A stretch of DNA of 64,000 nucleotides, from assembly GCF_003790525.1 (NCBI RefSeq), contig NZ_CP033635.1. One strand, given 5' to 3'. Source of the DNA: Escherichia coli (GTDB lineage: Bacteria; Pseudomonadota; Gammaproteobacteria; Enterobacterales; Enterobacteriaceae). A program made the translations under genes and the position numbers. The notes beneath the pieces are model-generated. The model saw only the letters and a list, made by a program, of their open reading frames with translations. It had not been told where the DNA came from and did no database searches. Positions 1 to 64,000 of this stretch are shown piece after piece (position 1 is the first letter of the stretch; the number at the start of each line of letters is the position of its first letter).

Positions 1-257
1 TAACATCATTCATCAAAAATATTCTTATCGATGTAGAAAACATCAATGTAAATAGAATGTTTAATTACCTCCCATTCAGAATAGCAATGAGCGTCCATCA
101 TGTTTTTTGATTAGAATCGTATAATAAATGTTGCACTAAAATATTTATAACGAAGTAACAATGCGCACCTCAATACTTAAAGATTGAATGGGCTACCAAT
201 CAATGTGGATACGTATTGACGGGTAGCCAGGAGATTGAAATTACGTTCGGTCAAGAA

Positions 258-1592
258 TCAGAACATACTCACCACAAGAAATCCCAGAAGCACTGAGAAA
301 GCAATAGCCAGTACACCCGGAATAAAGAAAGCATGGTTGAACACATACTTACCAATACGGGTCGTTCCTGTGTCATCCATTTGCACCGCCCCCAGAAGGG
401 TTGGGTAAGTTGGTAACACAAATAAAGCAGACACAGCAGCAAAAGAAGCTACCAGCATGTAACTGTCATCCGGATTCGCTGCAGTAATACCCAATGCAGT
501 CACAATAGCCGGAGTGATAGCTTTGGCAGTTGCAGCCTGTGAATACAGAAGCATCGCAGCCAGGAAAAATACCACAGCCAGAAGAGCTGGATACTGGGAT
601 ACAGTAGTTCTGGCAAGCTCCTTAATTTCTCCTGAATGACCAGATACAAAAGTGTCCCCCAACCATGCCACACCCAGTACACAGATACAGGCAACCATGC
701 CTGACTTGAACACAGAGGAGTCCGCAATCTTGTTTATATCTGCTTTACAGAAAAGGGTAATGAATCCGCCAACCAGTAGCATGAGACTCATAATAGCCGC
801 ATCACGACTAACAACAACGTTATCAATCAGACCCAGCGTCGGGCTAATGGCCGAAGCGTAAAGGACCACCAGGATGACGCCAATAAGGAAAATTGCGACA
901 GATCGTCTGGCATAAGGCTTGAGCTGTTTGTTAACACTCTTTACTGGCGCGCTTACGAGTCCTTTGGAAAGACGCTCCCGGTAAACCGGATCATTGTCTA
1001 ATTTCATGTCAGAAATCAGACTGATTATAAATGCGGTAAGCATGCAACCAACGAATGTGGTAAACAACCATATCCCAAGCAATACTGGATAACTCCACCC
1101 AAAGCCTTCCAGTACGCCAGACATATAGATAACGGCAGCCGATACAGGTGATGCTGTAATTGCAATTTGAGATGATACAACCGCAATTGAGAGCGGACAT
1201 GAGGGCTTAATGTTTTGTTCTTTGGAAACTTCGACAATTACAGGGATCATTGAAAATGCAGTATGTCCCGTACCGGCAAAGATTGTCAGCACATAAGTGA
1301 CAACCGGAGCCAGGTAATTAATATATTTTGGATTTTTACGAAGAATTCGTTCAGCGACCTGAACGAGATAGTCCAGTCCTCCCGCCAGTTGCATGGCCGA
1401 AATAGCAGAAATTACCGATGCAATAATTAGAATCACATCCCAGGGGATATTACCAGGCTTCATATCCAGACAAAGCCCCAGAATCAATACCCCAATGCCA
1501 CCGGCATAACCAATACCAATCCCGCCCATACGGACACCCAAAAAGATTGCCCCCAGCAGAACCACTATCTGAAGAACAGTGATAATATCCAT
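258..1592 (-). CDS. Dcu-family anaerobic C4-dicarboxylate transporter (DcuA/DcuB-like divergent paralog)
   Basis: 444-aa polytopic membrane ORF; N-terminal block (GGIGIG..GVLILG..KPGNIP.DVI) and C-terminal blocks (LLYSQAATAKA, LPTYPTL, QMDDTGTTRIGK) match the DcuA/DcuB family as recalled; differs from K-12 DcuA so treated as a paralog. Confidence 0.85.
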   Translation of the reverse strand: MDIITVLQIVVLLGAIFLGVRMGGIGIGYAGGIGVLILGLCLDMKPGNIPWDVILIIASVISAISAMQLAGGLDYLVQVAERILRKNPKYINYLAPVVTYVLTIFAGTGHTAFSMIPVIVEVSKEQNIKPSCPLSIAVVSSQIAITASPVSAAVIYMSGVLEGFGWSYPVLLGIWLFTTFVGCMLTAFIISLISDMKLDNDPVYRERLSKGLVSAPVKSVNKQLKPYARRSVAIFLIGVILVVLYASAISPTLGLIDNVVVSRDAAIMSLMLLVGGFITLFCKADINKIADSSVFKSGMVACICVLGVAWLGDTFVSGHSGEIKELARTTVSQYPALLAVVFFLAAMLLYSQAATAKAITPAIVTALGITAANPDDSYMLVASFAAVSALFVLPTYPTLLGAVQMDDTGTTRIGKYVFNHAFFIPGVLAIAFSVLLGFLVVSMF

Positions 1593-1747
1593 GATTCTCT
1601 CCCGAATTAGTGAGACACCTTTACCCCTGAGCTCCTCTCAACAAAGGCCTTATGGAATGTATTTTTACAAACATCCGGGCAGAGGACTGATACGTTTTCA
1701 TTCGCGCCATCCCCTGCCGGATCTCCCTTCTTACAGATTCTGAACAA

Positions 1748-3148
1748 TTATTGTTCGAACTTCGGAGCAATCAGATTATCCAGATTGAATGTCTTCTCCC
1801 ATTCTTCCTGTGTGAGTAGCTTACGTTCGACAACCACTATCTGATGGAGGGATTTGCCTGTATGGTATGCTTCGTGCGCCATTTCAGAACACACCTTATA
1901 TCCCAGATGTGGCTTCAGGAGAGTCACAATACCGCAGGAATGCATTACCATCTCTGCAGTTCGATCGGAATTAGCTGTAATGCCATCAATGCATTTAGTT
2001 CGGAGTGTGTTACAGGCATTCGTCATCACCTTGAGTGAGGTGAACAGCGCAAAGGTGATGACCGGCTCCATAACGTTAAGCTCAAGCTGACCAGCAGATG
2101 CCGCCAGCATCACTGTGGTGTCCAGCCCCTGAACCAGGAAGCAAGACTGGTTTGTTACTTCCGGGATAACGGGGTTAACCTTACCAGGCATAATGGAAGA
2201 ACCCGGTTGCAATTGAGGCAGGTTAATTTCAGCCAGGCCGCAACGGGGGCCTGAAGCAAGCAGTCGAATGTCATTACAAACCTTGGTAAGCTTCACAGAG
2301 AGGCTCTTCATGGCCGAACTGAGTGCAACATATGCACCACAGTCGCTTGTGGCAGCGATGAGATCTTCACTGTTCCTGAAATTAATGCCTGTGATCTGGG
2401 CCAGATATTTCACGGCTAAAGCGGGATAATCCGGGTGAGCGGTAACACAGGTACCAATCGCAGTAGCACCAAGGTTTACAACCCGCAGGTGTTCCTGTGC
2501 ATTACGGATGACCCGAATTTCATCATTAATTGTAAAACCCCAGCCATGGAACTCCTGGCCGAGAGTCATTGGCACTGCATCCTGCAGGTGAGTACGTCCC
2601 ATCTTGAGCACTGTGCTGAACTCGTCAGCCTTTTTGTAGAATGCTCCTACGAGGTGTTCAACAGCTTCAAGCAATACATTGCTTCGCAGCAGCAATGCCA
2701 GATGTAATGCTGTCGGATATGTATCATTGGTGGACTGACCAAAATTAGCATGGTCGTTTGGCGAAACGCGTTTGTAATCCCCTTTAACGCTACCAAGTTT
2801 TTCTGCAGCAAGATTACAAATCACTTCATTGCAGTTCATATTGGTTGACGTTCCGGCTCCCCCCTGAAGCCAGTCGGTCACAAACTGTTCCCGGTACTTA
2901 CCATCAATTAATTGGTCGCAAGCCCAGATTAAAGCATCCGCAACATCAGCAGGAATTGTACCTAACTCCTTATTAGCCATCGCAGCTGCTTTTTTCACAT
3001 AACCGAAGGCAATGATGAAGAAGGGCTCCTGACTCATTGGCATTTCAGTAATATGGAAATTATCCTCACCACGAAGTGTCTGAACACCATAATAGCAATC
3101 ATCCGGAACTTCACGCTCACCAAGGAAATCGCTTTCAATACGAGACAT
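1748..3148 (-). CDS. aspartate ammonia-lyase / class II fumarase family protein (copy A)
   Basis: 466-aa ORF; MSRIESDFLGEREVPDD..YYGVQTLRG N-terminus, GGAGTSTNMN and GSSIMPGKVNPVIPE signature blocks typical of aspartase/fumarase C family; near-identical inverted copy at 30835-32235. Confidence 0.88.
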   Translation of the reverse strand: MSRIESDFLGEREVPDDCYYGVQTLRGEDNFHITEMPMSQEPFFIIAFGYVKKAAAMANKELGTIPADVADALIWACDQLIDGKYREQFVTDWLQGGAGTSTNMNCNEVICNLAAEKLGSVKGDYKRVSPNDHANFGQSTNDTYPTALHLALLLRSNVLLEAVEHLVGAFYKKADEFSTVLKMGRTHLQDAVPMTLGQEFHGWGFTINDEIRVIRNAQEHLRVVNLGATAIGTCVTAHPDYPALAVKYLAQITGINFRNSEDLIAATSDCGAYVALSSAMKSLSVKLTKVCNDIRLLASGPRCGLAEINLPQLQPGSSIMPGKVNPVIPEVTNQSCFLVQGLDTTVMLAASAGQLELNVMEPVITFALFTSLKVMTNACNTLRTKCIDGITANSDRTAEMVMHSCGIVTLLKPHLGYKVCSEMAHEAYHTGKSLHQIVVVERKLLTQEEWEKTFNLDNLIAPKFEQ

Positions 3149-4013
3149 AATTTTCTAACTCCATTTTTCGAAAACAATGTGACAATAACAAATTGTTTTC
3201 ATAAAACACTTATCCAACATTAAGAATGAATACTTATAATCACCAGATGACATAACCATTACCATCTAATGGAATATATTTAAACTAATAAGATAAACTT
3301 AAAACGTGATATCAAGCACATTTTTATAACGTTAAAATTAGTGGGTTATTTAGCAATCAAATATAACCAGTAAAAGCCCGAAATATGCAGATAACGCTGC
3401 ACTAATATGATTAAGATCAAAAAAAACAATTCCGCAATCAAACTTATTATTAATGCTGATTTTTTAAATCATGATTAAGTAGAACTATTTTATAATAGCA
3501 TCCCGGTTTGGTCACATCCTTCAGAAAAACAACCTGTTTACCACCATAGAAAATCTATATCTCTGCTAGGTTTTCCAGCGTTGTAGATATAGTCACTCAT
3601 GGTGATTCTTATTAAGATAAGAGTTTTTACACGGGAATGTTATTGCACTTCTAATTGATAAATCTTGGAATAGAGTAGAAAACGTAATGTTTCCACTCCA
3701 TCTTCCGCTTTAATGGTTTGTAATTTGAGTTAGATCATGGATTTTAACATCCATTATGATTAATTATTTTTAGATGATTTGATCACTAAATCGTCTTTCA
3801 GGGTGTAACGGCATTAATCATCACAAGCTAAAAAAACGCCATACTGTAATGGAGTCTGTATTTTATGTTCAATCATGCAAAGGCTCTTCATAATTATCAT
3901 TTCTCTCTTGGAAAAATGACAGCCTGAACATAGCATAAATTCACGTTCTTCAGAGTCAGAAGGTGTTAATAAACTGTCCCTAAAATCTGGAAAATGTTGA
4001 AGAAGGCATCTCA
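3149..4013. promoter_or_regulatory. AT-rich divergent intergenic region between aspartase-like copy A (minus) and pepT-like gene (plus); likely carries both promoters
   Basis: about 865 bp without convincing ORF, strongly AT-rich, flanked by divergently oriented start codons. Confidence 0.3.
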
Positions 4014-5270
4014 ATGGATATTGTCGAACGCTTTATCAATTATACAAAAATTAATACCACTACCTCACGAGAAAACGGCGCAAAAGGGATCATGCCTTCA
4101 TCTCCTGGTCAGATGAAACTTGCGAAATTGTTGGTGAGTGAACTTGAAGCATTGGGTATGGAGGATATTATTCTCAGAGAGAATGCTATCGTAACAGCAA
4201 CACTCCCTGCAAATACTGACGAAACAATCCCCGTCGTTTCCTTTTTTGGACATCTGGACACCAGTGCCGAACAGACAGCCGATACAAAAGCGCAACGATT
4301 ACCTTATAATGGGGGCGATCTCTGTCTGAACCCTGAACTGAATATTTATTTGCGTGAGAGTGAATTCCCGGAGCTCAAAAATTATATTGGCGATGACCTT
4401 ATAGTGACAGATGGTACCAGCCTTCTGGGGGCCGATGATAAAGCGGCGCTGGCGGCCATAATGAACGCACTTCAATTTCTGATTTCTCATCCTGAAATCA
4501 GGCATGGAGAAGTTAAAGTTGGGTTTGTGCCAGATGAAGAGCAGGGGTTACGGGGGGCCAAAGCCTTCGATGTTTCAGAGTTTGGCGCAGATTTTGGCTA
4601 CACTCTGGATTGCTGCGGTATTGGAGAATTTGTTTACGAAAACTGGAATGCGGGTGATGCAGAAATTATCTTTACCGGCCAGTCTGCACACCCTATGTCA
4701 GCGAAAGGCAAGCTTAAGAACTCTCTTTTGATGGCTCACAAATTCATTTCGATGTTGCCAGGAGGAGAAGCGCCTGAATATACAGAAGGACGCGAAGGCT
4801 ATTATTGGGTGAAACAGTTACAGGGAAACAGTGCCAGAACTGTACTAAAACTGGATATACGAGATTTCAGCGAGGAAGGATATCACGCCCGGAAGACATT
4901 TGTACGCCAGCTTGCAGAAAGTGCTTGTGCATTATGGGGAGAAGGAAGCGTGATCTGCCAACTGAGCGATCGGTACGCCAATGTCTTTAACAGTCTGCAG
5001 GGAGAGGGGCATTATCCCATCGACATTGCCCTGCGAGCTTACCAACGATGTGGTATTACTCCGACACCGGTGGCGATGCGTGGAGGATATGATGGCGCTG
5101 TTCTTTCACAAAAAGGATTACCCTGCCCGAACATTTTTACCGGCGCACATAATTTCCATTCTATCTATGAATATCTTCCAGTCCGTTCACTTCGGGCGGC
5201 AAGTGATGTGGTTATTGCCATCATTCAGGAGACATTCAATGGGTTCACCACAGGGAATCGTGAGTCATGA
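4014..5270 (+). CDS. peptidase T-like tripeptidase (M20B family metallopeptidase)
   Basis: 418-aa ORF; blocks FFGHLDTS, TDGTSLLGADDKAA, VGFVPDEE, IFTGQSAHP resemble PepT/M20 family as recalled. Confidence 0.8.
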   Translation: MDIVERFINYTKINTTTSRENGAKGIMPSSPGQMKLAKLLVSELEALGMEDIILRENAIVTATLPANTDETIPVVSFFGHLDTSAEQTADTKAQRLPYNGGDLCLNPELNIYLRESEFPELKNYIGDDLIVTDGTSLLGADDKAALAAIMNALQFLISHPEIRHGEVKVGFVPDEEQGLRGAKAFDVSEFGADFGYTLDCCGIGEFVYENWNAGDAEIIFTGQSAHPMSAKGKLKNSLLMAHKFISMLPGGEAPEYTEGREGYYWVKQLQGNSARTVLKLDIRDFSEEGYHARKTFVRQLAESACALWGEGSVICQLSDRYANVFNSLQGEGHYPIDIALRAYQRCGITPTPVAMRGGYDGAVLSQKGLPCPNIFTGAHNFHSIYEYLPVRSLRAASDVVIAIIQETFNGFTTGNRES

Positions 5271-6628
5271 TTAAAGTTGTTATCGCGCTTCTTGTTATCG
5301 TGATAGTTGCTCGCTTAATCCTGAAAGGATATCGTGCAGAACCCGTGCTTTTTATTGCCGGGCTTGCGCTGATGGTTTGTACCTGGTTTACCGGTTGGGG
5401 CACAGTGTTACCGAAGGGCGTGTCCGGTACAGGAATTAGTTTTCTTGATCCTTTCGAAGTCATGCGCAATTTATTCAGTACCCGTGCGGCTGATCTCGGT
5501 CTGATGATTATGACCCTGATGGGATTTGCGCATTACATGGACCATATCGGTGCGAATGAAGCGGTTGTCCGTGTGGTAACCCGGCCATTACGGACATTAC
5601 GTTCCCCCTATGTTCTGCTTTTTTTCTCTTATCTTTTCGCCAGTCTTCTTCAACTGGCTATCCCCTCAGCTACCGGACTTGCTGTTTTACTGATGGGAAC
5701 CATGTTTCCTATTATGCTCGGACTCGGGCTGTCAGCAGCGTCTGCCGCAGGGGTAATTGCCACCTCTCTTGGTGTGGCGTACACACCGACAGCCATTGAC
5801 GCCATACGAGGCTCTGAAGCGGTAAATATGGATGTGGTGGAGTATGTTGTCTATCATCAGGGGCCTGCTGCTCTGGCGACTGTTCTGATTGTCGGTATCA
5901 GCCACTTTTTCTGGCAGAAACACTGTGATCGTAAAGCTGGAACATTACCTCATGAAATTGGTACGACAACGGTCATAAAAGCAGGCAGTACGCCGGCTTA
6001 TTATGCTCTGCTACCTATGCTACCGATCCTGATGGCCGTTGGCTCATCGGAGATTTTTGTCACCGGAATTAATCTCAATATCATTACGATTGTTCTTATC
6101 TCAATGGCAATTTGCATGCTGATCGAATGGGTCCGTAAATGTGATCTGAAAGCTGTATGTGACGGGTTTACCCATTTCCTGAAAGGAATGGGGACAGCAT
6201 TTACCGGCGTGGTGGGCTTACTGGTGGCCGCAGGTGTGTTTGCTCATGGGATTAAAAGCATTGGCGCGATAGATCAATTAATTTTGATGGCAGAGCACGT
6301 TGGGTTACCCCCTTTTGCGATGGGCATCGTTTTTGCTCTGGTTACACTGGCTGCAGCTGTCATTATGGGATCGGGCAATGCGCCATTTCTGGCTTTTGTT
6401 GAACTGATACCACAAATCGCTGCCAGCATGGGCGTGAATGCCATATCGATGATCCTGCCTATGCAGCAGGCTTCCCATATGGGGCGTGCGATGTCTCCCG
6501 TATCTGGCGTGGTTATAGCGGTTTCCAGTGGAGCAAATATAACTCCCTTCGAAGTGGTAAAACGCACTGCTTTACCCCTGATAGTTGGTTTTGTTTTTCA
6601 CTCTGCGATTATCGGTATTTTTTATTAA
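5267..6628 (+). CDS. DcuC-family (C4-dicarboxylate anaerobic carrier-like) transporter
   Basis: 453-aa membrane ORF; similarity to DcuC as recalled (ARLILKGY.., GNAPF.AFVE.IP, PVSGVV.AV); start ATG overlaps pepT-like stop (ATGA), so translationally coupled. Confidence 0.75.
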
Positions 6629-6639
6629 CTTGTTTTAGA

Positions 6640-8000
6640 TTGTCATCCTCCACGCCCAGAAGGATGTGGATTCCTGCTAATCAGGCTATTGCCGGAATCA
6701 TTTCGGTGGGCTCCTGCTTAAACAAAAGGCCTGACTGCACCATCTCTTTACAGGCAAGTACGGCGTGCCCTGCAGCTAAAATATTACGGGTGCCGTTTAC
6801 ATCGGCGCTCGCTGCATATGTGCGCCGGGCATGGCGCGTAGCGCCGTGACTGGCGCTGTTCTTCAACTGTGGTGGCTGAAGAACGACTAAGAGGTGAAAG
6901 TCCTCCACACACCCGGTGAGGGGAAGTGTTAGCGGAAGGCAAGGGTGTTCATCGCGAGGTGAAATCTGAAGGAAGCCGGATGCAAAATGCTGGCCTGACG
7001 AACAGGAAGCGGTTAAGGCGGCGCAGCAGGGTAAGGTGGCACAAATCACCAAAGCCCGATACTCACACGGAACGCTGTGACGTAAAGCCGACAGGCATAA
7101 GCAGGAAAGTCGCGTGAATTACCCCGGGAGATCTGTCGCCCTGCCAGTGTGCTACCGGTGCCGTGAGGCGCCGGGATGGGGCGGCAGAAGTCAGCCGACG
7201 CCGTAGTAGTGCTGCAAAACCGGCAGCATGAAGGGCCGAACATGATTAACTGTGATTAGGACATCCGAACCCGATGATGATTAATGAAGCACACGCGCAG
7301 GCAACTGCGGCCAGCGGCAGAGGAGACGGACAGTATCCGTCAGGGCTGCATGATGGCGCTGAAATCAGCACGGCGGCGGGTGGGCAAACGAAAGCGGAAG
7401 TGCCGCTGACGATGGAAGCGGTGATAACGAGAGAAAACCTGATGCTGGCTTATCAGCGCGTGGTGGAAAACAAAGGTGTGTCGGAGTTGAAACCGTGGCT
7501 GAAGAAGAACTGGCGCAGCGTATGGCAGGTATTGATTGACGGAAACTACCAGCCGCGGGCAATACGCCGGATGGATATCCCGAAGCCGGATGGCGGCGTG
7601 AGAACCTTAGGCATCCCGACGGTGGTGGACAGGCTTATCCAGCAGGCGATAGCGCAGCAGTTAAGCGCCATCGTGGACACAGCTTCTGCCGCTACGCAGA
7701 CGACTGCAACATCTACGTAAGCAGCCGGAAAGCGGGCGACCATCTGCTGAAGGACATCAGGGCGTTCGTGGAGAGCAAACTGAAACAGAAGGTGAATGAG
7801 AAGAAGAGCGCGGTGGCGCGCCCGTGGGAGCGGAAGTTGTGGGCTGACAGTGACGGACCGTGCTGCTTCACCAAACGCCTTGGACGGCAGGCGGAACTTG
7901 GATCGTTACGTACTTGAAAAGTGGATCAACAAGAGGGTTCAACGAGACTGGGGAGTTATATTTCTTTCTCAAGGTCCGGCATTTATCTCTTCCACATGAA
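6640..8000 (+). mobile_element. group II intron remnant (5' RNA domains plus internally deleted reverse-transcriptase/maturase ORF); boundaries approximate
   Basis: ORF 7274-7720 has the RT domain 0-2 signature (ENLMLAYQRV..IPKPDGGVRTLGIPTVVDRLIQQAIAQQL); a downstream frame has RYADDCNIYV..KLKQKVNEKKSAVARPWERK (RT domain 5-7 and thumb); the intervening RT domains are missing and no domain V/VI was seen. Confidence 0.7.
7274..7720 (+). pseudogene. group II intron reverse transcriptase/maturase, N-terminal fragment (internally deleted, frameshifted)
   Basis: see group II intron remnant; RT motifs split between frames, indicating deletion. Confidence 0.7.
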
Positions 8001-8243
8001 ATCTCGATATAAAGTCAGACACGGATGTCCTACTGAAAGCGGGGGGAAGTATGGTGATAGAGGTCAGCGGGAACCTATCCATAAAAGTCACTCATTACAC
8101 TAAAAAATATGTGCATATTATTTGCGTGCAATTAAATTTTGCAAAATCGAATTAGCATAATTTTTTTTGATAGAAGTCAAATAAACATAATGGAAAAAGT
8201 TTAAATATTTATATTGTATAAACTTCAGACAAAAGGAGGAGTT

Positions 8244-9275
8244 ATGAATAAAATAAAAGGTATAACAGTAATGGCAGCCTTCGCATTGTGTATAGGATAT
8301 GCTCACGCTGAATCTCAAACGCCAATACGCCTTGTAATTCATGGTGGAGCTGGCACCATAACAAAAGATACTATTACACCTGAACAAGAAAAACAATACA
8401 GAGAAAAGTTAACAGATGCACTAAATGCTGGGTATGCTGTGCTTAATAGTGGAGGAAGTAGCCTTGATGCTGTTCAGCGTGCAATTAATGTTATGGAGGA
8501 CTCTCCCCTCTTCAATGCTGGAAAAGGCGCTGTCTTTACTCATGATGGCAAAAACGAACTTGATGCTGCAATTATGGATGGAAAAACCAAAATGGCCGGA
8601 GCCGTTGCAGGAGTGACGACCATAAAAAACCCTATAAACGCTGCTTATGCAGTTATGACTAAAAGCCCTCATGTATTAATGATCTCTAATGGTGCGGAAC
8701 TATTTGCAAAAGAGCAAGGCTTAGTTATGGTTGAGCCAGCATATTTCAAAACTGATTTCCGTTGGCAACAGCTACAGAACGCTTTAAAAGACGAAAAAAT
8801 AACCCTTGATCATAATGGTAAATCAGCATCTCTTTTACTCCCCCCAAAGAACTACGACTATAAATATGGAACTGTTGGAGCAGTCGCGTTGGACAAAGAT
8901 GGTAATCTGGCAGCTGGAACATCAACAGGAGGTATGACAAATAAACGTTACGGACGCGTAGGTGACTCGCCAATAATTGGAGCAGGAACCTATGCCGATA
9001 ATAATACCGTTGCTGTTTCTGCTACAGGTACTGGAGAAATGTTTATTAGAACTTCAACTGCATACAATATTGCTGCTCAGGTGAAATATAAAAATACACC
9101 ATTGAAAGAAGCAGCTCAAAATGCGCTTGATGAAGTTAAAAACATTAATGGTAGTGGTGGTGTCATTGTTCTAGATAAGAATGGTAATTATACTATGAGT
9201 TTCAATACAGAAGGGATGTATCGTGGAACTATCGGCAACGATGGTAAAGCTATCGTATCAATTTATGAACAATAG
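8244..9275 (+). CDS. isoaspartyl peptidase / L-asparaginase family Ntn-hydrolase with N-terminal signal peptide (periplasmic)
   Basis: RBS AAGGAGG 7 nt upstream of ATG 8244; signal peptide MNKIKGITVMAAFALCIGYAHA; blocks GTVGAVALD.DGNLAAGTSTGGMTNK and GTGE.FIR match IaaA/plant-type asparaginase family. Confidence 0.85.
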   Translation: MNKIKGITVMAAFALCIGYAHAESQTPIRLVIHGGAGTITKDTITPEQEKQYREKLTDALNAGYAVLNSGGSSLDAVQRAINVMEDSPLFNAGKGAVFTHDGKNELDAAIMDGKTKMAGAVAGVTTIKNPINAAYAVMTKSPHVLMISNGAELFAKEQGLVMVEPAYFKTDFRWQQLQNALKDEKITLDHNGKSASLLLPPKNYDYKYGTVGAVALDKDGNLAAGTSTGGMTNKRYGRVGDSPIIGAGTYADNNTVAVSATGTGEMFIRTSTAYNIAAQVKYKNTPLKEAAQNALDEVKNINGSGGVIVLDKNGNYTMSFNTEGMYRGTIGNDGKAIVSIYEQ

Positions 9276-9304
9276 ATAAAATATTTTATACATCGTCTTG
9301 CCCT

Positions 9305-9338
9305 TAAGGCCCATTTTAAAAGCGGGCCTTTATTTAAT
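9305..9338 (+). terminator. rho-independent terminator after isoaspartyl peptidase gene
   Basis: stem AAGGCCC/GGGCCTT followed by T-rich run. Confidence 0.6.
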
Positions 9339-9571
9339 AAATATTCTTAACGCCTCCTTATTTCACAGCTAAAAGAAGAGTAATTCTTAGACTCATTAAC
9401 CGTCTCTCTACCGAGACGCTTACCCATATCCAGCCCGTACCCTGCAGAAATACCGCGATGTATAGCGTTTCTGTGTCATGGTGAAAAGTACAGGAGGAAA
9501 TTATAAATTCTGGGAATATCCCTGGTTATAACATTTTGTAATACATTAAGTGATATCATTATTTATGATGT

Positions 9572-9605
9572 AAAAAGGGGCCTGCAATAGCCCCTGAAAA
9601 ATCAG
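9572..9605. terminator. bidirectional hairpin terminator (AGGGGC..GCCCCT flanked by A/T runs) downstream of the minus-strand small gene
   Basis: perfect 6-bp stem with A-run upstream and downstream. Confidence 0.5.
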
Positions 9606-9612
9606 AAAACCT

Positions 9613-9891
9613 TCATTTTATACCTGCAGCGCTCATTGACTGCCGCAGTGCATCCAGTCCTTGCTTACAGGCCATATCCTGACTGGCGTCAGGTAAAGCT
9701 GCAATTTGTTTTCGGGATTGTTCATATTGCTGTTTCAGCGTATTAACCTGTGCTTCTGGTGTTCCCATTTCCTTCATCTTTGCTACAAAATTATCGATTT
9801 CTTTATAATACTCTTCACATGCCGGAGTCAGTGCTGCACTGGCTGACATACTGAATAATACTGTAGTAAGTAAGACTGTAATTGTTTTCAT
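9613..9891 (-). CDS. small secreted protein of unknown function (signal peptide, two Cys)
   Basis: start at internal Met with AAGGAG RBS; MKTITVLLTTVLFSMSASA signal peptide; 92 aa. Confidence 0.6.
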   Translation of the reverse strand: MKTITVLLTTVLFSMSASAALTPACEEYYKEIDNFVAKMKEMGTPEAQVNTLKQQYEQSRKQIAALPDASQDMACKQGLDALRQSMSAAGIK

Positions 9892-10249
9892 AAATACACT
9901 CCTTTTTTGTACAAAAACACTCAACCTTCCTGAGAAGGCCATAAAAGCAGAATGTTATTGGAATATCAGCAAAACGAGTATTCCCACAGGTTTTTTCTTG
10001 GTATCAGAATTCTGGGATATAAATCCAGTAAATGATGGAGTAAGTCCGAAAGAATATGTGGTGTGATTACGGACTACCAGTAAATATTACTGATTTCATG
10101 CCATGAAAATACTCATTATAAAAAGCGCCTGTATGCTGCTTATAAAATATCAGAATCCGATGTGTCAAAATGTGATATATATTAAAAAATAAATAAGACT
10201 GACCCAATATACCAAAAGAGGATGACAGAAGTGAAGGATAACCGTATTA

Positions 10250-11344
10250 TTCTGGACCAGAAAGGAGCCTGTACATAGATTTGTGTAATTGCCTGATTTT
10301 GATATGTTCAATTCACCTTCAAATGAAGGTGAATTTATGGCCGACAAACAATTGCAGGCTCTGGCTAACGAACTGGCCAAAAATCTCAAAACTCCTGAAG
10401 ATCTCAGTCAGTTCGATCGCCTGCTCAAGAAAATCAAAGTTGAGGCTGCTCTCAACGCTGAACTGACTCACCATCTGGGACATGAAAAAAATCAACCCAA
10501 ATCGGGAACCAACTCCCGTAATGGCTATTCCACGAAAACCGTCCCACTACCGACGGGCCGATGGAATTACGTACTCCACGTGATCGTGATGGTTCCTTCG
10601 AACCACAACTGGTGAAGAAAAATAAGACCTGCATTATCGGCATGAACAACCAGATCCTGGCGCTGTATGCCAGAGGGATGACTACTCGCGAAATTACCTC
10701 AGTCTTCAAAGAAATGTACGATGCAGACGTTTCTCCGGCGCTGATATCGAAAATCACCGATGCCGTAATCGACCAGGTTGTAGAATGGCAAAACCGTCCT
10801 CTGGATGCGATTTATCCCATTGTTTATCTTGACTGTATTGTCCTGAAAGTACGGCAGGACAGCCGGGTTATCAGCAAAGCGGTGTTCCTGGCTCTGGGTA
10901 TTAACCTTGATGGTCAGAAAGAGCTGCCAGGTATGTGGCTGGCCGAAAATGAAGGTGCAAAGTTCTGGCTGAATGTACTGACGGAACTGAAAAATCGCGG
11001 CCTGAACGATATCCTTATCGCCTGCGTGGACGGCCTGAAAGGCTTCCCGGAAGCGATTAATGCCGTCTACCCGGAGACGCAGCTCCTGTTGTGCATAGTA
11101 CATATGGTACGCAACAGCCTGCGGTTAGGGCGTGGAAAGACTATAAAGCGGTAACCCGTGACCTGAAACAGGTTTACCACACAGCCACGGAAGAAGGCGC
11201 GTTGCAGGCGCTGGATGCGTTCGGGAAGGAATGGGATGCACGGTACCCGCAGATAAGTCGCAGCTGGCAGGCAAACTGGCCGAATGTTGCCACCTTCTTC
11301 GTGTACCCGGAGGCGAGCCGCAAGGTTATAATAAATAACCGTCA
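10250..11344 (+). mobile_element. IS256-family insertion sequence remnant (3' end interrupted)
   Basis: transposase ORFs 10337-11340 match IS256-family (mutator-type) transposase blocks (TREI..FKEMYDADVSP, YPIVYLDCIVLKVRQ, LIACVDGLKGFPEAI); C-terminal about 80 aa missing at junction with IS50-like element. Confidence 0.75.
10337..11340 (+). pseudogene. IS256-family transposase (frameshifted, C-terminally truncated)
   Basis: coding split over three frames (10337-10615, 10561-11154, 11091-11340). Confidence 0.75.
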
Positions 11345-12760
11345 ATACGGTGCTCCGTTAACGCTTACGTCTGTTATGGTACTTTCTGATTGTTATTCAT
11401 GGGCTAACGAGCAGTTTGGACATGCCAGTCTCGGTGATCCGCGTCGTACACGACGCCTTGTGTCACTGGCCTCTTCTCTCGCTCAGCATGCAGGTCTTTC
11501 TATCGTGAAATCATCCCAGTCCACTGCTCAGGTTGAAGGTGCGTACCGCCTGATGCGTAACCCGTCAGTGTCTCCGGAAGCCATTGCCGAAGCCGGATTT
11601 ACCGCCACTGCAAGGGCATGTGAGGCACATCCGCTGCTCCTCGCACTGGAAGACACCACCACCATTAGTTTCAGCCACAGTACGGCATTTGATGACCTAG
11701 GGAATACCACTACTAACCCGAAGACGCGCGGGCTGCTGGCTCACTCTGTCCTGATGTATGCCCCCGACAGCGCCCTGCCAGTCGGTCTTATCGAACAGCA
11801 GCGCTGGAGTCGGGCCACGGACACCTACGGTGTTAAGCACCAGCGAAAAGAACGTCCCTGTGAAGAAAAAGAAAGTTATCGCTGGCAGCAGGCTTCGGAG
11901 CGTATGGCTGAACGGCTGGGGGAGATACAGAAACGGGTAATCACTGTCTGTGGCCTGGAAGCGGATATCTGGCATTACCTGCATTATAAAGTCAGCCACG
12001 GACAGCGCTTCGTGGTGCGTGCTGCACAGAATAGCCGGCAGGAAGAAGCACCCGGCAAGCTCTTCGAACTGCCGGAAGTCCTGACAACCGCATGAAGCCA
12101 CATGCTGAATGTGATGTAAAAAGGCGGGCGCGCAGCCCGCCAGGCCCGGATGTTCACCAGTTACAGCGAAGTCGGCATAAAAAATCCCGACAACAGCGGC
12201 CAGGCGCTTCCGCTCACGTATGTCTGTTGCCGGGAGCAGGCAGAGGACGGTGCCTGCTGGCATCTGCTGACATCAGAAAAAGTGGCGAGTGCCGCCGATG
12301 CGCGACGTATCGTCAGCCATTACGAGCGACGCTGGTTGATAGAGGAATACCACAAGGCGTGGAAAAGTGGTGGTACATGTGTGGAATCGCTGCGTATGCA
12401 GACCCGGGATAACCTTGAGCGCATAGTGGTTATCAAGGCGTTTATCGCGGTACGGGTGCTGGGCCTGCGGCAGGGAGGTATCAGTGAAGAAACACAAAAT
12501 GACAGCTGTGAGAAAATACTGTTGCCGACAGAGTGGAAACTGCTGTGGGTTAAGCTGGAAGGAAAACCGCTTCCGTCACAGACGCCGACACTGAAATGGG
12601 CCTGTCTGAAACTGGCGAAACTGAGGCGATGGCATGACAGCAAACGCACAGGTCGCCCCGGTTGTGTAGTCATGTGGGATGGCTGGTTCAGACTTCAGGA
12701 TATGGTTGAGGGTTACCTGGTGATGGAGTCTCTTGATCAGGAGCTCTGATCAAGAGACAG
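11345..12760 (+). mobile_element. IS4-family (IS50/Tn5-transposase-like) element inserted into the IS256-like remnant; left boundary approximate
   Basis: transposase similar to Tn5 Tnp as recalled (LGDPRRTRRLV, LALEDTTTISFSH, RWLIEEYHKAWKSG, WHDSKRTGRPG); right end CTGTCTCTTGATCAGAGCTC (revcomp at 12741-12760) resembles IS50 inside-end sequence. Confidence 0.7.
11376..12749 (+). pseudogene. IS4-family (Tn5-like) transposase, frameshifted (11376-12095 and 12150-12749)
   Basis: two consecutive ORFs in different frames together cover a Tn5-like transposase. Confidence 0.7.
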
Positions 12761-12905
12761 CTAGTACAGTAGGGGGTACCATTATTTAATTCCTGCAGTA
12801 CCAATTAACACAGAGCATTCTGCCTCTGTGAACATATGATATCCAGACTTGACTAATTGTTATTGTGAATGTTTTTATTGCTGTTTTAGCCTCTAATCGA
12901 TGCTT

Positions 12906-13619
12906 TCAGTGTTCCAGCGCGATAGCGCAAACATGTTCAAGCTTAGAGAGTGAATGGTATAGTTCTGGTAATGTCATTTTTTTTCTAATCACGACCTTAA
13001 GGTTAACTTCTATTCTTCCCTTTTTAACATCGCGAATAGTGAACGCTTCAATAATATTTTTTTGTTGATTAATACACTCTATCAGGGCTTGTAGCCCTGA
13101 TCTTTCGTCAAGAGTAACATGAACTTTTACTTTACCCGGAAATTGATTCTTAGCTTGCAAAAAGAGCACAAAATAGCTGAGTTTTATTGCAATCATGAAC
13201 AAAGCAGTGGTAACCAAAGCATGCATATAAAACCCAGCACCACATGTAATTCCCACCCCAGCCGAAGCCCAAACGATAGCTGCAGTTGTTAGTCCAGATA
13301 TAGCATCGTCATGGCGATGAAGGATAACACCTGCGCCGAGAAAACCTACACCGCTGATAATCTGTGCTGCCAGTCGCATCGGATCGCTACGTATATTCAT
13401 CGAGATTTCAGCGTAATATTCTGCAGACTGAATCGATACAATTGTCAGAACACAACTGGCGACTGAAATAATGACGCACGTTTTAAATCCAACAGGCTTC
13501 CCTTTCGATTCTCTTTCAAGGCCAATAATGCCACCAAGGATAAACGCGACGCAAATTTTGCCCAGTGTAATAAAGAGAGATTCTTCTTCACTGAATAATA
13601 AGAAGGATAACGTATTCAT
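12906..13619 (-). CDS. MgtC/SapB family membrane protein
   Basis: 237 aa; N-terminal hydrophobic domain with GIIGLERE motif typical of MgtC family, plus soluble C-terminal domain. Confidence 0.75.
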   Translation of the reverse strand: MNTLSFLLFSEEESLFITLGKICVAFILGGIIGLERESKGKPVGFKTCVIISVASCVLTIVSIQSAEYYAEISMNIRSDPMRLAAQIISGVGFLGAGVILHRHDDAISGLTTAAIVWASAGVGITCGAGFYMHALVTTALFMIAIKLSYFVLFLQAKNQFPGKVKVHVTLDERSGLQALIECINQQKNIIEAFTIRDVKKGRIEVNLKVVIRKKMTLPELYHSLSKLEHVCAIALEH

Positions 13620-13682
13620 ATTTCCTCCGGAAAAAACTCACTCCAAACTGTGTACGAAGGTCTCCTTTTCTGCCCCATGAGG

Positions 13683-14666
13683 CTACGCGCCGTAGTTCTG
13701 GATATAGTGCTCTATCAGCGAAATAAGCCGCGGGTTATCGATGCTCTGCAGAATTGTGACCTGTGCACCTTTTGGTTCAGGGATCCCAATATTGAGGCGT
13801 AATGTGTCACGTCCATAGCAACAAGTCATTCCGCGTGTAATGCCTTCCAGAGATACATCCAGATAATCTTCAGCCGTTGTTGCAAGAGAGGGATCCAGTA
13901 ACCAGGCAATGGTTAACACATCGTGGATCCAACACCCAGGCAGATTGCGGGTTTGCATAGAGTATGTAATCCATGGTCGAATGGTTTGTGCCAAATAACG
14001 GCTAAGCCCGTTTTCTGTTTTTGCTAGACGATCCAAATCGGCGTGAAGCATTTGGGTTTGCGTTGTCACATCCATCGGGACCAGCGTGACTGGCGCACCG
14101 CTGGTGAGCACCGCATGAGCCGCCTCAGGGTCCAGACCAAAATTTGTATCTTTCAGGTAGCCTGGAACATTGAACACGCCACCCATAACGACGATATTTT
14201 TGACCGCGTGAACAATCTGCGGGTAAAGCTGCAGGGCGATGGCTACATTAGTGAGGGGGCCGGTAGCAACCAACGTTATTTCGCCTGGATTACGACAGAT
14301 GAGTTCACCTATTGCTTCAGGCGCATGGGGTTCTACCTGCTGGCACAATGCTGGAGCAGGAACATTCGACCAGAGTTGCCGTAAACCAAACTGATCGACA
14401 CCATGATCCAGTTTTTCACGCCAGGGTTGCGGATCTTCCAAGAGCGCACGCGAGGCACCACGGTAGACCGCAACAGGAATATCCAATTGTGTAATGAGAT
14501 CTCTAGCGACCGCATATCCCACGTCTACCGGCGTATTTCCGGCAACAGTGGTGATCATTTCCAGCGCGATTTGCGGTGCGGCAATGGCCAGCGCCAGCGC
14601 CAGACCGTCGTCGATATTAGCGCCGGGAATGCCGTTCCCCGGATCGCAGTCAATAATGATACGCAT
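13683..14666 (-). CDS. inosine-uridine-preferring nucleoside hydrolase family protein
   Basis: N-terminal IIIDCDPG..DDGLALALA aspartate-cluster motif of IU-nucleoside hydrolases; start chosen at MRIIIDCDPG. Confidence 0.8.
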   Translation of the reverse strand: MRIIIDCDPGNGIPGANIDDGLALALAIAAPQIALEMITTVAGNTPVDVGYAVARDLITQLDIPVAVYRGASRALLEDPQPWREKLDHGVDQFGLRQLWSNVPAPALCQQVEPHAPEAIGELICRNPGEITLVATGPLTNVAIALQLYPQIVHAVKNIVVMGGVFNVPGYLKDTNFGLDPEAAHAVLTSGAPVTLVPMDVTTQTQMLHADLDRLAKTENGLSRYLAQTIRPWITYSMQTRNLPGCWIHDVLTIAWLLDPSLATTAEDYLDVSLEGITRGMTCCYGRDTLRLNIGIPEPKGAQVTILQSIDNPRLISLIEHYIQNYGA

Positions 14667-14676
14667 CGATTCATTT

Positions 14677-15708
14677 TCACTTTTTCTCGGGTTGAACTTC
14701 ATGCCCTTGGCAGCCACACGACTCTCCTGTTCGTAAATAAAACTCAAATTCAACACGGCGAACTTCTCCATCCCAATTTTTCAGCATGTCAATTGCCGCA
14801 CGGGCCATCTTATCGACAGGTTGTCGAACGGCGGTTAAAGAAGGGACGTTATAAGCCGATTCTTGTGTTGCGTTAAAGCAGACCAGCGCAACATCTTCAG
14901 GAACGCGCAGCCCATGTTCTGCCAAAGCGCGTAAACAGCCGAGAGCCTGTTGTTCATTTGTCGCGAACAGGGCGCGTGGCAGTTGGTGCTCAAGCATGCG
15001 TTTTGTCGCCTCGTAACCGCCGGCGCGGGTATAGTTGGTCGAAAAAATCCATGAGGGATTGACCACTAACGATGAGGCTTCCAGCGCCTGCTGCCAGCCC
15101 CGGATACGATCCTGAGTATTCAGCATTTCACGCGGGCCGCAGATGATGCCGATGTCGCGGTATCCGTGATCAATAAGATGTTGTGTTACCTGCATCGCCG
15201 CCAGTTGTTCATCAACCTGGATAACGCTGACGTTAAGCCCAGGATCCACACGATCGAGCATGACGCAGGGGGTACCGCTCTCCTGAATCAAATTGATATA
15301 AGGATGGCGATCAACACTGGTGTAGATCAGCCCGTCAACCTGGCGGTGTAGCATATTATTAATGAGTTCACGTTCACGGCAGCTACTATCGCCTGCGTCG
15401 CCCAGCAGGAGTACTTTGCCATCAGCAAAGGCTTCGTGTTGCAGGGCATGAGCCATAGAGGCGATAAACGGGTTCGAGATGTCCGGAGCGACTAGCCCAT
15501 AAGTTTGCGTACTCCCTGAAGCCAGCGCACGCGCGATGCCATTGGGTCGATAACCGGTTTTCTTAATGGCCTGTAGTACACGTTGTCGGGTCGCTTCGGC
15601 AACGGGGCGCGGGCCATTATTAATAACGTAACTAACGACAGCGACGGATGTCCCTGCTTCTTTTGCCACGTCAGAACGTGTTACGCGTTGTGAATGTGAT
15701 TGAGTCAC
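14677..15708 (-). CDS. LacI-family transcriptional regulator
   Basis: N-terminal HTH (VTRSDVAKEAGTSVAVVSYVINN) and periplasmic-binding-protein-like effector domain. Confidence 0.85.
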   Translation of the reverse strand: MTQSHSQRVTRSDVAKEAGTSVAVVSYVINNGPRPVAEATRQRVLQAIKKTGYRPNGIARALASGSTQTYGLVAPDISNPFIASMAHALQHEAFADGKVLLLGDAGDSSCRERELINNMLHRQVDGLIYTSVDRHPYINLIQESGTPCVMLDRVDPGLNVSVIQVDEQLAAMQVTQHLIDHGYRDIGIICGPREMLNTQDRIRGWQQALEASSLVVNPSWIFSTNYTRAGGYEATKRMLEHQLPRALFATNEQQALGCLRALAEHGLRVPEDVALVCFNATQESAYNVPSLTAVRQPVDKMARAAIDMLKNWDGEVRRVEFEFYLRTGESCGCQGHEVQPEKK

Positions 15709-15812
15709 GAAGCACCTACCTGATTGCGTTCAGAGTGATTTTTTCCAGACAGCATAAGGCGTTATGACCCAAAAATCTTTGGTAAAGAACGCGCATCTCA
15801 CGTTCTCTGGCC

Positions 15813-17207
15813 TTAAATTGCATCCTCGGGTAAGTTGAGATCCCGTCCGCGAGTCTCTGGTGCAAAGAAAGTGGTCACCAGTCCAATCGCGGCCATAAAG
15901 GCGAAATAGATAGCGATTGGCCACCAGTGCCCGTAATACGAGAGTAGCGCAGAGGCGATAAGTGGTGCAGTCCCGCCAGACAGAATGGAACCGAGCTCTT
16001 TTGCAAATGCCATTTTGGTATAACGATTAGTGACACCGAAAAGCTCAACGCCCCACGCAGCCTGAACACCAAAAATACCCAGTGAAGCCAGCCCCATCCC
16101 GGTAATGATCGTCGGGATAACAATCCACGGCTCACGAGAATCCAGCAACATAAATGCCGGAAAGGCATACAGGATCAGTAACAAGCAGAACCAACGATAG
16201 ATGATACGTCTACCGAATCTATCGGACAGCCAACCCGCCAGAGGAATAATGGCAAATCCCAGAACGGATGCAATAAGTACAGCTGCCGTGGGTACGGACT
16301 TATCCACCATCAGTACTTTCGCGACATAGCCAATGATAAATCCCTGAGCGAGATAAGAAGGACCATTCTCTCCTATGCGTAATCCGACCATGGTCCAGAA
16401 GGCACGGGTCCGTTTCCAGAAGCTACGACTGTCATGTTGTTGCTGTGCTTTTTCCTCACGAATAACCTTTTCTCGTTCAGCCTGCAGAAGGGCTTTTTGA
16501 CGTTCAAAGACTGGTGTTTCGCGTATATGACGACGAATTAATAGAGCTGCAGCAGCAATAAGAATGCTGCAAAGAAAAGGAATACGCCATCCCCAGCTTA
16601 ATAAGTCATCCTTGTCCATTTGCAGGACGATGAGCCAAACCAGCGAAGCCAGTAATGTTCCGCTGTTCGAACCCAGACCAATAACAGATGAAACCAGTCC
16701 ACGTCGTTTAACGGGAGCATATTCACCAAGCATCACAGTACCGCCTGAAAGTTCCGCTCCTGCTCCCAGCCCCTGAGAAAATCGAAGGATAACCAGACAT
16801 ATCGGTGCCCAGACGCCTATCTGGGCGTAACTGGGGATTAATCCTATTAGCATGGTCGACATGCCCATCAATCCAATAGTGATAACCATGACAATTTTCC
16901 GACCATGTTTATCGCCTATCCAGCCGAATAGTAATGCACCAATAGGGCGGGCAATAAACCCAACAGAATAGGCGGCAAAGCTGGAAAGTAATGCCATGAC
17001 GGGTGTCGCCTCCGGAAAAAAGACATCGCCAAAGATAATACCTGCGGCAAGGCCGTACAGGGCAAAATCGGCATATTCCATCGTGGTGCCTAACCAGCAG
17101 GAAACTGTTGCTCGCCAAAACTCGCGGCGTCCCTCGGAGGTTTCCAGCCGCTCCTGAGCTGCCTGTTGGTTATCTGTCAGGGAAACAGTGGATGAATGCG
17201 TGTTCAT
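15813..17207 (-). CDS. MFS transporter (metabolite:H+ symporter-like), likely nucleoside/metabolite uptake
   Basis: 464 aa, 12 predicted TM segments, MFS motif GWIGDKHGRK. Confidence 0.8.
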   Translation of the reverse strand: MNTHSSTVSLTDNQQAAQERLETSEGRREFWRATVSCWLGTTMEYADFALYGLAAGIIFGDVFFPEATPVMALLSSFAAYSVGFIARPIGALLFGWIGDKHGRKIVMVITIGLMGMSTMLIGLIPSYAQIGVWAPICLVILRFSQGLGAGAELSGGTVMLGEYAPVKRRGLVSSVIGLGSNSGTLLASLVWLIVLQMDKDDLLSWGWRIPFLCSILIAAAALLIRRHIRETPVFERQKALLQAEREKVIREEKAQQQHDSRSFWKRTRAFWTMVGLRIGENGPSYLAQGFIIGYVAKVLMVDKSVPTAAVLIASVLGFAIIPLAGWLSDRFGRRIIYRWFCLLLILYAFPAFMLLDSREPWIVIPTIITGMGLASLGIFGVQAAWGVELFGVTNRYTKMAFAKELGSILSGGTAPLIASALLSYYGHWWPIAIYFAFMAAIGLVTTFFAPETRGRDLNLPEDAI

Positions 17208-17263
17208 AAGAACTCCTTGATATTATCCGTCAGATATACATCACAGGTAGATATCTTTCTTAA

Positions 17264-17320
17264 ATCTACTCATGTAGATATTGTGTTTTATTACATATAA
17301 ATAAATCTACTCGCGTAGAT
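17264..17320. promoter_or_regulatory. two 16-bp palindromic operator-like sites (ATCTACTCATGTAGAT at 17264-17279; ATCTACTCGCGTAGAT at 17305-17320) upstream of the MFS gene
   Basis: perfect inverted repeats ATCTAC-N4-GTAGAT, duplicated 41 bp apart in the promoter region of the minus-strand MFS/LacI/hydrolase cluster. Confidence 0.5.
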
Positions 17321-17519
17321 AAACCATTCAATGGAAGTAAAATCGTGATGGAGATCACTCATAAGGTGTAAGCGCAAAGCTAACGTTGTCTGTTACCTCG
17401 CTCCTAGCGAGCTAAATTACGCTTAAAATATCAGCAATACACGAGCGCCTTGCTCATTTGAGCAGGGTGTTTTCTTTTGTCTTACATACAGTCATGACCA
17501 TGAAATTAGTCAACTACTC

Positions 17520-17657
17520 GGGCAGCGCGTTTATGGGCCGTGAGTAACGAAGTTGGATGCAAATGTCAGATCGTGTGCGCCTGTTAGGGCGCGGCTGGTA
17601 AGAGAGCCTTATAGGCGCATTTGAAAAACCTCCGGCTATGCCGGAGGATATTTATTT
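17520..17657 (+). mobile_element. solo IS200 end fragment (about 138 bp) in inverted orientation to the IS200 copy at 26.0-26.8 kb
   Basis: 137/138 identity to revcomp of 26031-26168, which encodes the TnpA C-terminus and hairpin of the IS200 copy. Confidence 0.75.
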
Positions 17658-18135
17658 TGCTACCACAGTGACAGTCACTGCTGGAAAATATACCTCTGTT
17701 CAAAACAGTCCTGTTGTGGATCCGAAAAATACACATCGCTCCCGTTATCTGTGGCTGTATGATTACCATCACTGAGTAAAAAAAATCCCCAGGATGCAGG
17801 GGACGGAAGGTAAACTATGCTGAATCTTGTCTGTTTGTTTTAATATTTATCTATCCGTCTTGCCAACGGACAAAGAAAAAATAACACGACGCAGAACAAA
17901 AGAAAATATTATTTTCATATCTTCCGGAAGACTATGGCCTCTTCCAGATAATTACCTTATGGTTGGCATCAATCAATGATTCACTCTCGTTCTGCCTCGG
18001 AACTCTATATGGATGTACAATCATATAATGTTCTAATATTCACGAGATGTGAATAAACAAATCCACTTAAGAAACGGGGGGGTATTTAATTAATAACTAA
18101 GTGAAGCGCCCCGGAAATCTTGGAGACTAAATTCC

Positions 18136-18470
18136 CTGAGAAAGAGGTAAACAGGATGGCTAAAAATACTCGTTTTTCCCCCGAAGTCCGTCAACGGACA
18201 GTTCGTATGGTTCTGGAAAATCAGGGCGAATATGACTCCCAATGGGCAGCAATTTGTTCCATCGTCCCAAAGATTGGCTGTACACCGGAGACTCTGCGTG
18301 TCTGGTGTACAACCAGCATGAGTGGGATACCGGGGGCGGTGATGGTGGACTCACCACCGCTGAACGTCAGCGTCTGAAAGACGCTGGAGCGTGAAAATCG
18401 TGAACTGCGCCACAGTAACGATATCCTTCGCCAAGCTCTTATTTTGCGAAGGCGGAGTTCAACCACCCCT
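18136..18470 (+). pseudogene. IS3-family (IS629/IS1203-like) orfA fragment, frameshifted and truncated
   Basis: [50 protein letters not shown] matches IS629-like OrfA as recalled; continuation is in another frame. Confidence 0.65.
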
Positions 18471-18804
18471 GGAAACTGTTGCCAGTTCATTTTCGCCAGG
18501 CAGCACGCTACCTGCTGGCAGTTCGCCGCACAGGATGCGCTCGGCAAGATGCTGAGTAACAGATTCGGAGAGACTAGTCTGCACAATTTTCATTGCATTT
18601 CCTAGCTAAAAAACGTCACAGTGATGAGCCATATAATAAGCTAAATAACAGCAAACTTACTAATTGTGAAGCAGGTGAACTCCACCCCCTAGTCAGTTCT
18701 TATCGTTGCTGGATACCCTCAAAGCAGTGTAATGCTATCCAGAATAGGCATGCTTAAGGAAGAGCTCAAGGGTAGAACCCCGACTTCGGCATCGCAGAGG
18801 ATAC

Positions 18805-20102
<1,298 letters not shown>

Positions 20103-20159
20103 TAAAAGAGAAGTTTGAACGAGACGACGCAATAGTTCAATAACTTGCTGGATACCTAA

Positions 20160-20235
20160 AGGATGTCTGATGTGTGCCAATAAAATACTTTATGGGGATC
20201 CTTAGTGTATCTGATGAATTTCCATCAGACATCCT
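20160..20235. repeat. 13-bp perfect inverted repeat (AGGATGTCTGATG / CATCAGACATCCT) with 50-bp spacer
   Basis: seen directly; lies upstream of the IS66 TnpB fragment. Confidence 0.4.
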
Positions 20236-20536
20236 AGATGGAGGAAACAGGACTATAGACGCTCTACCTTATTCTCCTGAACCTGTGTTGTTTCGCGGCG
20301 TCTTCCTGTAACGACTACTTCTGACGCTGGCGTTAAATTATTACCTGTTGAGATAACGCCGAATGAACAGAAAAATACGATGATGTCTATTGCTCCATCT
20401 TTATCCATTTCCCCCCATAACACAGTCAGTGTCAGTTCCTGTAAGGTTGAGTTCCGTCTCAGTAACATGATGTGTTGGAAAATCCTTCACCAGAGCTGCT
20501 CAAGGTGTTAATCCGTGAGTTAGCCAGGAGGAGACG

Positions 20537-20869
20537 ATGATCTCACTACCATCCGGTACCCGTATCTGCCTCATTGCCGGGGTAGCTGATATGCGTAAAT
20601 CCTTCAACGGACTGGGAAAACAGGGTCAACATGTGCTGAATTATAATCCCTTCTTCGGCCACCTGTTTATCTTCCGAGGCCGACGGGGTGACACTGTTAA
20701 AATACTCTGGGCTGATGGTCTGTGTCTTTTCACCAAGCGCCAGGAGGAAGGCAATTTATCTGGCTTGCGGTACGTGACGGCGGGGTATCCTTTACCCGCC
20801 CGCAGCTGGCAATGCTCCTTAGTAAGCTGGGCTAGCGTCAGCCAAAAACATCACGCCTTAACGCGCTGA
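20537..20869 (+). pseudogene. IS66-family TnpB (orf2) fragment, degenerate
   Basis: MISLPSGTRI..AGVADMRKSFNGL..GHLFIFRGRRGD..K.LWADGLCLFTKR matches IS66 TnpB; C-terminus diverges. Confidence 0.7.
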
Positions 20870-21082
20870 CAATGTGGTAAAAATATCATAGCCGGATTAT
20901 AAAAACGGTCATGAATCAGAACTACCTCATTCGCATCGCTGACGCTGGAAAAGCTGCTGTCTGAGTACTAAGTCGTTGAAAGCATACTCTTCTTTCCCTC
21001 CTGTTTAGCGCCTGATATCCCTTTTCCATTTCTGCCCGACGCATGTCATTTTTTTATGCATTGTTCTTTTTGTGATCTAAAT

Positions 21083-21112
21083 TGTAGTACAGTAATATAA
21101 GCTTGTACTACA
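21083..21112. promoter_or_regulatory. putative DgoR operator half-sites (TTGTAGTACA and TTGTACTACA) in the dgo promoter
   Basis: two near-palindromic TTGTA-N-TACA motifs 20 bp apart about 110 bp upstream of dgoR; GntR/FadR-type operators have this form. Confidence 0.5.
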
Positions 21113-21221
21113 TTACGCACACGGCAAACGCGAACGTTATCACGCTGGTACTACAAAGTTGCCGCGTTATGCATCGATCGGGGTAAAGTAGAGAAGAACA
21201 TACAGAGCACAAGGACTCTCC

Positions 21222-21911
21222 ATGACTCTCAATAAAACCGATCGCATCGTCATTACGCTGGGTAAACAGATCGTTCACGGCAAATACGTGCCAGGCTCGC
21301 CGCTTCCGGCTGAGGCGGAGCTCTGTGAGGAGTTTGCAACCTCGCGCAACATCATCCGTGAGGTGTTCCGTTCGCTGATGGCGAAGCGGCTGATTGAAAT
21401 GAAACGTTATCGCGGCGCGTTTGTGGCACCGCGTAACCAGTGGAATTACCTCGACACTGACGTACTGCAATGGGTGCTGGAAAACGACTACGACCCACGA
21501 CTTATCAGTGCCATGAGCGAAGTGCGAAATCTGGTGGAACCGGCGATTGCCCGTTGGGCAGCAGAGCGCGCGACTTCCAGCGATCTGGCGCAGATTGAAT
21601 CGGCGCTGAACGAGATGATTGCCAACAATCAGGACCGCGAAGCGTTTAACGAAGCGGATATTCGCTACCACGAGGCGGTGCTGCAGTCGGTACATAATCC
21701 GGTGTTACAGCAACTTAGCATTGCGATCAGTTCGCTGCAGCGGGCGGTATTTGAACGAACCTGGATGGGTGATGAGGCCAACATGCCGCAAACGCTCCAG
21801 GAACATAAGGCGCTGTTCGATGCGATACGGCATCAGGACGGCGATGCGGCAGAGCAGGCGGCGCTTACCATGATCGCCAGCTCGACACGAAGGTTAAAGG
21901 AAATCACATGA
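21222..21911 (+). CDS. dgoR: D-galactonate operon repressor (GntR/FadR family)
   Basis: 229 aa, GntR HTH plus FCD domain; first gene of the conserved dgoRKADT arrangement. Confidence 0.9.
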   Translation: MTLNKTDRIVITLGKQIVHGKYVPGSPLPAEAELCEEFATSRNIIREVFRSLMAKRLIEMKRYRGAFVAPRNQWNYLDTDVLQWVLENDYDPRLISAMSEVRNLVEPAIARWAAERATSSDLAQIESALNEMIANNQDREAFNEADIRYHEAVLQSVHNPVLQQLSIAISSLQRAVFERTWMGDEANMPQTLQEHKALFDAIRHQDGDAAEQAALTMIASSTRRLKEIT

Positions 21912-22786
21912 CAGCTCGCTACATCGCAATTGACTGGGGATCGACCAATCTGCGCGCCTGGCTTTATCAGGGCGACCACTGCCTGGAGAGCAGGCAATCA
22001 GAAGCAGGCGTCACGCGCCTGAACGAAAAATCTCCGGCTGCGGTGTTAGCAGAAGTGACGGCCGACTGGCGTGAAGAAAATACGCCAGTGGTGATGGCAG
22101 GAATGGTCGGCAGCAATGTCGGCTGGAAAGTTGCGCCGTATTTATCTGTTCCTGTCCGTTTTTCGTCTATTGGCGAACAATTAACGTCGGTTGGCGACAA
22201 TATCTGGATTATTCCCGGATTATGCGTTTCTCATGACGATAACCACAATGTGATGCGCGGCGAAGAAACACAATTGATCGGCGCGCGTGCTCTGGCTCCT
22301 TCCTCTCTTTATGTTATGCCCGGAACCCATTGCAAATGGGTGCAGGCCGATAGCCAGCAAATCAACGATTTTCGCACCGTAATGACCGGTGAATTACATC
22401 ATTTACTGTTAAATCACTCATTGATTGGCGCAGGTTTGCCGCCGCAGGAAAACTCTGCCGATGCCTTCGCGGCTGGCCTTGAGCGTGGCCTTAATGCGCC
22501 CGCCATATTGCCGCAGCTTTTTGAAGTTCGCGCCTCGCATGTGCTGGGAACGCTTCCCCGCGAACAGGTCAGCGAATTTCTCTCTGGTTTGTTGATTGGC
22601 GCAGAGGTTGCCAGTATGCGCGACTATGTGACCCATCAACACGCCATCACCCTTGTCGCCGGAACATCGCTGACCGCGCGCTACCAGCAAGCCTTTCAGG
22701 CGATGGGTTGCGACGTGGCGGTGGTGGCGGGCGACAAGGCATTTCAGGCTGGTATAAGGAGCATCGCTCATGCAGTGGCAAACTAA
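21908..22786 (+). CDS. dgoK: 2-dehydro-3-deoxygalactonokinase
   Basis: 292 aa; start overlaps dgoR stop; position and size as in the E. coli dgo operon. Confidence 0.88.
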   Translation: MTARYIAIDWGSTNLRAWLYQGDHCLESRQSEAGVTRLNEKSPAAVLAEVTADWREENTPVVMAGMVGSNVGWKVAPYLSVPVRFSSIGEQLTSVGDNIWIIPGLCVSHDDNHNVMRGEETQLIGARALAPSSLYVMPGTHCKWVQADSQQINDFRTVMTGELHHLLLNHSLIGAGLPPQENSADAFAAGLERGLNAPAILPQLFEVRASHVLGTLPREQVSEFLSGLLIGAEVASMRDYVTHQHAITLVAGTSLTARYQQAFQAMGCDVAVVAGDKAFQAGIRSIAHAVAN

Positions 22787-23387
22787 ACTCCCGCTGATCG
22801 CCATTTTGCGCGGCATTACGCCCGACGAGGCGCTGGTGCATGTTGGCGCGGTGATTGACGCCGGGTTCGACGCAGTTGAAATCCCGCTGAATTCCCCACA
22901 ATGGGAGCAGAGCATTCCCGCCATCGTTGATGCGTATGGCGACAAGGCGTTGATTGGCGCAGGTACGGTACTGAAACCTGAACAGGTCGATGTGCTCGCC
23001 AGGATGGGCTGCCAGCTCATCGTTACGCCCAATATCCATAGTGAAGTGATCCGCCGTGCGGTGGGCTACGGCATGACCGTTTGCCCCGGCTGCGCGACGG
23101 CGACCGAAGCCTTTACCGCGCTCGACGCGGGCGCTCAGGCGCTGAAAATATTTCCGTCATCGGCTTTTGGTCCGCAATACATCAAAGCGTTAAAAGCGGT
23201 ATTACCACCGGACATCGCAGTCTTTGCCGTTGGCGGCGTGACGCCAGAAAACCTGGCGCAGTGGATAGACGCAGGTTGTGCAGGGGCAGGCTTAGGCAGC
23301 GATCTCTATCGCGCCGGGCAGTCCGTAGAACGCACCGCGCAGCAGGCAGCAGCATTTGTTAAGGCGTATCGAGAGGCAGTGCAATGA
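22770..23387 (+). CDS. dgoA: 2-dehydro-3-deoxy-6-phosphogalactonate aldolase
   Basis: 205 aa KDPG-aldolase-family protein in dgo operon context. Confidence 0.88.
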
Positions 23388-24532
23388 AAATCACCAAAAT
23401 TACCACGTATCGTTTACCTCCCCGCTGGATGTTCCTGAAAATTGAAACCGATGAAGGCGTGGTCGGCTGGGGCGAGCCCGTGATCGAAGGCCGCGCCCGT
23501 ACGGTGGAAGCGGCAGTTCACGAGCTGGGTGACTATTTGATTGGTCAGGATCCATCGCGCATCAATGACTTATGGCAAGTGATGTATCGCGCCGGATTTT
23601 ATCGTGGAGGTCCAATCCTGATGAGCGCCATTGCCGGGATCGACCAGGCGTTATGGGATATCAAAGGCAAAGTGCTGAATTCGCCGGTCTGGCAACTGAT
23701 GGGCGGCCTGGTGCGTGACAAAATTAAAGCCTACAGTTGGGTCGGCGGCGATCGTCCGGCGAATGTTATCGACGGAATAAAAATCCTGCGCGAAATCGGT
23801 TTTGATACCTTCAAACTGAATGGTTGTGAAGAACTGGGGCTAATTGATAACTCCCGCGCGGTAGATGCGGCGGTCAACACCGTGGCACAAATTCGTGAAG
23901 CTTTTGGCAATCAGATTGAGTTTGGTCTTGATTTCCACGGTCGCGTCAGCGCGCCGATGGCGAAAGTACTGATTAAAGAACTGGAACCGTATCGCCCGCT
24001 GTTTATTGAAGAGCCGGTGCTGGCAGAACAGGCCGAATACTACCCGAAACTGGCGGCACAAACGCATATTCCACTGGCGGCGGGTGAGCGCATGTTCTCA
24101 CGTTTCGATTTTAAACGTGTGCTGGAGGCGGGTGGTATTTCGATTCTGCAACCGGATCTCTCCCACGCAGGCGGTATTACCGAATGCTACAAAATTGCCG
24201 GAATGGCAGAAGCCTATGACGTGACCCTTGCGCCGCACTGTCCGCTCGGACCGATTGCACTGGCAGCTTGCCTGCATATCGACTTTGTTTCCTATAACGC
24301 CGTACTTCAGGAACAAAGTATGGGCATTCATTACAACAAAGGCGCGGAGTTACTCGACTTTGTGAAAAACAAAGAGGACTTCAGCATGGTCGGCGGCTTC
24401 TTTAAACCGCTAACGAAACCGGGCTTAGGCGTGGAAATCGACGAAGCTAAAGTTATTGAGTTCAGTAAAAATGCCCCGGACTGGCGTAATCCGCTCTGGC
24501 GTCATGAAGATAACAGCGTAGCAGAGTGGTAA
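23384..24532 (+). CDS. dgoD: D-galactonate dehydratase (enolase superfamily)
   Basis: 382 aa; enolase-superfamily blocks; start overlaps dgoA stop. Confidence 0.9.
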
Positions 24533-24651
24533 TTCCTGCCACGTAAGCCCCTCATCGGGCACTAAAACAGCAATACAAAAATATAACCCTCTGTAAATTA
24601 CAGGGCATGGTGAGCGGCTTCGCTATGCCCAAAATCAGGAGAAAGCTCGCT

Positions 24652-25944
24652 ATGGATATTCCCGTTAATGCAGCAAAGCCGGGGCGTCGGCGTTATCTGA
24701 CGCTGGTGATGATCTTTATTACGGTGGTCATTTGTTATGTTGACCGCGCTAACCTGGCCGTGGCTGCCGCCCATATTCAGGAAGAGTTCGGCATTACCAA
24801 AGCGGAAATGGGCTATGTATTTTCGGCCTTCGCCTGGCTTTATACGCTATGTCAGATCCCCGGCGGTTGGTTTTTAGATCGCGTAGGTTCACGCGTGACT
24901 TATTTTATTGCGATATTTGGCTGGTCAGTGGCGACGTTATTCCAGGGCTTTGCCACGGGATTAATGTCATTAATTGGTCTGCGCGCGATAACCGGTATTT
25001 TCGAAGCGCCCGCTTTCCCGACCAATAACCGGATGGTGACCAGCTGGTTCCCGGAACATGAACGCGCTTCTGCCGTTGGTTTTTATACGTCTGGTCAGTT
25101 TGTCGGTCTGGCGTTTCTGACTCCGCTGCTGATCTGGATTCAGGAGATGTTGAGCTGGCACTGGGTGTTCATTGTCACCGGTGGTATCGGCATTATCTGG
25201 TCGCTGATTTGGTTTAAGGTTTATCAGCCGCCGCGCCTGACCAAAGGCATCAGCAAAGCTGAACTGGATTACATTCGTGATGGCGGCGGTCTGGTGGATG
25301 GTGATGCGCCGGTGAAAAAAGAGGCACGTCAGCCGTTAACAGCCAAAGACTGGAAACTGGTGTTCCATCGTAAACTGATCGGCGTCTATCTTGGACAATT
25401 TGCGGTGACTTCTACACTGTGGTTTTTTTTGACCTGGTTCCCGAACTATTTAACCCAGGAAAAAGGAATCACGGCGCTGAAAGCAGGCTTTATGACCTCG
25501 GTACCATTCCTCGCGGCGTTTGTCGGCGTCCTGCTCTCTGGCTGGGTCGCGGATCTGCTGGTACGTAAGGGCTTTTCACTGGGCTTTGCGCGTAAAACGC
25601 CGATTATCTGCGGCTTGCTGATCTCCACCTGCATTATGGGCGCTAACTACACTAACGATCCGATGATGATTATGTGCCTGATGGCGCTGGCATTCTTCGG
25701 CAACGGTTTTGCTTCGATTACCTGGTCGCTGGTCTCTTCTCTGGCACCGATGCGCCTGATTGGTTTAACCGGTGGCGTATTTAACTTTGTTGGCGGTCTG
25801 GGCGGCATCACCGTTCCGCTGGTGGTGGGGTACCTGGCGCAGGGTTACGGTTTCGCACCTGCACTGGTTTATATCTCCGCCGTCGCGTTGATTGGCGCGC
25901 TCTCTTACATTCTGATGGTGGGCGATGTGAAGCGCGTTGGATAA
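24652..25944 (+). CDS. dgoT: D-galactonate:H+ symporter (MFS, anion:cation symporter family)
   Basis: start at [16 protein letters not shown] with AGGAG RBS; 430 aa MFS transporter. Confidence 0.88.
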
Positions 25945-26030
25945 TCTCTTATCTGAGGAAGCCCTTTTTTCTCATACCTGTGCTGAACAGATAGAAATAT
26001 TCAGTAACCATCTCACCTGGTGGGAAGAAA

Positions 26031-26770
26031 TAAATATCCTCCGGCATAGCCGGAGGTTTTTCAAATGCGCCTATAAGGCTCTCTTACCAGCCGCGCCCTA
26101 ACAGGCGCACACGATCTGACATTTGCATCCAACTTCGTTACTCACGGTCCATAAACGCGCTGCCCAGGTAGGGAATCGATAACTGCTCTCCCATTTTATC
26201 CTCTTCAAGCTGGTGCTTTATGTAATCCTGTATCTTCGCCGTGTTCTTACCCACCGTATCGACTTAGTACCCACTGCACCAGAACTCCCTGTTCCTGTAT
26301 TTGAATTTCAAATCACCAAACTGCTCGTAAAGCATCAGACTGCTTTTCCCTTTCAGATATCCCATAAAGCCGGATGCGCTCATTTTGGGCGGGATCTCCA
26401 CAAGCATATGGATATGATCTGCACAGCACTCAGCTTCAAGAATCCGTACGCTTTTCCACTCACACAGCTTTCTCAAAATACTGCCTGTTGCTCTACGCTT
26501 CTCTCTGTAGAACACTTGTCTTCGGTATTTTGGCGCAAAAACTATGTGATATTTACAGTTCCATCGGGGTGCGCTAGCTCTTTTCGTTCCCCATTGGGTC
26601 CCCCTTTTGATTTTTTGTTTGACACTTGCTGTTGCCATACCGCAAGGTGTTTTAACAAATCAAAAGAGGTTTTAATAACTGGCTCAAAACTGAAAGCTTT
26701 CCGGAACCCCCAGCCTGGCTGGGGAGCTGTGCACAAAAAAGCACCTCCACAAACAGGAGGTGCAATTCGA
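26031..26770 (-). mobile_element. IS200 (IS200/IS605 family) element with characteristic left-end hairpins; boundaries approximate
   Basis: TnpA Y1-transposase ORF; left-end terminator hairpin GCACCTCC..GGAGGTGC plus T-run (26735-26763) and second hairpin CCCCAGCC..GGCTGGGG (26707-26725); no terminal inverted repeats, as expected for IS200. Confidence 0.8.
26138..26638 (-). pseudogene. tnpA: IS200 transposase TnpA (HUH/Y1) with in-frame nonsense codon (TAA at 26264-26266)
   Basis: WNCKYHIVFAPKYRR..ILEAECCADHIHMLVEIPPK matches IS200 TnpA; ORF stops at GY* and the same frame continues VDTVGKNTAKIQDYIKHQLEEDK to the natural stop at 26138. Confidence 0.8.
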
Positions 26771-27296
26771 TGAGTTTGTTTACATGATGTAGGTTTTATA
26801 CATGACCTGTAGGATACACTTACTATGAAATGTTGCCTCTCGACAATGATTTTCACAAAAAAATGTGATTCTGATCAATTTGTTTATACGCTGTCATTTG
26901 AATAAATGACTACACAATATAGAGTACGTTTCCGGTGTTTTCGACATAATGACCAATATTTGCTTCCACTGCTTTTCCTGGAACGTGCTGTAGTCATTAA
27001 ATACCGTTACGCGAGGATTGTCCAGCATTTTAATGACACTTAACTTATCTGGGACAACAAATAATTTATTATTACAATTATTGATTTTAGTATATTTTCT
27101 GTTATTAATTAAACAATGTTATTATTTACTATGTGAAAAGAGAAAAAAATACCTCTCAAAGTGATCTCAATGGCCAGAATTATCCTGAAGGAGATGAACT
27201 GATTAAAGCAAAAGACATCCAGTTTAACGAATTCCCCCCCTTCCCCCCAGAAAAACGTGGATTTGTCGTGCTCAACAAAAACTGTCCACGATGTTT

Positions 27297-28196
27297 CTAG
27301 CTATTCTCTTTAATGTTATTTCGTAAAATCGTCCAAAAGTGTTCAGCCGTTTTGTTCAGCCGAGTATCCATACGATAAATATAAGCCTGAATAGGCACTG
27401 CCCATTTAGCAGGCCACGGACACACAAGTCGTTTTGTGTTCAGTTCATCCGCGATTGACCAGAGAGGGAGCCAGGCAATACCAAGTCCATTGAGTGCCAT
27501 ATTTTTTAGTAGTTCACTCATTGAAGATACCAATATTGTGTGTCCGGCTATCCCTCCCTGTTCTGCCAAATGACGATTAACCAGTCTGCCCATATAAGAA
27601 GTTGGAGTATAGTCGAGCAAAGGAGCCTGTGAATTGGTAAGATCGAAAATCGGTTTTCCCTGTTGATCAGCAGCACATACCGGATACAACTCAGATTCAA
27701 ACAGTTTCATACAACAAAATGGCGATTGCATAAACTCCTCATCTCGAAATGAAATAATAAAGTCACTCTTCCCTTCTCGTAACGTATTTACGGCCTGGAC
27801 GACATCAATAGCCTCAACATGATAGATAAAGTCTCCGCCTAAGGTGGTGAGTGAGTGCAGAAGTTTAGGTAGCATGCTGAGGGATAATGAGTGCGCAGCT
27901 GCAATCTTAATATTAGGCAAATTGAATGAATTATCCCCCCCTAACTCATTCAGATTGCATTCAAGCTGTTGCACTAAACTGCGTGTCTGGGAGTGAAAAA
28001 GCCTACCCTCTTCAGTTAATTGTAAAGGAGAGGTTGTACGATCGAACAAAACAACACCTATAGCTGACTCTAACGCTTTTATTCGTCTGCTGAATGCTGG
28101 TTGTGAAAGGTTACGATCTTTTGCTGCCTGACAGAAATTGCGACAGGCTTCCAGTGTCAGGAAATCATATAACCATTTGGTCTCTATATTTTTCAT
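27297..28196 (-). CDS. LysR-family transcriptional regulator
   Basis: 299 aa; N-terminal LysR HTH (FLTLEACRNFCQAAKDRNLSQPAFSRRIKALE) and substrate-binding domain; divergent from racemase gene. Confidence 0.85.
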   Translation of the reverse strand: MKNIETKWLYDFLTLEACRNFCQAAKDRNLSQPAFSRRIKALESAIGVVLFDRTTSPLQLTEEGRLFHSQTRSLVQQLECNLNELGGDNSFNLPNIKIAAAHSLSLSMLPKLLHSLTTLGGDFIYHVEAIDVVQAVNTLREGKSDFIISFRDEEFMQSPFCCMKLFESELYPVCAADQQGKPIFDLTNSQAPLLDYTPTSYMGRLVNRHLAEQGGIAGHTILVSSMSELLKNMALNGLGIAWLPLWSIADELNTKRLVCPWPAKWAVPIQAYIYRMDTRLNKTAEHFWTILRNNIKENS

Positions 28197-28535
28197 TTCT
28201 ATTATCCAAGTATTATCAAATTTTAGTTAGTATACCCCCCGAAAACCGGGGTAATGAATGCAGATAGCATATTTAAGTTATTCGTTTTATGCATAATCCA
28301 TTCGTTTTCTGTATCTAAACCAGTTTAACACTTCTCCCAAAAGCGTTTATTTTCATCATTATGATAGGTCTTCATGCAACAATAGTATATGGTTCATGTA
28401 TATTGCAAAACTACATCATGCAAGTCTTGCATTGCATTGTACATCATTGCATTTCTCATAGCCTTTAGAGACTGTTAAAAAAGGAGAAATGGTTTTTTAA
28501 GTTTATGAGCATTGATTTTCTGAGAGGTAAGTATT

Positions 28536-29255
28536 GTGAAAGGTTTAATCGGTGTGCTCGGTGGAATGGGGCCGGCCGCCACTGTCGACTTATTTAATAA
28601 ATTTGTCACCTTTACAGCAGCACAACGAGATCAAGAACATATACCTTTAATTATTTCTTCTATCCCGGATATTCCTGACCGTACCGATGCATTAATGCAT
28701 AACGGGCTCTCGCCTTTACCCGTTATGCGTGACTATATGCATAAACTGGAAGATGCAGGAGCAGAATGTATTGTTATTCCCTGTAATACCGCACACTATT
28801 GGTTTAAAGAACTAAAAGATGCTTGCCATATTGATATACTAAGTATCATAGATACTACGGTCGATGAAGTTCGCGTCTGTGGTAAAACTAGAATTGGCCT
28901 CCTGGCCACTGATGCCACGCTGTATATGGGATTATACCAGAAAGGAATTGAATCGTTAGGGTTTAACTATATCACCCCGGATGCAGATGGCCAAAAAAAT
29001 GTGATGAAAAGCATTTATTCACTTAAAGCGGGAAATGTTACACATGCGCAAAAATTGATGGAAGAGCAGGCTGAAAATTTATTTTCCCGCGGAGCAGAGA
29101 TCTTGATTCTTGGTTGTACGGAAATTCCCATTATTCTGTCACAAGCCGTTAAAGATCAACCTTTACGCTATATTGATTCAACCGCTTCACTCGTTCGCGC
29201 AGGAATAAAATGGTATGAAAATCGTATCGGAAAAGATCAACATTTAACTCAATAA
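28536..29255 (+). CDS. Asp/Glu racemase superfamily protein (aspartate racemase YgeA-like)
   Basis: 239 aa; GGMGP and CNTAH..GCTE motifs resembling the Asp/Glu/hydantoin racemase family (paired catalytic Cys region). Confidence 0.75.
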   Translation: MKGLIGVLGGMGPAATVDLFNKFVTFTAAQRDQEHIPLIISSIPDIPDRTDALMHNGLSPLPVMRDYMHKLEDAGAECIVIPCNTAHYWFKELKDACHIDILSIIDTTVDEVRVCGKTRIGLLATDATLYMGLYQKGIESLGFNYITPDADGQKNVMKSIYSLKAGNVTHAQKLMEEQAENLFSRGAEILILGCTEIPIILSQAVKDQPLRYIDSTASLVRAGIKWYENRIGKDQHLTQ

Positions 29256-29313
29256 TTCTAAATCACAGCCAGAAAGTTATTTTACAAAGATTATATTTAC
29301 AACGGAGAACATC

Positions 29314-30612
29314 ATGGTTTGGCTGGAAATTATCGTTGTACTTGGCGCAATATTTTTTGGTATTCGTCAGGGAGGAATCGGCATTGGTTTATGCGGCGGT
29401 CTTGGCCTTGCGATCCTGACTCTGGGATTTGGTCTGCCTATGGGATCACCGCCAGTCGATGTGATCCTGATTATTATGACCGTAGTTGTGGCAGCTTCAG
29501 CCTTACAGGCGGCAGGTGGGATGGATTATCTGGTACGTTTAGCCAGTAATTTCATGCGACGTAACCCAAAATATATCAACATAATCGCACCGATTATCAC
29601 TTGGTTAATGACCATTATGGCCGGTACCGGGTTTATTGTTTTCTCCACACTGCCGGTAATTGCTGAAGTAGCAAAAGAGTCCGGTATCCGGCCTTCCCGC
29701 ACACTCGCTGGCTCAGTTGTCGCCTCACAGGTTGCAATTTCTGGCTCACCAATCAGTGCCGCAATGGCAGCTATGCTCACTATTATGGAGGTTAATGGCG
29801 TCAGTTTTATTCAGGTGATGTCGGTATGCCTTCCCACCTCTTTTGTCGCCGCGATGGTTGCTGCTTTTATCGCCTCCCGACAGGGGTGTGAATTACAAGA
29901 TGACGAAGTATATCTTGAACGTCTGCAAAAAGGTCTGGTGCAAAAATACGAGAATAATAACAGCATCAAACCTGGTGCAACGCTTTCCGTCGGATTATTC
30001 ATGCTGGCGACGATCGCCATTGTTATTCTTGCTGCATTCCCCCAATTGCGTCCGGGTTTTGATATCAGCAAACCGATGGAAACGCGCGATATTATTATTA
30101 TTTGCATGCTCTCTGCTGCCTGCCTGATGGTAATACTGTGTAAGATGTCTACTGATGACATTATTCTGACCTCCACATTTCGTGCTGGAATGAGTTCGCT
30201 GGCAGTGATTCTTGGTATTGTAACCTTAGGTACCACCTTTATTGATGCGCATTTAACTGAGATCAAAGATATCGCTGGTGATATTTTACAAACTTATCCG
30301 ATGCTTTTAGCATTAGTTCTTTTTTTTACCTGCGCTTTACTTTACTCACAGGGAGCGACTACGCCGTTAATTATTCCTCTGGCTGTAGCACTCAACATAC
30401 CAACCTGGGCAATTCTTGCATCTTATGTTGCCGTTACGGGAGTATTCGTGCTTCCAACGTATCCAACATCACTCGCCGCGATGGAATTTGATACTACCGG
30501 CACAACCCGTGTGGGCAATTATTTATTAAATCACCCATTTATGCTACCCGGGTTGGGTGGTGTTATTGCAGGAGTGACATTTGGGTTTGTGATTGCACCA
30601 ATGATGGTCTGA
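29314..30612 (+). CDS. Dcu-family anaerobic C4-dicarboxylate transporter (second, divergent paralog)
   Basis: 432 aa; same family blocks as 258-1592 (NPKYI, LPTYPTSLAA, EFDTTGTTRVGN) but a clearly different sequence. Confidence 0.85.
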   Translation: MVWLEIIVVLGAIFFGIRQGGIGIGLCGGLGLAILTLGFGLPMGSPPVDVILIIMTVVVAASALQAAGGMDYLVRLASNFMRRNPKYINIIAPIITWLMTIMAGTGFIVFSTLPVIAEVAKESGIRPSRTLAGSVVASQVAISGSPISAAMAAMLTIMEVNGVSFIQVMSVCLPTSFVAAMVAAFIASRQGCELQDDEVYLERLQKGLVQKYENNNSIKPGATLSVGLFMLATIAIVILAAFPQLRPGFDISKPMETRDIIIICMLSAACLMVILCKMSTDDIILTSTFRAGMSSLAVILGIVTLGTTFIDAHLTEIKDIAGDILQTYPMLLALVLFFTCALLYSQGATTPLIIPLAVALNIPTWAILASYVAVTGVFVLPTYPTSLAAMEFDTTGTTRVGNYLLNHPFMLPGLGGVIAGVTFGFVIAPMMV

Positions 30613-30834
30613 TAGAATCATAATTTTCATTCTTTATGGAAGTAGTTACAGAGTTACTATTTGATAATTAGTCAGGCAGTTAATCTGCATTCAGTTACTG
30701 ACTGTCAGAAGAATTCTGACAGATTGATATCACATGTTATTTCAATGATGTAAGAATTCAAATTCCGAGAGCATAGCTCCGGTTAAACAATTTGTTATTG
30801 TCACATTGTTTTCAAATAATGGAGTTAGAATATT

Positions 30835-32235
30835 ATGTCTCGTATTGAAAGCGATTTCCTTGGTGAGCGTGAAATTCCGGATGATTGCTATTATGGTGTT
30901 CAGACACTTCGTGGAAAAGATAATTTCCATATCACTGAAATGCCAATGAGTCAGGAGCCTTTCTTCATCATTGCCTTCGGTTATGTGAAAAAAGCAGCTG
31001 CGATGGCTAATAAGGAGTTAGGTACAATTCCTGCTGATGTTGCGGATGCTTTAATCTGGGCTTGCGACCAATTAATTGATGGTAAGTACCGGGAACAGTT
31101 TGTGACCGACTGGCTTCAGGGGGGAGCCGGAACGTCAACCAATATGAACTGCAATGAAGTGATTTGTAATCTTGCTGCAGAAAAACTTGGTAGCGTTAAA
31201 GGGGATTACAAACGCGTTTCGCCAAACGACCATGCTAATTTTGGTCAGTCCACCAATGATACATATCCGACAGCATTACATCTGGCATTGCTGCTGCGAA
31301 GCAATGTATTGCTTGAAGCTGTTGAACACCTCGTAGGAGCATTCTACAAAAAGGCTGACGAGTTCAGCACAGTGCTCAAGATGGGACGTACTCACCTGCA
31401 GGATGCAGTGCCAATGACTCTCGGCCAGGAGTTCCATGGCTGGGGTTTTACAATTAATGATGAAATTCGGGTCATCCGTAATGCACAGGAACACCTGCGG
31501 GTTGTAAACCTTGGTGCTACTGCGATTGGTACCTGTGTTACCGCTCACCCGGATTATCCCGCTTTAGCCGTGAAATATCTGGCCCAGATCACAGGCATTA
31601 ATTTCAGGAACAGTGAAGATCTCATCGCTGCCACAAGCGACTGTGGTGCATATGTTGCACTCAGTTCGGCCATGAAGAGCCTCTCTGTGAAGCTTACCAA
31701 GGTTTGTAATGACATTCGACTGCTTGCTTCAGGCCCCCGTTGCGGCCTGGCTGAAATTAACCTGCCTCAATTGCAACCGGGTTCTTCCATTATGCCTGGT
31801 AAGGTTAACCCCGTTATCCCGGAAGTAACAAACCAGTCTTGCTTCCTGGTTCAGGGGCTGGACACCACAGTGATGCTGGCGGCATCTGCTGGTCAGCTTG
31901 AGCTTAACGTTATGGAGCCGGTCATCACCTTTGCGCTGTTCACCTCACTCAAGGTGATGACGAATGCCTGTAACACACTCCGAACTAAATGCATTGATGG
32001 CATTACAGCTAATTCCGATCGAACTGCAGAGATGGTAATGCATTCCTGCGGTATTGTGACTCTCCTGAAGCCACATCTGGGATATAAGGTGTGTTCTGAA
32101 ATGGCGCACGAAGCATACCATACAGGCAAATCCCTCCATCAGATAGTGGTTGTCGAACGTAAGCTACTCACACAGGAAGAATGGGAGAAGACATTCAATC
32201 TGGATAATCTGATTGCTCCGAAGTTCGAACAATAA
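30835..32235 (+). CDS. aspartate ammonia-lyase / class II fumarase family protein (copy B)
   Basis: 466 aa, differs from copy A at about 2 residues (V14I, E28K); about 50 bp of upstream sequence is also shared. Confidence 0.88.
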   Translation: MSRIESDFLGEREIPDDCYYGVQTLRGKDNFHITEMPMSQEPFFIIAFGYVKKAAAMANKELGTIPADVADALIWACDQLIDGKYREQFVTDWLQGGAGTSTNMNCNEVICNLAAEKLGSVKGDYKRVSPNDHANFGQSTNDTYPTALHLALLLRSNVLLEAVEHLVGAFYKKADEFSTVLKMGRTHLQDAVPMTLGQEFHGWGFTINDEIRVIRNAQEHLRVVNLGATAIGTCVTAHPDYPALAVKYLAQITGINFRNSEDLIAATSDCGAYVALSSAMKSLSVKLTKVCNDIRLLASGPRCGLAEINLPQLQPGSSIMPGKVNPVIPEVTNQSCFLVQGLDTTVMLAASAGQLELNVMEPVITFALFTSLKVMTNACNTLRTKCIDGITANSDRTAEMVMHSCGIVTLLKPHLGYKVCSEMAHEAYHTGKSLHQIVVVERKLLTQEEWEKTFNLDNLIAPKFEQ

Positions 32236-32239
32236 AATG

Positions 32240-33175
<936 letters not shown>

Positions 33176-33179
33176 TGTT

Positions 33180-33670
33180 CTAAGGTGAGCATATTACCTA
33201 TGCTCAGGTGGCCAAATTCAGTATGCCAGAACCAGAACATCTTGTGGTCAGGCAGAGGAAGAGCAAACTGTTACTGGACTCACTGCATGCGTGGATGGTG
33301 GAGAAAAATGCCACGCTGTCCAAAAATCCAGACTGGGAGAATGGTTCAGCTGTGTACTGAATCAGTGGGGCGCACTCTGTTATTACAGTGTTGACGGTCA
33401 GGCGGAGGCAGACATAATGCCGCGGAAAAAGCCCTTTGTGCCATCTGTCTCGGAAATAAAAACTTTATGTTCTTCGACGGCGAGCGCAGTGCACTGTTGT
33501 ATGGGCTTATCGGCACTTGCCTTCTGAACGACATTGATCCGGAAGAGTATCTGCGCCATATCCTGAGCGTACTGCCGGAATAACCTTCCAACCGTATTGA
33601 TGAACTCCTGCCATGGAACGTAGTTCTCACCAATAAATAAGCATCAATATGATTCTCCATTAACGCTTAC
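33180..33670 (+). mobile_element. IS66-family transposase C-terminal fragment with IS66 right end
   Basis: translation NQWGALCYYSVDGQAEADN..LCLGRKNFMFFDGERSALLYGLIGTCLLNDIDPEEYLRHILSVLPEWPSNRIDELLPWN typical of IS66 TnpC C-terminus; a related end copy is at 59829-60010. Confidence 0.7.
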
Positions 33671-33778
33671 CTTTTCTCAGGCTATTTTTGATTTTTTTTG
33701 CTTTTCCCCGCCACTTTATGGTGATTATCACATCAATATACATCGACAGATATTAACGTAACTGAAGTGAGGTGAAGC

Positions 33779-34993
33779 ATGAAATTTGAACGCCATCATG
33801 AAATATTGAAACGACTCAGTAAATTCGGTTCTGTAAAAGTATCCGATCTGTCCAATAGCCTCAATGTAACGAAAGAAACTATTCGATCAGATCTTAATGA
33901 ACTTGCCAGACTTGGCTATCTGACTCGATGTCATGGCGGTGCTTTTATCGTCCTAGACTCGCTTGATACTATTGCGAAAAATGAAATCGCTTATGCGCTT
34001 GAAAATTATGATACAGCCCAGGGAATAAAAAAAGGCCACTCAACTATGAAAAGTCAAGTATGCGTTATTGGTTCGTTTAATGTTGATATCATCAGTTATT
34101 TGCCGAGGCTTCCCACTATCGGAGAATCGCTTCTGGCAAGTAATTTTATATTTTCACCGGGGGGAAAAGGTTGTAACCAAGCGCTGGCAGCAAGCTTTGC
34201 CGATACTGATGTTTATTTCATAACAAAAGTAGGTACAGATCACTTTAGTGATTATGCGATCAACTTTATGAATTCGTCTAAGATTTATAAAAGTATAATT
34301 TATCAAACGAAAGAAACGCAAACCGGAACTGCCACGATCCTTGTTAATGAAGGTACTGGCGATAATGTTATTGCGATCTATCCCGGTGCCAACATGACAA
34401 TGTCGTCCGATGAAATAACTATTCAGAAAGAAGCGATTATTAATTCTGATGTCATACTTCTGCAGCTCGAAACAAATTATACCGCTCTGCAACAAGCGAT
34501 CACATTGGCGCAAAAAAACAGTATCCCGGTCATTATTAACCCGGCACCCTATAATGATATCGTCAACGAACTTATTCAGGATGTTGATTATATCACCCCC
34601 AATGAAACAGAAGCTGGTTTACTGTCCGGCATAGACGTACACGATCTTGAATCAGCTAAACGAGCTGCAGAAGCTATCCACAATAAAGGGGTAAAAAACA
34701 CGGTTATCACGCTCGGTAGCAAGGGCTCACTCGCATTTGATGGCAAAAAATTCATTCATTCGCCAGCGTTTCCAGCGGTCGTTAAAAATACGGCAGGAGC
34801 CGGGGATGCTTTTAACGGCGCTCTGGCATCAGGACTTGCGAAAGGAAAATCACTGGAATCAGCACTGTGTTATGCCAGTGCCTTTGCATCCCTGGCGGTG
34901 GAGACAAGCAATGCTTCCGACATGCCTGAACATGAATCTGTGATACATCGAATTCAGAGTATACATTATCAGCAAACTATTTTTACGCATTAA
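33779..34993 (+). CDS. fusion protein: N-terminal DeoR-type HTH domain and C-terminal PfkB/ribokinase-family carbohydrate kinase
   Basis: first about 60 aa HEILKRLSKFGSVKVSDLSNSLNVTKETIRSDLNELARLGYLTR (DeoR HTH); remainder has ribokinase-family motifs (GGKG.NQA, NTAGAGDAFNGAL). Confidence 0.75.
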   Translation: MKFERHHEILKRLSKFGSVKVSDLSNSLNVTKETIRSDLNELARLGYLTRCHGGAFIVLDSLDTIAKNEIAYALENYDTAQGIKKGHSTMKSQVCVIGSFNVDIISYLPRLPTIGESLLASNFIFSPGGKGCNQALAASFADTDVYFITKVGTDHFSDYAINFMNSSKIYKSIIYQTKETQTGTATILVNEGTGDNVIAIYPGANMTMSSDEITIQKEAIINSDVILLQLETNYTALQQAITLAQKNSIPVIINPAPYNDIVNELIQDVDYITPNETEAGLLSGIDVHDLESAKRAAEAIHNKGVKNTVITLGSKGSLAFDGKKFIHSPAFPAVVKNTAGAGDAFNGALASGLAKGKSLESALCYASAFASLAVETSNASDMPEHESVIHRIQSIHYQQTIFTH

Positions 34994-35006
34994 GAAGGGA
35001 CAGAGA

Positions 35007-35765
35007 ATGAATAACACCAAAAAATCACTAAAGGTGCTCTTTATTGGAGAATCCTGGCATATTCATATGATTCATTCAAAAGGATATGACAGTTTTACCT
35101 CAAGTAAATATGAAGAAGGTGCGACCTGGTTACTCCAATGTCTGAAAAATAGTCAGGTAGATGTCACCTATATGCCGGCACATACGGTACAAATTGCCTT
35201 CCCTGAAGATGTGGCACAGTTAGAACAATATGATGCCATCGTTATTAGTGATATTGGTAGTAATACTTTCCTGCTACAAAATGATACTTTTTATCAGCTT
35301 CGCATAAAACCAAACGCTCTCGAACTGATTAAAGAATATGTGAATAACGGTGGTGGGTTATTGATGATTGGCGGCTATCTCTCATTCATGGGAATTGAAG
35401 CAAAAGCCAATTATAAAAATACAGTTCTGGCTGATGTGCTCCCGGTTACGATGTTAGATGGTGACGATCGTGTCGAAAAACCAGAGGGTGTTATTGCACA
35501 GCCATCACAACCTGACCATCCGGTTATTAAAGGGTTCTCTGAATATCCTTTTTTCCTAGGTTATAACCGGGCGATCGCTAAAGAAAATGCTGAGGTGGTA
35601 TTAACAATAAACAACGATCCATTACTGGTCTTTGGTAACTATCACAACGGGAAAATAGCCTGCTTTATGAGTGACTGTTCACCGCACTGGGGTACACAGC
35701 AGTTTATGTCCTGGCCGTTCTATACCGCGTTGTGGGTAAATATACTGACTCATATTGCAAGATAA
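35007..35765 (+). CDS. hypothetical protein, possibly class I glutamine amidotransferase-like fold
   Basis: 252-aa ORF directly after the kinase gene; assignment from weak pattern only (LLMIGGY, CFMSDCSPHW). Confidence 0.45.
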   Translation: MNNTKKSLKVLFIGESWHIHMIHSKGYDSFTSSKYEEGATWLLQCLKNSQVDVTYMPAHTVQIAFPEDVAQLEQYDAIVISDIGSNTFLLQNDTFYQLRIKPNALELIKEYVNNGGGLLMIGGYLSFMGIEAKANYKNTVLADVLPVTMLDGDDRVEKPEGVIAQPSQPDHPVIKGFSEYPFFLGYNRAIAKENAEVVLTINNDPLLVFGNYHNGKIACFMSDCSPHWGTQQFMSWPFYTALWVNILTHIAR

Positions 35766-35821
35766 TAATAATAATGGGGTAACACCAGTTACTCCATTTA
35801 CTATAATAGAAGGATTGATGT

Positions 35822-36787
35822 ATGAAAAAGAATAAGTACTCAACTCCCTTATGGATGCTTGCCACGATTCTTGCGGGTATGCTCTCCCCTATGCAATCAG
35901 CGGTGAATGGTCAATTAGGTCACTGGTTACAGGACGGTAATGCATGCGCAGTTATCTCCTTTGCCAGTGGTTTAGTCGTGATGTTTTTTATTATTATGGC
36001 GCGAAAAGAAACCCGGCAACAATTTGCGGCAATTCCTTCTCTGATTAAAAACCGAAAAGTTCCTCTCTGGAACTGGTTTGCCGGTCTCTGTGGAGCGATG
36101 GTGGTATTTTCTGAAGGCGCATCAGCCAGCGCACTCGGGGTCGCAACGTTTCAGACCGCACTGATCTCCGCGCTATTGCTGTCTGGTTTACTTTGCGATC
36201 GCTTTGGTATCGGTGTCGACGAGAAAAAATACTTTACCCCTTATCGCATCATCGGTGCATTATTTGCGGTTATTGCTACGATTTTTGTTGTGTCACCGCA
36301 GTGGCATTCTACCTCTTTCATTTTACTTGCCATTCTTCCGTTCTTAGCTGGTTTGCTTGCAGGATGGCAGCCCGCTGGAAATGCAAAAGTAGCTGAAGCT
36401 ACGGGATCCATGCTGGTTTCAATCACCTGGAATTTCATCGTTGGATTTTGTGTTTTAGGCACAGCGCTAGCTATTCGTGTCGCATTAGGGCACGTCACTG
36501 TTCAATTACCAGATGTCTGGTGGATGTATCTTGGCGGCCCGCTTGGACTAATGTCTATCGGTTTAATGGCCATTTTGGTCAGAGGTCTTGGGTTACTGAT
36601 GCTGGGGGTTGCTTCAACGGCGGGCCAGTTACTGGGATCAGTATTGATTGACGTATTAATTCCATCGCTGGGCAATACCGTTTATCTGGTCACGATCATC
36701 GGAACACTGTTTGCACTGGTCGGTGCAATTGTTACCACTATTCCGGAATACAGAGCCTCGAAAACAATGAAGAAAATGGAGGTATAA
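35822..36787 (+). CDS. DMT-superfamily membrane transporter (YdcZ/DUF606-like, duplicated 5-TM units)
   Basis: 321-aa hydrophobic ORF with internal repeat architecture. Confidence 0.6.
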   Translation: MKKNKYSTPLWMLATILAGMLSPMQSAVNGQLGHWLQDGNACAVISFASGLVVMFFIIMARKETRQQFAAIPSLIKNRKVPLWNWFAGLCGAMVVFSEGASASALGVATFQTALISALLLSGLLCDRFGIGVDEKKYFTPYRIIGALFAVIATIFVVSPQWHSTSFILLAILPFLAGLLAGWQPAGNAKVAEATGSMLVSITWNFIVGFCVLGTALAIRVALGHVTVQLPDVWWMYLGGPLGLMSIGLMAILVRGLGLLMLGVASTAGQLLGSVLIDVLIPSLGNTVYLVTIIGTLFALVGAIVTTIPEYRASKTMKKMEV

Positions 36788-36789
36788 TC

Positions 36790-37824
36790 ATGAAAGATTA
36801 TCTACAAACTGTGACGGGCCCCGTCGCCCGTGAAGATATGGGGCTAACACTTCCTCATGAACATCTGTTCAACGATCTTTCCTCTGTTGTGGATGCTCCT
36901 TGCTATCCTTTTTCACAACGGCTTGTTGATAAAAAAGTCACGGCAGAAATCCAGTGGGCATTAAAACACGATCCTTATTGCTGCGCTGATAATATGGACC
37001 GCAAACCTATTGAAGATGTGATCTTCGAAATTAATAACTTTATCTCGCTCGGTGGTCGCACCATTGTTGATGCCACAGGGTCTGAGTCTATCGGACGAGA
37101 TGCGCAGGCATTACGAGAAGTCGCATTAAAAACAGGTCTGAATATTGTTGCTTCCTCCGGTCCCTACCTGGAAAAATTTGAAAGCCAGAGAATTCATAAA
37201 ACGGTTGATGAACTAGCGACAACGATCGATAAAGAATTGAATCAAGGGATTGGCGATACGGATATTCGTGCCGGAATGATCGGTGAAATAGGTGTCTCAC
37301 CGACATTTACCGAAGCCGAGCATAACAGCTTGCGGGCTGCCTCGCTGGCACAGATTAACAATCCTCATGTGGCGATGAATATTCACATGCCGGGCTGGCT
37401 TCGTCGCGGTGATGAAGTACTCGACATTGTGTTAGGTGAAATGGGCGTCTCGCCAAATAAAGTCTCTCTCGCACACTCGGATCCGTCAGGAAAAGACGTG
37501 GCGTATCAGCGGAAAATGCTTGATAAAGGTGTCTGGCTGGAATTCGACATGATTGGCCTAGACATTACCTTCCCGAAAGAGGGAATAGCGCCAGGGGTGC
37601 AGGAGACTGCCGATGCCGTCGCTCATCTCATTGAGTTGGGATACGCCGATCAGCTTGTTCTCAGCCACGATGTCTTCCTTAAACAAATGTGGGCTAAAAA
37701 TGGCGGTAATGGCTGGGGATTTGTTCCAGATGTTTTTCTGGCCTATCTGGCGGAGCGCGGCGTCGATAAAACGATCCTCAAAAAACTCTGTATCGATAAT
37801 CCCGGACGATTATTGACCGCATAA
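36790..37824 (+). CDS. phosphotriesterase-homology protein (amidohydrolase superfamily; putative lactonase/esterase)
   Basis: 344 aa; N-terminal metal-binding motif TLPHEHL and later HxH/D blocks resembling the PTE/Php family. Confidence 0.75.
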   Translation: MKDYLQTVTGPVAREDMGLTLPHEHLFNDLSSVVDAPCYPFSQRLVDKKVTAEIQWALKHDPYCCADNMDRKPIEDVIFEINNFISLGGRTIVDATGSESIGRDAQALREVALKTGLNIVASSGPYLEKFESQRIHKTVDELATTIDKELNQGIGDTDIRAGMIGEIGVSPTFTEAEHNSLRAASLAQINNPHVAMNIHMPGWLRRGDEVLDIVLGEMGVSPNKVSLAHSDPSGKDVAYQRKMLDKGVWLEFDMIGLDITFPKEGIAPGVQETADAVAHLIELGYADQLVLSHDVFLKQMWAKNGGNGWGFVPDVFLAYLAERGVDKTILKKLCIDNPGRLLTA

Positions 37825-37833
37825 AACCATTAT

Positions 37834-37856
37834 CCCCCGGCACATTGCGCCGGGGG
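37834..37856. terminator. bidirectional hairpin (CCCCCGGCACATTGCGCCGGGGG) between the PTE-like gene and the ggt fragment
   Basis: perfect 9-bp GC-rich stem. Confidence 0.5.
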
Positions 37857-37859
37857 ATG

Positions 37860-38200
37860 TCAATTAATACCCCGCCGTTAAATCATCCACCAAGCGCGAG
37901 TCGGATGCGCCGTACAACTCACCATCCGACCCAACCATAATGCTTTGCGTGCTGCCCATCGCCTCATTCAGCGCCACTTTCTGACCTTTTGCTTCCAGCA
38001 GCTTGAGCGTATCCGGACTAAACCCTTTTCAACACGCAGCTCGTCCGGCAACCACTGATGGTGGAAACGAGGCGCATTGGTCGCTTCGGCAACATTCATT
38101 CCACAATTGATGCTGTTCACCACCATTTGCGGCACGGTAGTGATGATCCAGCTACCGGTAACAAAGTGAGTACATAAAGGCCATACTGTCACGAACAGTG
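37860..38200 (-). pseudogene. ggt: gamma-glutamyltranspeptidase 3' fragment (C-terminal about 110 codons only, frameshifted)
   Basis: minus-strand translation MNVAEATNAPRFHHQWLPDELRVEKG then FSPDTLKLLEAKGQKVALNEAMGSTQSIMVGSDGELYGASDSRLVDDLTAG matches the Ggt C-terminus as recalled; no upstream part. Confidence 0.75.
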
Positions 38201-38475
38201 CAAAAGTGGCTCTTCCTCAACCTAGGTGAAGATTTTCATGCCAGTGGACTCATTACCCTCCGCCTAAGTAGTTCAAGTCCGGCTCGACCATACATCTGGC
38301 GTATCAGCACCTTCAGGCGATTTACATGACCTTCGACAACACCAGTACTCCAGCGACTGCTGATTGCCTCACATATAGCCGCAGCATCAGCTTCCATCCC
38401 CGCAGCTACGCACCGAAGTTCTGCTGAGCCGCTTTCGTGGACCCGAGTGAACCAGCTGCTTAGCTGTGATTTATT

Positions 38476-39855
38476 TTAGGTTTTCAGAATACGGTAGAAC
38501 TCGAGTACCAGTTGCTGCGCTATTTTCAACTCCGGTTCTTTTTCACACATCAGACTAATAAATCGGAAAGCATAATTTTCTCCACCCCTGATTATTCTCC
38601 AGGGCATCAACCAGCGGCTTACCCGGGACACTGAAGGAAGTCTTGCGGCAGTAGTAACCGGTGGGATCCAGCCTTTATGCCATTTGGCAACAGCATCCCT
38701 GACGATGGTTTCACTGCCTGTAACCCCCCTGGCCACCATTTCCCGCCATATCCGGCCGGAGTTATAATTACCACATTCTCGTTGCTCTTTTAACCACTCC
38801 CTCCATGGGTCCAGAAGCCCTCGCTTTGGAGGCCTGGTTGACATTTCAGGGAATGTTCCTGAACCCACCCAGCGACTGACTGTCACTCGCGACAGGCCTG
38901 TAATACGGGATATTTCCCTGAAACTACATCCCTTGTTATGCAGGGCCATAACCTCTGTCCAACGCTGATGCCGTTTTTTGCGGATGTGCTGTTTAAGGCG
39001 TTCCAGACGACGGAGCGATGCTACAGGCACAGATATTTCTGGCTCAGGTGATTTCTTCAGTGATAACTCTCTGACAACAAGACGTATCAGAGGCATATGT
39101 CTGTACATCATTCGTTCAGGCTCATCACCAATATTTTTTAGCAGGTGCCATCGATCGGCCACCTGTCTGGCCTGAGGTGCACCTTCACGTGCTGCTGTCG
39201 CATAGACTCCACTGCGATCACGCGAGACAACCTGTATTTCCGGATATTTTCTGAACCAGGTCGCCAGCGTACGCTGATCACGGCCGGGAAGCAGGACGAG
39301 GGGACGGTGAGTATCAGGATTGACTATTAACATACCGCAGCAGTGGCCCCGATGCCACGCCCACTCATCAATACCGACATGAGGCGCGCCTGACTGTTTC
39401 GTCTCCGGGGTATTGATAAGCCTGCGAAGAAGAGTATCAGCACTGCAACGGAGACCCACTGCCGTTGCAGCCCGTTTTCCAGCCTCACCTCCAGCTATTA
39501 ATCCCAGTTGACATTGTTAATTTTGTAACGCCTGTGAAGACTGCTGGTGTGAACTGGCGAAGGGAGCAAGCGACTCGGCAAAAATTTTACGTGAACAAGC
39601 CGGGTTACGGCAGTACCAGTGGCGGACGGAAAATACAAGCCATAGCGTCTGCCCTGAGCAGGGTAGATGCTGTATCCGGCGCCGACGACAACTATGAACA
39701 GAGTCGCTACGCTTAAAGCATTCAGGACATTGTGCTGTTTTGCGTTTTCCGTGGAGATGGAGGGTTATACCGTCAGAGCTAATAATTTGTCGACTGCATC
39801 GCCATCCGCAAGGTAACTGTAGAAGTGTCTTAAGAGAGTGCATTGCGTTGCCCAT
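38476..39855 (-). pseudogene. transposase with ISL3-like zinc-finger and DDE signatures, frameshifted (39517-39855 N-terminal part; 38476-39459 C-terminal part)
   Basis: N-terminal CPECF..YCRNPACSRKIFAE zinc ribbon; GIDEWAWHRGH..VVSRDRSGVYA..QVADRWHLLKN DDE region; domain order atypical, family assignment tentative. Confidence 0.5.
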
Positions 39856-40138
39856 AACTTAAAACAGCTTAGATCCTTGTTCGCCAGAAAGTTTCATCCA
39901 TTTTCTTCCACCCAGGTTGCGGAAGAACCACTTTTCATCCGTCGTTGACAGATGTGAAGTATGCGGGAGAAAAAGTGAATATCTAACTGTAATAACTCAG
40001 ACCGGTACGAGTACTCGGGACGTCTACAATCATTCAGGGCAAAGTGCTAAAATTTCTCTATCCCGGGATGCCCCTACCAACGCAGCACTCCCGGAGATAT
40101 CATTACAGCTCTGCAACTGATTTCCGCGACTGAACCGC

Positions 40139-40546
40139 TCAGTTCCTATCCTTCCAGTTGCCCTCCTGCCCCCCCTCCCTGCTGTATACCCCGGTACCAC
40201 AACTCGGGCAGCACTTTTCCCCCTCATAATTTTCGTCACACATCACACAAAACCACTTTCTCACCTTCACCGTATAATCCGGAACCGTCATACCCTGCAG
40301 ATGCAAACGACGGGCCTCTTTCTCTGCCGGGTCAAGCCAGGTGCATCGCAGCAGGATTTTCTCAGCGACAGTCATCTGGTCATGTTCAAACCACGGTGGT
40401 TGTCCGTCATTGCCCCGCTGAAGTGTTAACGGGCATCCACAGGACACACAGCACAAAACGTCCTGGCGGTTGTGCTTCGCTGCTTCTTTCGCCGTAACAA
40501 AATGGCCTTTGCTGTCATTCGCCATATAACAGTTCAGAATTCGCAT
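40139..40546 (-). CDS. zinc-ribbon hypothetical protein (paralog 2; motifs CxxC..PWFEH..CxxC)
   Basis: paralogous to the adjacent upstream ORF; two Cys pairs flanking a conserved WFEH motif; start taken at MRILN. Confidence 0.5.
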   Translation of the reverse strand: MRILNCYMANDSKGHFVTAKEAAKHNRQDVLCCVSCGCPLTLQRGNDGQPPWFEHDQMTVAEKILLRCTWLDPAEKEARRLHLQGMTVPDYTVKVRKWFCVMCDENYEGEKCCPSCGTGVYSREGGQEGNWKDRN

Positions 40547-40941
40547 ATTTCCTCCTGAGTTGTCCGGGGAATACTGAATCCTCCGGTCTGGCAGTGTGTG
40601 CAGTACCGCTCCCCATAATAATCGTGGTGACATTGTCTGCAGTGCCAGCTGGCTTTACGCACCACGGGTAAGGCATCCGGTACGAATTGCTGCAGACGTT
40701 TAATCAACTGTATTTCTCTGCGCTCCGGCCTGACATAAGGGCACTGTTGACCGTGCTCTGTCAGCCTGTCGTCAGTGTGTTCAAACCAGGGAAGTTCAGT
40801 GTCGTATTGCGGATGGTATCTGAGTGCACTGCCACACAAGTGGCAGGTGTAGTTAGCATAAGGTGCGGCCTGTGCAGTACGGGCGCCCGTCAGACGTCCG
40901 TTGCCATCAAGAGCGATAAAGGATTTTGCGTACATAGTCAT
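40534..40941 (-). CDS. zinc-ribbon hypothetical protein (paralog 1; motifs CxxC..PWFEH..CxxC)
   Basis: 135 aa; CHLCG..PWFEHTDD..CRQCHHDYYGERYCTHCQ. Confidence 0.5.
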   Translation of the reverse strand: MTMYAKSFIALDGNGRLTGARTAQAAPYANYTCHLCGSALRYHPQYDTELPWFEHTDDRLTEHGQQCPYVRPERREIQLIKRLQQFVPDALPVVRKASWHCRQCHHDYYGERYCTHCQTGGFSIPRTTQEEICEF

Positions 40942-41194
40942 ATTCCTCAGCCGCCAGACGACACGCAGGCAACAGCCGTCCCGGTACGGGCAGCGTGGTC
41001 AGGGTGTGAATGGCGGTTCAGTTAAAATCTGGACTGGAGTTTGGGTAAAGCAGGCTGGTTGCTGTTACAGCACTGTGGTTGTCACACAATGGAACACTGA
41101 CGTAAAAAACAGTCAGTGGGCGAGTGGATACATCGTTGCCGCCAGACAACAACCCATACTTTTGGTTTGCCGGGTATTGGCGCGCCAGTCGTGC

Positions 41195-41764
41195 TCAACT
41201 CCGGCTACAGCCAAAATTGCGCTCACCGGTGCAGTGAGCTTTGGTATGTTCCTTCGCCAGATAGTCAGCACGTTCCAGCACCTGCTGAAAGCCAGTGTCA
41301 TCATCGCGTTCCAGCCACACCGCCGGCCAGGCCGGAAAATGCACCAGCGTGGCATGGCACCCGACATCCACTCCCAGGGCACTGCACCACGCCTGTTTAA
41401 TCATCCCGGCCAGTGATCCCGGAGCACGGTAATCACCGGCACGACACCAGGTATCCCGGTTAACCAGCAGCATCAGGTGATAGTGTTTTTTACCTTTGCA
41501 CTCCCCAAACTCCCGGGCCCAGACGTAATGCAGGGTTGTGGGATGCACGCGTTTACCTTCCCGATGCTTACGTTTCTGGTAAGCGTCGATTCGGGCTTTC
41601 AGGGCATTGATGAAGCGGGATATCACAGCTGCGTCCGTTGCTGCCGGTACATCCGGGAAACGCAGGTCAACCCGCAATGCCGTCAGGCGGGGATGAACAT
41701 TCAGTGCGTGCCGCACCGTCTCACGAATACGTTGCTGCCAGAAGGGGTTGTATTTGTAGGTCAT
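41195..41764 (-). CDS. YagK/YfjJ-family (inovirus Gp2-like) protein, putative
   Basis: 189 aa from MTYKYNPFW with GGAG RBS; family assignment from context and pattern (HYHLMLLVN), tentative. Confidence 0.45.
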   Translation of the reverse strand: MTYKYNPFWQQRIRETVRHALNVHPRLTALRVDLRFPDVPAATDAAVISRFINALKARIDAYQKRKHREGKRVHPTTLHYVWAREFGECKGKKHYHLMLLVNRDTWCRAGDYRAPGSLAGMIKQAWCSALGVDVGCHATLVHFPAWPAVWLERDDDTGFQQVLERADYLAKEHTKAHCTGERNFGCSRS

Positions 41765-41960
41765 GGTTAAATCTCCGTATGGTTCATACGGAATAGCCAC
41801 GTCGTAAAAAATGCGCAGAGTCCCTGAAGTGACCTCCGGCAGGACACTGTCTCAGGCACTCTGTGATAACCCGAACGGTCGTCTCCGGACTGACGGTTGA
41901 ATTTTCAGCGTTGTTTTTTTAATGTAAAAAACCGGTTACGGGTAAGGCTGTGAGGAGGGA

Positions 41961-42164
41961 GTGATGGTGATACGCAAAAAGAAGTGCAGGGACTGTGGAA
42001 ACGCGATTACTCATAATACAGTGTGTTGCCCGTATTGTGGTTCTGTCGACCCCTTCGGCTATTACCGGAATACAGACCGTATCGTTACCATACTGCTGGC
42101 ACTGATTATTGTGGTCCTGCTGACTACTGTCAGCGTCAGTGTGTATATACTGTGTAGCTGGTGA
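41961..42164 (+). CDS. small zinc-ribbon membrane protein (CxxC..CxxC plus one TM helix), hypothetical
   Basis: 67 aa; KKCRDCGNAITHNTVCCPYCG followed by hydrophobic segment ILLALIIVVLLTTVSV. Confidence 0.4.
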   Translation: MMVIRKKKCRDCGNAITHNTVCCPYCGSVDPFGYYRNTDRIVTILLALIIVVLLTTVSVSVYILCSW

Positions 42165-43117
42165 GATAACGGTTCATGTATCCCCTGAGCTGACAGTGTA
42201 CCGGGTATATTAAGCGTAACCGACAGGTTCTCCTTCATACCATATTAAATTTTTCCAGGTATTGCCGCTGCCTTATTTCGTCCCATACAGGAAAACTCGT
42301 CTGGGTTTCTGACAAATACGCGAAACTCACAGCCCCTCAATATCAACCACACGCTGTAAGCCGGTAATACCTGAAAATCAGCCTATTACCGCCCGCGCCT
42401 CCGTTACCGAACGCTCAGGTGACCAGACTGAAGCCCAGCACGCACTCGTAAAATTTGCGGTCAGTTCCGTCAGTCAGTGGGCAACCGCAGAGTTACGGGC
42501 TTCCAGGTCCACAGGAGTGAGTCTATAACGCGTGTGGGAAATCATTTTTTCTGGCGTTGACAGAACGCCTTACGGGCTGCTACTTACCCGGTGTCCCGCA
42601 ATACAGCCTTAGTGTTCCGTTATCGGGGATCCGGACGCACCGCAACAACCGGGGAAGTATTTCTGGTTAGAGCTGTGTCAAGAGGGATTTCTCAGCCCCT
42701 CACTCACCGGCTCAGTCTCAGGGCAGAAGCATTAATACACTCAGTTCATGTCTTATACAGGAATGGGCATAGGGGGAGCTGGCGTGTCACTGCTGATTTT
42801 ACGCATCAGCGTTCATGTATCTGCACTCTGATACAGAATGCTTCACAGCGCTCTGTTACCGGAGAGATTTACTCTCTTAGGTTATTCTGGCAAATCCTTT
42901 ACGTTACTCTCTGATGACTTCTTATATTTATAATACCAATCAGACAACCTTATCCCATCGGTGATATCAGTCTCCTGCTCGCCAGGAACGGGCTGACTCA
43001 CTGTAACCACCTCCGAAAACAACTCTGCAATTATCAGAACGCCTGCTTCTCTCCCTGTCCTCACGAAAACTATCCCCTCTTTATCGCGCGTGCGTGCGGA
43101 AGCATCTTTTCGCAACA

Positions 43118-43130
43118 CCCCCCCCCCCCC
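43118..43130. repeat. homopolymeric C13 tract about 165 bp upstream of alpA
   Basis: 13 consecutive C residues seen directly. Confidence 0.8.
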
Positions 43131-43294
43131 GGGATTCCGCTACGGCTCTGCCATCGCAATCCCCCCGTTTATCTCCGGACAGCCACATTCCCGATTATTT
43201 TTTACGTTTCTCCCCGGTTGTTATGCCGGTGAAGGTGGCGCGCTGTTTTCATGACCACACCGGCTGGTTTAACAACATCCGGAGGAACATTCTC

Positions 43295-43501
43295 ATGGCT
43301 ACCCCAGTTTCGCTGATGGATGACCAGATGGTCGACATGGCGTTTATCACTCAACTGACCGGCCTAACCGATAAGTGGTTTGACAAACTCATCAAAGATG
43401 GGGGCTTTCCTGCGCCCATCAAAATGGGGCGCAGCTCCCGCTGGCTGAAAAGTGAAGTGGAAGCCTGGCTGCAGGCGCGTATTGCACAGTCCCGTCCGTA
43501 A
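43295..43501 (+). CDS. alpA: AlpA-family prophage transcriptional regulator (HTH)
   Basis: GGAGGA RBS; 68 aa; FITQLTGLTDKWFDKLIKDGGFPAPIKMGRSSRWLKSEVEAWL typical of AlpA. Confidence 0.8.
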   Translation: MATPVSLMDDQMVDMAFITQLTGLTDKWFDKLIKDGGFPAPIKMGRSSRWLKSEVEAWLQARIAQSRP

Positions 43502-43579
43502 TTTTTAACCACTAACCCTTCGCCCACAGCAGACGCAATCTCCGGCCTGCCGGCGGCGCTCTGCTGCCTGTTATCCCCC

Positions 43580-44197
43580 GTGAGGAATATGAAAATGAAA
43601 CAACAGTATCAGACCCGTTACGAGCTGCTCCATGAAAACTACCAGAAATGGCTGACCGGCTTCACCCGGCACGCCGTATCATGGGGCGTGTGTCATCCGA
43701 ATATCTACTATTTCCATAATCTGACGCCCGGGTGGGTGTCATTCAATGGCGAAAAACCGGAGATTGCCATCGTTCCCCAGAGTCTGCACCGGCTGATTTA
43801 TGGTCCGGACAAACGGAGCTCCCCGTCCCTGGATGATGATCTGGTGGTGAATTTATGCACCAGCGAACACCTGCTGGTTCATCATCCGATGCTGGAAGGG
43901 ATCCTGCTGTCTGAATGTGAGCGCCTGAAGCAACATTCTCTGGCAAACAAACTGATCAGCCTCTTCCGTCAGTTTGGCGGCACGGAGTTACGTCTCAAAC
44001 TGGTCTGGCTCTGCTGGCTTGACTTAATGACCGGAAACAGCCTTGACGACTGGACGAAAAACCTGAAACACAAATCAGAAAAAGATCTGGAGCAATGGAT
44101 CATTGCACGTCAGGGTCAGAGTGAACCACTGACAAATCTGATGGATCAGTACGTGCTTATGGCATACCGTACATCGGTTGATGCCGCTCACAGTTGA
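43580..44197 (+). CDS. hypothetical protein (CP4-island backbone, unknown function)
   Basis: 205-aa ORF downstream of alpA; no recognisable motif. Confidence 0.5.
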   Translation: MRNMKMKQQYQTRYELLHENYQKWLTGFTRHAVSWGVCHPNIYYFHNLTPGWVSFNGEKPEIAIVPQSLHRLIYGPDKRSSPSLDDDLVVNLCTSEHLLVHHPMLEGILLSECERLKQHSLANKLISLFRQFGGTELRLKLVWLCWLDLMTGNSLDDWTKNLKHKSEKDLEQWIIARQGQSEPLTNLMDQYVLMAYRTSVDAAHS

Positions 44198-44739
44198 TGT
44201 CTGAGAACCACAGGGCTGGCAGCAGAAAACCAGCCCTGTGGTAAAATACAGTAATAGCGGCGTACATCAGGCACGCCGCTCACTCGTCCACAGATCATAT
44301 ACGTCATTATACTGCGCGATAACGGAGGGCTTCAGCACCCGGTCATTTCTGAGCGGGTATGAATACCATTGATGATGCGAAGCAGCCACGTGCAGAAACG
44401 TTCTTCACAACCAGGTGCCTCCATCTTCACTGCAGTCTGAATGTGCCGGCTTGTTATCCACCAGAAATGGTATGCTCCGGTACATGCATACCCCGGAGAC
44501 TATAAACGCACTGAATCATAGCCTCCCACCTCAGCAGGAGGCAGTCAGCTTTCAGGCGGAAAAACGTTGCAGTTAAAGATCGTGAGAATCGCTGTTTCGT
44601 TGCATAGCAACCCGAACAGTTGTAGTGAAACATTTTACCTGCATCAGCACATGGTCAGGCGCCGTCTGTATGGCGTGGAATACTGATGTTTCGGCTGATG
44701 GCAAGCCTCATTCTGTACTGACCCCAAAAAGTTGGACAG

Positions 44740-45591
44740 TTAAACACGAGGCATATAGGTCTGATTCCGATATTCAATTGGAGTCAGACTTTTTAATTTC
44801 AGGCTAATTCTTCTGCTGTTGTAGTATTCAATATATTCCGTAACAGCATCCTTCAGTTCGCTTATATTACTGAACTCATCAAGATAAAAACACTCCGACT
44901 TTAAGGTTCCAAAGAAACACTCCACCACAGCATTATCCAGACAATTGCCTTTTCTGGACATGCTTTGTTTAATACCATGTTCTTTAAGAATATTTTGATA
45001 TTTTCTCATACGATACTGCCATCCCTGGTCAGAGTGCAGAACAGGATGCTCGTGAGGATTAAGCTTTTTGAATGCCTGATCGAGCATATTCTCAACCATG
45101 TTCATCACTGGTCTTTCCGAAAGGCTGTAAGAAATAACTTCGTTGTTGAAGAGATCTATTACTGGAGACAAATACAGCTTGCGCCCATTGACTGCAAATT
45201 CAGTAACATCGGTAACCCACTTCTCGTTTGGCCGCGTAGCCTTGAAATCTCTTTGGAGAACATTAGGGGCGGTTTGCCCTACCTCTCCTCTGTAAGAGCG
45301 GTATCGCTTGACCTTAATCGCTGCTTTAAGTGAGAGGGTTCCCATCAGGCGCTGAACAGCTTTATGGTTAATCTGTTTCCCTTCTCGATGAAGAGACAGC
45401 GTTACCCTACGGTATCCGTATCGGCCTCTATTCTCGTGATAAATCTCACCAATACGCTTTTTAACGTCCGCATACTTGTCAGGCTTGCTGAGAGCCTTTA
45501 GATGGTAATAAAACGTACTGCGCGGTATCTCCGCAGCCCTGAGAAGCTCATCAAGAGGATAAAACTGCCTTAGCTCGTTGAGTACTTTCAC
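44740..45591 (-). CDS. insK: IS150 transposase OrfB (DDE domain)
   Basis: 283 aa; DDE blocks; overlaps orfA end as in IS150. Confidence 0.9.
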
Positions 45592-46109
45592 TTTTTCGTG
45601 GGATGAGCTAAGGCTTTCAGCTTTTTTAGATACATAAGCCGCGTTTCAAGAAATCGAACTTGCCTTTCAAGATCCTCAATACGTCGGTCTTTTGACAGCT
45701 CCAATGCTGATGCCGCTTTTTCTGGATCAACTGATATTGCAATGTTTCTTTTGGTGCCAATCTTGAGCGCGCGTAAACCAGCTTCTCCGCGCTCTTCATA
45801 AACCTTCAGCCACCTGGCTACAGAACCACTACCAGCAAGCATAAAGTGAGCAGCAGCCTGATTAAGGGACATGTGCTGCTCGATCACAGCTTTCACGACC
45901 TTAATACGCAACTCTGGATCAGCACTAACACCTTTAGGTTTGGGAATTAAACCTTTTTCTCCATGTTTTTCATAGAGGGCAACCCATGTCCTGACCTGGG
46001 TTCGGGGGACACCAAAACGTGCCGAGATGATCCTGTAACCATCATCAGTAGTGAAGTAGTGATTCACGACTTCAAGGCGCTTTTCAAAAGGGTATTTTGG
46101 CTTTGACAT
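45588..46109 (-). CDS. insJ: IS150 transposase OrfA
   Basis: 173 aa MSKPKYPFEKRLEVVNHYFTTDDGYRI.. matches IS150 InsJ as recalled. Confidence 0.9.
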   Translation of the reverse strand: MSKPKYPFEKRLEVVNHYFTTDDGYRIISARFGVPRTQVRTWVALYEKHGEKGLIPKPKGVSADPELRIKVVKAVIEQHMSLNQAAAHFMLAGSGSVARWLKVYEERGEAGLRALKIGTKRNIAISVDPEKAASALELSKDRRIEDLERQVRFLETRLMYLKKLKALAHPTKK

Positions 46110-48024
46110 ATCAGGGGCTATTCCATTTCATCGTCCAACAAAATGGGTGCAGTACATTCTCTGTGGAAACAGGGGCGCGCATTAGCTTCTCAACCAGAGA
46201 GTGTCACAAAGACAAATATTGCTGAAAATCGCATTCATCGTTCAGGCGTGAATGCCCGGAGACAAAAGCCGCTGTCCACACAGTCCCCCTCTGACCTGAA
46301 CAAAAAGCATACACACAACAGGCTCACCTGACCCCGAAAAACCATAACTTCAGCAATACCAGTGACACCAGCACGTTACCTCAGTGCCACATCTTCAGAC
46401 CGCGATCAATCTGAAATGTGACTATCGGGGCAATATCCCTGCTTTGTGGTACACGATAACCAGAAAACATCCCCTGAACCGCCAGCCAGAAAGACTGGCC
46501 ACAAAAGGGGTAAGCTGAAATCGTTTATGGATTACATCGACATATGCCTGGCAGAGAATGTCCGGAATGACGAGGTTATCTTTGCGGAGATTAAGGCAAT
46601 GGTATACGGGCCGACGTTCCATGCCGCGTTACTACATTCAGCCCGGACGTAAAATGCGCCCGTCAAAAAGAACGGTTCGCTTCGAAACTCAGCCAGGATA
46701 CCACCTCTCCGCCACACCCGGGAAGAAGTTGATATGGTGGTTGCCGGACAACAGCGCTCCTGGATTGACTGCTGCATCACTCAACCACGCTGAATATCAA
46801 AGGAGAGCGTTACCGGTTAAAAGAGAAACGTAAAGCTGTGGTGATGACCCAAAACGCAACGCCTGTCAGTGAGGATGAAATGGTGAAAAGCGGACAGCAT
46901 CAGTAACGGAAGTATCTTAGCGGGTACGAAAATGGCAGGATCGTGACATTGACAGAATATCTCCTGATCATCCTGAATGACTGCAGTTGCTGTAGAAAAG
47001 TAAGCTGTCTCCACCCACGGCACCACTTAACAGGCATTCCGTAACTTCCCCCAGACTTACTATGACGCATTATCGGTGCACTGAAAACGGGAGAGTGCGC
47101 TTAAAACCGCAGACCGCATGCGGGTGTTACTGCATGACAGTCTGGCCGTATTGTGAGATGTCGGCAGGAACCGATGTCCGCGCAGGGGGGAACTTCCTGC
47201 AGTACCTGACGCTTCAAATGGTATTAACCGTAGGGTGTTGTTGGTTCCGGATCGCGGAAATGGGAGCACAGGTCTGCTACGGGGTGTACCTCTGACAGTA
47301 AATCCGGCTCGCTCATCTGACAGCCTCTCTCCCGGAAAAGACCAAAAATGAGATCGTCTCCTCAACAGCAGAGAAGAGGTCTTGACAGACAGGCTACATT
47401 GCATACGATTTATGAAGAAAAAGACAGCAAATATGGAGGTTATAGCGGAGAATACCCTACGAAATTCCTATGAAAAACGATTGAAAAAAATATCAAATTC
47501 GATTCGTTTTTATATGCTTTTTGGGAGCGTGGCGATGACGAACTGTTGCATGTGCAGAGGAGAATGCACCCGGAAGCACCAGAATCATCCAGAAAGGCAG
47601 AACGATTACGCATCAAACCAGGAGACAGCAATATCAAGGTAATATACTGATTTAAAATGAATTTACAGCAATACGTGAAAACATTTTTTACTTAAAGGAG
47701 ACAGATGCGCTGAAGAGAGTGCAGGTATTTTTATATAAAAATGAGAAGTTTACGGGATGTATATCCGGCACACTATGACCGGAGAATATCAGTCAAGCTT
47801 AAAAAGACAATAAATACAGTGAGTTAAATACACAGAGAAAACGTAGTATCAGAGGGTACATCTTACAACAGAGACTGAATTTCCGGTTTTTCATAACCGG
47901 CGCATTCCGGAAAGTGCAGGCGGCCCGGAGGTTTTCTGACGCCACTACCTGGTAGATTGTTCTGTACATCATGTACGGAGGTTTTTGTTTGCTTTTTTAA
48001 AATCTGCAAATGTGAGAAAAGCAG

Positions 48025-49188
48025 GTGAGGTGTATTGTGGGAAAGGAACTGGATGATATCTGCACCAGCTGTCCGTATATCGATACTGTAAAACGGCACA
48101 AACAACAGCTCGGTGCCATAGAGGAATATACACAGTGGTTAAAAAAAGAACCACGGGCATCTTATTTTTTTCTGTTCCAGCTGTATACCCGCATTCACAA
48201 TACATTTTTCTCCCAAAAGCAACAACTCCCGTTCACTCCCGGTGGCACTCACTGCCCGGAACCTGATGTCACCCTTCGGGACTTAACGCTTTCCCCTGGC
48301 TACCACAGTGATTATGCCCCTCAACCCATTCCGGAGATGGACAGTTCTGCTGTTGTTCCCCCAACTAATGAAAACACCTCGCCTCCGGAAGATACTCCCG
48401 ACAACACTCCGGCCGGAGGCAATACCGGACAAGCGGAAAAGACCAGAAACGCAGGACTCACACCCATTCCTGAAAAACGTTCAGGAATGCCCCCGGAACA
48501 TCTGCGGTTTGCCACGGGGTTTCCATCGCAACCGAAGATTGCCGGTCCCAGAGAAAAGCCGATGCGCACCGTGCATCCGGATAAAATCTACCGTGAAATT
48601 ATATGGTTCTGCTCCAGTTACCTGCTGAAATCCGGACCAGAGGCTACGAGGACGATTATCAACTCAGTATTCTCTGAATGGGCCAGCATAAACAATGATT
48701 ACCCCTCCCCCTTTTCGTGGGTGGACAGCAGGGACAGTGAACAGTGTGACTGGTTATGGAACGCCATGCAGATCCGGTGTGTGGGAACCCCGCTGAATCC
48801 CCTTACCCCGGAGCAGAAATACTGGTTTGCCTGCGCCACGTTTGATAACTGGGAGGGCTGGAATGAGCAACAGGTACAGTTTTTACTGGAAAGTAATCCC
48901 AGACGGAACAGAGCGAAGTTTACGCAGGTCTCCTTCCAGGCCCCCAGGATTCAGCATAAAGCGATTCTTCTTGATGAGCTGAAAAGTGCCCGGGAGCAAC
49001 AAAAAAGGCGTGATGAACGTGCTGATGGTTCCGTCCCTCTGAAACTGTCCGGAAAAATCCACAAACAGCTTGAAAGTATTGCCCGAAGTCGTGGTGTCCT
49101 CCCAAAAAAACTGCTGAATGAAATGATTGAGCAGGCGTACCATGATTTGGTGGCAACCAGGCAGAACAGCCAAATCGATTCCAGATAA
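48025..49188 (+). CDS. hypothetical protein with Pro/Thr-rich low-complexity linker (island backbone, unknown function)
   Basis: 387-aa ORF ending 45-84 bp upstream of the YeeP-family GTPase gene; start codon uncertain. Confidence 0.5.
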   Translation: MRCIVGKELDDICTSCPYIDTVKRHKQQLGAIEEYTQWLKKEPRASYFFLFQLYTRIHNTFFSQKQQLPFTPGGTHCPEPDVTLRDLTLSPGYHSDYAPQPIPEMDSSAVVPPTNENTSPPEDTPDNTPAGGNTGQAEKTRNAGLTPIPEKRSGMPPEHLRFATGFPSQPKIAGPREKPMRTVHPDKIYREIIWFCSSYLLKSGPEATRTIINSVFSEWASINNDYPSPFSWVDSRDSEQCDWLWNAMQIRCVGTPLNPLTPEQKYWFACATFDNWEGWNEQQVQFLLESNPRRNRAKFTQVSFQAPRIQHKAILLDELKSAREQQKRRDERADGSVPLKLSGKIHKQLESIARSRGVLPKKLLNEMIEQAYHDLVATRQNSQIDSR

Positions 49189-49271
49189 TTTCAGACAGAT
49201 ATTATTTCCGTGAATCCCCCGCCACCTTTCCGGTGCGCGGGGTTTTGTCTTTTTTCACCGGGAATACATGT

Positions 49272-50144
49272 ATGAATCCGTCTGATGCCATTGAGGCAAT
49301 TGAAAAACCGCTCTCCTCCCTGCCTTACTCACTTTCCCGTCACATCCTGGAACATCTGCGCAAACTCACCAGTCACGAACCCGTGCCTGGCATTATGGGT
49401 AAAAGCGGGGCCGGTAAATCCTCACTCTGTAATGCGCTGTTTCAGGGGGAGATCACCCCGGTCAGTGATGTTCACGCCGGCACCCGGGAAGTGCAGCGCT
49501 TCCGTCTGAATGGCCATGGTCACAGCATGGTTATCACTGACCTGCCCGGGGTGGGCGAGAGCCGGGACAGGGATGCAGAGTATGAAGCCCTGTACCGTGA
49601 CATTCTGCCCGAACTGGACCTGGTACTGTGGCTGATTAAAGCCGATGACCGTGCCCTGTCTGTGGATGAGTATTTCTGGCGACACATCCTGCACCGGGGA
49701 CATCAGCGGGTACTGTTTGTGGTGATGCAGGCCGATAAAACGGAGCCCTGCCATGAATGGGATATGGCCGGTATTCAGCCTTCTCCCGCACAGGCACAGA
49801 ACATTCGCGAAAAAACGGAGGCGGTATTCCGTCTGTTCCGGCCCGTACATCGGGTTGTTGCCGTATCGGCCCGCACCGGCTGGGAACTGGATACGCTGGT
49901 CAGTGCGCTCATGACAGCACTTCCCGACCATGCCGCCAGTCCCCTGATGACCCGCCTGCAGGACGAGCTGCGCACGGAATCTGTCCGCGCTCAGGCCCGT
50001 GAACAGTTTACCGGTGCGGTGGACCGGATATTTGACACGGCGGAGAGCGCCTGTATTGCCTCTGTTGCACGCACGGTTCTGCGTGCCGTCCGTGACTCGG
50101 TGGTCTCTGTTGCCCGCGCGGTATGGAACTGGATTTTCTTCTGA
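49272..50144 (+). CDS. YeeP/YfjP/YkfA-family small GTPase (50S-ribosome-binding GTPase fold)
   Basis: P-loop GIMGKSGAGKSS, DLPG (G3) and Mxxx ADK-like G4; start taken at MNPSDAIEAIEKP. Confidence 0.8.
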   Translation: MNPSDAIEAIEKPLSSLPYSLSRHILEHLRKLTSHEPVPGIMGKSGAGKSSLCNALFQGEITPVSDVHAGTREVQRFRLNGHGHSMVITDLPGVGESRDRDAEYEALYRDILPELDLVLWLIKADDRALSVDEYFWRHILHRGHQRVLFVVMQADKTEPCHEWDMAGIQPSPAQAQNIREKTEAVFRLFRPVHRVVAVSARTGWELDTLVSALMTALPDHAASPLMTRLQDELRTESVRAQAREQFTGAVDRIFDTAESACIASVARTVLRAVRDSVVSVARAVWNWIFF

Positions 50145-50260
50145 ACCCGGTGGTGATGTACCAGGCTGTTGTTACAGATTTTTAACTCCATGAAAACACT
50201 ATGCAAACGCAGCCATACCCGGGTTGTCCCCTTGCGTTGTGTTTCTCAAGTTAATAGAAT

Positions 50261-50305
50261 GCATCGATCGTTACTATCATATCGATCGTTATAAACGATC
50301 GTTTG
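50261..50305. promoter_or_regulatory. cluster of three GATC-containing palindromic repeats (ATCGATCGTTA x2, AAACGATCGTTT) upstream of the dynamin-like operon; candidate Dam/OxyR-type phase-variation switch
   Basis: GATC at 50266, 50284 and 50297 within 35 bp, embedded in direct/palindromic repeats; sits where the agn43 (flu) regulatory region lies in CP4-44. Confidence 0.5.
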
Positions 50306-50361
50306 TAGTAAATGACCTCCTCCGTGGTTGTCATGAAAATGCGTCTTAGGAAGGTTAAATA

Positions 50362-52758
50362 ATGCACGAAAAGAACATCGCCCTGCTTTGTGATGAAGCC
50401 GACCGACTTTTGCAACTGAACATTAATCTGCTCCGGCAAATGGTTGAGGAGCCAGATGTGTTATCTGACAGTAAGAACGAAAACAGACTGCTTTTTGATA
50501 AACAGAAAGCACTGAAAAGAATTGAGGAGCTGGAGGGCGAACAAATCAAAACCGCCCGCAGGGAGATGGTGCTGGCTGTTGTCGGCACGATGAAAGCAGG
50601 CAAATCAACCACCATCAACGCCATTGTGGGGCAGGAAATTCTGCCTAACCGTAACCGCCCCATGACCTCTGTACCGACGCTCATCCGCCACGTTCCCGGA
50701 AAAACTGAGCCGGTTCTCCATCTGGAACATATTCAGCCTGTCCGCAATTTATTAATCACACTGCAGGAAAAACTCGCCACCCCGGCAGGACAGCAGGTCG
50801 CACAGACCCTGCAGCAAACCGGGGATACCCGCGAACTGCTGGATATTCTGACGGATGATGGCTGGCTCAAAAATGAATACCACGGGGAGGAGGAAATCTT
50901 TACCGGACTGGCATCGTTAAACGATCTGGTTCGTCTTGCTGCGGCAATGGGGACTGAATTTCCTTTTGATGAATACGCAGAAGTGCAGAAACTGCCGGTG
51001 ATCGACGTGGAATTCAGCCATCTGGTGGGGATGGATGCATGCCAGGGAACACTCACACTGCTGGATACCCCCGGCCCTAATGAGGCCGGACAACCGCAGA
51101 TGGAAGTGATGATGCGGGATCAACTGCAGAAAGCCTCTGCGGTTCTGGCTGTGATGGATTACACCCAGATGAACTCAAAAGCGGATGAAGACGTCCGTAA
51201 AGAGCTTAATGCCATTGCTGACGTATCAGCCGGCCGCCTGTTTGTACTGGTCAATAAATTTGATGAGAAAGACCGCAATGGCGATGGGGCAGATGCCGTA
51301 CGCCAGAAAGTTCCGGCAATGCTGAACAGCGATGTGCTGCCCGCCTCCCGCGTTTATCCCGGATCCTCACGCCAGGCATACCTGGCTAACCGTGCGCTTC
51401 ATGAGTTACGGAAAAACGGAACCCTTCCTGTTGATGAAGCCTGGGTCGATGATTTTATCAGAGGTGCCTTCGGTTGCATGAAAAAAGAATACGTCTGTAA
51501 AGACAGTGAACTGGCAACTGAAGGGGCGACAGACCTGTGGGAAGGCTCACTTATCGATCAACTGATAACGGAAGTCATACAGAGCTCACATTCCAGAGCT
51601 GCGGCACTGGCGGTTGACTCTGCCGCCGCAAAACTGATGCAGAATGCAGAAAATATCAGTGAATACCTGTTGTTACGCCATCAGGGGCTACAGCAAAGCA
51701 TTCAGTCACTGCAGTCGCATATCACCAGCCTGCTTGCGGATATCCGGGAAATCGCGGACTGTCAGGAGCAGATGACCACTGATGTCAGAATGGCCATGGA
51801 GGAGATCGATACTAAAACCCGGGAATTACTGACGGGGGTCTGCACCTCACTGGAAGAGGAGCTGAATGACTATTTCAGAAGCGGTAAACGCAAAGAACAG
51901 CAAATGCTGGAGGAAGAAGACGCAGAACAACGAAGGTCTCAGTCCGGATTATGGGGGAAAATTTCTCAATGGTCCGGTATCAACAACCAGGGCCGGGAGG
52001 ATTACAGGAAACGAGATTTTGCCCCGGACAGCCCCGAAATAAAATTCAGTGATCGCAGGGAAGCCCTTGAACTGATGACGCAAATCGAATCGACCGTGAC
52101 CAGCCTGCACCGTGAGGCTGAAGCACAGTTCCGGCCTGAGCTGGAGAAAATCGTCAGCGGGATTGAAACAGGTTTTCGTGGCACGGCCCTGTACGCCACA
52201 GAAAACATTGCCGGTCGCATCAATGCCCGCCTGGAGGATGAGGGCTTTACCGTAAAAATCAGTTTTCCGGCAGTCAGCCAGTTACAGACCCGGCTCGCGG
52301 TAAAAATAAATCTGAGTGCGCTTATGGAGGAAAGAACGGAGACCGTCACCCGTCGCCGTCGGCAGAGTGGCGTATGGGGAACCGTTTGTCGATGGTTTGG
52401 CACCAGTGACCTGGGCTGGGAAAACTATGACGAGGATGTGAGTCGCAGCGTGATCAATATCAACAAGGTCAGAGAGGAAGTTATGTCACTGACCCGGGCA
52501 TATTTCGGGGAGCTGCAGGCATCCATTGAGCAGGATATTAACCAGCCCGTCCGCCAGGAAATCGATGCCTTTTTCTGCGCATTCAGGGAGAAAGTTGAAC
52601 AACTGCGTAACACGCTGATTCAGAGCTCTGAAGATCATAAACGCGATCAGCAGGCGCAGGAACGGCTTACCGGGCGACTTCAGGCATTAAATGAAAGGGT
52701 TCCTGAGCTCATTACTGACAGTAAGGCGCTGAGGGAAGAGCTGGAGACAATGCTGTGA
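50362..52758 (+). CDS. dynamin-like GTPase (bacterial dynamin-like protein; CrfC/YjdA paralog)
   Basis: 798 aa; AGGAAGG RBS; P-loop GTMKAGKST (G75-S82), G3 LLDTPGPNEAGQ, G4 VLVNKFDE; N-terminal 330 aa closely parallel K-12 YjdA/CrfC as recalled; long coiled-coil C-terminal half. Confidence 0.85.
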   Translation: MHEKNIALLCDEADRLLQLNINLLRQMVEEPDVLSDSKNENRLLFDKQKALKRIEELEGEQIKTARREMVLAVVGTMKAGKSTTINAIVGQEILPNRNRPMTSVPTLIRHVPGKTEPVLHLEHIQPVRNLLITLQEKLATPAGQQVAQTLQQTGDTRELLDILTDDGWLKNEYHGEEEIFTGLASLNDLVRLAAAMGTEFPFDEYAEVQKLPVIDVEFSHLVGMDACQGTLTLLDTPGPNEAGQPQMEVMMRDQLQKASAVLAVMDYTQMNSKADEDVRKELNAIADVSAGRLFVLVNKFDEKDRNGDGADAVRQKVPAMLNSDVLPASRVYPGSSRQAYLANRALHELRKNGTLPVDEAWVDDFIRGAFGCMKKEYVCKDSELATEGATDLWEGSLIDQLITEVIQSSHSRAAALAVDSAAAKLMQNAENISEYLLLRHQGLQQSIQSLQSHITSLLADIREIADCQEQMTTDVRMAMEEIDTKTRELLTGVCTSLEEELNDYFRSGKRKEQQMLEEEDAEQRRSQSGLWGKISQWSGINNQGREDYRKRDFAPDSPEIKFSDRREALELMTQIESTVTSLHREAEAQFRPELEKIVSGIETGFRGTALYATENIAGRINARLEDEGFTVKISFPAVSQLQTRLAVKINLSALMEERTETVTRRRRQSGVWGTVCRWFGTSDLGWENYDEDVSRSVININKVREEVMSLTRAYFGELQASIEQDINQPVRQEIDAFFCAFREKVEQLRNTLIQSSEDHKRDQQAQERLTGRLQALNERVPELITDSKALREELETML

Positions 52759-53660
52759 CTTCACCATTTATTCAACAAATTGCTGATAACCGGGTATGTC
52801 AGGTACTCACCTGTCTTCCTGAAAAATTTGTGGTTGATTTCGCAAACGGAATCGATGTTGCACAGGAGCATATCCGCACGGCCGGAGAGCGCACGTTCTT
52901 CCGGCGTTTAAAAGAGGGGCTGACCGGCGAAGGCGCTGCACGGCAGAATGCCATCAATGCGTCGCTTGCACAGGGCGTTGAGGCGTCCCTGCGCTGGCTG
53001 ACGGAGATGACAACGTCACTTGCCACCACAAACTACGCGATTACCCGGGTAAACGACAGGGTCAGTTCACTGGTCAGTGATACAGCCAGGCTGGCGCATT
53101 ATTCCGCAGATACGCGGGAGCAGTTACTCACCCTGGCCGATCAGGTTCACCATAAACTGAATCATCTTGAAGAAAAACTCCACCGTGTTGACCAGGTTCA
53201 GCGGGCGCAGTTACATCTTGAGCAGATATTCTCATGGTGGAGCGCCGGGCGATATGCGTCATTTTCCCCTGCCGGACGTTGTTATGTGGCACTTGAAGAG
53301 CTTCGCTGGGGCGCGTTTGGTGATGTGATACGTCAGAGCGAAACAGGCCAGGTTAACCAGCTACTGGATATTCTCAGACATAAAGCATTAACGCAGATGG
53401 CACAGGAGAGTGGCGGTAGTGCAACCGTGCGTCTGAACACTCTGGACTGGCTTGGTGGTCAGGGCCGGGAGCAGGCAGATAACGAGTGGCATGACGCGAT
53501 TAACTGGCTGGGAGACTGGTGCAGTGAAGAGCAGCATCCGGTGATCTGGTCAACCACGCAGGCTGCAGAACACTTACCGGTTCGCATGCCTCGCCTCTGC
53601 TCTGCAGAACGCCTCTCTGAAAGTATGGTCGATGAAATATTTCAGAAGGGGGCTGCATGA
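52755..53660 (+). CDS. YjcZ-like protein (partner of dynamin-like GTPase), unknown function
   Basis: 301 aa; GTG start overlapping upstream stop (GTGA); same gene order as yjdA-yjcZ in K-12. Confidence 0.6.
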   Translation: MTSPFIQQIADNRVCQVLTCLPEKFVVDFANGIDVAQEHIRTAGERTFFRRLKEGLTGEGAARQNAINASLAQGVEASLRWLTEMTTSLATTNYAITRVNDRVSSLVSDTARLAHYSADTREQLLTLADQVHHKLNHLEEKLHRVDQVQRAQLHLEQIFSWWSAGRYASFSPAGRCYVALEELRWGAFGDVIRQSETGQVNQLLDILRHKALTQMAQESGGSATVRLNTLDWLGGQGREQADNEWHDAINWLGDWCSEEQHPVIWSTTQAAEHLPVRMPRLCSAERLSESMVDEIFQKGAA

Positions 53661-54727
53661 GTACAGAAATGAAAACGGGGCTGGTGCTGTCCGGTGGCGG
53701 GGCGGTGGGCGCTTATCAGGCGGGAGTGGTTAAGGCACTGGCAGAGTGTGGTACACAGATCAGCATGGTTTCAGGGGCCAGCATTGGCGCATTCAATGGT
53801 GCCATTATCGCGGCCTCTACCGATCTGTCAGAAGCTGCCGTACGCCTGGAGGCGCTCTGGGATCATCTGGGGAATAATCAGGTGCTGTCGGTAAACAGAT
53901 TGGTTTACTTTTCATTGCTGAAAAAATTGTTCCAGGCAATGAACCTCTGCCAGATCCCCGGACGTGCAGGAGCACTGCTTACGACGCTTCTTCGCCATAT
54001 ATCGACAATCAACGGGTTTGACAATCTGATGGCTCAGCCGTTGTTGTCAGATGAGCCCCTGACAGCGCTGATGGATCATTATCTTGATACTGATGCTCTG
54101 GCAGACGGGCTACCGCTGTATGTGTCGCTGTACCCCACAGAAGGGGGCATGCAGGATATTATTGACTGCATTCGTGCTGAACTGGGTGTCGGAACCACGA
54201 AAAACGCCGTTTTTCAGCATATCCAGAGCCTGCCCCGCGGACAGCAGAAAGAGGCTCTGCTTGCGTCAGCCGCGCTGCCCCTGCTGTTCCGTCCCCGTGA
54301 GGTTCAGGGGACAATGTTCGGTGATGGTGGTATGGGAGGATGGCGAAATATGCAGGGAAATACCCCTGTGACGCCTCTGGTCGATGCCGGATGCAATATG
54401 GTGATTGTGACGCATCTGAGTGACGGTTCTTTATGGGATCGCCAGGCTTTTCCGGACACCACAATCCTTGAGATCCGTCCCCGGAAAAGGCTGAAATATG
54501 CAGGTGATGGTGGCAACAGCGGCGGTCTGCTCAGTTTTACATCGGCACATACCGACGCCTGGCGTCAGCAGGGCTATGAAGACACGATGCTGGCGATGGA
54601 GCATATCCGGAAACCGCTGGCAGCACGTCAGGCACTGACCCGGTCAGAGGCGGTATTGCAGAAAAGCCTGGATATAACGGAAGAGGCAGATTTGGCACTG
54701 AGAAACGCGATGGCCCGGATTAAATAA
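53657..54727 (+). CDS. patatin-like phospholipase
   Basis: 356 aa; oxyanion/glycine-rich loop GLVLSGGGAVGAYQAG, nucleophile elbow GASIG (Ser42), catalytic Asp motif FGDGGM; ATG overlaps upstream stop (ATGA). Confidence 0.85.
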   Translation: MSTEMKTGLVLSGGGAVGAYQAGVVKALAECGTQISMVSGASIGAFNGAIIAASTDLSEAAVRLEALWDHLGNNQVLSVNRLVYFSLLKKLFQAMNLCQIPGRAGALLTTLLRHISTINGFDNLMAQPLLSDEPLTALMDHYLDTDALADGLPLYVSLYPTEGGMQDIIDCIRAELGVGTTKNAVFQHIQSLPRGQQKEALLASAALPLLFRPREVQGTMFGDGGMGGWRNMQGNTPVTPLVDAGCNMVIVTHLSDGSLWDRQAFPDTTILEIRPRKRLKYAGDGGNSGGLLSFTSAHTDAWRQQGYEDTMLAMEHIRKPLAARQALTRSEAVLQKSLDITEEADLALRNAMARIK

Positions 54728-54859
54728 AGACGCCCCAAAGAAACGCCACCGCCTGTGGTGGTGTTTTTCCTGTCTGGTGTTATTGAAAATATTTTCAGAT
54801 ATATATTACCTGAGAGAAAGTTTTACCCCTCACCTGTCAATTCACTCACTGGAAATTTA

Positions 54860-55546
54860 ATTATGAAATTACCTGTAAAGTTATTAATGAGCCTTATATC
54901 TCTGGTCAGCGTTATTGCACGTGCCGGGGAATATAAAAATTACAGCCGGGATGAAATAAAATACTGGCGATATACATCATACAAGGGGGGGAAACTTCCG
55001 GAAGGTTTCACTGATGAGAAATTTTCCAGCGCCATTTACAACGGAAGAATATTTACAATGAAACGTTTACATACCCTTATGTTATTTCTGGCGGTTCTGT
55101 TCACGGGCTTTAACTTTAACGCAGAAGCGGCTACCGTAAAACAAGCTCTTAGTTGTAACCCGGAAGCCTGGGCTGAACAACCTGGAGCGTGTCCATCAAC
55201 GTACGAGTTGTACGAAGGTGACGCTACCTACAAAGCCGCTATCGACAAAGCATTAAAACCGGTCGGACTGAGCGGCATGTTCGGTAAAGGCGGCTATATG
55301 GATGGCCCTGGTGGAGGTATCACGCCAGTAAACATTAACGGTACAGTCTGGTTCCAGGGCGACGGTTGCAAAGCCAATACCTGCGGCTGGGACTTTATCG
55401 TAACACTCTATAACCCAAAAACCCATGAAGTTGTTGGCTACCGTTACTTTGGTTTAGATGACCCGGCCTACCTGGTTTGGTTCGGTGAAATTGGCGTGCA
55501 TGAATTCGCGTATCTGGTGAAAAACTACGTAGCTGCGGTTAACTAA
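54860..55546 (+). CDS. secreted/periplasmic protein of unknown function (possibly lysozyme-inhibitor-like); start uncertain (alternative ATG at 55060)
   Basis: in-frame ORF with two signal-peptide-like segments (MKLPVKLLMSLISLVSVIARA and MKRLHTLMLFLAVLFTGFNFNAEA); Cys-containing C-terminal domain. Confidence 0.45.
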   Translation: MMKLPVKLLMSLISLVSVIARAGEYKNYSRDEIKYWRYTSYKGGKLPEGFTDEKFSSAIYNGRIFTMKRLHTLMLFLAVLFTGFNFNAEAATVKQALSCNPEAWAEQPGACPSTYELYEGDATYKAAIDKALKPVGLSGMFGKGGYMDGPGGGITPVNINGTVWFQGDGCKANTCGWDFIVTLYNPKTHEVVGYRYFGLDDPAYLVWFGEIGVHEFAYLVKNYVAAVN

Positions 55547-55561
55547 TTTAAGGAGTCTATC

Positions 55562-55972
55562 ATGAAAACTTTTATCAAAACTTTACTCGTTGCTGTAACT
55601 ATTCTGTTCTCTGTCTTCGCTACTGCGAAACAAGTAAAACTGCCAAATAACATCAAATACGTTAATACTACAGAAGCGTTTTCCTGTACCGAAATTGACG
55701 GTATGAATTGCCAGACAAAGAATCAGTTCAACTATAAAGATAACAGCTATGTTTTCGTGCTTGAGCGTGGTGGTGCCTGGTGCTACGACTACACTGTCTC
55801 GGTAGTTAACCTGAAAACCGGGAAAGCACAAATGATTGAATACGGGGACAATCAACTGTGCTCAGGTAGCAACAAACCGTTCTTCGAAATCAAAAATGGC
55901 GTACCGACGGTAGGAGTCATCGACACATCCGGAAAACCTGTCGTTGTAGCCCAGGACAAACTTAAAATCTAA
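55562..55972 (+). CDS. small secreted protein of unknown function (signal peptide, 6 Cys)
   Basis: AAGGAG RBS; MKTFIKTLLVAVTILFSVFATA signal peptide; 136 aa. Confidence 0.6.
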   Translation: MKTFIKTLLVAVTILFSVFATAKQVKLPNNIKYVNTTEAFSCTEIDGMNCQTKNQFNYKDNSYVFVLERGGAWCYDYTVSVVNLKTGKAQMIEYGDNQLCSGSNKPFFEIKNGVPTVGVIDTSGKPVVVAQDKLKI

Positions 55973-56192
55973 GGAGTAAACCATGCGTTTCTCTGCACAT
56001 TATTAATATCAAAGGTAAATACAGCCCCAGCCATTGTTACCGGAAAGCCGCTTAATGCGTGGCTCGCCAGTGAAAGGCCTCTCAGACAATAAACCTTATT
56101 CATTTCACCCGTCAGGCCGCGTCTTCTCCGGGAGACGCGGCTTTTTTCATTTATTGCACCAGTAAATCTTAACCACCGATAAGGAGCAAAGT

Positions 56193-57013
56193 ATGCGATT
56201 AGCCAGTCGTTTTGGTTATGCTGCAAACCAGATACGCCGTGACCGTCCGCTGACACATGAAGAACTGATACGCCATGTACCCAGTATTTTTGGGGAAGAC
56301 CGGCACATCTCCCGCAGTGAACGGTATGCGTACATTCCCACCATTACCGTCCTGGAAAATCTGCAGCGGGAAGGCTTTCAGCCGTTCTTCGCCTGCCAGA
56401 CCCGTGTGCGCGACCCGGGCCGCCGGGGATACACAAAACACATGCTGCGTCTGCGGCGGGCCGGAGAGATAAACGGAGAACATGTCCCTGAAATTATTCT
56501 GCTCAACTCTCATGACGGTACCTCCAGCTACCAGATGCTGCCGGGTTACTTCAGGTTCGTCTGCCAGAACGGGTGCGTCTGTGGCCAGTCTCTGGGGAAG
56601 TGCGTGTTCCACACCGGGGAAATGTAGTGGAGAAAGTTATCGAAGGGGCTTACGAGGTGGTGGGCGTGTTTGACCGGATAGAGGAGAAGCGTGATGCCAT
56701 GCAGTCGCTGGTCCTGCCGCCACCGGCACGCCAGGCGCTGGCACAGGCGGCACTGACTTACCGTTATGGTGACGAACATCAGCCCGTCACCACCGCCGAC
56801 ATTCTGACGCCGCGACGCCGGGAGGATTACGGTAAGGACCTGTGGAGCGCATATCAGACCATCCAGGAGAATATGCTGAAAGGCGGGATTTCCGGTCGCA
56901 GTGCCAGAGGAAAACGTATCCATACCCGGGCCATTCACAGCATTGATACCGACATTAAGCTCAATCGCGCATTGTGGGTGATGGCAGAAACGATGCTGGA
57001 GAGCCTGCGCTGA
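56193..57013 (+). pseudogene. DUF932 (YfjQ/YafZ-family) gene, frameshifted
   Basis: two overlapping ORFs (56193-56627, 56573-57013) in different frames; LLNSHDGTSSYQ motif. Confidence 0.6.
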
Positions 57014-57094
57014 TGCCGTTTCCCTGAGTGAGGGAATCATTCAGCTTTCGTTCCTGAAAAACACACATTTATTTGTTATTTAAGGAGTTATCTC

Positions 57095-57574
57095 ATGAAA
57101 ACCGTTTCTCAGAATACCCCCACAATTTATTCAGCTACAACACCAGAGAATAATCCGCCTCAGTTGGTTGCCAGCCTCGTCCCTGATGAACAGCGCATCA
57201 GCTTCTGGCCGCAGCATTTTGGCCTCATTCCACAGTGGGTGACCCTGGAGCCCCGTGTCTTCGGCTGGATGGACCGTCTGTGCGAAGACTACTGCGGTGG
57301 TATCTGGAATCTGTACACCCTGAACAACGGCGGGGCATTTATGGTACCCGAACCGGATGACGATGATGACGAAACATGGGTACTGTTCAATGTCATGAAC
57401 GGTAACCGCGCTGAAATGAGCCCGGAAGCCGCCGGCATTGCTGCCTGTCTGATGACGTACAGTCATCATGCCTGTCGTACAGAGTGTTATGCCATGACGG
57501 TCCATTATTACCGGCTGCGGGATTACGCCCTGCAGCATCCGGAATGCAGCGCCATTATGCGCATCATCGACTGA
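57095..57574 (+). CDS. antirestriction protein (KlcA/ArdB-like, YfjX family)
   Basis: 159 aa; GGIWNLYTLNNGGAFM and acidic DDDDDE patch typical of CP4-island antirestriction proteins. Confidence 0.75.
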   Translation: MKTVSQNTPTIYSATTPENNPPQLVASLVPDEQRISFWPQHFGLIPQWVTLEPRVFGWMDRLCEDYCGGIWNLYTLNNGGAFMVPEPDDDDDETWVLFNVMNGNRAEMSPEAAGIAACLMTYSHHACRTECYAMTVHYYRLRDYALQHPECSAIMRIID

Positions 57575-58066
57575 ATGGAGAGAAGCACAATGCAACAACT
57601 TTCCTTTCTGCCAGGAGAGATGACGCCCGGCGAGCGCAGCCTCATTCTGCGGGCCCTGAAAACCCTGGACCGCCATCTTCATGAACCCGGCGTGCCCTTC
57701 ACCTCCACCCGTGCGGCACGGGAATGGCTGATTCTGAACATGGCGGGACTGGAGCGTGAAGAATTCCGGGTGCTGTATCTGAATAACCAGAATCAGCTGA
57801 TTGCCGGTGAAACCCTCTTCACCGGCACCATCAACCGCACGGAAGTCCATCCCCGGGAAGTGATTAAACGCGCCCTGTATCACAATGCCGCTGCCGTGGT
57901 GCTGGCACACAATCACCCGTCCGGTGAAGTCACACCCAGCAAGGCAGACTGCCTTATCACGGAACGTCTGGTACAGGCACTGGGCCTGGTGGATATCCGG
58001 GTGCCGGACCATCTGATAGTCGGTGGCAACCAGGTTTTCTCCTTTGCCGAACATGGTCTGCTTTAA
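57575..58066 (+). CDS. RadC-like JAB-domain protein (YeeS/YfjY family)
   Basis: JAMM-like motif HNHPSGEVTPSKAD. Confidence 0.8.
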   Translation: MERSTMQQLSFLPGEMTPGERSLILRALKTLDRHLHEPGVPFTSTRAAREWLILNMAGLEREEFRVLYLNNQNQLIAGETLFTGTINRTEVHPREVIKRALYHNAAAVVLAHNHPSGEVTPSKADCLITERLVQALGLVDIRVPDHLIVGGNQVFSFAEHGLL

Positions 58067-58128
58067 CCCGTCACAACCACATCACACCTGTTTTCACTTT
58101 TATCTTCTGTCTTCAGAGGTATCCCATT

Positions 58129-58350
58129 ATGAAAATTATCACCCGTGGCGAAGCCATGCGTATTCACCGTCAGCATCCGGCATCCCGTCTTTTTTCGTTC
58201 TGTACCGGCAAATACCGCTGGCACGGCAGTGCTGAGGTTTATACCGGTCGTGAAGTGCAGGATATTCCCGGTGTGCTGGCCGTGTTTGCCGAACGCCGTA
58301 AGGACAGTTTTGGTCCGTATGTCCGGCTGATGAGCGTCACCCTGAACTGA
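58129..58350 (+). CDS. yeeT: DUF987 protein (YeeT family)
   Basis: 73 aa; position between RadC-like and cbeA as in CP4-44. Confidence 0.65.
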   Translation: MKIITRGEAMRIHRQHPASRLFSFCTGKYRWHGSAEVYTGREVQDIPGVLAVFAERRKDSFGPYVRLMSVTLN

Positions 58351-58423
58351 GTGGGAATTCTGATGAGCAGAATTATCGCCACTACCGGACCATTCTTAGC
58401 CGATTTTCTGTAAGGATTTTATC

Positions 58424-58792
58424 GTGTCAGACACACTCCCCGGGACAACACTTCCCGACGACAATCACGACCGCCCCTGGTGGGGGCTGCCCTGCACCGT
58501 GACGCCCTGTTTCGGGGCACGTCTGGTGCAGGAGGGTAACCGCCTGCATTACCTTGCCGACCGCGCCGGTATCAGAGGCCTGTTCAGCGATGCAGATGCG
58601 TACCACCTGGACCAGGCCTTTCCGCTGCTGATGAAACAACTGGAACTCATGCTCACCAGCGGTGAACTGAATCCCCGCCATCAGCATACCGTCACGCTGT
58701 ATGCAAAAGGGCTGACCTGCAAAGCCGATACCCTCAGCAGTTGTGGTTACGTTTATCTGGCTGTTTATCCGACGCCCGAAATGAAAAATTAA
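58424..58792 (+). CDS. cbeA: type IV antitoxin CbeA (YeeU), cytoskeleton bundling-enhancing factor
   Basis: 122 aa; sequence matches YeeU as recalled (MSDTLPGTTLPDDNHDRPWWGLPCTVTPCFGARLVQEGNRLHYLADRAG..). Confidence 0.85.
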   Translation: MSDTLPGTTLPDDNHDRPWWGLPCTVTPCFGARLVQEGNRLHYLADRAGIRGLFSDADAYHLDQAFPLLMKQLELMLTSGELNPRHQHTVTLYAKGLTCKADTLSSCGYVYLAVYPTPEMKN

Positions 58793-58880
58793 CTCTCCAG
58801 AATAGCCTTCTGCTACGGCCTGGTGTTTTCACCACGCCACTTTTCCATTTTTATATCTGCATATCAGGAAAATCTTCAGT

Positions 58881-59254
58881 ATGAAAACATTACCTGTATT
58901 ACCCGGGCAGGCGGCCAGTTCTCGCCCGTCTCCTGTTGAAATCTGGCAGATACTGCTGTCCCGACTGCTGGACCAGCACTATGGCCTCACACAGAATGAC
59001 ACACCTTTTGCCGATGAACGTGTGATTGAGCAGCATATTGAGGCAGGCATTTCACTGTGTGATGCGGTGAACTTTCTCGTGGAAAAATACGCGCTGGTGC
59101 TACCGACCAGCCGGGATTCAGCGCCTGTACCCGCTCTCAGTTAATAAACAGCATCGATATCCTCCGGGCTCGCAGGGCGACCGGCCTGATGACCCGCGAC
59201 AATTACAGAACGGTAAATAACATTACCCTGGGTAAGTATCCGGAGGCGAAATGA
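58881..59254 (+). pseudogene. cbtA: type IV toxin CbtA (YeeV), inactivated by a 1-bp frameshift near codon 73
   Basis: N-terminal 72 aa match YeeV; ORF then reads [14 protein letters not shown] while the +1 frame encodes the expected INSIDILRARRATGLMTRDNYRTVNNITLGKYPEAK C-terminus. Confidence 0.8.
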
Positions 59255-59445
59255 TGACACTGGAAGCCGACAGCGTTAACGTACAGGCGCTGGATATGGG
59301 GCACATTGTCGTTGACATTGATGGTGTTAATATCACTGAACTGATTAATAAGGCCGCTGAAAACGGTTATTCACTCCGCGTGGTGGATGACCGTGACTCT
59401 ACCGAAACACCGGCAACTTATGCCAGCCCTCACCAGTTGCTGTAA
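59251..59445 (+). CDS. yeeW: YeeW-like small protein
   Basis: 64-aa ORF overlapping the cbtA stop (ATGA), as in CP4-44. Confidence 0.6.
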   Translation: MMTLEADSVNVQALDMGHIVVDIDGVNITELINKAAENGYSLRVVDDRDSTETPATYASPHQLL

Positions 59446-59828
59446 GACAATGCAGTGATGCAGGGTATAGTGCCATTAACCACAGAAACAGCACTGTTGT
59501 CCTGTATTAAGCAGGCAAGAGAAGATGTCCTTACCCTGCGCCATCTGCAGCTTCTGCACCAGAACCGGTGAATCTCACTCAACAGGCTTCATTTCCCCTG
59601 ACGCCAGCCTGAATACAGCTGGCGTTTTCATTTATAAACAGAAAGGAAAACCGATAATAATGGAATGGACGCCCCGACCATGAAGCAACGGTAGGATATT
59701 ACTGATAAACCTTCCAGTGGAGGTGCGTTATGGCCGTTTTAACGATTAGCATTGACCTGACAAAAAATGAATTCCAAATCCACGGTCTGGGTAGGAACAG
59801 AAAAATCTAAGCTCAGAAAACGGATTAA

Positions 59829-60010
59829 AGTAAGCGTCAACGGAGCACCATATTGACGCTTATTTATTGGTGAGAACTACGTTCCATGGCAGGAGTTCGT
59901 CAACACGGTTGGAGGGCCATTCCGGCAGTATGCTCAGAATATGGCGCAGATACGCTTCCGGATCGATACCGTTCAGACGGCAGGTGCCTGCTTTTCCGGC
60001 AACAAGCAGG
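59829..60010 (-). mobile_element. IS66-family right-end fragment (transposase C-terminal about 45 codons plus terminal sequence)
   Basis: about 90% identical to revcomp of 33590-33670; minus-strand translation GIDPEAYLRHILSILPEWPSNRVDELLPWN. Confidence 0.7.
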
Positions 60011-60014
60011 AATC

Positions 60015-60242
60015 TCAGCGCTGAAGCAGGAATTAGAGGTAAAAACGCCCTACCGGGCCATGAATCACCCGGTCATTGGAGTAGTAACCAAAGCAGATTT
60101 AGCCAGCATGGAACAAATATCTTTGGTGAAATGTTGGTTACGGGAAGCTGGAGCGCACAACGTGTTAGTAACCAGTGCGGTTAATAACAATGGAGTTACA
60201 GAACTTTTTGCCTTGCTGCATACAGAAGAAGGCTGCCGCTAA
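60015..60242 (+). pseudogene. yoeF: yoeF-like pseudogene (C-terminal fragment of a EutP/PduV-type GTPase), truncated by the IS66 fragment
   Basis: translation VIGVVTKADLASMEQISLVKCWLREAGAHNVLVTSAVNNNGVTELFALL resembles EutP/PduV C-terminus; sits next to yeeX as in K-12. Confidence 0.6.
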
Positions 60243-60342
60243 TTTCGATAGGTTCTCAGATGAGAATGATGACGGTGATACACAGATAAGAATCAATGAG
60301 CAATGAGGGTTGCCGGGCAACCCTCATTGAATAAAACAGGAA

Positions 60343-60672
60343 TTACTTCGCTTCGCCGTTTTTCATTTCGCCCATAGCTTTCAGCTTTTTGGAGATATCG
60401 CGGCGTTCTTTGGAGAGCTCGGCATTTTTGATGATGTAATCGTCAACGCGATCTTCATAGTCACCTTTCATGCTGGCGATGATGCCCTGGATTGCTTCAA
60501 CGCTCATCCCTGGCTTGATGTAATCGCTCAGGTTGTCCAGCAACAGGACGCGCTTCTGGTTGTCACGGATCTTTTTCTCAACGTCCTGAATTTCACGTTG
60601 CAGTTTGTTCTTACGACGGAACAGACGAACAAATTCCAGTACGTCCTGGAATGAAGGCTTGGTAGTTTCCAT
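60343..60672 (-). CDS. yeeX: DUF496-family protein YeeX
   Basis: 109 aa from [30 protein letters not shown]; conserved core gene. Confidence 0.85.
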
Positions 60673-60843
60673 TTTTATACCCCTGATAATGTGAGAGTCG
60701 GATTCGTTTAAGCAACCGCTATTCGATAGGGCCAACATTACTCATAGCTGCCGCAGATGACAATGCTTTTATCCCTTTTCACTATCATACCCTTTATCCT
60801 TGCTGAATCGAAGCAGCAGCAAGATGATTCTGAAGTTCAGGAA

Positions 60844-61902
60844 TTATTTGCGCAAGGCCCGGCAAATCAGATTCGATAGCAACTCAAGCTGATGCGCCGT
60901 TTCCATGTTCAGCCACACATAACCATAGATTGGTGTTTCCACAACCTTCAGGTCATGGTGGTTATTAAGCAACAGACGCAGCTCTTCCACAGCATCGTTC
61001 AATTTTTCCGTATTGGCAAAAACCGGCTGCGGATTACCTTCGTACAGCGCATGAACAAGGCTCAGCAGTATTTGCTGCATCATGTGCTGGGTATCACGAA
61101 GTTTTTGCGCGTTCAATAACACGAAATGGCTGGGGCGCGTGGCCCAGTATGCATTGATTTGCAACTCCAGCATACAAACCAGATTGCGGTTAATGGTCTG
61201 GATACCTTCATATATCGATTTTGGAATACGGGTTTCTTTGCTGGCGGGCGCAATCAGCCCACGCATTTTCACGGCATCGGTCAGCAGTTTTTGTAGATGG
61301 CTTTCCAGACGTGGGCGTTCGAGTAAGTTCGGTGAGAATGCAGATTGATAGACCCGATTATACTCGGTCAGACTTTTCGCCAGTTGAATGCGCCAGTGGA
61401 TGAACGCCCGTTGTGGCCAGATACCGGTAAACAACATTGCCAGTAAAGAGCCGAGGATCACATCGCCGCTTCGCCATAACGCCGTATCAATTTCACCTGT
61501 CGGGGAACCCACAACAATTGCCAGCGTCACCCCAATCAATAATCCTTGATACGGTTTCTTGCCCAGCGCCAGCCAACCGCAAAGAAACATCGCCGCCGCG
61601 CACCAGACTAACATCAGCGGTAACGAAATTAACTCCAGTTGCAGAGCGATAAGACCTAAAATCGAACCCAACACCGTACCGCCAATACGTTCGAAGGCAC
61701 GAGGGACAACGTTCCCCCAGAACGAGATTGGCCCCATAATCACCACCATGGTGACCAGCGGCCAGGTGCTTTCCGGGATAGTAAACAGGCGGATAATGAG
61801 AAAAGTGAGCAGGAATGCCAGCGCGACCCGAGTACCATGCACAATGCGGTAATGGCGGTATACCCGGATTTCAAACGGGCTTAATGACTTATCGGCACGC
61901 AC
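60844..61902 (-). CDS. yeeA: inner membrane protein YeeA (FUSC-like)
   Basis: 352-aa membrane protein in conserved yeeX-yeeA-sbmC-dacD order. Confidence 0.8.
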   Translation of the reverse strand: MRADKSLSPFEIRVYRHYRIVHGTRVALAFLLTFLIIRLFTIPESTWPLVTMVVIMGPISFWGNVVPRAFERIGGTVLGSILGLIALQLELISLPLMLVWCAAAMFLCGWLALGKKPYQGLLIGVTLAIVVGSPTGEIDTALWRSGDVILGSLLAMLFTGIWPQRAFIHWRIQLAKSLTEYNRVYQSAFSPNLLERPRLESHLQKLLTDAVKMRGLIAPASKETRIPKSIYEGIQTINRNLVCMLELQINAYWATRPSHFVLLNAQKLRDTQHMMQQILLSLVHALYEGNPQPVFANTEKLNDAVEELRLLLNNHHDLKVVETPIYGYVWLNMETAHQLELLSNLICRALRK

Positions 61903-62099
61903 GCAGAAACTCCGTAATGAAGATTAAAAGCGCTCATAACACATCTGTCGGCCAGAAGGCGCGCCTCTGAGTTATCCGACGGACATACCGGGAACAGTGT
62001 AATTTCCCGGCAGGAGCGAAAAATTTGAAAGGCGCATCTTACTCTTTTCGCTTTCAAAAAAAGAGTGGTCTTCGCGTCAACACACCGCCCTGAGATGAA

Positions 62100-62573
62100 T
62101 TAGTGATGTTTTGGCTGCACCGCAACATACATTTCGATATCCCAGTACCCATCTTCCGCGCCATTGTTCAAGTAAACCTCGAAGCAGGGCTTTGGTAACA
62201 TTTCATAGGCACTGTCCTGCAAGAGGCTATTAAAGAACTGATACCAGGGTTTAGCAAAATCATCACCGACTACACGAGCCACCGCCACCGCATACTGACC
62301 ACCTGAAATTTCTGTCAGAATGACGCCCTCACTGTTTTCGGGGAGCGTAAAGTTATTCGGCACCGTCACGACGGTGTCGCAGCGTAATTTTTCGGCGGGT
62401 GTTTCATCTGGATTGTCGTAATAGACAGCAACCCACTCCTTCGGCACAATATTTTTGCTATCTATCCACATCATCAACTGCTCAAAGCCTTTCTTTACCG
62501 TCTGTTCCCACGGGCCAACGAGATGGAAACCTGCAACGGTACGTTTATCTTCCTGCTTAATCTCGTAGTTCAT
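62100..62573 (-). CDS. sbmC: DNA gyrase inhibitor SbmC (GyrI)
   Basis: 157 aa; [25 protein letters not shown] matches SbmC as recalled. Confidence 0.88.
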
Positions 62574-62691
62574 GACGCCCCCATTAATACTGTTTTTATA
62601 TACAGTATAGTTGCAATATTAAAACCACAAGGAATGAGTGTTGATTATGCGAGCAGACTCGCACTCCTGCCAGTCTGCTGCAAAAGAAAGG

Positions 62692-63864
62692 TCAGGCCTT
62701 ATGGTGGAAATAATCACTCAGCCGGGAAAACATGCTGCCTTCCCCGACAGATTCCAGGGTAACCAGCGGCCAGTGCGCCACCTGTTTATCACGGTCGTAA
62801 AGTTCAATTTCCCCTACCCGCTGATGGGCGCTAATTGGCGCGGTGAGTTCTTTACCATCAAGGGTATATTTGGCTTTGATATGTGGAATTTCGGCTTTCG
62901 GTAGCACCATCCAGAACTCTTGTTCCGTTCCCAGGGCGATATTTTCTTTATCGCCATACCAGATGCGTTCCGTACCAACCTTTTTCCCACGGTGCAAAAT
63001 TTGCACCGTAGTAAAGTTTTGTTGACCCCAACGCAGTAATTTTCTTGCCTCTTCCTCACGACCTTTTGCGCTGTCAGCCCCCATTACCACTGCAATGAGA
63101 CGACGCTGCCCATCTACAGCCGAAGCAATGAGATTAAACCCGGCACCAGAAGTATGACCCGTTTTCAGGCCGTCAACATTCATGGTTTTATCCCACAATA
63201 ACCCGTTACGGTTTTGCTGGGTGATACCGTTCCAGGTGAGGCTTTTCTCACTGTACATATGATAAAACTCGGGCTCGCCGTGGATGATAGCGCGAGAAAG
63301 CACAGCTAAATCATAAGCCGAGCTATGCTGGCCAGGTGCATCCAGACCATGCACTGTTTCAAAATGCGTATCCTTGAGATGCAGCTTCTCGGCATAGTTG
63401 TTCATCATTTCAACAAACTGCCGTTGCCCACCGGCAATATAGTCAGCCAGTGCAACACAAGCGTCATTTCCGGAATCCACAATTAAACCACGGCTTAAAT
63501 CACGTACCGATACGCGATCGCCCTCTTTCAAAAACATCAGTGAAGAACCGACAAACACCGGATTATCTTTCGCCCACGCATCACGCCCCACGGTGACAAT
63601 ATCGTCTGGCGTAATGCGATGACTATCGATAGCACGATCCACGACATAGCCCGTCATCAGCTTTGTCAGGCTGGCGGGATTGCGCTGTTGATGCTCATTA
63701 CCCGCGGTGAGAATCTGACCGGTGGTGTAATCCATCAATACCCAGGACCCGGCATGAATCTCTGGAGGCTGAGGTGAAAAAGGAATGTTTTCCGCCGCAA
63801 AACCAGACGATAAATTAAAAACGAACAAAGAAGCAGCAATAATAAGACGGCGTTTCAACAGCAA
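62692..63864 (-). CDS. dacD: D-alanyl-D-alanine carboxypeptidase DacD (PBP6b)
   Basis: signal peptide, SxxK active-site motif (ASLTKLMT), SGN and KTG motifs. Confidence 0.9.
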   Translation of the reverse strand: MLLKRRLIIAASLFVFNLSSGFAAENIPFSPQPPEIHAGSWVLMDYTTGQILTAGNEHQQRNPASLTKLMTGYVVDRAIDSHRITPDDIVTVGRDAWAKDNPVFVGSSLMFLKEGDRVSVRDLSRGLIVDSGNDACVALADYIAGGQRQFVEMMNNYAEKLHLKDTHFETVHGLDAPGQHSSAYDLAVLSRAIIHGEPEFYHMYSEKSLTWNGITQQNRNGLLWDKTMNVDGLKTGHTSGAGFNLIASAVDGQRRLIAVVMGADSAKGREEEARKLLRWGQQNFTTVQILHRGKKVGTERIWYGDKENIALGTEQEFWMVLPKAEIPHIKAKYTLDGKELTAPISAHQRVGEIELYDRDKQVAHWPLVTLESVGEGSMFSRLSDYFHHKA

Positions 63865-64000
63865 ACCCTCAGGTGTTTCAAATAGCTGTTCTTTTTACGG
63901 AAATACTTATGAACTGGCTGGAATAAAGTGCAAGAAAATGTGACTACTATCTCATTTTTATCTGACATGATCTGTTGCCACTCGCTGCCAAATTGTCGCG

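Follow-up and report, generated by a model that had tools for sequence, protein, structure and literature searches.

The stretch 258-9891 of the window, a 64,000-nucleotide piece of Escherichia coli DNA, is probably the core of a mobile, mosaic accessory block that adds capacity for converting asparagine and aspartate to fumarate and ammonium, and that possibly handles aspartate freed from peptides as well. It is not one operon; its modules were acquired independently of one another and form a mosaic. Genes of the Asp/Asn/C4-dicarboxylate families are clustered in the block far beyond chance. Within it, pepT-dcuC is a self-contained, strictly conserved two-gene cassette that occurs in at least 14 genera.

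Table 1. Features of 258-9891 and of the second aspartate module. Scores are profile bits vs. model cutoffs.
Feature	Position	Strand	Remarks
Dcu-family (DcuA/DcuB type) C4-dicarboxylate/L-aspartate carrier	258..1592	-	444 aa; second gene of aspA-dcu module
Aspartate ammonia-lyase (aspartase) paralogue	1748..3148	-	466 aa; NF008909 and motifs
Divergent intergenic region aspA/pepT	3149..4013	.	865 bp, AT-rich; holds one FNR/CRP-like box
FNR/CRP-like box ATGATTAAGATCAA	3407-3420		within aspA/pepT intergenic region
PepT-type (M20B) tripeptidase paralogue	4014..5270	+	418 aa; no signal peptide
DcuC-family carrier, distinct PepT-linked clade	5267..6628	+	453 aa; start overlaps pepT stop
TnpB/InsQ fragment (pseudogene)	6681..6818	-	RefSeq annotation, identical SMS-3-5 sequence
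Truncated group II intron	6948..7720	+	ribozyme domains 6948-7117 and 7152-7236, then RT ORF fragment
Reverse-transcriptase/maturase ORF, N-terminal fragment	7274-7720	+	ORF list and annotation
FNR-like box TTGATAGAAGTCAA	8167..8180	+	~70 nt upstream of asparaginase start codon; candidate only
Plant-type asparaginase/isoaspartyl (beta-aspartyl) peptidase precursor	8244..9275	+	343 aa; predicted secreted
Small DUF5339 protein	9613..9891	-	predicted signal peptide; Pfam PF17274, E = 1e-22
LysR-family regulator (HypT-like), divergent from racemase gene	27297..28196	-	NF007488, 382 vs. 301
Asp/Glu-racemase-family enzyme	28536..29255	+	239 aa; TIGR00035, 194 vs. 93
Second Dcu-family carrier	29314..30612	+	432 aa; NF006927, 588 vs. 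369
Second aspartase copy	30835..32235	+	99.6% protein identity to first copy

Families were assigned by NCBIfam profile search, and bits are quoted against curated model cutoffs. All five reading frames that an earlier sequence-only reading had named in 258-9891 were found at the same coordinates and in the families it had proposed. The Dcu carrier scored 608 with TIGR00770 (cutoff 331) and is 55% identical to K-12 DcuA. The lyase falls in the aspartate ammonia-lyase subfamily (NF008909, 680 vs. 510), as had been supposed, and the fumarase (fumC) model gave only 460. It keeps the signature motifs GGAGTS, STND, THLQDA and GSSIMPGKVN and is 54% identical to K-12 AspA. The tripeptidase exceeded the cutoffs of TIGR01882 (364 vs. 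286) and NF009920 (555 vs. 293). Its identity with K-12 PepT is 38%, its metal and catalytic residues H80, D141, E175, E176, D199 and H382 are all conserved, and its best solved relatives are the PepT structures 3ife, 1fno and 1vix. The DcuC-like carrier, 44% identical to K-12 DcuC, scored 380 with TIGR00771 (cutoff 187) and fell under both DcuC equivalog cutoffs (NF007937, 441 < 513; NF007317, 327 < 623). Strict equivalog cutoffs were also missed by the lyase, narrowly (AspA model TIGR00839, 645 vs. 681), and by the asparaginase (IaaA model, 346 vs. 567), which may speak against the aspartase and asparaginase roles.

Translation of the asparaginase most likely starts at ATG 8244, because an AAGGAGG box precedes it by 6 nt and gene callers report an identical 343-aa product (P0255). 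The alternative starts at TTG 8214 and at 8271 (RefSeq) were dropped in favor of this AAGGAGG-preceded ATG. Positions 8244-8309 encode a signal peptide, MNKIKGITVMAAFALCIGYAHA followed by ESQ, and the secreted nature proposed for this protein is still predicted with the start codon moved. The Thr nucleophile lies within GTVGAVALD, the aspartate pocket retains its T, R, D, T and G, and the catalytic residues checked here and in the tripeptidase are intact. The closest relatives are 343-344-aa proteins of Citrobacter and Proteus, one of which is named exported L-asparaginase by its source. Correcting the first reading, 9613-9891 on the minus strand is a DUF5339 gene of its own. A terminator scan placed a terminator-like hairpin beside it at 9595-9576, and in E. 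coli it always accompanies the asparaginase gene.

The pepT stop and dcuC start do overlap, by 4 nt (ATGA). Coupling of a peptidase to a DcuC-type carrier had been considered unusual, but it is not an oddity of the island: all 42 loci of the island-type DcuC clade, spread over 14 genera, have pepT beside the carrier gene, against none of 37 loci with canonical dcuC. The junction measured -4 to +18 nt in 40 of the 41 loci scored, and in the remaining one pepT carries a premature stop. Across the loci of the 14 genera, neither a further conserved gene nor a dedicated regulator was found around the pair. Both genes are under strong long-term purifying selection as measured against Citrobacter (dN 0.07-0.08, dS saturated); near-clonal identity among the E. 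coli genomes that carry the block leaves no power for showing selection within the species. We found the pair described nowhere in the literature as a unit. Because it never adjoins aspartate genes in the loci examined in genera outside E. coli, its presence in the island could be hitch-hiking.

The modules differ in ancestry. The aspA-dcu pair resembles that of Sutterellaceae, with the same gene order and amino-acid identities of 86-89% and 82-83%. The nearest relatives of the island aspartase are from Duodenibacillus and Sutterella (77-89%), and the Dcu carrier shares 82-83% identity with the Dcu whose gene directly follows aspA in the Sutterellaceae-type contigs L096 and L098. These contigs agree with the island in gene order, gene lengths (466 and 444 aa) and spacing, and the Sutterellaceae-type pair adjoins fumarate-reductase subunit genes. 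For pepT-dcuC and the asparaginase, the closest relatives are those of Citrobacter and Proteus. Between the modules lie a decayed group II intron and IS/TnpB debris. Mobile-element remains fill 6681-8155, parting pepT-dcuC from the asparaginase gene, and the intron RNA at 6948-7236 matched Rfam families RF02001 (140 bits) and RF01998 (72 bits). The single co-regulated unit assumed earlier thus gives way to modules of differing ancestry with intron and IS debris between them. In addition, a 1451-bp segment (1748..3198, the aspartase gene plus 50 bp upstream) is repeated in inverted orientation at 30785-32235, with 99.4% identity and 9 mismatches by self-BLAST and a dN/dS of 0.15 between copies.

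A search of 5426 complete E. coli genomes found each of the three modules, at 99% identity or higher, in 221-223 of them (about 4%). These near-equal counts indicate that they are inherited as one block in E. coli. Its chromosomal site is tRNA-Asn/cobU-yeeW, and the identical gene order was seen on an IncF/IncI plasmid.

The aspartate theme extends beyond these modules. A LysR-racemase-Dcu-aspartase module had been reported at 27.3-32.2 kb, and its reading frames and profile scores show that it exists; its Dcu is 48% identical to K-12 DcuA and 44% to the first island Dcu. The D-aspartate use suggested from this module is plausible, but the racemase also passes the cysteate-racemase cutoff (NF052483, 250 vs. 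190). Left of the window lie an ansB-like gene, an orphan dcuR, a GntR regulator, two Dcu-like carriers and an ArgH-like lyase. The ansB-like and ArgH-like genes add weight to the theme, and so does published genetic work in Edwardsiella, where the DcuC-like carrier has an orthologue. The block holds six Dcu/DcuC carriers, two aspartases, two asparaginases, the racemase, the ArgH-like lyase and DcuR. About 12-13 of its ~28 intact genes belong to Asp/Asn/C4-dicarboxylate families, which account for roughly 0.3% of the genes in a K-12 list, giving a crude Poisson P of ~1e-25.

We suggest that the block would work as follows. With its Sec-type signal peptide the plant-type asparaginase is expected to act in the periplasm, where it would free L-aspartate from asparagine and beta-aspartyl peptides, in parallel with the AnsB-like enzyme encoded left of the window. 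Dcu-type carriers would import the L-aspartate, with C4-dicarboxylates going out in exchange. The Sutterellaceae-type aspartase would then yield fumarate and NH4+, feeding core fumarate reductase and nitrogen assimilation. The pepT-dcuC pair would be an independent, translationally coupled unit. By analogy with Edwardsiella its carrier most likely moves L-aspartate or C4-dicarboxylates, and the cytoplasmic tripeptidase produced with it would release amino acids from tripeptides. Substrates, transport direction, regulation and the link to fumarate respiration are inferred here.

The analogy rests on DcuC1 of Edwardsiella (ETAE_0790, ACY83635.1), the orthologue of the island carrier with 81% identity. 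ETAE_0789-ETAE_0790 is the direct orthologue of the cassette, with the same order and the same ATGA overlap. It is chromosomal, between dinB and pepD, and the neighbourhood inspected holds no other aspartate genes, whereas the island cassette lies near such genes. Deletion of ETAE_0790 abolishes growth stimulation by L-aspartate, not by malate or fumarate; this is a growth phenotype on free L-aspartate in defined amino-acid medium, not a transport assay, and the study dealt with the carrier by itself, leaving the linked peptidase out of consideration (PMC10654080).

Anaerobic growth had been proposed as the setting of the coupled pair. The K-12 counterparts aspA, dcuC and pepT are FNR-bound operons (PMC3688515). 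In the window, one-mismatch FNR boxes are at chance level (4 observed vs. 3.9 expected), so single FNR-like boxes are not evidence, and a comparison of 39 orthologous loci showed no conserved FNR box upstream of pepT-dcuC. Anaerobic control is therefore unproven.

It is possible, though in our estimate unlikely, that pepT-dcuC is a dedicated uptake and hydrolysis system, in which small peptides, perhaps acidic tripeptides with Asp or Glu residues, enter through the carrier and are cleaved by the co-translated tripeptidase, by the logic of abgT with abgA/abgB. This is the strong form of what the earlier sequence-only reading had suggested. Strict co-inheritance and translational coupling in 14 genera, with no other conserved neighbour or dedicated regulator, would suit such a system, and Endozoicomonas has independently paired a canonical-type PepT (51% vs. 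K-12 PepT) with a DcuC-type carrier in reversed order. The PepT-linked carriers also form a clade distinct from characterised DcuC, and genomes that encode them can have canonical dcuC as well (for example Citrobacter, L017/L066; Budvicia, L028/L059; Aeromonas, L036/L091), which argues for a different job. However, we know of no DcuC-family member shown to carry peptides, our literature search found no report of peptide transport by this family, and no solved structure is usable for inspecting the binding site. The sole experimental evidence for the clade, that from Edwardsiella, points to free L-aspartate.

Another view of the block, to which we give still less credence, is that its main role lies in acquiring nitrogen or in stress metabolism and not in anaerobic fumarate respiration: Asp and Asn would be imported and deaminated for ammonium, and the carbon skeleton exchanged out or sent to pyruvate. 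Parallels are the nitrogen shuttle formed by DcuA and AspA in K-12 and the antioxidant role proposed for Edwardsiella. In aerobic Edwardsiella culture H2O2 induces both genes (peptidase T ETAE_0789 was up 2.03-fold, and ETAE_0790 was detected solely after treatment), and loss of the carrier lowers H2O2 resistance, survival of oxidative stress and growth in the host (PMC10654080). The FNR box results given above agree with this view, but the donor-type Sutterellaceae aspA-dcu adjoins fumarate-reductase genes, aspA and dcuC of K-12 are FNR-bound (PMC3688515), and the two roles are not mutually exclusive. The grouping may even lack functional meaning, unrelated cargo having piled up at an integration hot spot with some or all of it silent. 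The differing ancestries, the intron, IS and TnpB debris, the many pseudogenes of the wider island and the IS3 element interrupting the second aspartase copy of SMS-3-5 would all fit. We consider this very improbable given the extreme thematic enrichment, the intact frames and complete active sites throughout 258-9891, and the preservation of the block in ~220 genomes (of isolates from humans, poultry, dogs and water) as well as on plasmids.

The favored reading, a block for Asn and Asp conversion, can be compared with several known systems. The island asparaginase is 52% identical to EcAIII/IaaA of K-12, shares its Ntn-hydrolase fold family (PF01112) and retains the autoproteolytic Thr and the aspartate-binding residues. 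Unlike EcAIII, it has a Sec-type signal peptide and an N-terminal extension of ~25 aa, and its gene is not linked to gsiABCD as K-12 iaaA is. The island PepT belongs to the same M20B family as Salmonella and E. coli PepT, passes the curated equivalog cutoff and keeps all metal ligands, but it scores the Bacillus structure 3ife (340 bits) above the enterobacterial 1fno (295 bits). In K-12, pepT is a single gene flanked by potA and roxA, whereas island-type pepT is always operon-joined to a DcuC-type carrier. The closest precedent for such a pairing is abgA-abgB-abgT, M20 hydrolases with an ion-transporter-superfamily carrier for p-aminobenzoyl-glutamate, where a cytoplasmic M20 metallohydrolase is co-encoded with the secondary carrier importing its substrate. 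The likeness is in logic only, as AbgT is not DcuC and AbgA/B are of another M20 subfamily than PepT.

With the L-aspartate-fumarate pathway of E. coli and Salmonella (periplasmic AnsB, DcuA/DcuB, the aspA-dcuA operon and FrdABCD) the island shares enzyme and carrier families, the order of aspA then dcu, an ansB-like asparaginase gene next door, and the canonical logic of Asn to Asp to fumarate and NH4+. Neither the plant-type secreted asparaginase nor the pepT-dcuC cassette is part of the canonical pathway. The island aspA and dcu differ from those of K-12 in being distant paralogues (54-55% identity) of betaproteobacterial, Sutterellaceae-type ancestry, and the genes are duplicated, carried in a mobile block and joined to the secreted asparaginase and to pepT-dcuC. 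We regard the aspartate block as a modest variant of a known pathway.

All reading frames that the sequence-only reading had placed in the core at 258-9891 are present, and its family assignments are confirmed by curated profile scores. The lyase it called aspartase-like scored 680 bits with the curated aspartase subfamily model NF008909 (cutoff 510) and far lower, 460, with the fumarase model. With the strict AspA equivalog TIGR00839 it scored 645 bits, narrowly under the cutoff of 681; PF00206 (Lyase_1) and PF10415 (FumaraseC_C) were detected on its homologues. The active site is intact, with the aspartase signature SS-loop GSSxMPxKxN present as GSSIMPGKVN at residue 316 and aspartase-type motifs GGAGTS at 96, STND at 139 and THLQDA at 186. 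The protein is 54% identical to K-12 AspA, and the first Dcu carrier is 55% identical to DcuA. The two genes are arranged like an operon, aspA then dcu on the same strand with a 155-bp spacer. This order is the same as that of aspA-dcuA in K-12 and of Sutterellaceae-type contigs.

Features of the aspartate-utilisation block (window positions unless L001, the SMS-3-5 sequence, is named) with profile scores against model cutoffs
Feature	Position	Strand	Remarks
First Dcu carrier	258-1592	-	TIGR00770 608 vs 331, full-length
Aspartase	1748-3148	-	
Aspartase gene + 50 bp upstream	1748-3198		Repeated inverted at 30785-32235
FNR box, one mismatch	3407-3420		Between aspA and pepT
PepT-type tripeptidase	4014-5270	+	TIGR01882 364 vs 286; NF009920 555 vs 293
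DcuC-family carrier	5267-6628	+	TIGR00771 380 vs family-level cutoff 187
Group II intron, truncated	6948-7720		Ribozyme domains 6948-7236, reverse-transcriptase fragment 7274-7720
FNR box, one mismatch	8167-8180		Upstream of asparaginase gene
DUF5339 protein gene	9613-9891	-	Last gene in 258-9891
LysR regulator	27297-28196		HypT equivalog 382 vs 301
Asp/Glu-family racemase	28536-29255		NCBIfam cysteate-racemase (CuyB) equivalog 250 bits vs 190
Second Dcu carrier	29314-30612		TIGR00770 500 vs 331
Leftward continuation of theme	L001 11426-19770		SMS-3-5, adjoining window position 1

The plant-type asparaginase/isoaspartyl peptidase homologue (Ntn hydrolase, PF01112) is 52% identical to K-12 IaaA and scored 346 bits with the IaaA model NF007589, under its cutoff of 567. 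It keeps all six EcAIII positions tested, the autoproteolytic Thr nucleophile and the aspartate-binding residues (T179, T197, R207, D210, T230 and G231), and its beta-subunit alignment begins at TVGAVALD. The signal peptide claimed for this enzyme from the bare sequence is borne out, as translation from ATG 8244 gives a predicted canonical Sec signal peptide (MNKIKGITVMAAFALCIGYAHA, followed by ESQ). In contrast, EcAIII has none in the alignment. ATG 8244 is most probably the start of the gene; an AAGGAGG box lies 6 nt upstream, and the 343-aa product is the same as that given by gene callers elsewhere. The RefSeq start at 8271 (WP_001439114.1, 334 aa) is the poorer candidate; it would cut the charged n-region off the signal peptide. 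The proposed start codon and the predicted secreted location go beyond the existing RefSeq annotation. The closest relatives of the enzyme are in Citrobacter braakii (85%) and Proteus (77-79%), and one Proteus vulgaris relative is labelled exported L-asparaginase by its source. An asparaginase gene adjoining pepT-dcuC in Citrobacter was ruled out, the gene standing alone there.

The second module, at 27.3-32.2 kb, consists of a LysR regulator, an Asp/Glu-family racemase and a second Dcu carrier, followed by the second aspartase copy. The two Dcu carriers are only 44% identical to each other, whereas the aspartase repeats are 99.4% identical. Such a contrast points to recent duplication, or to gene conversion, between modules that are otherwise unrelated. 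The racemase scored above the cysteate-racemase cutoff, and no CuyA-type sulfo-lyase was found near it. Its position beside a Dcu carrier and an aspartase makes D-aspartate a likelier substrate than D/L-cysteate. Encoded divergently from the racemase, the LysR regulator scored above the cutoff for the hypochlorite-responsive regulator HypT and is named hypT in RefSeq; from its genomic context it is probably a paralogue with a different effector.

The sequence-only reading had regarded the coupling of a peptidase to a DcuC-type carrier as unusual. It is instead a conserved cassette. Our survey of carrier loci, with one genome per species, gave 79 loci. A PepT-like gene lies directly upstream in 42/42 loci whose DcuC is at least 45% identical to the island protein, and these loci belong to 14 genera (Citrobacter, Edwardsiella, Providencia, Proteus, Morganella, Budvicia, Pragia, Aeromonas, Actinobacillus, Enterovibrio, Photobacterium, Psychromonas, Vibrio and alphaproteobacterial MAGs). 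Upstream of canonical dcuC (at most 46% identity) no PepT-like gene was found in any of 37 loci, even at E = 1e-3. No M20 peptidase lay beside canonical dcuC in these loci at a relaxed threshold either, the sole exception being a separate Endozoicomonas locus with a canonical-type PepT gene directly downstream of a DcuC-type carrier gene. This independent pairing supports a functional, not merely historical, link between PepT and DcuC. In the island, the ATG of the carrier gene overlaps the pepT stop (ATGA). The same overlap is found in 28 of the 41 scored loci, and the junction ranges from -4 to +18 nt in all of the 41 but one, in which pepT has a premature stop. Several genomes hold both a PepT-linked carrier and canonical dcuC; the two are thus functionally distinct paralogues.

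The island PepT is 38% identical to K-12 PepT and scored over the PepT equivalog cutoffs. Its six di-metal and catalytic positions (H80, D141, E175, E176, D199 and H382) are identical to the di-metal ligands and catalytic Glu of K-12 PepT (His78, Asp140, Glu173, Glu174, Asp196 and His379). The DcuC-like carrier is 44% identical to K-12 DcuC. It scored under the cutoffs of both DcuC equivalogs (NF007937, 441 < 513; NF007317, 327 < 623); PF03606 is present on all DcuC-like homologues, and our search found no solved structure for the carrier. Compared with Citrobacter, pepT and dcuC have dN of 0.07-0.08 and saturated dS. Recognition of pepT-dcuC as an ancient, strictly conserved operon, which sets a DcuC clade and a PepT subfamily apart, goes beyond what was known. 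In some hosts the cassette is in decay. An IS200/IS605 element has taken the place of pepT and left dcuC alone in a Salmonella Concord contig (L014 7509-11362), and a premature stop interrupts the pepT frame of Providencia alcalifaciens BIGb0506 (L033 2751-3281). Clustering of the flanking ORFs of the 42 loci revealed no neighbour common to more than two genera, neither a regulator nor aspartate genes, and tblastn of every other island protein against the cassette loci found nothing common to more than two genera. One metagenomic contig (L013 7073-8425), the DcuC-like protein of which shares 88% identity with the island carrier, has a gene for a cNMP-binding regulator of the CRP/FNR family upstream of pepT-dcuC and divergent from it; conservation of this gene does not extend to other genera.

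The modules differ in their ancestry. Outside E. coli, the nearest relatives of the aspartase are from Sutterellaceae (Duodenibacillus 86-88%, Sutterella 77-79%), and it is up to 89% identical to unnamed gut-metagenome proteins. Two Sutterellaceae-type contigs carry aspA (466 aa) followed by dcu (444-445 aa) next to fumarate-reductase subunit genes, and their Dcu is 82-83% identical to that of the island. The sampled Sutterellaceae were ruled out as the direct donor by a nucleotide identity of 70-75% and a GC gap (46-47% in the island vs 56-61%). Because of these differences they are only relatives of the donor; the ancestry of aspA-dcu is Sutterellaceae-like, from an unsampled donor. For the DcuC-like and PepT-like proteins, the nearest relatives are in Citrobacter (87-89% amino-acid, ~77% nucleotide identity). 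Citrobacter was likewise ruled out as the direct donor by this nucleotide identity and by a homology that ends exactly at the coding-sequence borders. The island was thus assembled from at least three sources.

Within E. coli, the aspA-dcu, pepT-dcuC and asparaginase-DUF5339 modules each occur in ~221-223 of 5426 complete genomes, nearly all copies being at least 99% identical to the window. The three modules are co-inherited and move as one block. Its carriers came from humans, poultry, dogs and river water, and a conjugative IncFIB/IncI plasmid has the same order, from an ArgH-like gene through ansB, dcu, aspA, pepT and dcuC to the asparaginase gene. Window positions 1-10000 are 100% identical to the E. 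coli SMS-3-5 chromosome (NC_010498.1) and many other strains. The full window matches SMS-3-5 apart from few indels and one IS3 element, which breaks the second aspartase gene in SMS-3-5; this gene is intact in the window.

The region lies in a mosaic island of ~80 kb, rich in IS fragments and pseudogenes and flanked by tRNA-Asn/ldtA/cobUST and yeeW/tmaR/yeeA. The gap between dcuC and the asparaginase gene holds a TnpB fragment and the truncated group II intron, which retains only 5' ribozyme domains and the N-terminal 148 reverse-transcriptase codons. Copies ~95% identical to this intron are found on E. fergusonii plasmids. An Rfam scan of 1-12000 matched group II intron domains only, with no riboswitch or sRNA. 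Of ~28 intact genes in the core, the second module and the left flank, about 12-13 have a link to Asn, Asp, fumarate or C4-dicarboxylates. Chance does not account for this enrichment (crude Poisson P ~1e-25). The leftward continuation encodes an ArgH-type lyase (615 bits, well over the argH cutoff), and next to it a GntR/FCD regulator and two Dcu-like carriers in divergent orientation. It also encodes asparaginase II of the AnsB type and a DcuR response regulator that is an orphan without DcuS. The ArgH-like lyase and its Dcu partner may free fumarate from a different N-substituted aspartate. Gene fragments also left of the window (L001 9994-10587), with annotations as a thioesterase and as precolibactin peptidase ClbP, hint at the remains of a colibactin-type island at the tRNA-Asn-linked site. 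Other cargo at ~12900-26000 and ~36000-61000 includes an MgtC/nucleoside hydrolase/LacI/MFS module, a second dgoRKAD galactonate operon, a kinase/amidotransferase/DMT/phosphotriesterase-like cluster, a dynamin-like/GTPase/patatin cluster and CP4-44-type genes (yeeS, cbeA/cbtA). With such varied cargo, the large composite island has several themes, of which the aspartate genes are one.

The aspA, dcuC and pepT operons of K-12 are bound by FNR (PMC3688515). Our FNR/CRP scan took in all relevant intergenic regions of the island and found the two one-mismatch FNR boxes listed in the table. FNR-like boxes in the whole window number 4, with 3.9 expected by chance, and no conserved FNR box was found in the 350 bp upstream of pepT at 39 orthologous loci. 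Given the chance-level count and the lack of a conserved box, anaerobic regulation of the island cannot be claimed. A generic promoter/terminator scan gave background levels.

L-aspartate is reportedly a key substrate for Enterobacteriaceae fumarate respiration and nitrogen supply in the gut. By analogy with the AnsB/DcuA/AspA/Frd pathway, L-aspartate would be freed in the periplasm from asparagine and beta-aspartyl peptides, taken up by Dcu-type carriers and deaminated to fumarate and ammonium; the fumarate would pass to the core fumarate reductase, or the ammonium to nitrogen assimilation. The tripeptidase of the cassette would supply amino acids from imported tripeptides.

The function of its partner carrier can be approached through Edwardsiella piscicida, whose orthologue (ACY83635.1 = ETAE_0790 = DcuC1) is 81% identical. 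Deletion of ETAE_0790 abolished the growth stimulation by L-aspartate while that by malate/fumarate was kept, lowered H2O2 survival and weakened proliferation in macrophages and in fish (PMC10654080). In the supplementary proteomics of that study, the adjoining peptidase T, ETAE_0789, was up 2.03-fold after H2O2 (P = 0.002) and ETAE_0790 was detected after H2O2 only. These data fit co-expression of the two genes, the linkage of which was not discussed by the authors (PMC10654080). From the Edwardsiella evidence, the island carrier would most likely transport L-aspartate or a C4-dicarboxylate. A different reading is that the PepT-linked DcuC clade forms a new peptide-utilisation system, importing acidic (Asp/Glu) tripeptides for the co-translated tripeptidase, and that E. 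coli recruited the cassette and the Sutterellaceae aspartase genes for peptide-bound aspartate in the gut. We think this unlikely. To our knowledge, C4-dicarboxylates are the only known substrates of this carrier family.

The family of every protein and the overall pathway logic were already known, and the genes are annotated in RefSeq. In the literature that we searched for an E. coli aspartate island, a pepT-dcuC operon and the cobU island, neither the block nor the gene pair is described. What is new is that aspartate/fumarate genes of different donors, one of them Sutterellaceae-type, have converged on one mobile element, and that the PepT-linked DcuC clade is tied to existing Edwardsiella genetics. 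Some E. coli lineages (human, poultry, dog, water) stack redundant foreign copies of the aspartate pathway. Together with the Sutterellaceae-type module and the plasmid carriage, this makes the block a candidate colonisation-fitness island. Sutterellaceae are strictly anaerobic gut bacteria, and the block clearly exemplifies niche-driven transfer of genes from one bacterial class to another. The operon of a tripeptidase and a DcuC-type carrier is present in at least 14 genera. For its carrier, a phenotype related to virulence is already on record in a fish pathogen; the peptidase partner has been overlooked so far. The cassette offers a route to functions for an uncharacterised PepT subfamily and DcuC clade.

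In the abgABT system, the carrier imports the substrate of the linked M20 hydrolase, whereas in pepT-dcuC genetic linkage alone is seen. By analogy with abgABT, it is possible that the DcuC-like carrier imports the substrate of its own peptidase.

Follow-up and report, generated by a model that had tools for sequence, protein, structure and literature searches.

The DNA considered here is a stretch of 64,000 nucleotides from Escherichia coli contig NZ_CP033635.1, referred to below as the window. As judged by alignment, the interval between dcuC and an isoaspartyl-peptidase/asparaginase-like gene is pieced together from four mobile-element fragments that are unrelated to one another. In the direction of dcuC transcription these are an IS609-like remnant on the opposite strand (6639-6819), a truncated group II intron (6820-7838, plus strand), a scrap from the interior of an IS66-family accessory gene (7839-7887, plus strand) and a piece of a 'baseplate protein' gene (7882-8094, plus strand). 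The intron fragment starts 192 nt beyond the stop codon of dcuC and has the same orientation as dcuC, the IS609-like remnant separating the two. The mobile-element fragments differ in G+C content from the flanking genes, the intron having 58% as against 40-47%. An earlier note on this DNA had taken the whole of 6640-8000 for a decayed intron; these bounds were wrong, since the flanks are IS609-like, IS66 and phage-plasmid remnants.

The intron fragment of 1019 bp is almost certainly a non-functional, truncated copy of E.c.I6, a class C (IIC) group II intron of E. coli. This assignment comes from alignment to the E.c.I6 copy of strain CFT073 and to two plasmid-borne references: an intact intron of 1919 bp on the Escherichia fergusonii plasmid NZ_AP028825 (locus L003, 4004-5922) and the corresponding island on the E. 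coli plasmid NZ_AP022088 (locus L002). Over its retained parts the fragment showed 94-99% nucleotide identity to intact introns bearing ltrA and to the CFT073 copy. Its first nucleotides, GTGCG at 6820-6824, fit the GUGYG boundary consensus and line up with the start of six full-length copies; the alignments to L003 and L002 place the start at 6820, where the sequence reads GTGCGCC. At the other end intron homology ceases at 7838, in the middle of the open reading frame, and some 530 bp are missing from the 3' end. What survives is the GTGCG 5' end, ribozyme domains D1 to D4a, together with two stretches (codons 1-143 and 261-311) of a 462-aa reverse transcriptase (RT)/maturase. What has been lost is 24 bp in RT0, 346 bp covering RT3/RT4 (with a frameshift) and the last ~530 bp with the maturase/X domain, D5 and D6. 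BLAST searches of the 64-kb window returned none of the absent intron or IS parts, the 3' 530 bp included.

Two Rfam covariance models describe the ribozyme part: RF02001 matched 6948-7117 with 140.2 bits and RF01998 matched 7152-7236 with 71.9 bits, so that D1-D4 are represented between 6948 and 7236. Both matches cover the full length of their models and lie on the plus strand, just upstream of the RT reading frame. RF00029, the model for D5/D6, gave no match in the whole window at its gathering score, nor within 6000-9000 at E<=10; it was found in the intact relative L003 with 48.5 bits, where it corresponds to D5/D6. Because the catalytic domain V and the branch-point domain VI are absent, the sequence is to be regarded as an intron fragment and not as a functional intron. 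The Rfam search returned further full-length matches at a distance from the intron. A match to isrC, a family of Salmonella small RNAs (19872-19994, minus strand, 150 bits), maps to about 1115151-1115273 in E. coli SMS-3-5, inside the 5' part of the transposase gene of the IS3-like element ISEc31, and appears to be IS sequence. A match to STnc490 (26604-26727, minus strand, 122 bits) is located immediately upstream of a tnpA pseudogene that the SMS-3-5 annotation assigns to the IS200/IS605 family; STnc490 is presumably the antisense RNA to the IS200 5'-UTR, and the location fits.

The protein-coding part of the intron is in two pieces. The open reading frame at 7274-7720 (plus strand) encodes RT0 to RT2 followed by an out-of-frame tail of 13 aa. 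It matched positions 2-93 of TIGR04416 (group II intron RT/maturase) with E=2.4e-22 and its alignment with the intact 462-aa protein spans residues 1-143, except for 8 aa that were deleted at 7475/7476. The second piece, at 7684-7838 in a shifted frame, encodes the RT5-RT7 segment FCRYADDCNIYV...ARPWERK, corresponding to residues 261-311 (TIGR04416 209-256; RVT_1 149-192). In the alignment to the intact relative, residues ~144-260, which comprise RT3/RT4, are missing. Apart from TIGR04416 2-93 and 209-256, in two frames, nothing of the protein remains, and GIIM, the thumb/X maturase domain, is absent from the fragment. Pfam searches of the intact 462-aa protein recovered RVT_1 and GIIM only and no endonuclease domain, a statement about the relative, as the C-terminus of the fragment's own protein is missing. 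RefSeq carries the 148-codon frame 7274-7720 as a real protein, 'maturase' WP_001327935.1, with no pseudogene flag. This frame is a pseudogene piece.

Most of what the earlier note had read from the letters is thereby upheld. Rfam, TIGR04416 and the alignments to intact copies all point to a decayed group II intron whose RT carries an internal deletion. RT0-2 motifs do lie in 7274-7720, with the RYADDC region following in another frame, and the central finger/palm motifs have been deleted as supposed. Domains V and VI are indeed missing. Of the checks it had proposed, the covariance-model search recovered the group II D1-D4 models (140 and 72 bits), and comparison with an intact homologue set the 5' end and defined the missing segments relative to L003. 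Its 'thumb' after RYADDC was a misreading; that stretch contains RT5-RT7 and nothing further.

The two internal deletions differ in their consequences. The 24-bp deletion at 7475/7476 is in frame and removes the RT0 segment AAGVDNLS, as determined by alignment to the intact protein. The 346-bp deletion at 7670/7671, located by alignment to L003 and L002, shifts the frame, as 346 is not divisible by three. At its junction (7671-7679, plus strand) stands the sole remaining copy of a 9-nt direct repeat, TCGTGGACA, which in undeleted copies flanks the segment on both sides (at 7072 and 7418 in L002, and at 4879 and 5225 in L003). A repeat search of the undeleted copy missed this pair, since an indel splits the repeat after 9 nt; an exact search found both members. 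When positions 7072-7417 of L002 were removed in silico, the result was the 1019-bp fragment of the window with two substitutions.

The fragment has been recorded before. Leclercq and Cordaux (2012, PLoS One; PMC3522654) described E.c.I6-tr1 in E. coli SMS-3-5 as a class C intron with an internal deletion and a degraded region, and their Table S3 places it on the minus strand of NC_010498 at 1127307-1127474/1127497-1128304. These coordinates map to 7838, 7671 and 6841 of the window, with the same deletion point. Under their naming rule a copy must exceed 90% nucleotide identity with the E.c.I6 reference, and E.c.I6-tr1 was given 94/98%. The CFT073 copy (NC_004431 4320108-4321914) showed 95.4% identity to the window over intron positions 22-829 (98% if the 24-bp gap is ignored) and 94.6% over the second block, 852-1019, in line with the published values; both retained blocks therefore exceed the 90% limit. 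The published entry comprises 976 aligned bp, the true length being 1019 bp here, and nothing of substance differs. The difference of 21 nt at the 5' end arises because CFT073 E.c.I6 lacks 19 nt near its own 5' end.

The 5' exon of the intron is the remnant of an IS609-like element (IS200/IS605 family) that comprises the 3' end of tnpB/insQ and the right end of the element. The last 45 codons of tnpB/insQ and the stop codon are retained (6681-6818, 138 nt). Positions 6639-6819 showed 85% nucleotide identity to K-12 insQ/IS609 over 181-183 nt, the homology ending precisely where the intron begins, and the translated C-terminal peptide aligns with that of K-12 insQ. RefSeq labels the remnant a partial InsQ/TnpB pseudogene. 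Pfam and NCBIfam searches of the 45-aa piece gave no match because it is too short; the DNA homology to IS609 settled its identity. BLAST did not locate the rest of the element within the 64-kb window. The region 6639-6819 contains what we take to be the part encoding the scaffold of the TnpB guide (omega) RNA. The 32-mer GGGTGCCGTTTACATCGGCGCTCGYTGCATAT could serve as a tag for the insertion site: its continuation as GTGCGCC would mark an intron-bearing copy, while an uninterrupted tnpB would continue with a sequence resembling CCACATACC... at this point.

Class C introns characteristically insert just after a stem-loop or terminator (PMC1702495; PMC3522654). In six full-length copies at independent locations (L003, L007-L011) and in CFT073 E.c.I6 a strong stem-loop was found 6-14 nt upstream of the intron in 7/7 cases. 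Most of these stem-loops are followed by a T-run, i.e. they are intrinsic terminators, and the final exon nucleotides before the full-length copies are (G/T/C)TAT or TTGT. Upstream of the window copy a candidate target hairpin is predicted at 6788-6810 (plus strand), with the structure GGGTGCCG-TTTACAT-CGGCGCTC and eight pairs, two of which are G.T/G.U. It is separated from the intron by the 9-nt spacer GCTGCATAT, and CATAT precedes the junction. This hairpin is placed as are those upstream of the seven full-length copies. It lacks a T-run, and with DNA parameters its predicted fold is not superior to those of shuffled sequences (z = -0.33). Since it is weak and on a par with the shuffles, hairpin-directed insertion of the window copy is plausible rather than demonstrated.

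The 3' flank is made up of smaller scraps. The IS66 fragment adjoining the intron (7839-7887) is internal to the accessory gene (IS66 tnpB); many IS66 tnpB genes match it over 42 nt with 93% identity, and L003 7106-7158 over 53 nt with 88.7%. The adjoining 213 nt, ahead of the asparaginase-like gene, match a 'baseplate protein' gene with 87% identity over the full 213 nt. The matching sequences are E. coli plasmid records of ~90-100 kb, here termed phage-plasmids. RefSeq marks a frameshifted pseudogene at 7882-8094.

Over positions 1-31914 the window was 99.997% identical to E. coli SMS-3-5 in BLAST comparison. A 1501-bp sequence containing the locus is identical among the top matches listed, and about 220 complete E. 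coli records have the locus in one piece. The flanking island genes are present in 225/5426 E. coli genomes, and an empty site, with dcuC joined directly to the asparaginase gene, occurred in 0/225 of the genomes bearing the island. The form lacking the 346-bp deletion is confined to four plasmids within the E. coli genome set, or five in PLSDB, all of 135-184 kb; these copies share the 5' junction, the 24-bp deletion and the 3' truncation with the window copy. The 346-bp deletion is thus a handy marker, separating ~220 deleted records, nearly all of them chromosomes, from the few undeleted plasmid copies. E. coli holds thousands of other IS609 copies, none of which had an intron at the same position; the only hits were 222 records of the same island locus. 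This argues for a one-off insertion and not for a homing site.

The region is accessory and mobile, as seen from its patchy distribution and its presence on plasmids. The earlier suggestion of horizontal acquisition is right for the region, in view of the 225/5426 genomes and the conjugative plasmids; it is this distribution that reveals it, not the intron. The island, with genes for aspA, dcuA, pepT, dcuC, asparaginase, a DUF5339 protein and a nucleoside hydrolase, was also seen on conjugative IncF/IncI plasmids (L002 1-13846 corresponds to 600-13500 of the window), and the chromosomal copy has IS256 and IS4 pseudogenes and an MgtC gene that are missing from the island on the L002 plasmid. 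Aspartate ammonia-lyase sequence is present as an inverted duplication (2069-3198 and 30785-32235, 99.2-99.4% identity), and the island holds two pairs of aspA and a C4-dicarboxylate transporter gene. The window strain lacks an IS3 insertion of ~1.2 kb that SMS-3-5 has beside the second aspA.

It might be asked whether the RT pieces come from an intron at all. A decayed RT of another kind (retron, Abi or DRT defence RT, DGR) would be the alternative, and fragments of the sequence did give weak secondary matches to retron and Drt models (E = 0.01-0.07). However, TIGR04416 was the better match by many orders of magnitude, group II D1-D4 models score 140 and 72 bits just upstream, and the nucleotide sequence shows 94-99% identity to complete introns with D5/D6. 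A non-intron origin is hardly conceivable in the face of these Rfam and alignment results, which refute it. More remote still is the thought that frameshift and deletion are sequencing or assembly artefacts of one genome. The 1501-bp sequence is the same in the top matches listed, some 220 records have the locus in one piece, and the undeleted form exists separately on plasmids; recurrence across records refutes this explanation. That the element might still function, either as an ORF-degenerate intron served by a maturase acting in trans or as a split intron with D5/D6 at a distance, is marginally less far-fetched and still highly improbable. D1-D4a are nearly intact, and intact E.c.I6-like ltrA genes exist elsewhere in many E. 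coli strains. Against this, neither RF00029 nor the 3' 530 bp found a match in the 64-kb window, and the homology breaks off in mid-ORF beside unrelated IS66 debris. A group II ribozyme without D5 has no catalytic centre.

The position of the insertion requires separate consideration. The earlier note took the insertion to lie next to the pepT-dcuC operon, probably behind its terminator, and the E.c.I6 family does insert after terminators; the distance of the fragment from the dcuC stop and its orientation would also suit this. Yet the 181 nt in between are the 3' end of an IS609-like tnpB and its right end, on the other strand and homologous up to the junction, the hairpin closest to the junction lies within tnpB coding sequence, and a scan of the plus strand from 6400 to 6820 detected no terminator-like site between dcuC and the intron. 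Insertion after a dcuC terminator is therefore very unlikely. The earlier idea holds in kind, given that the family inserts after hairpins in 7/7 cases, and fails for the site itself, where the hairpin is inside an antisense tnpB.

The following history would account for the truncated E.c.I6 copy. An active intron ribonucleoprotein may have reverse-spliced into DNA a few nucleotides past the stem-loop in the antisense 3' end of the IS609-like tnpB, beyond dcuC; we infer this step because the class C family behaves in this way. The 24-bp loss in RT0 and the 3' truncation, the latter accompanied by loss of the remainder of the IS, would have come next, in either order. The truncation would have taken the 3' ~530 bp (~900 bp in present-day terms), including the X/maturase domain, D4b, D5 and D6, and the 3' junction now holds an internal IS66 scrap and a scrap of a phage-plasmid gene. 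Finally, 346 bp were lost by slippage or recombination between the TCGTGGACA repeats, in the lineage of the ~220 records that are nearly all chromosomes. Comparison with the plasmid-borne form, which has the other lesions without this one, shows this last step. Neither a full intron in the same IS609-like site nor an empty site was found in E. coli, so the original state is one that we infer. The insertion had been called datable; with no empty site and no calibrated clock, the data give the relative order of events only. The 100% conservation across ~220 records is accounted for by recent spread of the island.

As the fragment has no D5/D6, no intact RT and no maturase domain, it should be unable to splice or move, and by its sequence it is inert DNA carried along with the accessory pepT-dcuC/asparaginase island. 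There is a very small chance that its RNA has some effect. Because the plus strand showed no terminator-like site from dcuC to the intron, transcription of the pepT-dcuC mRNA could run on into D1-D4a and give it a long 3' extension of structured RNA. In addition, or instead, the tnpB 3' end and the right end of the IS609-like remnant, on the other strand, might supply a resident IS609 TnpB with an orphan guide-RNA scaffold. Either could affect expression of dcuC or of the asparaginase-like gene.

The fragment is thus already known, ordinary and catalogued since 2012, and it matters little. It is a textbook case of intron death, by truncation and short-repeat slippage among IS and phage scraps in a mobile island, and agrees with the extinction dynamics reported for introns of Enterobacteriales in work that already included this fragment in its count. 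The additions made here are minor: the IS609-like host site, the 9-nt repeats, the undeleted intermediate on plasmids and the recognition of the RefSeq 'maturase' as a pseudogene piece.

Compared with known systems, the window copy shares its 5' end, D1-D4 and the start of the reading frame with the intact E.c.I6-like introns that carry a 462-aa ltrA, such as L003 and L007, the latter from the chromosome of E. coli M19. These introns differ in having 1919 bp, the complete series RT0-7, GIIM, D5 and D6, and in the strong terminator hairpins with T-runs upstream of them. A similar comparison can be made with class C introns in general, for example B.h.I1 (Robart et al. 2007; PMC1702495). Unlike introns of the B.h.I1 type, the window copy is a non-functional fragment, and its hairpin is weak and lies inside tnpB instead of forming a terminator. 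The likeness to B.h.I1 lies in a candidate insertion site a few nucleotides past a stem-loop, the short IBS1 and a family protein without an endonuclease domain.

Follow-up and report, generated by a model that had tools for sequence, protein, structure and literature searches.

A decayed three-element insertion-sequence scar at a module seam of an Escherichia coli genomic island

Three co-oriented insertion-sequence fragments lie in series between positions 10265 and 12760 of the 64-kb stretch of E. coli DNA analysed here (hereafter the window): positions 1–1067 of an IS256-like element, 39 bp of an ISEc23-like element of the IS66 family, and positions 159–1550 of the IS4-family element ISEc13. 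The region is very probably a non-functional scar of three insertion sequences at the seam of two cargo modules, fused by a combination of insertion and deletion. None of the fragments can transpose, because each keeps at most one of its ends and no transposase gene is intact. An earlier sequence-only reading had described the region as an old, decayed pile-up in which a Tn5/IS50-like element sits inside an IS256-like one. The general idea of an old pile-up holds, whereas the proposed nesting does not, and the start that had been placed at 10250 lies at 10265.

Both transposase pseudogenes are already present in RefSeq, as “IS256 family transposase, frameshifted, missing C-terminus” (10337–11330) and “IS4 family transposase, internal stop” (11376–12749), and all three elements belong to well-known families. 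What the present analysis adds to that annotation is limited to the unannotated 39-bp IS66 stub and a corrected topology. The features are as follows.

10265–11329, plus strand: IS256-family fragment, relative of IS1414; first 1067 bp of a 1314-bp element, with the left inverted repeat GAGCCTGTACATAGATTTGTGTAATTGCC starting at 10265
10337–11329, plus strand: IS256-family transposase pseudogene; two frameshifts, truncated so that the last remaining codon corresponds to aa 332 of 402
11330–11368, plus strand: right terminus (39 bp) of an element of the IS66 family that resembles ISEc23; it holds the final two tnpC codons with their stop, followed by the terminal inverted repeat with the tip ...GCTTAC; not annotated in RefSeq
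11369–12760, plus strand: ISEc13 fragment (IS4 family, IS50/Tn5-like); positions 159–1550 of 1550, 96.3% identity to the reference copy
11376–12749, plus strand: ISEc13 transposase pseudogene; single frame, with TGA at 12093, TAA at 12117 and D193G
12728–12760, plus strand: ISEc13 right end, present in all copies; the reverse complement of its last 19 bp is CTGTCTCTTGATCAGAGCT, which is IS50 inside-end-like
12761–12905, no strand assigned: native flank of the MgtC/nucleoside-hydrolase module; neither IS sequence nor a remainder of the IS256-like element

The three insertion-sequence fragments

The first fragment was correctly recognised in the earlier reading as carrying an IS256-family transposase pseudogene. 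Pfam detects the Mutator-type DDE domain (Transposase_mut, PF00872) on three pieces spanning 10337–11329 (E 5.8e-4, 2.9e-68 and 3.3e-9), which cover profile positions 15–69, 71–263 and 268–330 and place the element in the IS256 family. It shares with IS1414 the family, the 1314–1315-bp length class, the gene layout, the Transposase_mut domain and the terminal repeats (GAGCCTGT...TGTGTAA.TGCC). In contrast to IS1414, the window copy is truncated and frameshifted and lacks the EAST1 frame, and because its DNA identity to IS1414 positions 1–1067 is only 81.7%, it represents a sibling lineage and not IS1414 itself. Plasmid copies of this lineage, many of them in E. coli, are 96.0–96.6% identical to the window fragment. 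The closest intact relative, a 1314-bp copy on the Citrobacter freundii plasmid p6_A (L015:1501–2814; 96.4% identity), encodes the 402-aa transposase WP_049043034.1 and is annotated as “IS256 family transposase”, with no element name.

Mapped against the intact p6_A copy, the IS256-like gene has suffered 1-nt deletions near 10543 and 11126, and it is these two deletions that split the tblastn match of the transposase into three HSPs in three frames. The copy ends at element position 1067, so that 248 bp and 70 codons (aa 333–402) are missing; the absence of the C-terminus had been noted before, with its length put at 80 codons. Only the left of the two cognate terminal repeats is kept (at 10265). 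The right repeat is absent from the 64-kb window, and a blastn search of the whole window with the right part of the element at word size 7 gave no significant match. For comparison, an IS1414 copy (in L007) carries an 8-bp target duplication, TGGCGATG.

IS1414, which according to the citation in PMC12585946 was described by McVeigh et al (2000), carries astA, the gene for EAST1, within its transposase gene, read in the -1 frame (PMC12585946). In the window element, the frame homologous to astA lacks an ATG where astA begins and runs into a TAG at about codon 16, and the same is true of the intact Citrobacter copy. Thus, this lineage does not encode EAST1.

The 39 bp that follow (11330–11368) are homologous to neither neighbour: IS256 homology ends at 11329 and ISEc13 homology begins at 11369. 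They match positions 2494–2532 of the 2532-bp ISEc23 at 37 of 39 positions, ending exactly at the element tip with the family-typical ...TTAC, and 38/39 agree with the 3′ end of the IS66-family fragment that plasmid pMB06102 (L009) carries. Their reverse complement begins with GTAAGCGTTAACGGAGCACCGTATTGACG, in keeping with the IS66 terminal repeat (GTAAGCG...). On these 37–38 matches over 39 bp, the stub is assigned to the terminus of an IS66-family element. For comparison, an intact chromosomal ISEc23 (L014) ends in ...GACGCTTAC and is flanked by an 8-bp duplication, AGAAATAC. Of the IS66-family gene set tnpA–tnpB–tnpC, the window retains just the two final codons and the stop of tnpC, and the remainder of the element, including its left end, has been lost.

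Two other assignments of this short segment were considered and rejected. That the IS256 transposase continues through 11330–11369 in diverged and frameshifted form (its TTNAIESLN region) is ruled out both by the match to an IS66 terminus at 37–38 of 39 positions and by a 96% identical relative of the IS256-like element (L008), which diverges from the window exactly at 11329. A weak MAFFT alignment of 11330–11369 to the ISEc13 leader is alignment noise.

The third fragment is 96% identical at the DNA level to copies annotated as “IS4-like element ISEc13 family transposase”. Such copies are annotated by PGAP on pMAR2 and on many IncF and IncX plasmids; they match the window over positions 159–1550 and share its right end. 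Six plasmid copies of ISEc13 in different contexts share about 158 bp more on the left in an alignment of their upstream regions, beginning with CTGTCTCTTATACACAA(A/G)T, and the full element is about 1550 bp long. Intact plasmid copies are flanked by target duplications of 8–9 bp, for example CTGCAAGAA and CTCTACCGG. The window copy begins only after these 158 bp, and no left inverted repeat (CTGTCTCTTATACACAAAT) was found anywhere in the 64 kb. The terminal repeat (CTGTCTCTT...), looked for at both ends, was found only on the right (12742–12760). The 9-mer flanking that end, CTAGTACAG, occurs only once in the window, so there is no target duplication.

The right end itself is well defined. 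It contains a 13-bp perfect palindrome (12728–12740/12746–12758) that overlaps the last transposase codons, and CTGATCAAGAGACAG at 12746–12760 is the true terminus, as had been proposed from its resemblance to an IS50 inside end: the flanks of six other ISEc13 copies diverge directly after GAGACAG. For the same reason, a pMAR2 match that extends to 12774 was set aside as chance similarity. The window copy differs from the others by one changed base in the terminal 19 bp.

The assignment of this fragment to a Tn5/IS50-like IS4-family transposase was likewise borne out. The intact ISEc13 transposase matches the solved Tn5 transposase over its whole length (E 6e-84), and it scores above the Pfam cut-offs for Tnp_DNA_bind and DDE_Tnp_1, with Dimer_Tnp_Tn5 at 24.1 bits, below the 26.7-bit cut-off. 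In the window, the N-terminal piece of the gene retains Tnp_DNA_bind (E 7.6e-20), and DDE_Tnp_1 reaches 22.8 bits, just below the 23-bit cut-off. ISEc13 thus carries Tn5-type transposase domains.

Both transposase genes had been taken to be frameshifted, which is correct for the IS256-like gene but not for that of ISEc13. The latter aligns as one frame over aa 1–457, with 22 substitutions, and is interrupted instead by two in-frame stops, TGA at 12093 (codon 240) and TAA at 12117 (codon 248). In addition, it carries D193G in the motif VCDREADI, which aligns to ...VCDREADI... of Tn5 at D188 (chain numbering), the second catalytic aspartate of that enzyme. The DDE triad is therefore not intact in the window: the second Asp has become Gly, with the first Asp and the Glu unchanged.

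The ends of ISEc13 also resemble those of Tn5. The right end of intact copies is identical at 19/19 positions to the IS50 inside end. On the left, 17/19 positions of the terminus CTGTCTCTTATACACAAAT agree with the outside end of Tn5 (outside-end sequence from PMC3347997).

An open reading frame at 11091–12095 and a shorter one starting at 11376 cover the 5′ part of the ISEc13 gene. The predicted product of either would contain an intact Tn5-type N-terminal DNA-binding domain without catalysis. Similar fragments, annotated as “IS4/Tn5 family transposase DNA-binding protein”, are kept in many E. coli lineages, among them ST131, Nissle 1917 and O157:H7.

Joints and flanks of the fragments

The two internal joints differ in character. 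At 11368|11369, the natural terminus of the IS66 stub directly abuts ISEc13 position 159. Because the stub ends exactly at its natural tip and 11369 corresponds to ISEc13 position 159, this is a genuine IS66-type transposition joint, created by an ISEc23-like element that inserted into the ISEc13 leader just before the ATG. The only true nesting in the window is that of IS66 into ISEc13.

The other joint, 11329|11330, brings IS256-like position 1067 up against IS66 position 2494; in comparison with the intact sequences, no bases are shared at the break and there is no microhomology. Since both points are internal and the two elements are unrelated, this cannot be a transposition joint of either. 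From the arrangement of the joined ends, we infer a scar of non-homologous deletion or joining; with no microhomology at the joint, the mechanism is not readable from the sequence. The earlier reading had the IS256 frame running directly into the Tn5-like frame at about 11340. A single frame, the ORF at 11091–12095, does read through, but there is no direct joint at that point, as the 39 bp of IS66 lie between.

These joints bear on the proposal that ISEc13 transposed into the IS256-like element, whose distal part was lost later. The two elements are indeed adjacent and co-oriented, a single ORF reads across them, and the IS256-like element is cut within its transposase gene, which speaks for such an insertion. 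It would, however, require the left end of ISEc13 at the joint, and ISEc13 begins there at its position 159, directly after an IS66 terminus. The inner left end is missing, no duplication is present, and the outer element is not resumed after 12760, its right part being absent from the window. The structure contradicts the nested arrangement on every count examined, and we consider it very unlikely.

The 145 bp that separate the end of ISEc13 from the MgtC stop codon move together with the MgtC module. This flank lies beside MgtC on plasmids L010 and L011 as well, and its junction with the ISEc13 end is shared with plasmids that lack IS256-like sequence at that point. On pBEC1-S17-ESBL-09_1, flank and junction are kept and ISEc13 is cut at the equivalent of window position 12511, and on pB19374_1, which also has both, IS26 cuts at 12779. 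From 12793 onwards, strain VTB97074v has a “93% diverged” version of the flank, which adjoins MgtC without any IS. Thus, the right end of ISEc13 adjoins DNA of the MgtC module and not of the IS256-like element, and the nested model fails.

Within this flank, two candidates for the missing IS256 end were examined and rejected. A possible right repeat at about 12800–12826 (CCAATTAACACAGAGCATTCTGCCTC) gave no blastn match with the right 270 bp of the intact element at word size 7, and an imperfect inverted repeat formed by 10293–10310 and 12829–12846 likewise gave no blastn match with the right part of that element. The interval at about 12800–12846 is, moreover, conserved flank of the MgtC module in the IS-free strain.

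Distribution and proposed history of the scar

The locus is shared with other E. coli strains. Positions 1–31914 of the window are 99.997% identical to strain SMS-3-5, and positions 9000–14000 are 100% identical to the SMS-3-5 chromosome and to many other strains; these 5 kb are present as a whole in 179 of 5426 complete E. coli genomes. The RefSeq annotation of SMS-3-5 shows a large mosaic island, in which metabolic cassettes are separated by remnants of IS3, IS66, IS200, ISL3 and IS150 type. The scar marks a seam in this mosaic, with an asparaginase/DUF5339 module on its left and an MgtC/nucleoside-hydrolase/LacI/MFS module on its right. The three-fragment composite was found in about 195 of the 5426 complete genomes, mostly at 100% identity, at one chromosomal locus and always with the same flanks. 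In a promoter and terminator scan of 9900–13000, promoter-like sites were at background level and terminator-like sites were somewhat more frequent (9 vs 3.1 ± 1.9 in the background); none of them bears on the structure.

One plasmid, pLR4-171k_NDM, carries the same island segment, from pepT to MFS. In this copy, another 1.9 kb of the scar (window positions 10789–12701) is gone, the extra deletion lying at a 4-bp microhomology, ATGG.

High conservation of the composite, with 100% identity in many strains, and its presence on pLR4-171k_NDM might suggest a single chimeric unit, that is, a hybrid insertion sequence moving as one piece, the reading that had been named as the counterpart to nesting. 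However, the plasmid copy comprises the whole surrounding island segment and not the unit alone, and no plasmid in PLSDB carries the collinear composite. Both transposase genes are dead. Because the two outer ends do not belong together, with an IS256 repeat on the left and an IS4 repeat on the right, and because the composite occupies a single locus with invariably identical flanks, it is not a mobile chimera, and we regard such a unit as extremely improbable. Two plasmid matches with 93% query cover (H1 and H2) that could pass for the same composite were rejected: they carry a true IS1414, and it follows ISEc13 instead of preceding it.

From the joints and flanks, we infer the following order of events, which leads to the three-element scar proposed above. 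ISEc13 would first have inserted beside the MgtC module, forming the junction that is common to the plasmids. An ISEc23-like element would then have entered ISEc13 in its leader, shortly before the start codon of the transposase gene, and an IS256-like element would have come to lie beside the DUF5339 gene. A single illegitimate (non-homologous) deletion or joining event could next have removed at least 2.9 kb: 248 bp from the end of the IS256-like element, 158 bp and 2493 bp from the starts of ISEc13 and of the IS66 element, respectively, and any intervening DNA. Finally, point mutations would have disabled the remainder, namely the two 1-nt deletions, the two nonsense codons and the catalytic Asp-to-Gly exchange.

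A search with a synthetic ISEc23|ISEc13 junction did not reveal the exact intermediate, in which this locus would hold a complete IS66 element inserted at ISEc13 position 158/159. That search returned one genome only, E. coli A0 34/86 (L020), which carries an independent, nearby insertion. There, an intact ISEc23 sits in the same ISEc13 leader upstream of the ATG and in the same orientation. It differs in lying at another chromosomal locus and 22 bp further upstream, and in that both ISEc13 halves, the whole ISEc23 and an 8-bp duplication (TCTTATAT) are kept. Although independent, this event is a direct precedent for the proposed intermediate.

The joint at 11329|11330 might instead have arisen when two DNA molecules were joined, or through an inversion or translocation during assembly of the island, and not by local deletion. 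One such route would be illegitimate recombination between a chromosomal IS256-like copy and a plasmid-borne MgtC module with ISEc13::ISEc23. In favour of this, plasmids do carry the MgtC module with this ISEc13 end, IS remnants separate the modules of the mosaic island, and the joint lacks microhomology. The 64-kb window contains no reciprocal junction, and on present data the outcome would look the same as that of a deletion. By contrast, local deletion at a microhomology is directly documented at this very locus in another replicon, pLR4-171k_NDM. We consider this origin of the joint unlikely and favour deletion. The locus is inherited vertically and is still eroding.

A possible residual function, and significance

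There is at best a slim chance that the remnant retains a role. The ORF at 11091–12095, or the 239-codon ORF from the ATG at 11376, might be expressed, and its product might bind ISEc13 ends in trans and so damp the transposition of incoming plasmid-borne ISEc13.

The locus is an ordinary one and matters little in itself. Its analysis corrects an annotation-level reading, replacing a nest of two elements with a scar of three. It also illustrates on a small scale the way in which the modules of an island become joined and later decay, bringing together in one place a precise insertion of one IS into another, a blunt internal deletion and, in the plasmid-borne copy, a deletion at microhomology. 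The finding that this IS1414 sibling lineage lacks the EAST1 frame is useful when matches to astA or IS1414 are scored in genome surveys.

ISEc23 in the ISEc13 leader, and the ISEc13 right end

In the chromosome of E. coli A0 34/86 (comparison locus L020, positions 3726-7804), the leader of an ISEc13 copy is interrupted by an intact ISEc23, giving the order ISEc13 1-144, ISEc23 and ISEc13 ~137-1550, with an 8-bp duplication, TCTTATAT, at the insertion. This site lies 22 bp upstream of the joint between IS66 and ISEc13 sequence in the window, which suggests that ISEc23 targets the AT-rich ISEc13 leader repeatedly. The window contains three further IS66-family fragments, listed here with their identities:

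20289-20965, minus strand, ISEc23-like IS66-family fragment (84% identity)
33233-33670, minus strand, ISEc23-like IS66-family fragment (83% identity)
59830-59988, minus strand, ISEc23-like IS66-family fragment (96% identity)

None of these three supplies the part that is missing at 11330.

The right end of ISEc13 carries a perfect 13-bp palindrome (window 12728-12758; GTCTCTTGATCAG / CTGATCAAGAGAC, with a 5-nt spacer), which is an inverted duplicate of the inside-end-like terminus, overlaps the final transposase codons and is kept in every ISEc13 copy examined. Intact copies have three GATC sites at this palindrome, one of which is lost from the window copy by a change of GAGATC to GAGCTC. ISEc13-related fragments are also kept in many unrelated E. 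coli lineages, including the chromosomes of ST131, Nissle 1917 and O157:H7, where they are annotated as "IS4/Tn5 family transposase DNA-binding protein".

The scar and its neighboring cassette on plasmids

The cassette of MFS, LacI, nucleoside hydrolase and MgtC genes is also present on two large E. coli plasmids (L010, 4750-9447; L011, 5001-9430), with the same ISEc13 right-end junction as in the window. On its ISEc13 side, the cassette is truncated beside IS110 in one of these plasmids, and in the second IS26 makes the cut. At the opposite end, the MFS gene is followed by a partial Rpn-family pseudogene, beyond which lies panD. The island segment spanning pepT through the MFS transporter, with the scar in it, is also found on the NDM plasmid pLR4-171k_NDM (L019, 1-12966), where the scar has an additional 1.9-kb deletion (window 10789-12701) at ATGG microhomology.

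Further features of the island

Two aspartate ammonia-lyase genes (window ~1748-3148 and ~30836-32002) share ~99% identity over 1.1-1.45 kb, and each adjoins an anaerobic C4-dicarboxylate transporter gene; thus, a cassette appears to have been duplicated inside the island. The otherwise near-identical alignment with the SMS-3-5 chromosome is interrupted at window 31914-32269, where an inverted match of 196 bp flanks a discontinuity of ~350 bp. A small rearrangement or insertion therefore distinguishes the window strain from SMS-3-5.

The IS256-like sibling lineage of IS1414

A solo left end of the IS256-like element (103 bp; 94% identical to window 10264-10366) lies between dadX and cvrA in a K-12-type chromosome (L018, 2501-2603). 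It is fixed in K-12 and many other strains and is annotated as a partial hypothetical protein. Within the window element, the frame homologous to astA (EAST1) of IS1414 is closed at 11051-11098: it has AAG in place of the ATG and, at about codon 16, a TAG. In the intact Citrobacter freundii relative, this frame is closed in the same way. The IS1414 sibling lineage is thus toxin-free, and it could be mis-scored in surveys of astA and IS1414.

Follow-up and report, generated by a model that had tools for sequence, protein, structure and literature searches.

An even palindrome with a central CG is the operator architecture of 1173 of 1303 LacI-family regulators, and the nucleoside-related groups in this RegPrecise-based survey are AduR, HpxR, UriR and SCO4158, none of which comes from Enterobacterales (PMC4052901). 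UriR of C. glutamicum is described as a LacI-type repressor encoded in one operon with the uridine-utilisation genes that it represses (PMC8313271). The UriR operators have a central CG and resemble cre boxes. Among the genes of that operon are reportedly uriT, for an MFS transporter, and uriH, for a nucleoside hydrolase (Brinkrolf et al. 2008). The lac promoter, with CRP at -61.5, and the nucleoside hydrolases RihA, RihB and RihC of E. coli K-12 are the other described systems to which the locus analyzed here can be related.

The locus, part of a mobile island, lies in a 64-kb stretch of E. coli DNA, which we call the window. Its predicted operator motif shares the central CG of the UriR operators, but the two operons are not orthologous: the regulator scores 158 bits against the UriR equivalog model NF051853 (cut-off 550) and the hydrolase 138 bits against the UriH model (cut-off 450). 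Gene order, operator sequence and transporter subfamily also differ, and the E. coli operon has no ribokinase gene. Nothing on the operator motif or on a cluster of LacI, nucleoside hydrolase, MFS and MgtC genes was found in the searchable literature. For a LacI-family regulon that is widespread in Enterobacterales, the analysis yields a testable operator motif, ATCTACGCGCGTAGAT, a predicted promoter layout and probable input from CRP. With these the inducer should be easy to find, and through it the compound on which this divergent pair of nucleoside hydrolase and transporter acts.

The operon and its gene products

The cluster consists of the following genes, given in operon order.

15813-17207, minus strand: MFS transporter of 464 aa, the first gene of the operon, with Pfam matches to MFS_1 and Sugar_tr
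14677-15708, minus strand: LacI-family repressor of 343 aa with a GTG start, carrying PF00356 and Peripla_BP domains
13683-14666, minus strand: IU-type nucleoside hydrolase of 327 aa (PF01156, E 1.7e-69)
12906-13619, minus strand: MgtC/SapB-family protein with an ACT-like C-terminal region (Pfam/NCBIfam)

The sequence-only reading had described these as co-oriented MFS, LacI-family, IU-nucleoside hydrolase and MgtC genes, and Pfam, NCBIfam and RefSeq annotation agree with it. The lacI gene is encoded within the same operon as its proposed targets, in the order MFS-lacI-hydrolase(-mgtC). The MgtC/SapB gene is accessory: it lies 63 bp downstream of the hydrolase gene, and among the orthologous loci only those of the closest relatives, in Citrobacter, Raoultella and Mixta, have one. 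No terminator-like site was found in the interval between the hydrolase and MgtC genes.

The regulator is a LacI/GalR family transcription factor, with a helix-turn-helix (HTH) matched by PF00356 (residues 12-56, E 1.5e-13) and a periplasmic-binding-protein-like effector domain matched by PF13377, PF00532 and PF13407 (residues 68-312). It is like PurR-, RbsR-, CcpA- and CytR-type repressors in joining an HTH at the N-terminus and a hinge helix that has a conserved leucine to this type of effector domain, and among solved structures it is most similar to CcpA, PurR and RbsR (E 1e-55 to 1e-43). No named NCBIfam equivalog is matched above its curated cut-off, the highest score being that for RbsR (218 versus 382 bits), and the HTH peptide of the regulator does not occur in the portion of the PMC4052901 supplement that was covered. 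Residues 10-62, the HTH and the hinge, are nearly invariant among orthologues that are 64-89% identical overall, which matches an operator that is itself invariant. The hinge, YRPNGIARALASG, aligns with YRPNAVARGLASK of CcpA, and L62, invariant in 15 orthologues, would by analogy with PurR and LacI be the conserved hinge leucine that enters the central base step. The recognition helix, SVAVVSYVIN, has Tyr where LacI and CcpA have Arg. At the C-terminus (...GESCGCQGHEVQPEKK) there are no heptad leucines, and a LacI-type leucine-heptad tetramerization helix was not found in the protein; unlike in PurR, RbsR, CcpA and CytR, orthologues have an invariant GESCGC, followed by a short variable tail.

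The hydrolase belongs to the same fold family as RihA, RihB and RihC. It scores 235 bits against PF01156 (gathering cut-off 34.2) over 295 of 297 profile positions, and it shares with the three K-12 enzymes an IHD motif, here at residues 247-249, and a DPEAA motif. It differs from them in scoring under their NCBIfam equivalog cut-offs (RihA 162 versus 433 bits, RihB 128 versus 459, RihC 156 versus 382), as it does for UriH, in being a gene of an accessory island or plasmid and not of the core genome, and in a 7-residue insertion. The insertion lies in the calcium-binding fingerprint, DCDPG[NGIPGAN]IDD, where all four Asp of DxDxxxDD are kept, and it is invariant among orthologues. Of the two candidate starts, 14666 (RefSeq, 327 aa) is most likely the true one and not 14771 (the longest ORF), because it is the RefSeq start and the orthologue alignments begin there. 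General membership of the MFS is clear for the transporter. Its top-scoring model is TIGR00883 (metabolite/H+ symporter), which it matches over the full length (positions 1-400 of 400) with 389.7 bits, under the cut-off of 443.45, so that by sequence this subfamily is the closest one and not an assignment.

Inverted repeats upstream of the transporter gene

Three elements upstream of the MFS start codon (17207, minus strand) share the same 6-bp arm.

17305-17320, unstranded: putative distal operator O1, in gene orientation ATCTACGCGAGTAGAT, with one mismatch to the consensus and the central CG kept
17264-17279, unstranded: putative proximal operator O2, in gene orientation ATCTACATGAGTAGAT, 41 bp downstream of O1
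17247-17252, unstranded: orphan half-site GTAGAT (gene orientation ATCTAC) that lacks a partner arm, 27 bp downstream of O2

O1 and O2 are both present as ATCTAC-N4-GTAGAT, 41 bp apart start to start, just as had been noticed earlier, and they lie 98-113 and 57-72 nt upstream of the start codon. The earlier description of them as perfect 16-bp palindromes has to be narrowed, however, since only the 6-bp arms ATCTAC/GTAGAT are fully complementary around a 4-bp center. When all 16 positions are counted, 7 of 8 pairs are symmetric in the distal site ATCTACTCGCGTAGAT and 6 of 8 in the proximal site ATCTACTCATGTAGAT, which lacks the central CG. The two site copies have a 20-nt direct repeat in common, TAAATCTACTCnnGTAGATA. 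Two occurrences of ATCTAC-N4-GTAGAT in the window compare with 0.04 expected, and none of 100 shuffles reached two; a third copy was not found in the 64 kb even with one mismatch allowed, and a search of the window that tolerated as many as 3 mismatches to the whole consensus gave no extra operators, the 104-bp gap between the MFS and lacI genes included. The orphan half-site is missing from Citrobacter and is probably not a functional operator.

We compared 80 orthologous loci from Enterobacterales and Pseudomonas, 983 kb in total. The gene order MFS-LacI-hydrolase is kept in all 80, with regulators 63-98% identical, from Citrobacter to Pantoea, Yersinia, Xenorhabdus, Providencia and Pseudomonas, and MFS orthologues 73-96% identical. 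The motif lies upstream of the MFS gene in every locus; a scan of 400 bp upstream catches 79, and the site of the remaining locus (L071), just past that range, was caught by the whole-locus scan. Matches with at most one mismatch number 93 in the 983 kb, and all are upstream of the MFS gene save for extra sites in two loci of P. gingeri. There an OprD (porin) gene stands between the MFS and lacI genes, and the added site is 71 bp before lacI; wherever the operon is split, a second copy of the motif precedes lacI. In the count matrix each arm position carries about 2 bits, and 96 of 97 sites have the central CG.

As a phylogenetic footprint, these results strongly support the proposal of the sequence-only reading that the repeats are promoter operators for the LacI-family protein: the motif is present in 80/80 loci, it has LacI-family architecture, and a copy precedes lacI when the operon is split. 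The predicted motif, 16 bp long, evenly palindromic around a central CG and situated 30-140 bp before the start codon, resembles the operators of most LacI/GalR-family regulators (PMC4052901). O1 has the features described for operators of the family, which are even palindromes, 16-22 bp long and with CG at the center, in the promoter of the co-localized operon (PMC4052901), whereas O2 has TG in place of the central CG. Very probably, then, both repeats are operators of the operon's own repressor. The assignment is based on co-occurrence and architecture and not on a known recognition code, since the half-site ATCTACGC differs from the TGnAAnCG common in the family. That atypical half-site would suit a different transcription factor, either a global one or one lost from the island, to which the proximity of lacI would be incidental, and related E. 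coli genomes have a truncated GntR-family gene fragment some 1.2 kb upstream. We regard such a factor as very improbable, because the motif accompanies a LacI orthologue at every locus in several families and in Pseudomonas, the flanking genes vary between genera while the site goes with lacI when the operon is split, and an even palindrome with a central CG is a signature of the LacI family.

It is scarcely credible that the repeats are not protein sites at all but RNA or DNA hairpins, in the form of a leader stem-loop or the end of a mobile element. The proximal site does fold as a 6-bp hairpin in the predicted leader, and the island is rich in IS remnants. The arms, however, are invariant and without compensatory variation, and positions 1 and 16 vary independently and without pairing (TTCTAC...GTAGAT, ATCTAC...GTAGAA), which fits protein recognition and not a hairpin. 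These non-covarying arms and an unexceptional leader fold (z = -1.2) led us to drop the RNA-hairpin reading; the mobile-element reading was dropped because the motif occurs in the loci only at the MFS promoter and not at island or IS boundaries.

The predicted promoter and the putative second operator

The following elements are placed relative to O1 and O2.

17344-17359, unstranded: CRP-like site CGTGATGGAGATCACT, which has a perfect GTGA-N6-TCAC core and is centered 39 bp upstream of the O1 center
17300-17327, minus strand: ancestral promoter position enclosing O1 (promoter model P1), from the operator-anchored hexamer profile
17322-17327, minus strand: -35 position of P1, ATGGTT, degenerate in E. 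coli
17300-17305, minus strand: -10 position of P1, TTTATT, degenerate in E. coli
17280-17285, minus strand: candidate -10 hexamer CACAAT (promoter model P2), abutting O2 and identified by consensus match only

A hexamer profile relative to O1, drawn from 78 distinct contexts, has a -35-like peak (3.5/6) at -7 and a -10-like peak (3.9/6) at +15, and the commonest promoter form in it is TTGATT-t-operator-TACACT. In most genera the ancestral operator thus appears to fill the spacer of a predicted sigma-70 promoter. A consensus scan with a threshold of 9 of 12 gave no minus-strand sigma-70 promoter near the E. coli sites; given this result and the degenerate hexamers, the placement of the operators relative to the real start is tentative, with P1 and P2 as alternative models. 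The P2 hexamer reads TACAAT in a plasmid copy and TATAAT in Citrobacter and Raoultella. A search of Rfam matched neither the promoter or leader region of the window nor the long leader of Erwiniaceae. In Erwiniaceae a conserved structured leader of about 260 nt precedes the same operon.

The CRP-like site agrees with TGTGA-N6-TCACA at 8 of 10 consensus positions. Similar sites are found 39-42 bp upstream of the anchor operator in E. coli, Citrobacter, Raoultella, Providencia, Yersinia and Xenorhabdus, and at the same fixed distance in some Erwiniaceae and Budviciaceae. With the inferred -10, the site would fall at -58.5 to -61.5 from the start (class I reference about -61.5). The predicted layout is like that of the lac promoter in having a CRP-like site some 58-62 bp upstream of the presumed start and an operator overlapping the core promoter, and the E. 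coli clade would parallel the main and auxiliary lac operators with a second, apparently weaker operator in phase with the first. It is unlike lac in that the predicted operator lies in the -35/-10 spacer and not at +11, and in that the putative auxiliary site is 41 bp away, compared with 92 or 401 bp.

O1, by sequence, is the counterpart of the ancestral single operator of the orthologous loci; its distance of 39 bp to the CRP-like site matches that of the single operator of Yersinia. O2 is on the same grounds assigned as a clade-specific second operator. A single site is present in 63 of the 80 loci, two sites 41-43 bp apart in 13 and two sites 23 bp apart in 4; the presence of at least two operators is not a constant feature of the regulon. 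In E. coli the center of O2 has changed from CG to TG, the sole case among the 97 sites, and the variant is fixed in every E. coli copy examined; Citrobacter, Raoultella and Mixta have GCGA. As the only site without the central CG, E. coli O2 may be a weakened operator that binds poorly. A stronger form of this reading, which we consider possible but hold tentatively, is that O2 is a decaying relic and that the distal site alone works, with single-operator repression as in most genera. In addition to the altered center, it draws on Intestinirhabdus (L011), where an insertion interrupts the homologous second site, which is thus dispensable there. The arms speak against decay: O2 has two perfect 6-bp arms, of which the outer one, GTAGAT, surpasses the GTAGAA of Citrobacter, and E. 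coli copies on the chromosome and on plasmids, as well as roughly 90%-diverged ones, retain the arms.

The spacing of the two sites had also been taken to suggest looping-based repression, for which a tetrameric repressor would bridge both operators across the 25 bp of intervening DNA. This suggestion did not hold up well and we consider it unlikely. The sites are about four helical turns apart, the 41-43 bp spacing is kept in the 13 loci despite diverged sequence between the operators (42-43 bp in three subclades with differing inter-operator sequences), and the invariant GESCGC could in principle mediate higher-order association. Nevertheless, most loci have one operator and 4 have two that are just 23 bp apart, the E. 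coli proximal site has no central CG, and the regulator has no leucine-heptad helix of the LacI type, so that, unlike in lac, looping would not be expected. A loop over 41 bp center to center is sterically very demanding. Tandem LacI-family sites in phase are, moreover, usually read as cooperative binding of adjacent dimers (PMC4052901), and two dimers bound side by side and in phase are the better interpretation of the 41-bp spacing.

Proposed mechanism and possible substrate

In the mechanism that we infer, a repressor dimer would recognize the 16-bp even palindrome ATCTACGC|GCGTAGAT, and the hinge-helix leucine would open the central CpG, as in PurR, CcpA and LacI. The ancestral layout would place the operator in a sigma-70 spacer (TTGAYY, 1 nt, operator positions 1-15, TAnAnT), where bound repressor would exclude RNA polymerase. 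The CRP-like site about 60 bp upstream of the presumed start would add catabolite control, with a logic similar to that of lac. In the E. coli island clade a second operator 41-43 bp downstream, about four helical turns and on the same DNA face, would either bracket the core promoter together with O1 or add a block in the early leader. With lacI inside the operon, the repressor would also curb its own synthesis, and a nucleoside or its hydrolysis product would be expected to release it.

So understood, the operon is an ordinary switch in the style of a sugar operon, and its mechanism is a textbook one that would not surprise a specialist. A more speculative reading, to which we give a small chance, is that the operon catabolizes an unusual, possibly acidic or modified ribonucleoside instead of the standard ones, and that the Erwiniaceae leader could act as a new cis-regulatory RNA by which that compound is sensed. 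This reading is compatible with the transporter, whose closest branch is that of the organic-acid/H+ symporters and not the nucleoside permeases, with the distinct subfamily of the hydrolase and its invariant insertion in the metal-binding fingerprint, and with the atypical predicted half-site of the regulator. About 255 of 5,426 complete E. coli genomes, among them those of human and poultry isolates, contain the operon, which in this species is located on an accessory island and on plasmids.

Two operator-like sites before the transporter gene

The motif ATCTAC-N4-GTAGAT, searched with up to one mismatch across the 64-kb window, occurs only at the two sites upstream of the minus-strand MFS-lacI-hydrolase-mgtC operon:

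17305-17320: O1, distal site, ATCTACTCGCGTAGAT
17264-17279: O2, proximal site, ATCTACTCATGTAGAT
15813-17207, minus strand: MFS transporter; top NCBIfam model, a metabolite/H+ symporter subfamily
14677-15708, minus strand: LacI-family regulator, GTG start
13683-14666, minus strand: IU-type nucleoside hydrolase, PF01156
12906-13619, minus strand: MgtC/SapB protein

Two matches compare with 0.04 expected by chance, and none of 100 shuffles gave two. The sites share a 20-nt direct repeat with starts 41 bp apart, and the MFS ATG, preceded by a good AAGGAG ribosome-binding site, lies 57-72 nt downstream of O2 and 98-113 nt downstream of O1. The sequence-only reading was right that two sites lie at these positions and at this spacing, but wrong to call them perfect 16-bp palindromes: perfect symmetry is confined to the 6-bp arms. 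O1 (centre TCGC) has 7 of 8 symmetric pairs and O2 (centre TCAT, lacking the central CG) has 6 of 8. An orphan third half-site, GTAGAT at 17247-17252, lies 27 bp downstream of O2 without a partner arm and is not present in Citrobacter.

Conservation of the motif and the regulator

The regulator has numerous orthologues; a scan over one genome per species yielded 80 loci in which it is 63-98% identical, spread over Citrobacter, Raoultella, Mixta, Cedecea, Pluralibacter, Yersinia, Xenorhabdus, Providencia, Budviciaceae, Erwinia, Pantoea and Pseudomonas. Most of them conserve the gene order MFS-lacI-hydrolase, and the MgtC gene is restricted to the closest relatives. In 79 loci the 400 bp preceding the MFS gene contain the motif; in the 80th it lies slightly farther out. 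The 983 kb of sequence from these loci hold 93 matches with no more than one mismatch, all at the MFS promoter bar one exception, P. gingeri. There, an OprD-family porin gene stands between the MFS gene and lacI in two loci, and a second site is found 71 bp upstream of lacI (L055:5930-5945 and L062:5930-5945), a natural rearrangement that supports the predicted link between regulator and operator.

The consensus derived from the count matrix is ATCTACGCGCGTAGAT, with arms of about 2 bits per position and a central CG in 96 of 97 sites. Of 1303 LacI-family regulators, 1173 are reported to have this signature of a central-CG even palindrome of 16 bp (PMC4052901). The repeats could instead be read as a hairpin; the arms show no covariation and positions 1 and 16 vary independently, which argues for protein recognition and led us to reject that reading. 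The helix-turn-helix and hinge of the regulator are almost invariant among orthologues just 64-89% identical overall, in agreement with the invariance of the motif. Phylogenetic footprinting strongly supports the interpretation of the sites as operators of the LacI-family regulator.

Predicted promoter architecture and mode of repression

With the operator as anchor, 78 distinct upstream contexts show a -35-like hexamer ending 1 nt before it (mean TTGACA match 3.5/6 against a background of ~1.6; commonest forms TTGATT and TTGATC) and a -10-like hexamer beginning at operator position 16 (mean TATAAT match 3.9/6 against ~2.0; forms including TACACT, TAGACT, TACAAT and TATAAT). Because these hexamers flank it at fixed offsets, the operator fills the predicted promoter spacer in most genera, and a repressor bound there should exclude RNA polymerase. 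Many genera also have a TGTGA-N6-TCACA-like site upstream, at a fixed distance of 39-42 bp from the operator centre; with the inferred -10 it would fall at about -58.5 to -61.5, a class I CRP position. This fixed spacing implies probable catabolite control of the operon. The window has one candidate:

17344-17359: CRP-like site, CGTGATGGAGATCACT, perfect GTGA-N6-TCAC core, 39 bp from O1

It is this distance that marks the distal site, O1, as the putative ancestral operator.

A consensus promoter scan found no minus-strand promoter near the sites, and we consider two models. P1 would use the ancestral hexamer positions around O1, degenerate in E. coli (ATGGTT, TTTATT), placing O1 within the spacer and O2 at about +23 in the leader. 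P2 would use a -10-like hexamer adjoining O2 (CACAAT in the window, TACAAT on the plasmid, TATAAT in Citrobacter and Raoultella), placing O1 at about -40 and O2 over the start. Either way, an operator would overlap the core promoter.

More than one operator site occurs in ~20% of LacI-family operons (PMC4052901). Here, 63 loci have one site. In 13 (E. coli, Citrobacter, Raoultella, Mixta and two other enterobacterial groups) the sites are paired at a distance of 41-43 bp; in four Budviciaceae the pair is separated by 23 bp, with the additional site falling between O1 and the CRP-like site. A spacing of 42-43 bp is kept in subclades despite diverged inter-operator sequence, which suggests a helical-phase constraint of about four turns. 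E. coli O2 alone among 97 sites lacks the central CG (ATGA rather than GCGA), and this variant is common to the aligned chromosomal, plasmid and roughly 90%-diverged E. coli copies. In Intestinirhabdus alba (L011:4297-4500), the homologous O2 halves are separated by an insertion of ~100 bp, with the first operator intact.

The two sites had suggested looping-based repression, which finds no support: the LacI-type C-terminal heptad helix was sought in the regulator and is absent, and most loci are single-site. Occlusion by one or two dimers, which may act cooperatively, fits the evidence better than a tetramer-mediated loop. Among solved structures the regulator is nearest to CcpA, PurR and RbsR. 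Its C-terminus is GESCGC, invariant in 15 of 15 aligned orthologues (window 14677-14720), followed by a short variable tail; to our knowledge, no role for this Cys-Gly-Cys element is known in the LacI family.

On the plus strand, a promoter-like site (TAGATA-16-TAAAAT, 17316-17343) overlaps O1, and a terminator-like hairpin with a T-run lies downstream (17443-17472); the pair would produce a divergent transcript of ~125 nt (fold z-score -2.0). The region 17316-17482 is specific to E. coli and runs antisense to the remnant of an rpn-family pseudogene. A conserved leader of ~260 nt runs from the operator/promoter to the MFS start in Pantoea dispersa (L074:4271-4536) and about 30 other Erwiniaceae loci, with an invariant CCAACACCAGGGA loop and hairpins showing some compensatory changes. 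It matched no Rfam family at the gathering threshold and possibly represents a cis-regulatory RNA not yet described. In L016, L018 and Providencia, a related CCAAYACC..GGG motif sits directly next to the ribosome-binding site.

Operon content and spread

The hydrolase, whose 327-aa RefSeq start is backed by orthologue alignments, is a clear PF01156 member that retains the IHD and DPEAA motifs and falls below every NCBIfam cut-off for the named equivalogs RihA, RihB, RihC and UriH. In this enzyme and all orthologues examined, the calcium-binding fingerprint DxDxxxDD is interrupted by an invariant 7-residue insertion, DCDPGNGIPGANIDD (residues 6-20, DCDPG-NG(I/V)xGAN-(I/V/T)DD), which would define a distinct subfamily. 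The MFS transporter scores 389.7 bits against the metabolite/H+ symporter model (cut-off 443). Six Xenorhabdus loci (L030, L033, L034, L035, L038, L042) lack the hydrolase; they retain the MFS gene, regulator and operator motif, and L033 has a DUF805 gene downstream in its place. The 104-bp gap from the MFS stop to the lacI start contains a minus-strand hairpin (AGAACG...CGTTCT, 15775-15800) without a canonical T-run, which could reduce expression of the distal genes.

The nearest functional analogue is the UriR-regulated uridine operon of C. glutamicum (cited in PMC8313271); the regulator here is not a UriR orthologue, scoring 158 bits with the UriR model, whose cut-off is 550. No paper on the cluster or motif was found in the literature searched, and the nucleoside-related LacI groups in the examined portion of the supplement to the 2014 survey (PMC4052901) do not include this cluster. 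The proposed operon switch adds a new, uncharacterised member to a very familiar class.

The 5-kb segment is 100% identical to E. coli accessory DNA; 240 of 5,426 complete E. coli genomes contain it in full, and it is flanked by IS remnants. The promoter region is found in 255 genomes; 62 of its copies are on plasmids, where IS26 and other IS elements bound them. Large E. coli plasmids carry the whole MFS-lacI-hydrolase-mgtC cluster at 97-98% identity (pB20123_1, L082, and 61 other plasmid places), so the cluster moves between plasmids and the chromosome. Elsewhere in the window, gathering-level Rfam matches are to group II intron domains D1-D4, isrC sRNA and STnc490, all typical of mobile or island DNA, and lie at:

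6948-7236
19872-19994
26604-26727

Follow-up and report, generated by a model that had tools for sequence, protein, structure and literature searches.

A second, island-borne dgoRKADT operon in Escherichia coli carries the complete DgoR regulatory region

Introduction

In Escherichia coli K-12, the dgo element sits between yidX and cbrA, and DgoR binding, the effector of DgoR and class II activation by CRP have all been established there (PMC6003448; PMC11705089). Sort-Seq together with DNA-affinity purification mapped a DgoR site of this promoter to positions −140 to −110, counted from the start codon (PMC6003448), and the operators IR1 and IR2 go back to Singh 2019, as summarised in two later papers, in which the K-12 IR1 oligonucleotide is CTAAATTGTAGTACAACAATAT (PMC11705089; PMC12288454). 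Binding of DgoR and its release by D-galactonate were demonstrated with the K-12 allele (PMC11705089; PMC12288454; PMC6003448). The same promoter contains a class II CRP site, with TGTGA within −160 to −140 from the ATG (Belliveau 2018, PMC6003448), a weak wild-type −10 element, TACATT, at about −110, overlapping RNA polymerase sites inferred in the stretch between IR1 and IR2, and a further RNA polymerase site at −30 to −70 from the ATG (PMC6003448). As operators, both repeats are already known: their prediction dates from 2015 at the latest, and the experimental demonstration followed in 2018–2019.

For the native locus only, Suvorova 2015 predicted three DgoR sites of E. coli b4479, TTGTAGTACAA, TTGTACTACAT and TGGTACTACAA (PMC4494728, S1 File); the experimentally shown DgoR sites are two, and the third box is not one of them. 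The dgo promoter described here has the same three-box architecture, except that the first site ends in G. Operators of the FadR subfamily (TKGT-N3-ACMA; FadR–DNA structure 1HW2, the template in PMC11705089) are of the same inverted-repeat type, with one dimer per repeat and 3 nt between GT and AC, whereas the boxes studied here form a tandem array along one helical face, with distances of 21 and 43 bp, and overlap a class II CRP promoter. With the K-12 element, our locus shares the 10-bp operator cores, the 21-bp spacing, the distance to the ATG, the CRP half-site, TACATT, the leader and the DgoR protein; it differs in its place, being located in an IS-rich island beside yeeA/sbmC as the second copy in the genome.

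Results

The window, i.e., the whole 64-kb stretch of DNA that was analysed, contains two TTGTA-N-TACA near-palindromes 5′ of dgoR, as the first-pass annotation had noticed, although its start coordinate of 21083 fell one base late, the first T being at 21082. Direct reading of the sequence places the 10-bp cores at 21082–21091 (TTGTAGTACA) and 21103–21112 (TTGTACTACA), starting 140 and 119 nt 5′ of the dgoR ATG at 21222 (−140 to −131 and −119 to −110). Taken as 11-bp operators on the + strand, IR1 occupies 21082–21092 (TTGTAGTACAG; K-12 counterpart TTGTAGTACAA), at −140 to −130 relative to the ATG, and IR2 occupies 21103–21113 (TTGTACTACAT), at −119 to −109, where it overlaps the −10 hexamer TACATT (21109–21114); across the region the window reads TTTTGTGATCTAAATTGTAGTACAGTAATATAAGCTTGTACTACATTACGC. 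The spacer between them (21093–21102, + strand) is AT-rich, fixed in length but free in sequence, and contains a −10-like TATAAG at 21096–21101.

A search of both strands of the entire window for exact TTGTASTACA returned only 2 matches, which are the cores of IR1 and IR2. Shuffled windows contained a mean of 0.22 such matches and reached two or more in 4 of 100 cases, a count that is blind to the 21-bp separation and to the placement 140 and 119 nt 5′ of the dgoR ATG. Being the only exact matches in 64 kb, and given their spacing and their position 5′ of dgoR, the two sites are non-random and rightly placed, and they fall exactly where the K-12 experiments locate the DgoR operators IR1 and IR2. 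A 9-bp core, TGTAGTACA, at 15572–15580 was taken as a chance occurrence; it lies inside a LacI-family coding region.

The comparison with the K-12 dgo promoter proposed in the first-pass annotation revealed conservation at the level of cores, spacing and distance to the ATG, which are the same in both promoters. IR1 agrees with K-12 in 10 of 11 positions (the last base is G) and IR2 in 11 of 11. The substitutions are AC to GT at 21092–21093 and T to C at 21102, together with differences at 21116, 21118 and 21138, all three located downstream of the −10 hexamer but ahead of the third box. The change at 21092 is an A to G replacement of the outermost base of IR1 (position 11) and represents the sole operator change of the island copy, converting the perfect 11-bp palindrome of K-12, TTGTAGTACAA, into the imperfect TTGTAGTACAG.

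Of 11 E. coli alleles chosen to span the identities observed, 10 keep the IR1 core unaltered, and all 11 keep IR2 with TACATT; the exception is the native promoter of EC67, whose IR1 reads TTGTAGTGCA. The IR1–IR2 spacer varies in these alleles, and the third box and almost the entire leader are invariant. Position 11 of IR1 is G in both island alleles and A in 10 of the 10 native E. coli alleles sampled. The promoter type of the window (...CAGTAATAT) occurs in 76 genomes, and a sister island type (...CAGCAATAT) was found in ESBL_DR28. For Shigella flexneri, the operator is given as TTGTAGCGCAA (Suvorova 2015 supplement, entry DgoR_SFL; PMC4494728), and this species and EC67, as natural operator mutants, are candidates for a partly derepressed dgo. 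The spacer hexamer aligned to 21096–21101 is the consensus TATAAT in the native allele of the island lineage (record L004, about 8453–8458) and in HB42, but TATAAG in K-12 and in the island copy; with TATAAT in this spacer, one of the overlapping promoters could be stronger.

Three elements that were absent from the first-pass annotation complete the promoter, namely the CRP half-site TGTGA, the −10 TACATT within IR2, and one more box of the DgoR type. The core of the CRP site spans 21071–21086 on the + strand (TGTGATCTAAATTGTA), with the left half TGTGA at 21071–21075 (−151 to −147 from the dgoR ATG) and a degenerate right half that overlaps IR1. The centre of this core (TGTGA-N6-TTGTA) is at 21078.5, and adding 41.5 gives 21120, 6–7 nt past TACATT. 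This geometry fits class II CRP activation, with a putative transcription start near 21120 that follows the published architecture; the CRP site is then at about −41.5 and overlaps the −35 region, the class assignment itself being taken from PMC6003448. The TACATT inside IR2 is part of this D-galactonate-inducible, CRP-dependent promoter. A generic sigma-70 scan did not detect the dgo promoter, which is expected for a weak CRP-dependent promoter and is no counter-evidence. Within the CRP site, just ahead of IR1, a GATC occupies 21074–21077. The dgoR CRP site of Salmonella also contains a GATC, which is hemimethylated there, and dgoR of this genus shows an ON/OFF heterogeneity that depends on Dam (PMC7708049).

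The third DgoR-type box (21146–21156, + strand; TGGTACTACAA) is a one-mismatch match to the operator motif, with its centre 43 bp from that of IR2, at −76 to −66 from the dgoR ATG. Compared with TKGT-N3-ACMA, IR1 (TTGT-AGT-ACAG) and IR2 (TTGT-ACT-ACAT) lack the final A, and the third box (TGGT-ACT-ACAA) is the sole box of this allele with the full consensus. Further downstream, a probable weak promoter at 21159–21189 (+ strand) could be composed of a −35-like TTGCCG (21159–21164) and a −10-like TAAAGT (21184–21189), an assignment of hexamers made in this analysis. The element GGTAAAGTAG, nearly invariant in 24 species among the matches listed, probably holds the −10 of this downstream promoter. 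An RNA element behind the conserved leader and third box was considered and rejected, with no Rfam match and a fold z-score of −0.04.

Conservation beyond E. coli was assessed by scanning a single genome of each species for the pattern TGTASTACA-N(8-16)-TGTASTACA, which matched at least 120 loci; the species set is a sample, and Salmonella and Klebsiella were covered only via the 2015 supplement. The motif pair was found 5′ of a DgoR ortholog (85–96% amino acid identity) in at least 23 other Enterobacterales species, and a 12-nt gap with an ATG 136–142 nt after IR1 was shared by 23 of the 23 DgoR-linked matches listed. The distance between the IR1 and IR2 centres is therefore 21 bp in the window, in K-12 and in at least 23 other species, in a scan that permitted gaps of 8–16 nt. 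While the cross-species conservation of the IR cores follows from the construction of the search pattern, the fixed spacing over a free spacer sequence, TGTGATC, TACATT, the third box and GGTAAAGTAG were not imposed by it. Among the matches listed, all 23 other species retain the CRP half-site, TGTGATC occurs in 21 of 24 Enterobacterales upstream regions, the third box 42–44 bp after IR2 in all 24 species, and A at IR1 position 11 in 22 of 24. Enterobacter sp. Cy-643 has G at this position, as in the window, and the corresponding position of IR2 is a non-A base (T) in every species among the matches listed and in the 2015 supplement.

These data bear on two other explanations of the palindromes and of the allele. 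Since TGTA-N-TACA palindromes are common GntR-family operator cores in many phyla, and the genome scan also gave many unrelated matches with other spacings, the palindromes might be chance occurrences or the sites of another regulator. Nevertheless, there are just two exact matches in 64 kb, they fall at the mapped DgoR position and are identical in their cores to the K-12 operators, and the same spacing recurs in every DgoR-linked match listed, so that this explanation is effectively refuted and retains hardly any probability.

The second explanation accepts the operators and proposes that the island copy is regulated differently, in that the A to G change in IR1 (plus C to T at 21093 in the subgroup of the window) would weaken DgoR binding and make the operon leaky, partly constitutive or responsive at a lower D-galactonate threshold. 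The G at IR1 position 11 is island-specific among the E. coli sampled, it abolishes the 11-bp symmetry of K-12 and departs from the TKGT/ACMA consensus, and, given that it falls in the ACMA box, the affinity of IR1 could be lower in the island allele. Moreover, a partial loss of repression by DgoR speeds the growth of natural isolates on D-galactonate (PMC12288454), and a leakier copy could be favoured. However, IR2 works with T at the corresponding position in every species, Enterobacter sp. Cy-643 shares the G, and the 10-bp core and all remaining elements are unaltered. Because of the T of IR2 in all species and the one Enterobacter with G, we think that the effect of the replacement is small; we infer that the island allele acts like that of K-12, and a regulation different from K-12 appears improbable.

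The operon of the window is a second, diverged dgoRKADT copy in an IS-rich island and not the native locus. BLAST against the native locus delimits a duplicated dgo segment of 4,998 bp at 20963–25960 (+ strand), whose left edge falls 17 nt short of the yidX start codon and whose right edge follows the dgoT stop codon by 16 nt; with this left limit, all of the known regulatory region travelled with the copy. Native alleles align to query positions 1–4998 only, and the similarity shared with other E. coli sets in at window position 20963 (there query position 364), right after an IS66 remnant. The copy is 96.94% identical to the resident native locus (record L004, 8311–13310) over 5,000 BLAST columns, and no spread-sampled native allele is more than 97.8% identical to it. 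Identities of 96.9% to the resident copy and of at most 97.8% to native alleles indicate an old rather than a recent transfer or duplication.

Out of 5,426 complete genomes, about 200 share the junction between IS66 and dgoR; SMS-3-5, MS6198 and ECONIH1, which belong to phylogroup F, are among them. Every junction-bearing genome listed has two places that match the promoter, and one of these genomes, NZ_AP022161.1, contains an ordinary dnaA-...-yidA-yidX-dgoRKADT-cbrA arrangement at 8.5 kb. Given an intact native locus in the same lineage and two promoter places per genome, the window copy is the second one; its flanks are IS66 and IS200 remnants instead of yidX and cbrA, and it is not the sole copy. 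That the second place in FDAARGOS_497 was a mere IS66 copy was considered and dismissed, as a 71-bp operator-only query also gave two places and the native locus is seen in NZ_AP022161.1. The literature searched yielded no description of a second dgo copy.

The first gene of the operon is its cognate, intact dgoR (21222–21911, + strand), which encodes a GntR/FadR-family repressor of 229 aa (WP_000174305.1). The protein has no amino acid difference from those of K-12 and of the resident native copy over 10–16 nucleotide differences. dgoK, dgoA, dgoD and dgoT (21908–25944, + strand) are likewise intact, without internal stops and of native lengths, each departing from its resident native counterpart by 5–6 amino acids, and the divergence of the five genes is mostly synonymous. 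A 44-aa GntR-family fragment at 18459–18593 was ruled out as a dgoR remnant.

Consistent with the IS-rich context given in the first-pass annotation, ISEc31, a GroEL fragment and a truncated IS66-family tnpB are found to the left of the operon, and an IS200/IS605 remnant to the right. The truncated IS66-family remnant (tnpB pseudogene and tail; 20537–20962, + strand) forms the left junction, according to the annotation of the identical stretch in FDAARGOS_497. The island is a mosaic that ends at yeeS-yeeT-cbeA-cbtA, followed by the core genes tmaR, yeeA and sbmC. Between the upstream IS66 remnant and the dgo promoter, no + strand terminator was found, and read-through transcription that bypasses the promoter is possible. 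Just past the dgo segment and adjoining the IS200/IS605 remnant, there is a strong hairpin followed by a T-run at 26037–26065 (CCTCCGGCATAGCCGGAGGTTTTT), which is probably the terminator of the island operon, replacing the native dgoT/cbrA junction.

In such surroundings, the operon might be no more than a decaying passenger, silent or driven by read-through from the IS remnant, with motifs kept only by descent; pseudogenes and IS fragments abound nearby, and an upstream + strand terminator was not detected. Such decay is nevertheless very hard to reconcile with five genes that are intact at about 3% nucleotide divergence, with the 16 nucleotide and 0 amino acid changes that separate dgoR from the resident native copy and indicate purifying selection, and with an arrangement kept in about 200 genomes of varied hosts, and we consider it highly improbable.

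Two further features of the island were observed. A 1,451-bp inverted duplicate with 99.3% identity (1748–3198 and 30785–32235) spans aspartate ammonia-lyase genes, each beside a C4-dicarboxylate transporter gene, and the dgo-containing part of the island lies between its two copies; in FDAARGOS_497, the left aspA copy carries a frameshift. This genome, the closest complete one among the matches listed, has one additional IS4 and one additional IS2 compared with the window, at about 18617–18628 and 35736–35741, which points to a sister strain as the source of the window and to recent IS activity in the island.

Discussion

The first-pass annotation had proposed that the dgo operon kept its native regulation although its surroundings are remodelled. 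A retained regulation is supported, as the operator cores match those of K-12 and the whole known regulatory region is present together with an identical DgoR; the word native is not, as the operon is a second copy in an island and not the native locus. The claim is better phrased as a second, island-borne dgo operon that carried its complete regulatory region along. Since this region is retained and the DgoR protein is identical, regulation of the window operon by DgoR is very likely. We hold it highly probable, from comparison with the K-12 system, that a three-box, CRP-dependent promoter was copied together with dgoRKADT, and that the control of the island operon follows K-12, with DgoR as the repressor and D-galactonate as the inducer.

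In the proposed mechanism, one DgoR dimer would occupy each box when D-galactonate is absent. With a putative start near 21120, the centres of IR1 and IR2 would be at about −33 and −12, respectively. As IR1 overlaps the −35 region and the right CRP half-site, and IR2 the −10 TACATT, bound DgoR would keep out CRP as well as RNA polymerase. The third box, which faces the same side of the helix, possibly assists in repression. Upon binding of D-galactonate, DgoR would be released, and cAMP–CRP could then activate the transcription of dgoRKADT. Given the same DgoR protein and near-identical boxes, one repressor pool should control both the native and the island operon, and the second copy would mainly add gene dosage.

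The operators themselves add nothing new, and the useful result is the corrected context. In strains with this island, the D-galactonate operon and dgoR are each present twice, both operons being complete and probably co-regulated, which matters for annotation and engineering; a single dgoR or dgo knockout in them will consequently not give the K-12 phenotype. D-galactonate use and dgoR mutations are reported to be recurrently selected in gut colonisation experiments (for example, PMC7064181 and PMC9509342), which lends a natural dgo duplication a modest interest with regard to dosage and to cross-talk in regulation. It might further be speculated that the lineage fixed a horizontally acquired second dgoRKADT as an adaptation that raises gene dosage or primes the cells for using D-galactonate in the gut, with a shared repressor pool and slightly easier derepression, though we regard this scenario as rather unlikely. 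The duplicated operon is best seen as a small and checkable side-finding.

At the native dgo site of E. coli O157:H7 and some others, about 400 records cover only about 5% of the dgo segment, namely its two ends beside cbrA, and O157:H7-type genomes therefore appear to have lost dgoRKADT at this site.
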